NCBI RefSeq assembly: GCF_000014265.1 | Contig: NC_008312.1 | Span: 6,810,001 to 6,842,000, forward strand | DNA length: 32,000 nucleotides | Direction of reading: 5' to 3' | Source of the DNA: Trichodesmium erythraeum IMS101 | Lineage (GTDB): Bacteria; Cyanobacteriota; Cyanobacteriia; Cyanobacteriales; Microcoleaceae | Shown: positions 1 through 32,000 of the stretch, in pieces | Numbering within the stretch: position 1 is the first letter of the stretch | Layout of the letters: the number at the start of each line of letters is the position of its first letter | Notes under the pieces: generated by a model | Databases searched by the model: none | Told to the model about the DNA's origin: nothing | What the model saw: only the letters and a program-made list of their open reading frames with translations | Made by a program: the position numbers and the translations under genes

Positions 1-1
1 G

Positions 2-1726
2 TATGCCATGGAAAGGGTGACTGGCACTAGTCATAGACTTGTGAGAATAGACTCAACCGGTACTGTTGAATATGTCACAAGCAGTGGTGGTACAAGTAGC
101 AACAGCGCCGATGCTTTTACTCTTACTACAGCTAACAGCTCAAAACCTGCTGCTGGAGATGTAGACGACAAGGGTTATTTATGGGTAGTCTTTAAGTCAG
201 AGGATGAGGATAGTATAAACTCATCTGTGTACCGGATCAAACTTACTGATCCAAGTCACGTCTCTACAGGTGAGATAAATACTATTTGGACTAACGTGGA
301 CTGGCATGAGATAGCAGAAGACGTAGCCTATGTTAACGCTGATGGCAAAGACTATCTTTTTGGCGTCAATAGTGTCGGTCGAATTTTCGAAATAGATATC
401 AGCGCTGCTGCTGTTGATCAGGACGTAAACACAATAACCCAGCTTGTGCCCGACATGAGTTCAAGCGTAAACATAAGGGACGCTAATGGTAATAGTACCA
501 CAAATCGGCTTATAGGCGATTTTATTAGTTTTGATCCCATCACTGGTGTTGAGCGGAGTAATTTTGAAGCAGCTTGGACTGGTTCTGAAGGGGGGTTATA
601 TGTTAGTAAGAATGGGCAAGCCTATAACATGGCTAACTTTAGTCCGGATGAACAACCGGACCGAGCGGCTGAAGAACTTGTTTCTAATACAGATGGACAG
701 AATATTAGGGAAACTGATGGTGTGTCGACGAGTGACCTAAGCTCGGTTTTCCATATCCCACTAATAGACTTAAATGGCACGGAGACAGGTGATAAGAATC
801 TTGATGATGTAGATTATGATGCAGGTACGTTTACAGAAGGTGATCCTGCGGTTGATATAGTCGAGACGACAACTGGCACGGTTCCAAATCCAGAAAATCC
901 CTCAAATCCCGTTTTTAACAATGGTCTAATTATCAAGGATTACATAAATATAAGCGACCCTGATAATATTACTACTGCTACTAATAATAATAACAGTGGT
1001 GTTGTTTCTGCTGGCGATAGGTTAGCTACAGCAACTGTTACCTTGACTAATGCCTATGATGGTGACGAGCTGTTAGTTAGTAGTGCTACCGTGGCAGATG
1101 GAGCATCAACAACCGTAGGAAGTATAACTATTGCACGTGCAGGTACAGGAAATACGGCGGGAACTAATAATATAGCTCTGACTCTTACACCTACAACAGG
1201 AACTACAGCTAGTGTAGATGATTTTAACGCAGCAATTAAAGCTATTCAGTTTAAAAACACTAGCGAGGCTCCAAACAATACAAACAGAACTATACAGTTT
1301 GTCCTCACAGATGCAGATGGTAACACATCAGATGAAATTTTCGGCCCAGATAGCGGCGGTCGGAAGCATACTACAACAGTCGCTGTTCAGGCAGTCAATG
1401 ACGCTCCCGTATTAGACTTAGATGGGAATAATAGTAGTACCGCTACAGGCAGTGACTACAAAACAACTTTCACAGAAGGCGGAGGAGCAGTAGCCATAGG
1501 AGACAGCGATGTTAGTATCACAGATGCAGATGATATCAACATAGAGTCAGCCACAATAACATTAGGCAGTCGACCAGACGGAGATACAGTAGAAAGCTTA
1601 TTAGTCAACGGTACACTACCAGGAACAATATCAGCAGGTGCTTATGACAGTAGTACAGGAGTCATAACACTCACAGGCAGCGCTACATTATCTCAGTATC
1701 AGGCAGCCATAGCCCAAATACAATAA
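2..1726 (+). CDS. Giant repetitive surface/adhesin-like protein, upstream segment (5' end outside the window; ends at a frameshift-generated stop)
   Basis: The frame is open from the first bases of the window (Tyr-Ala codons precede the ATG at 8), so the true start is probably upstream. The last third carries the module VNDAPVLDLDG..TFTEGGGAVAIGDSDVSITDADD.NIESATITL..DGDTVESLLVNGTLP..TLTGSATL..YQ.AIAQIQ, which recurs in the next ORF. The TAA at 1724-1726 arises where paralogous copies read CAATATAACAAC and this copy reads CAATAAACAAC. Confidence 0.8.
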   Translation, partial: YAMERVTGTSHRLVRIDSTGTVEYVTSSGGTSSNSADAFTLTTANSSKPAAGDVDDKGYLWVVFKSEDEDSINSSVYRIKLTDPSHVSTGEINTIWTNVDWHEIAEDVAYVNADGKDYLFGVNSVGRIFEIDISAAAVDQDVNTITQLVPDMSSSVNIRDANGNSTTNRLIGDFISFDPITGVERSNFEAAWTGSEGGLYVSKNGQAYNMANFSPDEQPDRAAEELVSNTDGQNIRETDGVSTSDLSSVFHIPLIDLNGTETGDKNLDDVDYDAGTFTEGDPAVDIVETTTGTVPNPENPSNPVFNNGLIIKDYINISDPDNITTATNNNNSGVVSAGDRLATATVTLTNAYDGDELLVSSATVADGASTTVGSITIARAGTGNTAGTNNIALTLTPTTGTTASVDDFNAAIKAIQFKNTSEAPNNTNRTIQFVLTDADGNTSDEIFGPDSGGRKHTTTVAVQAVNDAPVLDLDGNNSSTATGSDYKTTFTEGGGAVAIGDSDVSITDADDINIESATITLGSRPDGDTVESLLVNGTLPGTISAGAYDSSTGVITLTGSATLSQYQAAIAQIQ

Positions 1727-3570
1727 ACAACACCTCGGAAAACCCAGACACCAGTGCTCGGACCGTGACCGTAGTGGTGAACGATGGTAATGTTGATAGT
1801 AACACAGCCACAACAACAATAAATATTACTCCAGTCAATGACGCTCCCGTATTAGACTTAGATGGGAATAATAGTAGTACCGCTACAGGCAGTGACTACA
1901 TAACAACTTTCACAGAAGGCGGAGGAGCAGTAGCCATAGGAGACAGCGATGTTAGTATCACAGATGCAGATGATATCAACATAGAGTCAGCCACAATAAC
2001 ATTAAGCAGTCGACCAGACGGAGATACAGTAGAAAGCTTATTAGTCAACGGTACACTGCCAACAGGAATAACAGCGAGCAGTTATGACAGTAGTACAGGA
2101 GTCATAACACTGACAGGTAGCGCTACATTAGCTGACTATCAGACAGCCATAGCCCAAATACAATATAACAACACCTCGGAAAACCCAGACACCAGTGCTC
2201 GGAGCGTGACCGTAGTGGTGAACGATGGTAATTTTGATAGTAACACAGCCACAACAACAATAAATATTACTCCAGTCAATGACGCTCCCGTATTAGACTT
2301 AGATGGGGATAACACAGGGAATGACTACACAACAACTTTCACAGAAGGCCTAGGAGCAGTAGCTATAGGAAACAACGTTGGTATAGCAGATGAAGATGAT
2401 ACCAACATAGAGTCAGCCACAATAACATTAGGCAGTAGACCAGATGGAGATACAGTAGAAAGCTTATTAGTCAACGGTACACTACCAACAGGAATAACAG
2501 CGAGCAGTTATAACAGTACTACAGGAGTCATAACACTCACAGGCAGCGCTACATTAGCTGAGTATCAGACAGCCATAGCCCAAATACAATATAACAACAC
2601 CTCGGACAACCCTAATACCACCGATAGGACAGTGACCGTAGTGGTGAACGATGGTGATGCTGATAGTAGTACAGCCACAACAACAATAAATATGACTCCA
2701 GTCAATGATGCTCCAGTATTAGACTTAGATGGGGATAATAGTACGACAACAGGCAGTGACTACATAACAACTTTCACAGAAGGAACGGCAGTAAACATAG
2801 GAGACAGCGATGTTAGTATCACAGATGTAGATGATAGCAACATACAGTCAGCCACAATAACATTATCGAACATACAAGACGGAGCATCAGAAAGCTTATC
2901 CGCCGGTACACTGCCAACAGGAATAACAGCGAGCAGTTATGACAGTAGTACAGGAGTCATAACACTGACAGGTAGCGCTACATTAACTGACTATCAGACA
3001 GCCATAGCCCAAATACAATATAACAACACCTCGGAAAACCCAGACACCAGTGCTCGGAGCGTGACCGTAGTGGTGAACGATGGTAATGTTGATAGTAACA
3101 CAGCCACAACAACAATAAATATTACTCCAGTCAATGACGCTCCCGTATTAGACTTAGATGGGGATAACACAGGGAATGACTACACAACAACTTTCACAGA
3201 AGGCCTAGGAGCAGTAGCTATAGGAAACAACGTTGGTATAGCAGATGAAGATGATACCAACATAGAGTCAGCCACAATAACATTAGGCAGTAGACCAGAT
3301 GGAGATACAGTAGAAAGCTTATTAGTCAACGGTACACTACCAACAGGAATAACAGCGAGCAGTTATAACAGTACTACAGGAGTCATAACACTCACAGGCA
3401 GCGCTACATTAGCTGAGTATCAGACAGCCATAGCCCAAATACAATATAACAACACCTCGCAAAACCCAGACCCCACGGATCGGACCGTGACCGTAGTGGT
3501 GAACGATGGTGATGCTAATAGTAACACAGCCACAACAACAATAAGTCTTGTTCCAGTCAATGACCCAGTC
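1394..3570 (+). repeat. Array of five in-frame coding repeats of ~426-441 bp (cadherin-like modules)
   Basis: The anchor GTCAATGA(C/T)(G/C)C (codons VNDAP/VNDP) occurs at 1394, 1834, 2275, 2701, 3130 and 3556. The spacings are 440, 441, 426, 429 and 426 nt. Long stretches are nearly identical at the nucleotide level. Confidence 0.9.
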
Positions 3571-4512
3571 CACTTTGATTTTAATGCTGATGGAGTGGCA
3601 GACATTCTCTGGCGTCATAAAAGTCTCCAAAATGGACCTAACAGGATCTGGTTGATGAAGAATGACGGCACACGGGATAGTATCGTTAACCCTGGATCTT
3701 TTGGTTCAAATTGGAATGTAGAAAGAGTGGGAGATTTCAATGCAGATGGAGTGGCAGACATTCTCTGGCGTCATCAAAGTCTCTCATCTGGACCTAACAG
3801 GATCTGGTTGATGAAGAATGACGGCACACGGGATAGTATCGTTAACCCTGGATCTTTTAATTCAAATTGGAATGTAGAAGAAGTGGGAGATTTCAATGCA
3901 GACGGAGTGGATGACATTCTCTGGCGTCATAAAAGTCTCCAAAATGGACCTAACAGGATCTGGTTGATGAAGAATGACGGCACACCCGATAGTATCGTTA
4001 ACCCTGGATTTTTTGGTTCAAGTTGGAATGTAGAAGAAGTGGGAGATTTCAATGCAGATGGAGTGGCAGACATTCTCTGGCGTCATAAAAGTCTCCCACA
4101 TGGACCTAACAGGATCTGGTTGATGAAGAATGACGGCACACCCGATAGTATCGTTAACCCTGGATTTTTTAATTCAAATTGGAATGTAGAAGAATTGGGA
4201 GATTTCAATGCAGATGGAGTGGATGACATTCTCTGGCGTCATAAAAGTCTCTCACATGGACCTAACAGGATCTGGTTGATGAAGAATGACGGCACACCCG
4301 ATAGTATCGTTAACCCTGGATTTTTTAATTCAAATTGGAATGTAGAAGGAGTGAGAGATTTCAATGCAGATGGAGTGGATGACATTCTCTGGCGTCATCA
4401 AAGTCTCCCAAATGGACCTAACAAGATCTGGTTGATGGAGAATGACGGCACACGGGATAGTATCGTTAACCCTGGATCTTTTAATTCAAATTGGGATATA
4501 GCTGGAATGTAA
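1765..4512 (+). CDS. Same giant protein, downstream segment: cadherin-like ~142-147-aa modules followed by six FG-GAP/VCBS-type propeller blades
   Basis: This frame is open back to ~1720 and reads ..NNTSENPDTSARTVTVVVNDG, which continues the module interrupted in the upstream ORF. The GTG at 1765 is only the first start-like codon. The repeated VNDAP(V)LDLDG modules are typical of bacterial cadherin-like adhesin repeats. They are followed by six 52-aa repeats, GDFNADGV.DILWRH..GPNRIWLMKNDGT.DSIVNPG.F.S.WNVE, which is an FG-GAP/VCBS blade signature. Confidence 0.85.
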   Translation: MTVVVNDGNVDSNTATTTINITPVNDAPVLDLDGNNSSTATGSDYITTFTEGGGAVAIGDSDVSITDADDINIESATITLSSRPDGDTVESLLVNGTLPTGITASSYDSSTGVITLTGSATLADYQTAIAQIQYNNTSENPDTSARSVTVVVNDGNFDSNTATTTINITPVNDAPVLDLDGDNTGNDYTTTFTEGLGAVAIGNNVGIADEDDTNIESATITLGSRPDGDTVESLLVNGTLPTGITASSYNSTTGVITLTGSATLAEYQTAIAQIQYNNTSDNPNTTDRTVTVVVNDGDADSSTATTTINMTPVNDAPVLDLDGDNSTTTGSDYITTFTEGTAVNIGDSDVSITDVDDSNIQSATITLSNIQDGASESLSAGTLPTGITASSYDSSTGVITLTGSATLTDYQTAIAQIQYNNTSENPDTSARSVTVVVNDGNVDSNTATTTINITPVNDAPVLDLDGDNTGNDYTTTFTEGLGAVAIGNNVGIADEDDTNIESATITLGSRPDGDTVESLLVNGTLPTGITASSYNSTTGVITLTGSATLAEYQTAIAQIQYNNTSQNPDPTDRTVTVVVNDGDANSNTATTTISLVPVNDPVHFDFNADGVADILWRHKSLQNGPNRIWLMKNDGTRDSIVNPGSFGSNWNVERVGDFNADGVADILWRHQSLSSGPNRIWLMKNDGTRDSIVNPGSFNSNWNVEEVGDFNADGVDDILWRHKSLQNGPNRIWLMKNDGTPDSIVNPGFFGSSWNVEEVGDFNADGVADILWRHKSLPHGPNRIWLMKNDGTPDSIVNPGFFNSNWNVEELGDFNADGVDDILWRHKSLSHGPNRIWLMKNDGTPDSIVNPGFFNSNWNVEGVRDFNADGVDDILWRHQSLPNGPNKIWLMENDGTRDSIVNPGSFNSNWDIAGM
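3577..4512 (+). repeat. Six exact-period 156-bp (52-codon) tandem coding repeats (FG-GAP blades)
   Basis: GATTT(T/C)AATGC(T/A)GA(T/C)GGAGTGG starts at 3577, 3733, 3889, 4045, 4201 and 4357. Six units of 156 nt run exactly to the stop codon at 4510-4512. Confidence 0.9.
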
Positions 4513-4534
4513 TTTCTTGCATAGGAATTACGCA

Positions 4535-4700
4535 ACTAGAGAGTACAAAGTTTTTCTCAAAAACGATTAGCTGCTCCAACTGAAAGCTTTATTGGATAAG
4601 GTTGATAGCACTTCAAGTTGAGAACATAAATTTTCTGATCTTGACATTGCTGAAAGCCTTACCTTCCAATATTTATTTCCCTAGTTTTGTACTCTCTAGT
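4535..4700. repeat. MITE-like element or long hairpin: perfect 15-bp inverted repeats flanking 136 bp
   Basis: ACTAGAGAGTACAAA at 4535-4549 is the exact reverse complement of TTTGTACTCTCTAGT at 4686-4700. The interior holds two copies of CTGAAAGC(T/C)TTA. The element lies 23 nt after the adhesin stop codon. Confidence 0.4.
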
Positions 4701-5247
4701 AAAACAATAATGCTTCAATGCTTCAATATTTATTTGCAGTATATGTGGATGGTAATAGGAATGTATATGTTATCAGTACTGCAAGCTCTGTAAACTAAGT
4801 CGCCCTGTACCTCAACAATAGCAGGAATAATCTCAAATTAGCAGACTTCTGAGTGTGACCAGAAACCAAATTGATGGGAAACAGGTGTCAGTATGGTAAA
4901 GCCTTTCATATCAACTCGGAATTATCTGCTTTATTGAGGGCTGGCTGATTAATTTTCAGAGCATTAACACAAATTATCCTTGAGCCAAATTCTCCACCAC
5001 GAGTAAAAGTACCAGAAGTTCAGTAGCTCAAGCTGATGCACAGATAGAATTTTGCGTATACCTATGCCGAAAAATTAGGTGACAATTCTTACTAGACCGG
5101 ACCTGGTGACTAAGCCACTTATCTGTCCCTCTGTCCTTCCCTCCTTCCTGAGGTAATTTTTATGAAAATATTTTTATAAAAATATTGTAACTCCCATTTT
5201 ACTATATGTTTAGGTAAATATTTAAACTTTTGTTTTTACTCCCATTG

Positions 5248-5275
5248 TTGACGATATGAAACCTTGAAATATTAT
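5248..5275 (+). promoter_or_regulatory. Candidate sigma-70-type promoter for the first TRAP binding-protein gene
   Basis: TTGACG at 5248-5253, a 16-nt spacer and TATTAT at 5270-5275, about 45 nt upstream of the ATG at 5319. The background is AT-rich, so a chance match is plausible. Confidence 0.25.
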
Positions 5276-5318
5276 ATGGTATAAGTAGAAGACGTTAAAA
5301 TATTCATAGTACCAAACA

Positions 5319-6425
5319 ATGAAACGAAGAAAACTCATTAACCATATCGCAACTGCTACAACTGTCGCAACTTTAGCAGCTTGTAATCAAACTACCACTC
5401 AATCTGTTTCTACTGATAGCTTACCTTCTGTAAAATGGAGAATGACCACAAGTTGGCCTCGCTCCCTAGATACAATTTTTGGTGGGGCACAAACAATATG
5501 CGATCGCGTCGCAGCTATGACCAACGGCAGATTTACCATTACTTCCTATTCTGCAGGAGAAATAGTCGGAGGTTTAGAAGTTCTAGACGCTGTCCAACAA
5601 GGTACAGTACAATGTGGCCATACTGCAAGTTACTACTATGTAGGCAAAAACTCAGCCCTTGCCTTTGGTACCTCTGTCCCCTTCGGATTAACGGCCCAAC
5701 AACAAAATGCTTGGTATTATCATGGTGGAGGACTAGAAATCATGCATAAGCTGTACTCCGACTTTAATATTATTAATTTTCCTGCTGGTAACAGTGGAGT
5801 CCAGATGGGAGGTTGGTTCAGACAAGAAATTAACACTGTTAGTGATCTAAATGGTTTAAGTATGCGCATCCCTGGTTTCGGTGGTGAGGTCATGAAAAAA
5901 TTAGGTGTAAATGCTCAAGTATTACCTGGTGGTGAAATTTATTTAGCTTTAGAACGAGGTGCCCTTGATGCTGCGGAGTGGGTAGGTCCTTATGATGATC
6001 AGAAATTAGGCTTACAAAAGGCAGCAAAATATTATTATTATCCTGGTTGGTGGGAACCCGGTCCTACTTTTGAGGTGCAAATTAATCTCAATGAATGGAA
6101 TAAACTACCAAAGGAATATCAAGAAGTTTTGAAAACTGTTGCATACCAAGCTAACATTAGTATGCTTGCCCAATATGATGCTTTAAACGGAGTAGCATTA
6201 GCAGAATTAATAGCAGGCGGTACAGAGTTACGCCCCTACAGTCAAGAAATTTTACAGGCAGCACAGAAAGCTGCTGTTGAATTTTACGAAGAAAAAGCTA
6301 CTCAGGATACAACTTTTAAAGAAGTCTATGAACAGTGGAAAAAGTTCCGAGAACAGATTTATAAATGGAATACTATTAATGAATTGAGTTTTGCTCAGTT
6401 TACCTTCAATAACTCCCTAAAGTAA
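5319..6425 (+). CDS. TRAP-transporter-type periplasmic solute-binding protein (DctP-like, COG4663-like), predicted lipoprotein
   Basis: 368 aa. The N-terminus [22 protein letters not shown] has a twin-Arg-like signal plus an L-A-A-C lipobox. The core W.MTTSWP...[18 protein letters not shown]....[50 protein letters not shown] matches my memory of TRAP DctP-family binding proteins. Confidence 0.8.
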
Positions 6426-6641
6426 ACTCAGAATTCATTTCTGTTATTAGTTATCAGTGCCTAACCCTGAAGTCAGAGGACTCATATACTCAATCAAATA
6501 TTTTTTTGACTGTCCCAGTGCAGACTATTATCCTAGTTTTTCCTCAGAAGTAAAATTCGTAGCACAAACTAAATTTGAGAAACCCGAGAATGTTCTAACC
6601 ACTCTAGGGGTTGCTATAAATAAATCATACATAAATGAACA

Positions 6642-7727
6642 ATGAAACGTCGAAGTCTAATTAGTTATACTACTGTTGCTGCTACAACTGCCCTGGCTTT
6701 ACCTGCATTTAGTCAAACCAAATTCCCACAGATAAAATGGAAAATGACGACAAGTTGGCCAAAAACTCTCAATACTTTATTTGGTGGAGCCGAGAAGATT
6801 TGCGATCGCGTAGCAGCTTTAACCAATGGTAGATTTACTATTACTCCCTATCAAGCTGGTGAAATAGTAGGAGGGTTAGAAGTTTTAGATTCTGTACAAC
6901 AGGGTACTATAGAATGTGGTCATACTTGTAGTTCTTACTATAAAGGCAAAAACTCGGCCTTAGTTTTTGCTACCAGTGTTCCCTTCGGTTTGACTGCCCA
7001 ACAACAGAATGGGTGGTTATATCATGGAGGGGGTTTAGAAGCTATACAAAAAGTTTATACTGATTTTAATGTGATTAACTTCCCGGCGGGTAACACAGGG
7101 GCGCAAATGGGTGGTTGGTTTAGGCAGGAAATTAATACTTTGGCTGACCTCAATGGTTTAAAGATGCGCATTCCTGGTTTGGGAGGAGATGTAATGAGCA
7201 AGTTGGGAGTAAATGTTCAGGTTTTACCAAGTGGGGAAATTTATTTGGCTTTGGAAAGAGGTGTCATTGATGCTGCTGAGTTGTCGGGGCCTTATGATGA
7301 CCACAAATTGGGTTTGTATAAGGCAGCAAAATATTATTATTATCCTGGTTGGTGGGAACCTGGTCCGACTATTGATATATTGGTTAATCTAGATGCTTGG
7401 AACAAACTACCAAAAGAATATCAAGAAATTTTTCAGACTGCTGCTTATGAAACTAATTTGAATATGTTGGCTCAATATGATGCTTTGAATAGTAAAGCAT
7501 TGCTAAAATTGATGGCAAAAGATGTCCAATTCAAGACTTTTAGTCCAGAAATCATGGAAGCTGCTCAGAAAGCTACTTTTGATATCTGTGAGGAAAATGC
7601 AAGTCAAGATGAGAGTTTTAAGGAAGTTTATCAACAATGGAAAAAATTTAGAGAACAAGTTTTTAATTGGAATAAGTTTAATGAATTAAGTTTTGCCCAG
7701 TTTTCTTTTAATAATTCCTCAAGCTGA
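6642..7727 (+). CDS. TRAP-transporter-type periplasmic solute-binding protein, tandem paralogue (signal peptidase I type signal)
   Basis: 361 aa and colinear with the preceding ORF; most positions are identical by eye. Signal MKRRSLISYTTVAATTALALPAFS-Q. A HIP1 site sits at the homologous ICDRVAA codons in both genes (5500-5507 and 6802-6809). Confidence 0.8.
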   Translation: MKRRSLISYTTVAATTALALPAFSQTKFPQIKWKMTTSWPKTLNTLFGGAEKICDRVAALTNGRFTITPYQAGEIVGGLEVLDSVQQGTIECGHTCSSYYKGKNSALVFATSVPFGLTAQQQNGWLYHGGGLEAIQKVYTDFNVINFPAGNTGAQMGGWFRQEINTLADLNGLKMRIPGLGGDVMSKLGVNVQVLPSGEIYLALERGVIDAAELSGPYDDHKLGLYKAAKYYYYPGWWEPGPTIDILVNLDAWNKLPKEYQEIFQTAAYETNLNMLAQYDALNSKALLKLMAKDVQFKTFSPEIMEAAQKATFDICEENASQDESFKEVYQQWKKFREQVFNWNKFNELSFAQFSFNNSSS

Positions 7728-8478
7728 ACTCAGAACTCAGAACTCAAGTTATAGCTGTGATACTGTTAAGATTTGAAAAATTCCCAACTTTGAGCCTATT
7801 ATACTAATTTCAAAAATACGTTACACATAGTCAAACCAAGAAAATGATTTTACAGGAGATGCCTATTTGACAAAAAAAAAGAATTTATGGCATAAAAAGT
7901 GGTATTGAAACGATTTATTATGAATTATGAACCCATACTCCTGATTTATAAAAAATTTCCTATTTATTTGTAGCAAATATTTATTAAATTTAGTAATATT
8001 AATTTAGATGAAGGAGAGTAGCGATCGCTCCAGTCAAAATAGTTACAGTAAATGCTTGATGCTTTTGGGATGGGTCTATTTTAGGAAGAGTAATTTTAAT
8101 TGCATATCAATAAAATTTCATTTTCATTCATGATTATGCAGAAATTAGTAGGGAGCAGTATAAAATCTGCTTTGAAACAATACACATTACTTCATCATGA
8201 GTCTGCAATAACTAGTAATTTACCAAAAATTACTGTGAGTTGAAAGCCTCACCCTTCTTCGGCGACTTTTTACTTAACTTTCTTTACAATACATAAGTTA
8301 TTATATTATTAACTTAGTCACCTTTTGGGCATTCACTCCTTCAAAAAATGGACGTAGAGGTAACATGAGCAAAGGTAAAACTCACGATGGTTTGGAAGTA
8401 CCGAATCTAGTTTATCATATTCTGTAGTGGTGCATGGTATTAAGTTCAAAATTGTTAACCCGCACCTTCTGAGCTCTA

Positions 8479-9270
8479 CTATGGTGATGGTGGTTGAGGA
8501 AATTTTCTTTTCTTTACTTCTAAACTATATTCTTTAACTGCTTGAGTAATAGTCTCTCGCAAGTTAACATAAGGTTTAGCAAAAGGTGGCTGCCAATGGG
8601 AAAGCCCTAAAACATCATTAATCACTAATATCTGACCATCACAATAGGCACCTGCACCAATACCAATAGTAGGAATAGAAACTTTTTCTGTAATCTCTTT
8701 AGCTAAATCTGCTTTAATATGTTCTAGAACTAGGGCAAAAGCACCAGCTTCTGCCAAAGCTAGAGCTTCTGTTAAAATACGCGCACTAGCATCAGGAGCG
8801 TTGCCTTGTTGAGGATAACCTCCAAATTGATGTACAGATTGGGGAATTAGGCCAATATGACCCATCACAGGAATACCTATTGACGTTAGTTTCTTAACAG
8901 TTTGAGCGATCGCTTCATTACCACTTTCTAGTTTGACAGCTTGAGCTCCTGTTTCTTTTAGTATTCTTCCTGCTGAATGTATAGCTTGTTGGGGACTTTC
9001 CTGATAAGTTAAAAATGGTAAATCTACCACCATTAAAGCTTGTTTTACAGCTCGTCGTACTGCTTTAGCATGATGAATCATTTCCTCAAGAGTCACTGGT
9101 AAAGTTGTTTCATAACCTAAAGTTACCATTCCCAGAGAATCTCCCACCAGAATTAAATCTACTCCAGCATTGTCTAAAAGTTGAGCGATCGTATAATCAT
9201 AAGCTGTCAGAGCTACTATTGGGCGACCTTTTTGTTTCCATTGAATTAATTGTTTAGTTGTAACTGCCAT
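8479..9270 (-). CDS. panB: 3-methyl-2-oxobutanoate hydroxymethyltransferase (ketopantoate hydroxymethyltransferase)
   Basis: 263 aa. ..[39 protein letters not shown].. and ..[13 protein letters not shown].. are classic PanB motifs. Confidence 0.9.
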
Positions 9271-9741
9271 TTTCAGTTAAGTTAACCGCTTTGCGGAAGT
9301 TAAAAATCAAAAATCAAAACATATGACTTGATTGATTAATCAAGGACCTTGCAAAAACGACAGAGGTTTTTCCATCTCCACTGACGAATTTAAGAACTTG
9401 TGTAAGGCTAAACACAAGTCAAAAGTCACAATTTAAAATTCAAAAATTATCTCTCAAAGAGTTTTTCCTCCAGAAATGCTCCGGAAAAAGAATTTACCAA
9501 TATCCGCGCCTTAAGTGAATAGTACTATATCAAGTAGTTTTTTTGCTCAAAAGTTAAAAGTCAATTTTTCATCTAGAATTCAGACAAAATACTTATAGGG
9601 AGTTGAGCACAAATTTTAATCATCTAAGAAATGATCAAAAAAACCTTAAGCTCTTGTAGTGTGGGTTAGGCAGGTTTATGACTGTAATCTTTTATAATGC
9701 TATACAGGCCGCAAGCAACCAAATAGCAGGATTTTTTGCTT

Positions 9742-9953
9742 AAGGTTTACTGGGATATACCCTTTCTAAATAATACTAAATCCAATTTAGACAACCTTGC
9801 CAAACCCAAGAAATTATAAGTGGTTCATATAGCTCATGTTTTGACTCAAGGTTTACTGGGATATACCCTTTCTAAATAATACTAAATCCAATTTAGACAA
9901 CCTTGCCAAACCCAAGAAATTATAAGTAGTTCATATAGCTCATATTTTGACTC
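9742..9953. repeat. Tandem duplication, 2 x 106 bp, intergenic
   Basis: Unit 1 is 9742-9847 and unit 2 is 9848-9953. The units begin AAGGTTTACTGGGATATACCCTTTCTAAATAATACTAAATCC.. and differ at only two positions by eye (aagtGgttc vs aagtAgttc; catGtttt vs catAtttt). Confidence 0.9.
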
Positions 9954-9986
9954 ATAGAAAAAAAGTACTAATCAAAATTTGAAAGT

Positions 9987-10193
9987 TCAATTCAATTTTA
10001 AAGCACTAACAGGCACATCATCCCAAGACTCAACAATTCGCAATGTAGCTTTCCATCCTTGTTCTTTTTGAGTATCAGTTAAATTTTTTTTAAAAGATTC
10101 ATGGCATTCTTGGGCTTGCAATTTCTCACAACAGGCAATACAAGAGTAGACAATACCAGATGGATCTATCTGTTCATTTACCCAAATAGTCAT
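9987..10193 (-). CDS. Small hypothetical protein (68 aa, Cys-containing)
   Basis: ATG start with a GAGG motif about 11 nt upstream. The composition is protein-like and includes C-x2-C-C-x8-C (SCIACCEKLQAQEC). I recognise no family. Confidence 0.4.
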   Translation of the reverse strand: MTIWVNEQIDPSGIVYSCIACCEKLQAQECHESFKKNLTDTQKEQGWKATLRIVESWDDVPVSALKLN

Positions 10194-10474
10194 AGTTAAT
10201 AACCTCAGTATATATTTTTCAATTGAAATCCTCTACAACCTAATAGTTTTAACTTGAGCTGATAGTTCAAACCCCAAAGGCTTAAAGCTATAAAATCTGT
10301 TTGTAATATGCATATCCACATTCTGCCAATTGTAAAAGGGTATTTTTTCAAGTTATAGCTGTTCAGGAAATAAGGCATTAGGGAATGGGACAATCCTATT
10401 TTTATACCCAAATTTAGTAGATACTATAGATGTTAACAATAGTCAAGTTAAATAGATTTAGCCACTACACACAA

Positions 10475-10506
10475 AAAATTCTGAATCCAAATAGACTCAG
10501 AATTTT
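10475..10506 (-). terminator. Candidate terminator hairpin downstream of the GNAT gene
   Basis: AAAATTCTGA at 10475-10484 pairs with TCAGAATTTT at 10497-10506 (10-bp stem, 12-nt loop), with A/T runs on both sides. It lies 120 nt past the GNAT stop on the minus strand. Confidence 0.3.
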
Positions 10507-10626
10507 ATAGTAGCAGTAAATTTTTAATTTTGATCTTAAATCTGATATAGCAATTTCTACTACCCTTCGGACATTCTCGATCTTCTTTTGCCTGAAGCAC
10601 AGAAATGATTTAACTTTTAACTTCAG

Positions 10627-11148
10627 CTATAATTCCTGTTGAGATGCTAACTTCCCGAGAGCATTGTCAGTAACACGACAGATACGCCACTCGTCTAAAA
10701 TTGACGCACCCATATGTTTATAAAATCCGATCGCAGGTTTATTCCAATCTAAAACGCTCCATTCTAAACGTCCACAATTTTGGGATACTGCCAACTGGGC
10801 CAAATAACTGATCAGTCGCTTTCCTATACCCCGCCCTCTATAATCAGGTAACACAAATAAATCTTCAATATAAATACCGGGTTGGGTTAAAAAAGTTGAA
10901 TAGTTATAAAAGAATAAAGAAAAACCGACAGGTTTGCCTGTCAATTCAGCAATAATGGCTTCAGCCATGGGACGATAATTGGATCTATCGCTATCAGGTT
11001 CGCCAAATAAATGAGCTTCCAAGGAAGCAACATTACCTGTAACAGCATGAGATAAATTTTCATACTCAGCTAGGGCCTTAATTAAGTCAAATAGAATAGA
11101 TACATCTGCTCGTTTAGCAACACGCAGCTTTAGTTCATCGAGGGACAT
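10627..11148 (-). CDS. GNAT family N-acetyltransferase (diamine/spermidine acetyltransferase-like)
   Basis: 173 aa. Acetyl-CoA motif A RGRGIGKRLISYLAQLA. The context ..FFYNYSTFL..PGIYIEDLFV.P.YRG.GIG....EW.VLDWN.PAI.FY...GA is typical of SSAT-like GNATs. Confidence 0.8.
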   Translation of the reverse strand: MSLDELKLRVAKRADVSILFDLIKALAEYENLSHAVTGNVASLEAHLFGEPDSDRSNYRPMAEAIIAELTGKPVGFSLFFYNYSTFLTQPGIYIEDLFVLPDYRGRGIGKRLISYLAQLAVSQNCGRLEWSVLDWNKPAIGFYKHMGASILDEWRICRVTDNALGKLASQQEL

Positions 11149-11259
11149 AAATTTAACTACTATAGCACTATAAAAAAGTGTTAGGATATTGATAAAATTG
11201 GAGTTCTTGACGACAAATCGTTGGGACTTTAGCTGACAGCGATATGATTTTGAATTTAA

Positions 11260-12414
11260 TTAAAAACGATTCAACCATCCTTTTAAACGTTCAGCCACTT
11301 GAGGGCGACGTAACTTTCGCATTGCTTTAGCTTGAATTTGTCGTACTCGTTCCCGAGAAAGATTAATCATCCGACTAACTTCATCCAAAGTATGAGGTTC
11401 TCCTGTGATTAAACCATAGCGGAGACTGATGACATCTTGCTCACGATTGCTTAATACATGATTTAATACCTCCAAGATATCCTGGCGCATCATCATATCA
11501 TTCATTTGTGCTTCTGGAGTACTATTTTCATTATCTTCTAAGAAATCTAACAGTTCAGTATTTTCGTCAGTACCTAAACGATGATTCAGAGAGAGAGTTT
11601 TCCGACGAATTTGCTGTAGGTTGCGCAGTTGTGGGAGAGAAATTTCTAGTTCTTGAGCAATTTCTGTGTCATTGGGAATACGATTTAAACTCCGTCTTAG
11701 GTCGCGGTAAACTCGTCTAAGTTTGTTAATTTGTTCAACTACATGAACTGGTAGACGAATAGTACGTCCTTGGTTAGCAATGGTGCGGGTTATTCCTTGA
11801 CGAATCCACCAATAGGCATAAGTAGAAAACTTATAGCCCTTATCTGGATCAAATTTTTCAGCGGCGCGATTTAATCCTAATGCTCCTTCTTGAATCAAAT
11901 CTAGAAAAGGTACCCCACGGTTTAGATAACGCTTGGCAATTGAAACTACTAGACGCAGGTTAGAACTAATCATTCGACGTTTGGCTGTTCGACACTGATG
12001 TAAGCGATGATCTAGTTGTGATTCTGTGAAACCTGCTGCGACTGCTACTTCAGATTTTGTAGGTGTTCGTCCTAAGTCATTTGCCAGTTTCTCTGGCAGT
12101 TTTTCAAATACTACTAACTCTTGAATTAACTTCGCTAATTCTATTTCTTCTTTTTGATTCAGAAGAGGATAACGAGACATTTGCTTAAATAATGCTCCTA
12201 CTGCATCATCTATATCTTGTTGATTTTCTGAGACTGGAATGGTTGTAGCTGATATATTCATACTAGAATTCTCCTGATTTTGAGTTTCTTTATGTAGAGA
12301 TTCGGCAACGATCAAACTGATTTGTTTCATCTGATCTGCCATGTCTGATTTATTATTGGAGTCTGGTGATGAGATTTGATGCTTACCTGAATTATTGGGA
12401 AGTAGAATTTTCAT
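11260..12414 (-). CDS. RNA polymerase sigma-70 family factor (RpoD/SigA family, group-2-like)
   Basis: 384 aa. Region 2: DLIQEGALGLNRAAEKFDPDKGYKFSTYAYWWIRQGITRTIANQGRTIRLPVH. Region 4.2: TLDEVSRMINLSRERVRQIQAKAMRKLR. The N-terminus is divergent. Confidence 0.85.
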   Translation of the reverse strand: MKILLPNNSGKHQISSPDSNNKSDMADQMKQISLIVAESLHKETQNQENSSMNISATTIPVSENQQDIDDAVGALFKQMSRYPLLNQKEEIELAKLIQELVVFEKLPEKLANDLGRTPTKSEVAVAAGFTESQLDHRLHQCRTAKRRMISSNLRLVVSIAKRYLNRGVPFLDLIQEGALGLNRAAEKFDPDKGYKFSTYAYWWIRQGITRTIANQGRTIRLPVHVVEQINKLRRVYRDLRRSLNRIPNDTEIAQELEISLPQLRNLQQIRRKTLSLNHRLGTDENTELLDFLEDNENSTPEAQMNDMMMRQDILEVLNHVLSNREQDVISLRYGLITGEPHTLDEVSRMINLSRERVRQIQAKAMRKLRRPQVAERLKGWLNRF

Positions 12415-13144
12415 AATTCGTGTTTTTTTCTATTATATAGTTTGCTGATCGTAAATAGTTTATAAGATATAATGGAAGTGTTAATTTATACCAGAAACCT
12501 CAATTATTACTTGACAATTTAACTTAATATCAACAACTCAATATCAAAAGAAACTAGTAAAAATATTGAACTACCACATTTTTTACTTTGTGTCAATAAA
12601 CAACTAAGAATAATCTCAATCCTGAATTCAACTTAATTCCTGAGATTTATCTTTAAAGATATTTACATAACTAAATAATTGTTTAATAATCAATTAATAT
12701 ATTAATATTTAGTTATATCAGCCCAAGCATGACACCAGGAAAACGAGAAAACTTCAAAGCAACTACCTGTAAAGTTTTAACTAAAGCTGAATACTGAATG
12801 CGATATCTGTTGAAAAACAAATAACAATATCTATTTCAAAACTTTAATCTGTAATTGGCTGTATTGATAAATACAAATTAGATATTTTATGCCGGAATTT
12901 TTAATTTTAAAGGGAATAGGAAATAGGGAAGAAAAAATCAACATTCATATTAGATTATATCTCATTATTTTCCAAAATGCTGTAATGATTTTGATTAAAA
13001 AAAATTAGGCAAACCATATTTATAGCTATTTGTAACAAAGTTAACTGCTTTATTTTTCTATTAATGCACTATTAATTATACTGAACTTTGGAAATAGAAG
13101 TGGATAGGATCGAAATCATATTATAATCAAGACTTACACACCCA

Positions 13145-13740
13145 AATAAGAAAGCGGGTCTATTGTCCTGAGAATTATTTTTGAAATCACCAAATTTTAT
13201 TGATCAACCCGGGTTATGGATAAGTCCGAATAATCTCATATTCAGTTGAAGAGTGAACTCTCTACTCCCTACTCCTGTTAAACACTTTTGATAGAGTTGA
13301 TGGGTAATTTCGCTCCCTCACCTCTCCTTCACGTTCCATAGATGAGAGCTTCGCTCCTCATAGGACTGCTGATACTAGATATACGTTTAAGAATTTGCCG
13401 TTCAGAAGACTAGCTCCGACCCTTCTAGCAGTTCCACTAAACTCACCCAAACTTATATAAGTGCGATGGCATAATTTTGATCTGGCTTCAGTGTTTACAC
13501 ATCTACCACTGACCGCAGTCTGTAACTTATCTTCGTACACAATTTAGCCACAAAATACCAAGGAAGCTAAAGCTACTTATACACCTAGTTTTCCCTTGTT
13601 AACCGTAGCATTAAAGTTTCTGTCTACCTTCAAACCGCAGTTGCTACATTCATAAGTTCTCTTATGCAATGGCATTTTCTGTTTAAAACTAAATTGAGAA
13701 AAGATTTGAGAACAGTAAAAGCATATTTAGAAGTAACTCA
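13145..13740 (-). mobile_element. Decayed 3' relic of an IS200/IS605-family tnpB (with the region where an omegaRNA would be encoded)
   Basis: Minus-strand codons 13675->13577 read MPLHKRTYECSNCGLKVDRNFNATVNKGKLGV*. This matches the TnpB C-terminal zinc-ribbon/RuvC-III signature (..R.Y.C..CG...DRD.NAA.N). Flanking frames are broken by stops and shifts, and no N-terminal tnpB part or tnpA is present. Confidence 0.5.
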
Positions 13741-13865
13741 AACTACTCGAACCTAAAAGTTGGGCTCAAAAATTTACGATCCTATTTGTTACTCTACTCC
13801 CAAGCTTTCCTTATTTTTTTGGGGGGAGGTTAAGTTACAGTAACCAGAAAGTAAAAAGCAAAAAC

Positions 13866-14747
13866 CTACCCTTGTGAACTACTCACTAGATCTGCAACCA
13901 AGCAAGCTAATTCCTCTGTTGGACCAAGAGGAGTAGTCATATGAAACTGAATAGTAGGATATATTTGGGATAGTTGATTAACTGTATCCGCGATCGCGTC
14001 AGTAATTCCCCCATTAAACAGAAAGTAAGGCAAAATTCCAATTTTTTTATATCCCTGTTTCATTAAGATATCAACCCTAGACTTGAGATCAGGAGGAACA
14101 GACCAATAAGCTGTACACACTAAAACTTTGCAACTACTACTGAGAAACTGGGAGATTTTTTCCACAACTTCATTACTCTCAGTGCGGCGACTACCATGAG
14201 AAATAATGACCCAAGCTTCAGCTATAACAGAAGTCATTTTAGTTGCGAGTAGATTTACCATTTTGGGATGGGAACCAATATAAGGGTACAAGTTTACTTT
14301 AATTGGAATATTAATTTCTAATTTCTTTTCAAGCTTCAAGTGACTCTTTTCTTCGTGCAAAACTATCTTAGAGGTTGCATTTGCTTTTACTCGCTCTCGG
14401 AATATCTGAATTTCCGCGGGAATATCTTCGGTGACATGAACTCCCGGCAAAAGAAATAAAGGTATAATTTGGATTTGACTAATATGGAGTGCTCGTATAC
14501 TTTGCCAAAAATCCTCTATTTGTTCATGTAAAGGTTTCGGTCCAAGTTCTAATACACCTGTAGTAATCATAGGATATCTTAGTATATTGTTATGCTGCCT
14601 AAAATATTTACTTAAAGTTGTTTGTTTAGATAAAAGATTAGCTAGTGTCTGTAATTCTAGCTTTGGTCGTGGGTCACGGCTACCATGAGATACTAAGAAA
14701 TATGTTGATAAGTAGTTATTCATAAATAAGTCGTTGACAAAGTTCAT
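13866..14747 (-). CDS. cbiX: Sirohydrochlorin chelatase, CbiX-type (two CbiX halves)
   Basis: 293 aa. It has two repeats of the CbiX signature: VSHGSRDPRP...IPLFLLPGVHVTEDIP and IISHGSRRTESN...LPYFLFNGGITDAI. Confidence 0.75.
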   Translation of the reverse strand: MNFVNDLFMNNYLSTYFLVSHGSRDPRPKLELQTLANLLSKQTTLSKYFRQHNNILRYPMITTGVLELGPKPLHEQIEDFWQSIRALHISQIQIIPLFLLPGVHVTEDIPAEIQIFRERVKANATSKIVLHEEKSHLKLEKKLEINIPIKVNLYPYIGSHPKMVNLLATKMTSVIAEAWVIISHGSRRTESNEVVEKISQFLSSSCKVLVCTAYWSVPPDLKSRVDILMKQGYKKIGILPYFLFNGGITDAIADTVNQLSQIYPTIQFHMTTPLGPTEELACLVADLVSSSQG

Positions 14748-16230
14748 TTAATGTTTAATACTTAATAGATACTCTCAAAACTTTAAAATTAGGTTTTTTA
14801 GTACTCGCTAAAAGCTGATTACTCTAAGAAAATAATAAAAAGCAAATATCAATTTTAACTACTAATTAATCTCTTGATAATTATTTGGAGAAAATCACAT
14901 TTACTAATCATAATTTTTTGATCACATTATTGCTCCCTTTAAATATAAGATTATTTCATATACTTTTTATTTTGTCAATTATGTAGTAGTTTTTTGATTG
15001 TAGGGAGGGACAAATATATTTTTTTACTTTTAATCAAGTCGGGATTAATTCTTTAGCTTGTAATTGAGTAATTAATTTTACTCATTCTGTTGTATGTGGC
15101 AAAGGAAAGCTTAATCTTTATCATTGTAGGGAAGTTTGAGTAAGTTTTTTTAGAAAAAACTACTCAAAAAAACTACCGACGGCAATGCTAATAATTATAA
15201 TTATTTCTAAATTTATGCGGCTGATAAATAGTTCAGCTTCAGGTAATTATAAATATTTATATACAGGTGAATATAAAGTGATTTTTATAATTATAATTCA
15301 TGACATTTAGGAGTAAAAATGATACTTATATTTCATTGATAAAAAAACTGACTTTTATCGCAATATAAAGCTAACTAGATAGATTGTTTATAACAAAATA
15401 ATTACTAATGTCAGGTTTTTCTATATAAAGATTATGCTAATTTAGAAGTTTTATTAGATGTATTTTGCTTCTAAATTATTTTTCCATTTTGTAAATATAT
15501 TTCTAAGTTTTTAATATTTATTTATTGGCAATAAATTAATTACTGTTAATTATAAAATCTCAAAAAACAAGAGTATAAATTGGTATAATTACAGTCTTTT
15601 TTAATAAACTATATATACATAAAACTTGTAATCAAAACTGTTTTCTGGGAAGATTAATTACTATAGTAATAGAGATTTCCTCTACAAAAAAATCTATTAA
15701 AACTAATTAATAATCTTATTGAGGTACAATAATATTTTCCAGCTTAATATTCTGGCGAATAACATTTTTACTATGTATATAGTTAATAAACTATAGCAAA
15801 CTAATCAGTATTTTCTTAACATAACTATCTGTAGTTGTGTCTTATGTTGCTACTATTTTAGCGAGAGTTTATCCTCTTATCTAAGTAAAATTTATCTGCT
15901 CTATCAGCAAAATTAGCATATAATTTATATATGTGGCTATGAGTATCCCCTAATTCTGCCAAAATGCCTGCTTCTCCTTGAAAGAATTTTGCTGTTTTTT
16001 GGTAAAGATGGAGATTATTGGTCACTACTTTAAGTTGCTTAATTACCCAGGAGCAACCACAAGATATTTGGGTATTTTTACTAAAAAGATTTTCCCAAAT
16101 CTAACACTACTGATGGTTCATACAACTCTTTGCAGGGATTGTTTAAAACTAGAGGTTTAAAATCAATAAATATTACCAATTTTTTATTATTTAAAATCAC
16201 ATACTTATAGGCTATATAACAAATAAAAAA

Positions 16231-17475
16231 ATGAGAAAATTATTAGGGTTAACTTTTTTAACAGTGGCAATATCTGGCTTTTCTACAGTAAAATTTCCTC
16301 TTGGATTAAATAGTTCGATGTCTTTTTTCAGTCTGGTTAATGCTGCTGAAAAAGATGACAAGATTCAGACAAAATATCTTCCCAATAATCAGGATAATAA
16401 CAAAATAAAATTTGGTGGTAAAAAGTTAATTAATCCCATAGTACCTATTTCTGAAAAACCATTAAATTTGCATTACCTTAAATTTGACAATATGACTTTA
16501 AAGTCTTTAGATTTATTTGGTAATGCTTTCTTAAAATTATCTATTTTATCAAAGCAAAACATTTTCAAAGAACTACCAGTCGGTCCGTCTCAGCCTCCCA
16601 CAAGACCGTTAATTGATGTTCGCTTAAATAAAGGTAGTCAAAAAAAAGAAATTAATAAATTACCAGCATCAAATATTCAAGAAGATCCCAAGTTTAAATT
16701 AGTGATGGAGTATGCCATAAAACAGAATCTTGCTCAACTTTCTATGGCAGAAATTATGCAGGCGATCGCTGCTTATTTTATTGATACTCCTTACAAAGCT
16801 GGATTATTAGACCAATCAAATAAAGAGTCCTTAATTATTACTTTGGATGGATTTGATTGTGTATTATTTGTGGAAACTGTATTGGCAATGGCTAGGGGAA
16901 TAGCGATGGAAGATTATTCTTATTTGACCTTTATTAATCATATTAAAAACCAGCGTTACTGGAAGGGTAAAATGGATGGATATTGTAGTCGTTTACATTA
17001 TTTTTCTGAATGGATTGCTGATAATCAAAGGCGTGAAAATGTTATAGATATAGCTATTAAATTAGGTGGAAAAATGGTTAATAAGCAATTATTTTTTATG
17101 AGCAAAAATAGATTAAAGTATCCACAAATTGCTAGGAATGAGGTTAACTATCAGTGTATTGTTAGTATGGAAAATAGTATTAGTAAACTTAAAATAAATT
17201 ACATTCCTTACTATAGAATTAGCAGTATTTATTCTCAGCTAAAACCAGGAGATATTGTTGCTGTAGCGACAGAAATTAATGGATTAGATGTTACTCATAC
17301 AGGCTTAGTTTATCGTAATTCTGATGGTAATATTGGTTTTATTCATGCTTCTCCTGCTGGAAAAGTAACTGTTGCTTATGATTTAGAAAGATATATTTGG
17401 AATGTGGAAAGTGCTATTGGTATTTTAGTGGCAAGACCTGTCGATCCAAGGTTTGAACTTCAGCACTATAATTAA
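16231..17475 (+). CDS. Secreted DUF1460-family protein (N-acetylmuramoyl-L-alanine amidase-like fold)
   Basis: 414 aa with an N-terminal signal peptide. The motifs ..TPYKAGLLDQ...SLIITLDGFDCVLFVETVLAMARG..., ..YCSRLHYFSEWI..N... and ..GDIVAV......LDVTHTGLV.....G...FIHAS.. match my memory of DUF1460. Confidence 0.6.
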   Translation: MRKLLGLTFLTVAISGFSTVKFPLGLNSSMSFFSLVNAAEKDDKIQTKYLPNNQDNNKIKFGGKKLINPIVPISEKPLNLHYLKFDNMTLKSLDLFGNAFLKLSILSKQNIFKELPVGPSQPPTRPLIDVRLNKGSQKKEINKLPASNIQEDPKFKLVMEYAIKQNLAQLSMAEIMQAIAAYFIDTPYKAGLLDQSNKESLIITLDGFDCVLFVETVLAMARGIAMEDYSYLTFINHIKNQRYWKGKMDGYCSRLHYFSEWIADNQRRENVIDIAIKLGGKMVNKQLFFMSKNRLKYPQIARNEVNYQCIVSMENSISKLKINYIPYYRISSIYSQLKPGDIVAVATEINGLDVTHTGLVYRNSDGNIGFIHASPAGKVTVAYDLERYIWNVESAIGILVARPVDPRFELQHYN

Positions 17476-17670
17476 AGATGTTCTAATACATTTATTACTA
17501 TTGGTAGGCTTTTTTCAGATTGCGCTTGCTCATAAGCAAACTCTAAATCAAACATTTAAACTGATATAATATAGTTTTTATGATTTTTTTTTGCTAATAT
17601 TTTCTAAGGCTACAGAGATGACTTTAGTATTATCTGTAATTAGACAAAGATACTACTATAAAGCAAAAAT

Positions 17671-17702
17671 AGGAAGATAAAAAACTTTGTATTTTTCTTC
17701 CT
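17671..17702 (-). terminator. Candidate intrinsic terminator between the convergent DUF1460 and PBP4 genes
   Basis: AGGAAGA at 17671-17677 pairs with TCTTCCT at 17696-17702, extended by A/T pairs. On the minus strand it is followed by ATTTTTGCTT. It lies 28 nt past the PBP4 stop codon. Confidence 0.4.
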
Positions 17703-17729
17703 ACTTCTTATTTCTTCCCTCTTACTTTT

Positions 17730-19058
17730 TTATATAATTTCGCTACGAGAAGTTTTAGTTTTTCTCTGAGGATTAGCTGTTAATTCTGGTGACAATGACT
17801 CAGCATTACCCCACTTTTTCACAATATCTCTTAGTAAAATTTCTTGTTGATTTCTTAATTGAGTTACACTAGGTCCTTTATTCAGAATTGTAAACCAAAT
17901 AACTCCTTTTTCTTTGGTTGGTAAAGCACCTGCTAAACTACTAACATAATTTAGAGTACCAGACTTAACTACTGCAAAATTTGGAAGTTGTTTACGTTCA
18001 TCTAAAATACCTTTATCTTTACCAACTATAACAAACGCATCTGCCACACTCATATTGTATTGCTGAAGATAATTATTAATTGCTAGAAACATTCCTGTAG
18101 CAGCCCTAGGAGAAATACGATTTTCTTCTCCTAAACCAGAGCCATTAATTAATTGAATTTCTTCTTTTGGTACTCCTGTCAATTCAGCAGCTTTTGTTGC
18201 AACTACTTGATAACCTCCTACAGCTTCAGCTAACATATCCGCCATTAAATTATTGCTATATTGATTCATTTTTTTGACTAGTTCTACTAGGGGAAAAGAA
18301 TAATGCCTAATTAATAGTTTTATATTTTCAGGAGTACTGGGAGAAACTTCTACAACACCATCAATTATGACTTGAGGTTTTGGGGTTTCTGGAGGTAAAG
18401 TTTGATATTGAGTTAAAGCTTCTCTCTGCCAAATTTGACTATTTAATCCTTGTTTAAGTAAATTACCAGCAGTCTTAGCATTAGATTCAAAGTTCATATA
18501 AAATTTACCAGTAATAATGAGATTCCCAGTAACTCTTTGAATGCCTATTTTATTTAAAAGATTACCAATAGCGATCGCTTCTTCCCAAACAAAAAATGGA
18601 TCTTCTCCTCCTTGAATAATTAAATCCCCATTTAATACACCATTTTCAATTTTTCCTGTTGTGGCAATTAAGGTAATAAATTGATGGTCAGGATTAAAAG
18701 TTTCTAAGGCAACTAAAGAAGTTGCTACTTTAGTAATTGAAGCTGCTGGCAAAGGAATTTTACCTTGATGATTTGCGAATAAAGTATCATTTGATTGTAT
18801 CCAGACTCCTTGATTTTGTGGAGAAAAACCTTGAGTAGTTAATCTTTTTAAATATGTCTGTACTTCACCAGAGGTTATTGAATTTGAGTTATCTGTAGGT
18901 AATGTTAAGGGTTTTTCAGGAATTTTAATTGATATTTGTGATACTTGTGGAGAAAGACTTATTTTAGGGTTAGGAGATATTATTTCCGGTTTGGGAGATT
19001 GACATCCAGTTAGATATAAAAAAATACAGATAGTAGTTAAAGGTACTTGTTTTTGCAT
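17730..19058 (-). CDS. dacB: D-alanyl-D-alanine carboxypeptidase/endopeptidase, PBP4 (peptidase S13) family, lipoprotein
   Basis: 442 aa with lipobox L-T-G-C. It carries the motifs SxxK (PAASITKVATS), SxN (YSNNLMADMLAE) and a K(T/S)G variant (VKSGTLNYVSSLAG). Confidence 0.75.
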   Translation of the reverse strand: MQKQVPLTTICIFLYLTGCQSPKPEIISPNPKISLSPQVSQISIKIPEKPLTLPTDNSNSITSGEVQTYLKRLTTQGFSPQNQGVWIQSNDTLFANHQGKIPLPAASITKVATSLVALETFNPDHQFITLIATTGKIENGVLNGDLIIQGGEDPFFVWEEAIAIGNLLNKIGIQRVTGNLIITGKFYMNFESNAKTAGNLLKQGLNSQIWQREALTQYQTLPPETPKPQVIIDGVVEVSPSTPENIKLLIRHYSFPLVELVKKMNQYSNNLMADMLAEAVGGYQVVATKAAELTGVPKEEIQLINGSGLGEENRISPRAATGMFLAINNYLQQYNMSVADAFVIVGKDKGILDERKQLPNFAVVKSGTLNYVSSLAGALPTKEKGVIWFTILNKGPSVTQLRNQQEILLRDIVKKWGNAESLSPELTANPQRKTKTSRSEII

Positions 19059-19500
19059 TAGTTTAATTTGAAATTATTATGGTAAAAATTTAGTAAATAA
19101 GTTGTAGGTTCCTTGATTTTAGAAAAGTAGCTAGCTTCTCCCTAGGAGTAACCAAACAGATAATATCATGTATTTAAATTTATCTGATTAGCACTTACAA
19201 ATAAACTCGGTTGATCGAAAAAAAATTGTGAAGCATGAAAAACAATAGTCAGGGCAATAGACCCGATTTATTGTTTAGGTATTTACTCACTTAAGTTATA
19301 TTTATTTTAGTTAGTTATCAAAAACTATAATTTAATAATTTACTTAATTTCACATAAATTTTATCATAAAAATAATATCTAATTTCTGCTAAAGTTAAAA
19401 GAATAAATAGTGGGTTAAACTATAAAAGTTGATCCACTTCTGATTGAATATAAATGGTTTTTGTCAATCTGTGCCAAGGAATCTAAAATCTAATATTATT

Positions 19501-21891
19501 ATGAGTAATAAAATAGGTCAAACAACCCTGTTAAGTAATAATCCTTATATAGAATTAAATAATCAAGGCCAAATTATCACCTTCCAACTGACACAAAAGC
19601 GCCATATATTAGGACGCGATCGCCGCCGCGCCAATCTAGTAGTGCCCTCAAATTGGTTGCCCATCTCTAATTATCATGCCCTCATCAAGAAATCTGACGA
19701 TCGCTACCATATTTATGATGGTGACGGTTATCGACCAAGTACAAACGGATTATTTCTCAACCAGACCCGCATTACTCCTTCAGAAGGTCATCCTTTGGAA
19801 AATGGCATAGAAATCAAAATCGGCCTAGAACCCCAAAATCAAATCTTGCTCAAATACTTTGAACCGAATAATTCTACAGCTTTAACATCTTTACCAAAAA
19901 CGTCCTCAATATCTTTGCAAAATAGATCAGTATTACTTGGTCGGGATCCTGACGCTACCCTAGAGTTGAATGCTCCTATTATATCCCGTCATCATGCCAC
20001 CATTGAGCCCAATGCTCAAGGTGAGTACGTTTTACAGGACTATAGTAGCAACGGTGTGTTTGTTAATGGGGTCCGAGTTCAAAGTACTATTGTTGTGACG
20101 GAGGGAGCAGTAATTAAAATCGGACCTTTTACCCTTATTCGTCGTGGGGATAACTTGGAAGTCCTCGACCCCGGTAACGAAATTCGTCTTGATGCCTATC
20201 GCCTCTACAGAATAGTTAGAGACCAACGGGGGAAAACACAAGTTTTACTAAATGATATCTCCCTTGCGATCGAACCTGGGCAATTTGTTGCTTTAGTCGG
20301 AGGAAGTGGAACTGGTAAGTCGACTTTGATGCGAACATTATTAGGAATAGACCCGACAACTAAAGGCCAAGTTTATATTAATGGTGAAGATTTAAGGAAT
20401 AATTTTAATATTTATCGGACTCAGATAGGTTATGTTCCTCAAGATGATATTATTCATCCCGAATTAACAGTATTGGAAGCTTTAACTTATACTGCAAAAT
20501 TACGCTTACCTCCAGATACTAATGTTCAAGAAGTAGTGGAAAAAACTATCGAACAAATAGAGATGGCAGAGAGAAAAAATATATTAGTTAGTCAGTTAAG
20601 TGGAGGGCAAAGAAAAAGGGTAAGTATTGGCTTAGAATTATTAGCAGATCCCAAATTATTTTTCTTAGATGAACCGACATCTGGACTCGACCCAGGATTA
20701 GATAAAAAAATGATGCAACTATTAAAAAAGTTGGCAAATCAAGGACGAACAATTATTTTAGTTACTCATGCCACAGCTAATATTAGAATTTGCGATCGCA
20801 TAGTTTTTTTAGGTAGAAGTGGGCGTTTATGTTACTTTGGTTCTCCGAAAGAAGCTATGAATTTTTTCTCAATCAATACTGGTGACTTTGCTGATATTTA
20901 CAATGAACTAGAAACCAGTGATGAAAATATTAATGAATGGGTCAATAATTTTCGTCAATCAGAATATTATCGGCGCTATATTTCCAATCATTTGAGTGTT
21001 AATAACTTAAAACCTCCTACTAACTTACCCCCCAAAAAACAACTCCCTTCTTTTGCTAAACAACTATTTATTTTAATTCAACGATATTTAAAATTAATTT
21101 TCCGTGACCCGATTAATTTAGGTTTATCTTTATTAACTGCTCCTATTGGTATTGGTTTAATTTTATTTGCAGTTAGAGATAAAAATCCATTAATTGGCGA
21201 CCCAGAACCTACTTTAGCCCCTTTAGCTTTGCGAGTATTATTTGTATTTACTTGTGCCTGTTTATGGGTTGGTCTTTCGAGTTCTCTGCAAGAAATAGTC
21301 AAAGAATCAGCTATTTATATTCGAGAAAGATTGGTAAATTTAGGATTATTTGCTTATCTAGCTTCAAAAGTCATAGTTTTAGGATTATTAGCAATTTTTC
21401 AAACTTTATTAATAGCAGGAGTAATTATCTTGGGATTTGAAAGCCCCCAGCCAGAAATAATTTCATGGTCAATGGGAGTTAGTATTACTACTTTTTTAAC
21501 TTTAATAAGTTGTATTAGTATGGGATTAATGATTTCTTCTATTGTTAAAAACGCTTCTCAAGCTAATAGTGCTTTACCCTTAATATTGCTACCTCAGATT
21601 ATTTTTTCTGGAGTTTTATTTGAGATGAAAGGTATAGCTAGTAAATTTTCTTGGGTAATGTTAAGTCGTTGGTCTGTAGCTGCTTATGGGGCTCTAGTCA
21701 ATGTCAATAAAATGGTTCCAGAAGCAACTAAATTACCAGATGGTAGTAGGGTTTCTTTACCATTTTCTGGTTCAGATATTTATAACCTTAACTGGGGAAA
21801 TTTAGGTTTAAGTTGGGGAGTTTTATGTTTACATTCACTGATTTATTTAGGTTTAACCATTTGGTTTAAAAAACAGAAAGATATTATATAA
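19501..21891 (+). CDS. Two-FHA-domain ABC exporter (NBD + ABC-2 permease fused), Rv1747-like architecture
   Basis: I prefer the ATG at 19501 over the TTG at 19444. There are two FHA-like modules (..LGRD....L......ISNYHA.I......Y.I.D.....STNGLFLN..R.. and ..LLGRD.....L....ISRHHATIE......Y.LQDYSSNGVFVNG.R). ABC motifs are Walker A GGSGTGKST, signature LSGGQRKRV, Walker B LFFLDEPTSGLD and H-loop VTHA. The C-terminal part is hydrophobic with about 6 TM segments. Confidence 0.85.
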   Translation: MSNKIGQTTLLSNNPYIELNNQGQIITFQLTQKRHILGRDRRRANLVVPSNWLPISNYHALIKKSDDRYHIYDGDGYRPSTNGLFLNQTRITPSEGHPLENGIEIKIGLEPQNQILLKYFEPNNSTALTSLPKTSSISLQNRSVLLGRDPDATLELNAPIISRHHATIEPNAQGEYVLQDYSSNGVFVNGVRVQSTIVVTEGAVIKIGPFTLIRRGDNLEVLDPGNEIRLDAYRLYRIVRDQRGKTQVLLNDISLAIEPGQFVALVGGSGTGKSTLMRTLLGIDPTTKGQVYINGEDLRNNFNIYRTQIGYVPQDDIIHPELTVLEALTYTAKLRLPPDTNVQEVVEKTIEQIEMAERKNILVSQLSGGQRKRVSIGLELLADPKLFFLDEPTSGLDPGLDKKMMQLLKKLANQGRTIILVTHATANIRICDRIVFLGRSGRLCYFGSPKEAMNFFSINTGDFADIYNELETSDENINEWVNNFRQSEYYRRYISNHLSVNNLKPPTNLPPKKQLPSFAKQLFILIQRYLKLIFRDPINLGLSLLTAPIGIGLILFAVRDKNPLIGDPEPTLAPLALRVLFVFTCACLWVGLSSSLQEIVKESAIYIRERLVNLGLFAYLASKVIVLGLLAIFQTLLIAGVIILGFESPQPEIISWSMGVSITTFLTLISCISMGLMISSIVKNASQANSALPLILLPQIIFSGVLFEMKGIASKFSWVMLSRWSVAAYGALVNVNKMVPEATKLPDGSRVSLPFSGSDIYNLNWGNLGLSWGVLCLHSLIYLGLTIWFKKQKDII

Positions 21892-22026
21892 ATAAAACTT
21901 TTTATGAAAGCTGTAAAATTTGAAAAAATTTTAAAATATTAATGCTAGACTATTGAAGGTATGACTTTTTAAGACATAGCTTTCGTGAAAAGGTACTATT
22001 TACTACTGTTTCTTATTTCCTTGATT

Positions 22027-22482
22027 ATGAAATATTGGCTAATAAAATCAGAACCAAAAACTTATAGTATCTCAGATATGAAACAAGAAAAAAATTGTAT
22101 TTGGGATGGAGTCAGAAATTATCAAGCGCGGAATTTTCTCAGACAAATGAATCAGGGAGACTTAGCATTTTTCTATCATTCAAACACTAGATTTCCAGGC
22201 ATTATTGGGATAGTAAAAATATGGGAAAGTGGCGTTACTGACCCCACTCAATTTGACCCAGAAAGCAAATATTATGATCCGAAATCTACTCCTAATGCAC
22301 CTCGGTGGCAAACTGTTTCTGTGGAATTTGTAGAAGAGTTTCCTAAGTTAATATCTTTAGCTGATTTGAAACAACAATTTACTGGGGATGAATTGTTAGT
22401 TGTGAGGAGAGGAAATAGATTATCTGTAATGCCTATTCATGAAAATGTAGCAAAGAAAATCTTAGACATGAAAAATAATTAA
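22027..22482 (+). CDS. EVE (PUA-like) domain protein
   Basis: MKYWLIKSEPKTYSISD.......WDGVRNYQARNFLR.M..GDLAFFYHSN is the canonical EVE N-terminus. I therefore prefer the ATG at 22027 over the upstream GTG at 21985, which would add a hydrophobic leader. Confidence 0.75.
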   Translation: MKYWLIKSEPKTYSISDMKQEKNCIWDGVRNYQARNFLRQMNQGDLAFFYHSNTRFPGIIGIVKIWESGVTDPTQFDPESKYYDPKSTPNAPRWQTVSVEFVEEFPKLISLADLKQQFTGDELLVVRRGNRLSVMPIHENVAKKILDMKNN

Positions 22483-22599
22483 CCCTAGACATATTCGATA
22501 TTGAATGTAGGAAAGTTTCATGGAATTTTCCTATCCTGTGGAATACAGGGCCAACAGCTATCGGCTAGACTCCTGAGTCCAAATTTTGCCATTCAGTTA

Positions 22600-22621
22600 T
22601 GAGTTATTAACTCACTTTTTT
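22600..22621 (+). terminator. Weak candidate intrinsic terminator after the EVE gene
   Basis: TGAGTT-ATT-AACTCA (6-bp stem) at 22600-22614 is followed by a T6 run at 22616-22621. The stem is AT-rich and short. Confidence 0.3.
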
Positions 22622-22865
22622 CTGCCCCTAGTTATTCTGCTATTTTATGATAAAATAACTTAAACCATTAAATATTATCAAAAGTTTATGGCTGTAACAA
22701 TCCCTATCCTTAATCCTTTCTTAACAAATAATTTCGCCAAGTTAATCTTGCTGTGCATTGTTAACAATTTAGTATCGGCTATTCAATATTCATAAATTTA
22801 TAACCAACTGTTAAAACTTAAAAAAACGATCAAGATTATTTATTGGAGTAGGAGGTTTTTGAGAG

Positions 22866-25800
22866 ATGAAAAAAATCTTGTATATACATATAGGAACTGG
22901 TAAAACAGGAACCAGTTCAATACAAAATTTTTTATCTGAGAATCAAAAAAATGGCAGGTTATCAAAGCACTTTAATACAAGGTATTGTTTCTCGGGTCGT
23001 CCCAATATTCATAATATATTGTTGTGTAAAAATTACCAGAGGGGAAATGAGAAGACTCAAGAGTTGATAGATGCAAAGATTCGTGAATTGAGAAAGGAAA
23101 TTTATCAAAGTTCAGAACAGTTATTTATTATTAGTTCTGAGTATTTTCCCGGAAACACTCAAGATGAGATTCATGAATTAGTAAATACTGTAAGTGATAT
23201 ATGTCAAGTTAAAATTATTGTTTATTTAAGAAGGCAAGATGACTTTTTATGGTCTTGGTATACTCAACTTGTCAAGACAACTAATATATTTCTTGATATA
23301 TACAAATTAAAAGATAAATTGTATAAAGGCCCGCAGCAGGTTTTCAACTATGAAACAAGTTTAAGAAAATGGGAGAATATCGTTGGGAAAGAAAACATAT
23401 TAGTCAATATTTACGATAGGAATAATTTTAAGGAAAATTCAATATACTTTGATTTTATTCACAATTTAAATATTGACTTAGATCTGAAAAAAATGATAGT
23501 TCCAGAAGAGGTAAATCTAAGCCTTCAATGTGAACAAATATGTCTGATACGAACACTTATTCCTTATGTGAGTGAATGGAATGACGAACAACTAAAAATG
23601 TTGCAAAAACCACTTAATATCCCGTTTTTGTATACCAAAAGTCTCCTTTCCCCAAGAGAACGAAAAGAAATTTTAAATGACTTTAGACAACACAATGAAT
23701 TTGTGGCTAGACGATATCTTAATCAAGAAAATTTGTTTGATGAAAATATTGAAGATGAAGACACATGGAGAGAACCAAATATATTTAGTTCTGGATATTT
23801 TGAAAAATATATTGATTATATCAAAACCGAAAAAAAGACGTTGTTTGAATTACTGCAACCGATATTAAAGAATGTCAACAGAATGAAAATCAAAACAGTG
23901 AGAAATATGTTATTAGTTAATAACATATTTATAGTTGATTGGACGGAGAAGGCGGGTTGCACCATAGTATGTAAAATGTTTTTTGATGTTATGGGGATAC
24001 TCCAAGAAGCCTTAGACTATAATAGTTGGATACATAATTATCGACAAGATAAATTTTATGAAAAATTTGGTAAAGTAACGGAGGATATGCTTTCTGGGGA
24101 CAAGTTTGTGAAAATGAAATTTGTCAGAAATCCATATACCCGTGCAGTTAGTTCTTATTTTGCTGCAAATGAAAACAATAAACAATATTTAAAAGGATAT
24201 GAACATCTTGATTTGTCATTTTATGATTTCTTGCTTTTAGTTAAGCAGAAAAAAATAGTTAATGATCATTGGAGAACTCAATATCAAGAAATTGAATCCA
24301 GATTTAATTTTGATGAAATAATTAAAATTGAAAATATTGAACAAGAGGTAAAAAGACTGAATCAAAAATATAGTCTTAATTTACAACTCCATACACATTC
24401 TAGCCACCATCATAAAAAAGATAAAAATAAAAGTGAATTTGTTGGCAGAAAAAAGTATAGTGAGTTGGAAATTTCTGGTACTATTCCAGATTATAGAAAC
24501 TTCTATGATGATGAAACTAAGTTACTTGTGAGTGAAATTTATGAAAAAGATCTTAAAACTTATAAGTATACATTCGATCTGGAAAAAAATCAGGAAAGAA
24601 TTAAAGCAGAGAATACGGATAAAGATAAAAAAATGAAACACAATATCAATTACATTACAATTTGGGAGAACGAATGGAATTCGGTTTATGCTGACGAATT
24701 TCTAATTAAAGCTGCCAATTCTGATATTAATACTGTTGCCTTTGACATGCGGTGGCACAAGCACGAAACAAATGAAGGAAATTTTGATTTTTCTCATACT
24801 CAAGACAGATGCGATAAACTCATTGAGCATGGGTTCAAACTTATGCCATTAATTTCTATCTTTTATTGTCCGAATTGGGTTCATGAAAAATATCCTGATA
24901 TAGTTGAGTTGAACGAAACCTTCGGTGCCATAGGCTCGGGTCATAAAGGTGTAAGTTCTGCATACGAAAAGTCATTGCCCTTGGCACTCAATTTTATAGA
25001 TAAATGCATTGATGCACTGGAATGCTATAGACAGGATATAACAGCAATAAGTGTTTCGTGGAATAATGAACACGAAACAAAATTTACTCAAACACATGAT
25101 TTGTTTAGACCCTATGAAAAGTCTGCTCAAGAAAAATTCAGATTATTTATTGAGAAGAAAAATAGTTCAATAAAATATTGGAACGACAGGTGGAATACTT
25201 CCTTTGATTGTTTTGCAGAAGTAACTTTACCCACATTACGATGTGAGAACAAAAAACAAATTGAGCAATTTCAACTCCAGGGGCAATTTATATTTGATTT
25301 TTACGCATTTAGAAGATTTTTGCTTGTTAACATATATCAAGGTTGTTGTGAACGAATAAAATCTCATCAGTATAAAACATGGCTGCATTTTGGTGAAATA
25401 TTTACCTGTATTGATGCAATATATCAAGGTGATGTTGTGTTTGATATGATCACAGAAAATTGGTTGGATATCGTGGTTATAGATTCAAATTTATCTAAGA
25501 TAGGGGTTGAAACAAATGACCCGTTCGTTTCTTATGTAATTGTTTCTGCTTGTCAGCAATACGATAAACCAGTGATATTTGAAGTTGCGGTGGAGCGCGA
25601 TAAATCAATTGAGGTGTATAAAGAAAGTATTCTTTGGGCACAAAAAAAGAATGTAGACGGGCTAGGACATACAAATTTTATGAACCGGAAAAAATTTCAT
25701 TGTCTTTTTCAGAATTCATCTCTTGCCGCAGGTATGGATGGTGTTGAGTCAACAAAACATTTGCTTTTGATACATCCTATTCGTGGATGTGGTGTATTGA

Positions 25801-26132
25801 GGCAAAGACAACATATTGTGGGAGCAATATCAGTAGATCCTGTTCAAGATTATTTGATGGGTGAAGTTAAGCACTGGTATGACAGAGGATTTAATGTAGA
25901 TATTATCGGAGATCCTTTACTATTAAATAAGATTAATCAAGATGTTTATAATGAAATAGTTTATTTGGAACCATTGGCGTTATTGTCAGTTGACAAGAAG
26001 CATATTTCAGATTTTGTGGAAAGGTTGCCGAGTGACAAACCGTATTATCATAAGAAGTTGGATCGAGCATTCTTTGAACATCAAACCGGGTTTGATGGTG
26101 AACCTTTGGAATTTTTATCTTTTGAAGAATAA
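22866..26132 (+). CDS. Three-module protein: P-loop sulfotransferase-like N-domain + Sulfotransfer_2-like domain + GH42-like (clan GH-A) TIM-barrel domain
   Basis: 1088 aa. A GGAGTAGGAGG Shine-Dalgarno sits at 22845-22855. Residues 10-17 are GTGKTGTS and 119-132 are VYLRRQDDFLWSWY. Residues 359-366 are WTEKAGCT, 420-431 VRNPYTRAVSSY and 467-472 DHWRTQ. From about residue 595, ITIWENEW....AFDMRWHKHETNEGNFDFSHTQDRCDKLIEHGFKLMPLISIFYCPNWVHEKYPD...ISVSWNNEHE resembles the GH42 N-terminal barrel, including an NE acid/base motif. Confidence 0.7.
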   Translation: MKKILYIHIGTGKTGTSSIQNFLSENQKNGRLSKHFNTRYCFSGRPNIHNILLCKNYQRGNEKTQELIDAKIRELRKEIYQSSEQLFIISSEYFPGNTQDEIHELVNTVSDICQVKIIVYLRRQDDFLWSWYTQLVKTTNIFLDIYKLKDKLYKGPQQVFNYETSLRKWENIVGKENILVNIYDRNNFKENSIYFDFIHNLNIDLDLKKMIVPEEVNLSLQCEQICLIRTLIPYVSEWNDEQLKMLQKPLNIPFLYTKSLLSPRERKEILNDFRQHNEFVARRYLNQENLFDENIEDEDTWREPNIFSSGYFEKYIDYIKTEKKTLFELLQPILKNVNRMKIKTVRNMLLVNNIFIVDWTEKAGCTIVCKMFFDVMGILQEALDYNSWIHNYRQDKFYEKFGKVTEDMLSGDKFVKMKFVRNPYTRAVSSYFAANENNKQYLKGYEHLDLSFYDFLLLVKQKKIVNDHWRTQYQEIESRFNFDEIIKIENIEQEVKRLNQKYSLNLQLHTHSSHHHKKDKNKSEFVGRKKYSELEISGTIPDYRNFYDDETKLLVSEIYEKDLKTYKYTFDLEKNQERIKAENTDKDKKMKHNINYITIWENEWNSVYADEFLIKAANSDINTVAFDMRWHKHETNEGNFDFSHTQDRCDKLIEHGFKLMPLISIFYCPNWVHEKYPDIVELNETFGAIGSGHKGVSSAYEKSLPLALNFIDKCIDALECYRQDITAISVSWNNEHETKFTQTHDLFRPYEKSAQEKFRLFIEKKNSSIKYWNDRWNTSFDCFAEVTLPTLRCENKKQIEQFQLQGQFIFDFYAFRRFLLVNIYQGCCERIKSHQYKTWLHFGEIFTCIDAIYQGDVVFDMITENWLDIVVIDSNLSKIGVETNDPFVSYVIVSACQQYDKPVIFEVAVERDKSIEVYKESILWAQKKNVDGLGHTNFMNRKKFHCLFQNSSLAAGMDGVESTKHLLLIHPIRGCGVLRQRQHIVGAISVDPVQDYLMGEVKHWYDRGFNVDIIGDPLLLNKINQDVYNEIVYLEPLALLSVDKKHISDFVERLPSDKPYYHKKLDRAFFEHQTGFDGEPLEFLSFEE

Positions 26133-26137
26133 TCATT

Positions 26138-26815
26138 ATGTATTTTATTATTTATTCAGAAAGAAAAATAATATTTGGATGGTCAGCAAAATGTGGTTGT
26201 ACTCATTTTAAAGGAATTGTTTGGAATCTTTTATACGATGAAGAATTAAAAGGCGCAAGAGTACATGAAAAAAAGGCTAGAGACAAGCTTCCAAGTGATA
26301 TCGAAAATTATATTTCCGTTTTAGTCATACGAAATTCTTATGAAAGATTAGTTTCAGGTTTTTTGGATAAATACAAACCACGTGGACAATACAGGAATAT
26401 ATGGAAATGCGAACCATTGACCTTTACCAAGTTTGTAGATGAATTGATTAAACCAAATTGGAAGGTTATAGAACAACATCATTTTACTCCACAAATAACT
26501 GAAGATTTCAATGCAGATAAATTATTAAAAAGCAAAGGTCTAAAAATTTTTGACGTTGTTGATATTGATTATAATTTTCTTGAGAAACTATACAACAAAA
26601 AAATATCAGATTTTTCAATAAAACAAAAACATCAAAATTATCGCAAAGCAACGGTTGAAATTAAACAACCAATATATGACTTGAATATTGATGATTTTTT
26701 TGATAATTATGTACCAACACAATTTTTTTATAGCGAGGACATTAAAAATAAAGTTTATAATTTTTATATTGACGATTTTACATTTTTCAAAAATAACGGA
26801 TTTGATTATATATAA
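26138..26815 (+). CDS. Sulfotransferase (carbohydrate sulfotransferase / Sulfotransfer_2-like)
   Basis: 225 aa, starting 5 nt after the previous stop codon. It carries WSAKCGCT (aa 15-22, 5'-PSB-like), IRNSYERLVSGF (3'-PB-like) and HHFTPQ. Confidence 0.65.
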   Translation: MYFIIYSERKIIFGWSAKCGCTHFKGIVWNLLYDEELKGARVHEKKARDKLPSDIENYISVLVIRNSYERLVSGFLDKYKPRGQYRNIWKCEPLTFTKFVDELIKPNWKVIEQHHFTPQITEDFNADKLLKSKGLKIFDVVDIDYNFLEKLYNKKISDFSIKQKHQNYRKATVEIKQPIYDLNIDDFFDNYVPTQFFYSEDIKNKVYNFYIDDFTFFKNNGFDYI

Positions 26816-26851
26816 TTTACATTTAGAATTTTTATCTTTTGAGGAAGAATA

Positions 26852-27598
26852 ATGGACGCATACGTATCACATGACAAAAAAATTGTCGCATTTTGGACTC
26901 CGAAATGTGCCTGCACTGCGGTTGTGTTATGGTTTTATTATAATGTACTTGGACATAAGCACGCCAAACAGGATCCTAGAATTTTACTGCATAAAAATAA
27001 GCATCTCATTTCTTTTGAAGATGGAAAGCATTTGGTTGAAAATGAAAAATACACAGCCATAGGGTTTGTCCGTGATCCAATAACAAGAAGTGCATCGGCA
27101 TTTTTAAGTAAGTTTTTATATCGTTCCTGTGGTCAAACATTGCTAACATTTGATTCACTTGAACCTTTTGCCAAGAATTTATTTAAACAATACAAGCAAC
27201 ACAATAAAATAAAAGACAAGGAATATTTTGGATTTTCCTTTTATGATTATTTAAATATAGTTTACCATTTACAAAATACAGGTGCAAGGATTAATCCTCA
27301 TTGGAATGTACAATTTTCCGGCGACATTGACTTTGATTTTCTTGTCAGGGTAGAAAGCTTTACTAAAGACTTGAAAAATGTTAATCAAACTCTTGGTCTT
27401 GGAAATTATATTCCTCGAGAGGCAAATAAACTGAAACCTTCGGGATGCCATAAATGTGAAAAAATGGTTGATAAAGAACCGTCCGTAAAACTTTTACAAG
27501 ATAAGTTGATTGTTGACAAGAAGAGTATATTATCAGATGAGTGTATAGGTTTGATTAAGAAGATTTATTTAATTGATTTTGAAAAGTTTAATTATTGA
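26852..27598 (+). CDS. Sulfotransferase (carbohydrate sulfotransferase / Sulfotransfer_2-like)
   Basis: 248 aa, after a 36-nt gap, with a GAGGAAG Shine-Dalgarno. It carries WTPKCACT (aa 15-22), VRDPITRSASAF and PHWNVQ. Confidence 0.65.
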   Translation: MDAYVSHDKKIVAFWTPKCACTAVVLWFYYNVLGHKHAKQDPRILLHKNKHLISFEDGKHLVENEKYTAIGFVRDPITRSASAFLSKFLYRSCGQTLLTFDSLEPFAKNLFKQYKQHNKIKDKEYFGFSFYDYLNIVYHLQNTGARINPHWNVQFSGDIDFDFLVRVESFTKDLKNVNQTLGLGNYIPREANKLKPSGCHKCEKMVDKEPSVKLLQDKLIVDKKSILSDECIGLIKKIYLIDFEKFNY

Positions 27599-27616
27599 TT
27601 CAAGAGAACATTAAAA

Positions 27617-28732
27617 ATGATGAAATACATACTAACTAATATACCAAAATATATTATTGACTCAAAATATGACGATCTACTCTCCCCTGAAATGCCATCT
27701 GAATCTATTGTCAAAAGATTTGGAAATGCAGGAAATTGCATGTTTTGGGAGTCTACAAAAAAAATCATAAACAATCAAACAAATTTGGAACTTTTGAATT
27801 TATTACATGATTTTAGAGAAAATAAAAATTATTACAAAAATAAAATTGAGATGGTTGTCATTGTAATGGCAAATGGCATCAATATCTTACCTAGGTCTTT
27901 TAACATTTTTAATGTTTTTTTTAATTCAATCAAGGATCTCAATTGTAAAAAATATTTGTTTTCCATTGGTGCTCAATCAAGCACACTTGAATTCAGAAAA
28001 TTTTCCGATCAAGAGAAAAAAATATACCTTAATTTTCTTTCTTGTTTTGAATATGCATTCCTAAGAGGTCAATACACATATGACTTGCTTAAATACAACG
28101 ATATCCCGTTAACGAATTGTGAAGTTGTTGGATGTCCTTCAATTTTATTAGAACCAGTTGATACGGACGAAATGAAGATTAAATTTGAAAAACTCAAGAA
28201 ACAAAACGTAGATGAAATTAAAATAGGAATAAATTATCCAGGCCATCATCAGCACCCTCAATTGCGCAAGCATTTTGTCTGTATTATGCATGATCCAAAT
28301 GTTTACACTTTAGCAGTTAATGAGCCAAGAATGTACGACTTTATCAACAAAGGTAAATCATTTCCATTACTTAAATATTCCGATGAAAAAAATATTGAAA
28401 AAAATAGAAACAACTTTATTTTTAGTGGTAATGTTTTTGAATCAATAGAGTTTTTCAGAAATAATGCCAACCTAATGATAGGAACTCGAATTCACGGAAC
28501 CATTTTGGGTTTAATGGCAGGACTACCCTCTATGTGTTTAGTTATAGATAGCAGAACCTATGAATTATGTGAACAAATGAGAATTCCTTACATCAATTGT
28601 ATTGAAAAAACAATAGAATTTCAGACTAAAGAGGAATTACTTCAAATATTCTTAAATAATTTTGATGCTACCAAATTAGATGGTCTTAAAGAAGTTATTG
28701 ATAAAAACAAAAATAAATATTTAATCTCATAA
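27617..28732 (+). CDS. Polysaccharide pyruvyl transferase family protein (CsaB/WcaK-like)
   Basis: 371 aa, after an 18-nt gap. The N-terminal ..FGNAGNCMF.. and C-terminal ..MIGTRIHGTILGLMAGLPSMCLVIDSRTYELCEQMRIPYI.. resemble the PS_pyruv_trans signature (..R.H..I.A...G.P.......K......). Confidence 0.55.
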   Translation: MMKYILTNIPKYIIDSKYDDLLSPEMPSESIVKRFGNAGNCMFWESTKKIINNQTNLELLNLLHDFRENKNYYKNKIEMVVIVMANGINILPRSFNIFNVFFNSIKDLNCKKYLFSIGAQSSTLEFRKFSDQEKKIYLNFLSCFEYAFLRGQYTYDLLKYNDIPLTNCEVVGCPSILLEPVDTDEMKIKFEKLKKQNVDEIKIGINYPGHHQHPQLRKHFVCIMHDPNVYTLAVNEPRMYDFINKGKSFPLLKYSDEKNIEKNRNNFIFSGNVFESIEFFRNNANLMIGTRIHGTILGLMAGLPSMCLVIDSRTYELCEQMRIPYINCIEKTIEFQTKEELLQIFLNNFDATKLDGLKEVIDKNKNKYLIS

Positions 28733-28909
28733 TTAGGGCTTGCTGAAAAAGTCTTTTTCAGGAGTAGGAGACCCACCCATAATATCTCCCAGGAGGAGAA
28801 GTAGGGACGTTGCATAACCAAAATGGGAACCTCCCTACAGAGGAACGGGGAGTTGGTAGAGGAGGTAGTTGGATATATTTGTCCCTTCATTTGTCTGCCA
28901 TGGTCAGCC

Positions 28910-28941
28910 CTAAACCCTAACTTTTCTAAACCCTAACTTTT
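28910..28941. repeat. Perfect 16-nt tandem duplication CTAAACCCTAACTTTT x2
   Basis: 28910-28925 equals 28926-28941. It lies in the 503-bp convergent intergenic spacer. Confidence 0.85.
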
Positions 28942-29235
28942 TAAGATTAAACGAGCAAAAAGCTGGTGTTTGACCCCAATAAGGCTAAAGCCTTTATATG
29001 TCAATGCTTTTATGATTAATCCAAAGCCATAATTAGTCATAAACACAAGTACATTTTGCTCCTGTTCATCGTCGGTAGTGGCTGTCCATGGAACATTCCT
29101 ACTACTCTCTATTGCCTATTCCCTACTTCATAAACATTCCACCTCATAATGATTAAAATTATCCCTAAATTGATCAATGCCGAATTCTAATATTTAGATT
29201 TGTTGTTATCAAAGAATAAATTCCAGGATAACCCT

Positions 29236-32000
29236 CTACTTCAAAGCTGCCATATAGCCATGTATTCTTGCCTCATTATTTTTTTGTCTCATTATAATTA
29301 CTTTTTCATCTAAATTTTTATCCCTTCCCCACTGGCTATCATGTTCATTTAGCAACTTTATTTGTTCGTAAATGTTGTCTTTATTAACCAACTCATACCC
29401 AAAAGTTTTTTGGAAAAATGAAGCCTCCTCCAGACTGCGACTGAAAATCTCCTCCGGCAAAAAATTATGTGAATGATACACCACTGCATCTCTCCCATAC
29501 ACCTTTCCATACCCCGCCTCAATAACTTGCCAAGCCCAAGCCTGATCCTCTCCAAAACTAATCTCTGGATATGGAATTTTTTCCCAAACACATCGACGCA
29601 TACAGGAATTATTGTCGCTGTAAAAATGAAGTTTTTGTTTCCAGGACAAATCTTTGTTCTTATATAGCTTGAAATTTGTATTCTTATCAAGGTACACTGG
29701 TAGTTCATCAAAAATCTGAAAATGGTTTTCCAGGTCTCGCTTAGTAAAAGCATCTGCATCAGGATATGCTAAATGCTTGCCAAATATCCCTGCCGCATTA
29801 GGAAAATTTTCTAGTGTAGTCACCAGATAATATAACCAATTTTTATCCACTGGCAGAGCGTCATGGGTCAAAAAAGCAATATTTTCCCCTTCAGACAAAG
29901 ATGCCCCCAAGTTCCTAGTCTTACCATGCTGAAACTCGGACTTAGGTATCTCGTAAAGTCTAATTACTGGGTCTGCCTTCATCCATTCTAAGGTTCCATC
30001 TGTTGAGCCACTATCAATAACTACAATCTCAAACAACCACGGTGTGACTTGCTCCTTCACCCTTTCTATTACCTGTTTAAGCAACTCACCACCGTTCAAG
30101 GTTGGTATAAAAACAGAAGCTTTTGGTTTAGAGGGTTTTGCCTTAACAACTATGGAATTTGGCTTTTTTTCAAGAAGCCTATTTTGAATAAAACCGTTTA
30201 TCTTAGCTACTTCTTGTTCCCATGTAAACTGTTTTACCCATTCTGTTGCTAAATGTGCTTGTTCTTCACGGGGAGTTTTTGAGTCCATTAACTCTACAAT
30301 AGCATCAGTGATATCCAGAGGAGCCGGACCGGCTAACCTTACTACCCCTGGGGGAAATACAACTTCCGTACTTTCACCAGCCAGTTCTATCACTGGTAAA
30401 CCACAAGCCATCATCTCTTGAGGAACTAATGAATAATTAGTTGATGAAAATACAATACCAATGTCACTATCTTGGTAAAGTTCCCTTAGCTGTTGGGCAG
30501 TTAAAATTCCATGAGACTTAAACTGAAAAGGTGCACGATCAAAATTAGTATTCCCCCCAAAGAAATGCACTTCAAAATCTTCTCTATAAGTTGCTAACTT
30601 TTCTAATGCCAGCAACCCCAATTCAACAGCTCTTCTCTCTGTGCCACGACGATAATAAAAGGCAATTTTGACAACATCATTAACTTTTTCATCTGTTTGA
30701 GGAAAATAAACCGAAGTATCCACTGCTAGCCAAAACTTACAAGCCCAAGAACCGTATTTTTCAGACATTATTTTTTCTAGCCACGGCCCTGCACAAATGC
30801 AATCTAGTTTATAACTATAAGTCAAATCAGCCAAAAGTGCTTTTGTTCCTTGGGGAGAAAAGAACCGCTCGTAGTCTTGAACAAAGTAAAATCTGTTGTG
30901 GAAATTAGGATTGGAGACAGCAAACTGGACCGAACCCCAATCTGTGGCAATAATAACATCTCCTGCTGCACTCTCAAACTCTTCCCTGCCGATAATAAAC
31001 TTGACTTCTACCTGTAAAGTTTGAAAATACTTTAATATAGTCTCTAATGCCTCTGTTTCAAACTTATGAACAACTGGTTGGTATATCCAGAGAGTATTGT
31101 GATGACCGAGTTGACCTAGTAATTTGATAAATCGGAATATTGTCATGTGTCCCCCAGCACCGGGAGAAAAGTCACAAGTCACCCAATGTAGATTAAGACA
31201 ATTTAAGTCGAAATTGTGGGAGGCGGATAGTTCTGTGTATGAGTAGTCTATAAAAGCTCGCTTATCAGCTTCGTGTACTAACCGAACAAACCGATCTGTA
31301 TTATTTATTGTCCCTATCTCTGACTTGGAAAGTGCACTTGCCACACTTTTTGCTTTTGGCAAATTAGCCATGTCAGGATTTAGTTCTGTCGCCTTTTGAT
31401 AAGCTTCTTCAGCCTCCCCATCTTCCTCCAACTGCCATAAAACATCTCCCAACTGCTGCCAAACTATAGCCGACCTAGGATATAACTCCACAGCTTGACG
31501 CAGCTCAATCACAGCCTCCTCCCAATGCTCCAATTGCATCAAAGCATACCCAAGCTGGTGCCGAACTGGTGCGAACTTAGGATCAACCTCTACCACCAAA
31601 CGATACTCAACAATAGCCTCCTCCCATTTTTTTAACTGTAGGAAAGCATACCCCAGAGAATGGCGCACCTCCGCCCCATCAAAACCAAAATCTATCCCTC
31701 GTCGATACTCAACAACAGCCTCCTCCCATTGTTTTAACTGTCCCAAAGCCTTCCCTAAACCAAAGTACACCTCACCAGACTCCCCAGAGAAAGCTACAGC
31801 TTGACGATATAAAGCCACCGCTTCACTCCATCTTCCTAACTTACCTAAAGCTACTGCCCAACTGATACAGCAGTTAACCCGATATGGATAAATTTCCCAA
31901 CTCTGAGAATATAACTTTATTGCATCAGACCATTGCTCTTGACCAGACTTAGCTTCTGCCAAATAAAAATAACCCTCTGCCTGTAGAGCTCTTTCATATA
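29236..32000 (-). CDS. TPR-repeat protein fused to a WsaF-like GT4 glycosyltransferase and a GT2 glycosyltransferase (N-terminus outside the window)
   Basis: The frame stays open past the TTG at 31962 to the window edge (..YERALQAEGYFYL-AEAKSG..). TPR-like repeats of ~34 aa (..WEEA..EYR......P......LGY....L..) cover about the first 200 aa. Next comes HWVTCDFSPGAGGHMTIFRFIKLLGQLGH (WsaF-type GT signature), then a GT4 C-half (..VFSSTNYSLVPQEMMACGLPVIE). The C-terminal part is a GT2 module (ASVFIPTLNGGELLKQVIERVKEQ....EIVVIDSGSTDGT...FLTHDALP). Confidence 0.75.
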   Translation of the reverse strand, partial: YERALQAEGYFYLAEAKSGQEQWSDAIKLYSQSWEIYPYRVNCCISWAVALGKLGRWSEAVALYRQAVAFSGESGEVYFGLGKALGQLKQWEEAVVEYRRGIDFGFDGAEVRHSLGYAFLQLKKWEEAIVEYRLVVEVDPKFAPVRHQLGYALMQLEHWEEAVIELRQAVELYPRSAIVWQQLGDVLWQLEEDGEAEEAYQKATELNPDMANLPKAKSVASALSKSEIGTINNTDRFVRLVHEADKRAFIDYSYTELSASHNFDLNCLNLHWVTCDFSPGAGGHMTIFRFIKLLGQLGHHNTLWIYQPVVHKFETEALETILKYFQTLQVEVKFIIGREEFESAAGDVIIATDWGSVQFAVSNPNFHNRFYFVQDYERFFSPQGTKALLADLTYSYKLDCICAGPWLEKIMSEKYGSWACKFWLAVDTSVYFPQTDEKVNDVVKIAFYYRRGTERRAVELGLLALEKLATYREDFEVHFFGGNTNFDRAPFQFKSHGILTAQQLRELYQDSDIGIVFSSTNYSLVPQEMMACGLPVIELAGESTEVVFPPGVVRLAGPAPLDITDAIVELMDSKTPREEQAHLATEWVKQFTWEQEVAKINGFIQNRLLEKKPNSIVVKAKPSKPKASVFIPTLNGGELLKQVIERVKEQVTPWLFEIVVIDSGSTDGTLEWMKADPVIRLYEIPKSEFQHGKTRNLGASLSEGENIAFLTHDALPVDKNWLYYLVTTLENFPNAAGIFGKHLAYPDADAFTKRDLENHFQIFDELPVYLDKNTNFKLYKNKDLSWKQKLHFYSDNNSCMRRCVWEKIPYPEISFGEDQAWAWQVIEAGYGKVYGRDAVVYHSHNFLPEEIFSRSLEEASFFQKTFGYELVNKDNIYEQIKLLNEHDSQWGRDKNLDEKVIIMRQKNNEARIHGYMAALK

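Follow-up and report, generated by a model that had tools for sequence, protein, structure and literature searches.

The four-gene cassette that begins with Tery_4433 in Trichodesmium erythraeum IMS101 carries four sulfotransferase-fold modules, a GH42-like barrel and a polysaccharide pyruvyl transferase, and it probably works as a tailoring operon in the cytoplasm, modifying a cell-surface or extracellular glycan of this organism. It was analyzed within a stretch of 32,000 nt, here called the window, for which a first-pass annotation made from the sequence had already proposed a glycan sulfation and pyruvylation system.

Gene order and natural variants

All four open reading frames lie on the plus strand, namely ORF1 (Tery_4433, 22866-26132, 1088 aa, three modules), ORF2 (26138-26815, 225 aa), ORF3 (26852-27598, 248 aa) and ORF4 (27617-28732, 371 aa). 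The operon-like gaps of 5, 36 and 18 nt given by the first-pass annotation were reproduced, and the ribosome-binding site it had placed ahead of ORF1 was located as a Shine-Dalgarno-like GGAGTAGGAGG (22846-22856, plus strand), read from the sequence 9 nt before the ATG. Its spot GC counts (17/60, 12/60, 24/60 and 31/60) were matched exactly upon recounting, and every motif string it quoted was found in the translations. Three terminator-like sites were detected, a count no higher than in shuffled sequences, and all of them fell inside open reading frames and none in the three gaps. Neither a signal peptide nor a transmembrane segment was found in any of the four proteins.

The junctions on both sides of ORF2 carry copies of a repeat. 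The first copy, a member of repeat family D2 (26102-26136, plus strand), covers the end of ORF1 just before ORF2, and the second (26819-26853), 86% identical to the first, lies at the ORF2/ORF3 junction. A natural variant (L095) has a deletion of ORF2 with breakpoints at both copies.

Three Sulfotransfer_2 modules

Three of the modules had been described as Sulfotransfer_2-like on the basis of a shared motif triad, and Pfam assigns each of them to PF03567 above the gathering score. Module 2 of ORF1 (23886-24617, plus strand, about aa 341-584), which carries WTEKAGCT, an invariant His, VRNPYTRAVSSY and HWRTQ, matched with E=7.1e-9 and 36.6 bits (cutoff 22) when scanned alone. The two stand-alone enzymes reached E=7.2e-8 and 33.3 bits (ORF2) and E=9.2e-16 and 59.1 bits over the full profile (ORF3), with conserved motifs in the alignment. 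Apart from two homologues closely related to module 2, identities in this alignment of the three modules with four relatives were 21-26%. The PSB Lys is invariant throughout, as is the R..R..S of the second motif, and an H-x-x-x-Q motif is present in 7/7 sequences. A homologue of ORF2 (48%) also occurs in a related cassette (L009).

The N-terminal module of ORF1

Module 1 of ORF1 (22866-23825, plus strand, aa 1-320) belongs to a family without a Pfam model, and its sequence had no match in Pfam, NCBIfam or the PDB. Nevertheless, structure, transitive homology and the gene neighbourhoods of its relatives all speak strongly for the earlier designation of this module as a fourth sulfotransferase. 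The AF2 model (pLDDT 94.3) found its best Foldseek matches in 3rnl, 3-OST-5, NDST1 and TPST, and 8/9 of the top matches were sulfotransferases, at modest TM-scores of 0.45-0.55 and with P-loop kinases ranking closely behind. Among the 437 homologues found, 58 sequences were used for a family alignment, and 7/58 match PF00685 (Sulfotransfer_1). The motifs GTGKTGTS (aa 10-17) and YLRRQDDF (aa 120-127) contain the residues K13, R122 and D125, which are invariant in this alignment, as is E92, while S130 is near-invariant. R122 and S130 are spaced by eight residues, as in a 3'-PB element. We propose KTGTS (K13) as the 5'-PSB and R122...S130 as the 3'-PB.

Pfam annotation of 123 neighbours across 23 loci around module 1 relatives yielded dTDP-rhamnose and GDP-sugar enzymes, GT2, GT4 and GT92 glycosyltransferases and methyltransferases, together with APS kinase in three neighbours and CysD and CysN in two each. 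CysD-CysNC genes adjoin the homologue in two loci (L018, L024), and a third (L083) reads GT2, module 1 homologue, CysQ/CysC fusion and TauE. This adjacency to CysD-CysNC or CysQ-CysC genes lends good support to the fourth module. Elsewhere (L012/L013), a homologue lies near a fusion of RgpF-WsaF_C and pyruvyl transferase.

The missing direct match in Pfam and the PDB, and the appearance of PFKFB kinase domains, adenylate kinases and zeta toxins among the Foldseek matches (E about 1e-3), would also be expected if the module were a different nucleotide-dependent enzyme of P-loop-like type, for instance a kinase. However, the loop K-T-G-T-S, as read from the sequence, lacks the GxxxxGK[ST] spacing of a Walker A motif. 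With the predominance of sulfotransferases among the top structural matches, the relatives matching Sulfotransfer_1, and the genes for PAPS synthesis and the PAP phosphatase CysQ next to others, we regard a kinase as very improbable and retain the sulfotransferase assignment.

The GH42-like module

The remainder of ORF1 (module 3, 24618-26132, plus strand, aa 585-1088) consists of a GH42-like TIM barrel and an alpha/beta domain, so that Pfam and fold agree with the barrel recognized before. Pfam matched PF02449 (E=1.9e-13) and PF01373, placing GH42/GH14 at aa 604-840, and Foldseek returned GH42, GH35 and GH14 with E-values of about 1e-16 across some 520 columns. Compared with canonical GH42, the module is far diverged and lacks the beta-sandwich domain C. 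In the profile alignment, the NNE of ORF1 falls on the NNE of GH42 that contains the acid/base, and N734-E735 (WNNEHE) is predicted to fulfil this role, although the GH model is of low confidence around this loop (pLDDT <50 at residues 151-162). Candidates for the nucleophile, chosen by strand order and not by structural superposition, are E910 or E906 (FEVAVER); E322 and E326 of the domain are invariant and lie on or just past beta-7.

The clade is rare, with no more than 91 relatives in 1.84 billion representatives and none in 185,579 species genomes. Its members are repeatedly found fused to sulfotransferases or next to them, with the catalytic glutamates conserved. In IMS101 itself, the three-module ORF1 is probably the product of a recent deletion-fusion, judging from the variant sequences: in a variant of 98% identity, a SAM-methyltransferase domain and a stop codon part module 2 from a GH42-like gene of its own, and the IMS101 fusion stems from a 685-bp difference to the variant L096, in which the GH gene stands separate. 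This history, and the pull of the Pfam and fold matches towards GH42 beta-galactosidases, would suit an ordinary catabolic enzyme of the beta-galactosidase type that was fused by accident and has no tailoring role. Against this, the clade is tied to Sulfotransfer_2 at loci of 38-66% identity, by independent fusion (P0003/L007) or by adjacency on either side (L092, L093, L009). Another member is fused to a SASA carbohydrate esterase, and in L011 the gene is flanked by a WsaF_C glycosyltransferase on one side and a pyruvyl transferase on the other. Considering also the missing domain C and the distance from canonical GH42, a purely catabolic enzyme appears decidedly unlikely, and a role in glycan tailoring is preferred.

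Pyruvyl transferase and neighbouring genes

ORF4 was confirmed as a polysaccharide pyruvyl (ketal) transferase by its match to PF04230 (PS_pyruv_trans), with E=6.4e-21 and 75.9 bits over positions 1-279 of the 280 in the profile. Genes of this type recur beside relatives of both the GH42-like module and module 1, and such parts of the cassette repeatedly co-occur in unrelated genomes.

The first-pass annotation had noted that the window holds no polymerase, flippase, export or PAPS-synthesis genes. Pfam scans of the window genes indeed found no Wzx, Wzy, PCP, OPX, sugar-nucleotide or PAPS genes, but the statement overlooks two neighbours. A convergent glycosyltransferase of the TPR-WsaF-like GT4-GT2 type occupies 29236-32000 on the minus strand, with its 5' end beyond the window, and it measures 1061 aa in L001. 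Pfam recognizes TPR repeats, WsaF_C (aa 584-678) and Glycos_transf_2 (aa 768-944). WsaF represents a family of S-layer glycoprotein glycan rhamnosyltransferases, and WsaF-like enzymes are transferases of the rhamnan or S-layer-glycan type, typical of ABC-transporter-dependent pathways. Since WsaF_C/RgpF glycosyltransferases recur beside homologous cassettes, this enzyme is, by analogy, the probable partner of the cassette. The second neighbour, 1 kb upstream (19444-21891, plus strand), is a fusion of FHA, ABC ATPase and ABC-2 membrane domains (FHA, ABC_tran and ABC2_membrane in Pfam, with 50 strongly hydrophobic windows by hydropathy) and a candidate exporter. An EVE-domain gene sits between it and the cassette, and a link of the transporter to the cassette is speculative. 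The ties to both neighbours are those of proximity and of analogy with other loci.

Composition and origin

Horizontal acquisition had been claimed from the AT-rich composition, and several observations would fit a recently acquired foreign island that owes its low GC to a donor of other composition. The GC content of the cassette is 0.302 vs 0.383 in the other genes, its FYMINK content is 0.37-0.45 vs mostly 0.23-0.30 elsewhere, and related cassettes occur in hosts of 20-35% GC. The distribution is patchy, and the closest relative of module 1 (42%) stems from a sponge-symbiont gammaproteobacterium, with no cyanobacterium among the best 80 relatives.

However, the GC3 of 0.25 (0.278 in the other genes) and the synonymous-usage distance of 0.106 (0.112 +/- 0.025 in random native pools) are native, the low GC arises from codon positions 1 and 2, i.e., from FYMINK-rich proteins, and the native neighbours g9, g10 and g12 have a similar GC content. 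The absence of HIP1 from the cassette was confirmed but is not significant, since a Poisson model gives a probability of 0.19 for finding no site within 5.9 kb, and the last 11.2 kb of the window, including the glycosyltransferase gene of 40% GC, are equally devoid of HIP1, all nine sites falling between 5500 and 20800. No tRNA, tRNA-like element, RNA-family match or flanking repeat was found, and Pfam scanning revealed no integrase or transposase domain among the genes of the window. Near-identical synteny of EVE-ORF1-ORF2 is kept in variants of 96-98% identity from other samples. The claim of acquisition by composition thus does not hold, and a recent foreign origin is considered unlikely.

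Proposed function and substrate

With regard to the favoured function as a cytoplasmic tailoring operon, module 1, module 2, ORF2 and ORF3 would be PAPS-dependent and would each place sulfate on a distinct hydroxyl or sugar while the glycan, as a lipid-linked or growing chain, is still at the cytoplasmic membrane face, and ORF4 would add pyruvate ketals from phosphoenolpyruvate. The GH42-like domain may be catalytically intact and act as a retaining glycosidase or transglycosylase, trimming or remodelling the same glycan jointly with the Sulfotransfer_2 domain beside it. The backbone would probably be synthesized by the convergent glycosyltransferase, and export might proceed via the upstream ABC-2 transporter.

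The same enzymes could act on a substrate other than a polysaccharide, i.e., a glycolipid, a glycan that is protein-linked or of the S-layer type, or a natural product bearing sugars. The WsaF_C domain of the partner gene would be in line with this, as would the lack of polymerase and flippase genes in the window. Moreover, in L018 and L024 the relatives of module 1 have PAPS genes and no glycan genes nearby, therefore the substrates of this family may differ; these two loci resemble the cholesterol-sulfating BT_0411-0416 cluster (PMC9417993). Nevertheless, PS_pyruv_trans and the GH42-like domain work on carbohydrates, glycosyltransferases and sugar-nucleotide enzymes abound in most of the module 1 neighbourhoods, and the partner combines two GT domains with TPR repeats like polymerising enzymes. 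We consider such a substrate somewhat unlikely and favour a polysaccharide.

Of the system proposed by the first-pass annotation, the enzyme assignments stand by Pfam, fold and motifs, whereas horizontal acquisition and the notion of an undescribed class do not. Maeda et al. 2021 (PMC8205485) surveyed PF00685, PF03567 and PF13469 in cyanobacteria, counted 30 sulfotransferase genes in T. erythraeum IMS101 and located the cyanobacterial genes mostly in polysaccharide clusters of the Wzx/Wzy or ABC type. Our literature search returned no paper that names Tery_4433-4436, and the term undescribed is therefore kept for the cassette itself, whereas systems of this kind are already known in outline.

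Operon organization and cellular compartment

All four co-directional ORFs proposed in the first-pass annotation were present in the sequence on the forward strand of the window, with ORF1 at 22866-26132, ORF2 at 26138-26815, ORF3 at 26852-27598, and ORF4 at 27617-28732, separated by gaps of 5, 36, and 18 nt, respectively. The proposed ribosome-binding site GGAGTAGGAGG sits 9 bases 5' of the ORF1 ATG, and the quoted motif strings were likewise found, while the four spot GC counts matched exactly on recount. ORF1 comprises an N-terminal module (module 1, aa 1-320), a Sulfotransfer_2 module (module 2, about aa 341-584), and a GH42-like module (aa 585-1088). ORF1 corresponds to Tery_4433 of Trichodesmium erythraeum IMS101 at 100% identity. 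Many marine samples contain the same 1088-aa protein, which was found on 22 contigs and is annotated as a hypothetical protein or as a glycoside hydrolase by the databases of origin. Scans for promoters and terminators gave a signal no higher than the shuffled expectation. A 16-mer, CTAAACCCTAACTTTT, occurs as a perfect tandem duplication at 28910-28941, in the intergenic region between ORF4 and the convergent glycosyltransferase gene.

No signal peptide or membrane segment was found in any of the four cassette proteins, and their chemistry is therefore considered to be cytoplasmic. A cytoplasmic location fits both the predicted use of PAPS and PEP and an ABC-transporter-dependent route.

Three Sulfotransfer_2 modules and a pyruvyl transferase

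The Pfam searches bore out the assignment of three modules to PF03567 and of ORF4 to PF04230, each above the gathering score. With a PF03567 gathering score of 22 bits, ORF1 module 2 (aa 341-600) reached 36.6 bits, ORF2 33.3 bits, and ORF3 59.1 bits over nearly the whole profile, with module 2 passing the cutoff only if scanned apart from full-length ORF1. ORF4 matched PF04230 with 75.9 bits (cutoff 25.3) over profile positions 1-279 of 280. This match to the whole profile is shared with the PF04230 enzymes of the CsaB, WcaK, EpsO, and Pvg1 type; an assignment of ORF4 as a CsaB equivalog was ruled out, as TIGR03609 scored 22.1 bits against a cutoff of 213.1.

The three Sulfotransfer_2 modules were aligned with four relatives from related loci (seven sequences, 21-26% identity to ORF1 module 2, except for its two close homologues). 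Invariant positions were the Lys within W-[ST]-x-K-x-[GA]-C-T (K22) and, in the second motif, R..R..S (R81, R86, and S89), and the H-x-x-x-Q motif was found in 7/7 sequences. The assignment of such motifs to the 5'-PSB and 3'-PB elements of the PAPS site is established knowledge of the Sulfotransfer_2 family, and both the 5'-PSB Lys and the R-[DN]-P..R..S of the 3'-PB element are kept in ORF1 module 2, ORF2, and ORF3. Furthermore, an invariant His (H50) is located between the two PAPS motifs. In heparan sulfate 2-O-sulfotransferase, the catalytic His is found at that position, and by analogy H50 may serve as a lead to the catalytic residue of the cassette enzymes. The PF03567 match and the retained Lys and R-[DN]-P..R..S place the three modules with the HNK-1ST/CHST-type and heparan sulfate 2-O/6-O-sulfotransferases; unlike these, the cassette enzymes are bacterial, soluble, about 225-250 aa long, and without a type II membrane anchor. 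A sequence search of ORF3 against the PDB returned only kinase noise with E above 0.2.

A probable sulfotransferase family without a Pfam model

A fourth sulfotransferase module had been proposed at the ORF1 N-terminus. Module 1 gave no Pfam, NCBIfam, or PDB sequence match; against the PDB, the single sequence returned one noise match and the profile none. Its family numbers 437 detected proteins, mostly stand-alone and 320-400 aa long, and occurs in at least 351 species genomes of many phyla, from Lachnospiraceae to Thiomargarita. In an alignment of 58 family members, H8, G10, K13, T14, E92, R122, and D125 were invariant and G15 and S130 near-invariant. Seven of the 58 relatives match PF00685 (Sulfotransfer_1), with a best E of 3.6e-8. 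The AF2 model of module 1 (pLDDT 94.3) was searched against the PDB with Foldseek, and sulfotransferases made up 8/9 of the top matches (E 1.2e-5 to 5e-4), the best being 3rnl, 3-OST-5, NDST1, and TPST, with modest TM-scores of 0.36-0.55. P-loop kinases rank next. A Walker-A kinase was rejected as an identity for module 1, whose K-T-G-T-S and R-x7-S motifs depart from Walker A spacing and fit the 5'-PSB/3'-PB pattern instead. The K-x-G-T-[ST] loop and an R...S pair spaced by 8 are shared with 3-OST, NDST, and the Alicyclobacillus protein 3rnl, all of the Sulfotransfer_1-like fold. 3-OST and NDST use a Glu as base, and the invariant E92 of module 1, which follows a β-strand, may be likened to it. 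Compared with these enzymes, module 1 shows only 12-16% identity and TM-scores of 0.45-0.55, and it forms a family of its own without a Pfam or NCBIfam model.

The genomic neighborhood of the relatives points in the same direction. As tblastn of the window proteins against 79 module 1 loci was too insensitive for partner families, a batch Pfam census was performed instead. Among 123 neighboring ORFs from 23 diverse loci, it detected sugar-nucleotide enzymes, glycosyltransferases, and methyltransferases, as well as APS kinase, CysD, and CysN. CysD-CysNC precedes the module 1 homologue in a Bacteroidales MAG (locus L018) and a Parablautia genome (L024), while in a Pseudomonas MAG the homologue has GT2 on one side and, on the other, a CysQ-CysC fusion and then TauE. 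The nearest genome-borne homologue, from Ca. Spongiihabitans (42%), has an RgpF-WsaF_C-pyruvyl transferase fusion and GT2 in its vicinity. Genes for PAPS supply and PAP removal thus adjoin relatives of module 1; none was found beside the window's own cassette. In Bacteroides thetaiotaomicron, BT_0411-0416 form a cluster for PAPS synthesis and sulfotransfer with cholesterol as substrate (PMC9417993). Compared by layout, L018 in particular and L024 resemble this cluster in having the sulfotransferase gene directly beside sulfate-activation genes, in contrast to the Trichodesmium cassette, which has no adjacent PAPS genes. Since conserved residues, transitive homology through Sulfotransfer_1, the predicted fold, and the PAPS-gene neighbors of relatives agree, the proposal of a fourth module is well supported, and module 1 probably represents a sulfotransferase family missed by the domain libraries.

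A GH42-like module without domain C

The GH42-like barrel proposed for the C-terminal part of ORF1 was recovered by both Pfam and fold searches. PF02449 matched with 48-51 bits (cutoff 21, E 1e-13), covering only profile positions 7-233 of 376, and Pfam GH14 also matches the first half of the module. With the AF2 model (pLDDT 76, low confidence at residues 151-162 of the module), Foldseek retrieved GH42 β-galactosidases, GH35 IaSGT, and GH14 β-amylases at E of about 1e-16 over about 520 columns, the match extending over the TIM barrel and the following α/β domain (GH42 domains A and B). The protein ends after the B-like domain, and neither domain C (the C-terminal β-sandwich) nor PF08532 and PF08533 were detected in the module, so that it departs from the three-domain architecture of GH42 (A barrel, B trimerization, C β-sandwich). 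Barrel and α/β domain are shared with the GH42 enzymes of Thermus A4 (1kwg) and Bifidobacterium (Bga42A, 4uoq) and with the GH35 β-1,2-glucosyltransferase IaSGT (7vkw). In contrast to these enzymes, the ORF1 module is only 12-15% identical, lacks the C-terminal β-sandwich, and is predicted to be cytoplasmic.

Judged by its conserved residues, the domain looks catalytically intact. In the subfamily profile, an invariant W-N-N-E aligns to the N-N-E acid/base motif of GH42 (module N150-E151, ORF1 N734-E735), and two further invariant Glu residues are found about 175 residues downstream, E322 and E326 (ORF1 E906 and E910), at positions on and immediately following the seventh predicted strand. The candidate nucleophile would be E326 or E322, going by invariance and strand order. 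In the GH42 enzyme of Thermus A4, the two catalytic Glu residues E141 and E312 are 171 residues apart. Both the position after β-7 and the spacing of about 175 residues, near that of Thermus A4, led us to prefer E322/E326 over E260 (LHFGE), which was set aside as it follows the fifth strand, 109 residues past the acid/base.

The GH42-like clade is rare: a word-indexed search found 8 relatives, and 1.84 billion representatives contained 91 at E ≤ 1e-3. A search of metagenome contigs with the clade alignment yielded only 3 short loci, and viral contigs gave pattern matches without real relatives. The species-genome collection also gave pattern matches only, with IMS101 itself not being returned either, as the region is apparently masked. 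The plasmid collection contained one weak match to a canonical β-galactosidase, the phage collection none, and the BFVD viral fold search with the GH model retrieved only generic TIM-barrel hydrolases.

Recurrent partners and a proposed route for the glycan

Instead of enzymes of sugar catabolism, the clade has sulfotransferases, an esterase, or pyruvyl transferases as partners, which sets it apart from GH42 β-galactosidases. At locus L007, the protein P0003 carries the GH42-like domain (58% identity) fused to Sulfotransfer_2 through a different linker; a Sulfotransfer_2 gene precedes the GH42-like gene in L092 and follows it in L093 and L009. Fusions of GH42-like and Sulfotransfer_2 modules have arisen independently in at least two lineages, the two being adjacent in the others, and esterase, methyltransferase, or pyruvyl transferase modules are attached in some cases. 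The metagenomic protein P0144 (911 aa) combines a GH42-like domain (47% identity) with a SASA/SGNH carbohydrate esterase domain in one chain, which adds another glycan-tailoring partner for this clade. Finally, the GH42-like gene of L011 has a WsaF_C glycosyltransferase gene on one side and a pyruvyl transferase gene on the other.

The gene convergent on ORF4 (29236-32000, reverse strand) encodes TPR repeats together with a WsaF-like GT4 and a GT2 domain. Because WsaF_C and GT2 genes occur near related loci as well as in the window, this glycosyltransferase is proposed as the backbone maker, and the backbone decorated by the operon would be its product. A partner glycosyltransferase of the WsaF/RgpF type suggests an ABC-transporter-dependent route. 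One kb upstream of the cassette lies a gene for an FHA-ABC-ABC2_membrane protein (19444-21891, forward strand), whose participation in export is speculative. The claim that the window holds no polymerase or export partners agrees with the absence of Wzx, Wzy, and PCP, but is not supported in view of two candidates, this glycosyltransferase and the ABC-2 protein.

These observations could be combined into one joint reading, in which the GH42-like domain and Sulfotransfer_2 form a conserved two-enzyme unit of an undescribed cytoplasmic system for glycan assembly or editing, and module 1 stands for a large unmodeled bacterial family. We consider this reading as a whole rather improbable. If the two-enzyme unit were real, a retaining glycosidase or transglycosylase would act alongside sulfation, with a possible transfer or trimming of pre-sulfated sugars beyond the action of Leloir glycosyltransferases alone. 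If the reading of module 1 were true, sulfated glycans or metabolites would be far commoner outside cyanobacteria than now stated.

Structural variants of the cassette

Two natural variants differ in the layout of the cassette. L096 (98% nucleotide identity) contains 685 extra bases at window position 24619 (L096:264-948), which encode, in frame, a SAM methyltransferase domain (Methyltransf_23, E 1.8e-9) together with a stop codon, and the GH42-like gene starts separately after the Sulfotransfer_2 module and the methyltransferase. From this layout, the three-module ORF1 of IMS101 would most simply be a deletion-fusion. In L095 (96% nucleotide identity), module 2 lacks its end and the GH module is missing, with 24152 joined to 26019, and ORF2 is deleted as well. 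The breakpoints of the ORF2 deletion lie at the copies of a 35-nt junction repeat, located at 26102-26136 (ORF1/ORF2) and 26819-26853 (ORF2/ORF3) and 86% identical, which suggests that recombination between these repeats reshuffles the cassette. After the truncated ORF1, a Sulfotransfer_3 gene (L095:1650-2102, E=1.3e-9) replaces ORF2 and ORF3; sulfotransferase types are swapped at this position. From both variants, it can be concluded that the cassette is modular and undergoes reshuffling within populations of Trichodesmium.

A scrambled and partly degraded version of the cassette was found on a contig of 20% GC (L009, 13.5 kb, and L010). It comprises an ORF2 homologue (48%), a pyruvyl transferase remnant, a GH42-like gene (38.5%), frameshifted Sulfotransfer_2 fragments, and a Sulfotransfer_3 gene beside GT92 and ubiquitin-hydrolase (UCH) genes. 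The source of L009 may be a giant virus or eukaryote-associated.

Composition and the question of horizontal transfer

The first-pass annotation had read the low GC content as a sign of recent acquisition, a claim that did not survive the analysis of synonymous positions. The GC content of the cassette is 0.302 vs 0.383 for the other genes, while GC3 is 0.25 vs 0.278, and the synonymous-usage distance of the cassette to the native pool (0.106) lies within the range obtained with native genes drawn at random (0.112 ± 0.025). The GC difference sits in codon positions 1 and 2, the encoded proteins being rich in FYMINK and poor in GARP residues. HIP1 (GCGATCGC) is absent from the cassette as claimed, but not significantly so (P = 0.19), all 9 copies being located at window positions 5500-20800, and it is also absent from the adjacent gene of higher GC. 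Over the last 11.2 kb as a whole, including this glycosyltransferase gene of 40% GC, no copy was found (Poisson P of about 0.04). No tRNA, RNA-family match, or flanking repeat was found around the cassette in the window, and Pfam scans of the window genes revealed no integrase or transposase domain. With native GC3 and codon usage, and with none of the tRNA genes, repeats, or mobility genes that together with atypical synonymous composition mark genomic islands, a recent foreign island is unlikely. Related cassettes occur in AT-rich hosts (20-35% GC), the distribution is patchy, and the nearest relatives are not cyanobacterial, all of which is compatible with an ancient transfer.

Elsewhere in the window, the most AT-rich part (14500-16200, 24-26% GC) contains no ORF of at least 100 aa and lies between a CbiX gene and an AmiA-like amidase gene. 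Two tandem paralogous genes for DctP-type TRAP solute-binding proteins were found at 5319-6425 and 6642-7727 (each with E of about 1e-62), preceded by genes for a 915-aa FG-GAP repeat protein (1765-4512) and for a 572-aa protein without Pfam match (8-1726).

Comparison with known sulfated-glycan systems and biological meaning

Trichodesmium is a globally important nitrogen fixer whose colony formation, capture of dust and iron, and sinking depend on surface and exuded polymers. To our knowledge, no locus of its sulfotransferases has been dissected so far. Maeda et al. (2021) searched cyanobacterial genomes with PF00685, PF03567, and PF13469 and found sulfotransferase genes mostly in Wzx/Wzy- or ABC-type polysaccharide clusters (PMC8205485). 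T. erythraeum IMS101 is listed there with 30 sulfotransferase genes, and the authors speculated that the many Trichodesmium sulfotransferases provide metal-binding sulfated polysaccharides with a role in iron adsorption (PMC8205485). Like the xss (synechan) cluster of Synechocystis sp. PCC 6803 and the other clusters of that survey, the cassette is cyanobacterial, has PAPS-type sulfotransferase genes (PF03567, PF00685, PF13469) among glycosyltransferases, and is proposed to serve a sulfated extracellular glycan. In contrast to the xss cluster, Wzx, Wzy, PCP, and XssQRS-type regulators are absent from the 32-kb window, as no Wzx, Wzy, PCP/OPX, or XssQRS-like regulator appeared in the Pfam matches of its 17 genes of at least 100 aa. 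Further differences are the packing of four sulfotransferase modules, one outside Pfam models, into 5.9 kb, the WsaF/RgpF type of the partner glycosyltransferase, and the presence of a GH42-like domain and a pyruvyl transferase, neither of which is mentioned in PMC8205485.

The literature search for locus tags found no paper naming Tery_4433-4436, and to this extent the description of the system as undescribed holds; the concept is known, however, since the survey of sulfated-polysaccharide clusters has already been published (PMC8205485). The new particulars are the unmodeled module 1 family, the GH42-like/sulfotransferase unit, the pyruvyl transferase partnership, and the structural variants. 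Pfam matches, predicted folds, and conserved motifs support the proposed enzymatic interpretation, by which the cassette would be a compact unit combining four predicted sulfation activities with a pyruvylation and a glycosidase, next to the gene for a likely backbone glycosyltransferase. Even if it were merely one more tailoring operon, four genes would gain a better annotation. Adding the module 1 family to domain libraries would raise the counts of bacterial sulfotransferases, and the consistent coupling of the rare GH42-like clade to sulfotransferases may point to a specific step in the synthesis of sulfated glycans that has not been studied so far.
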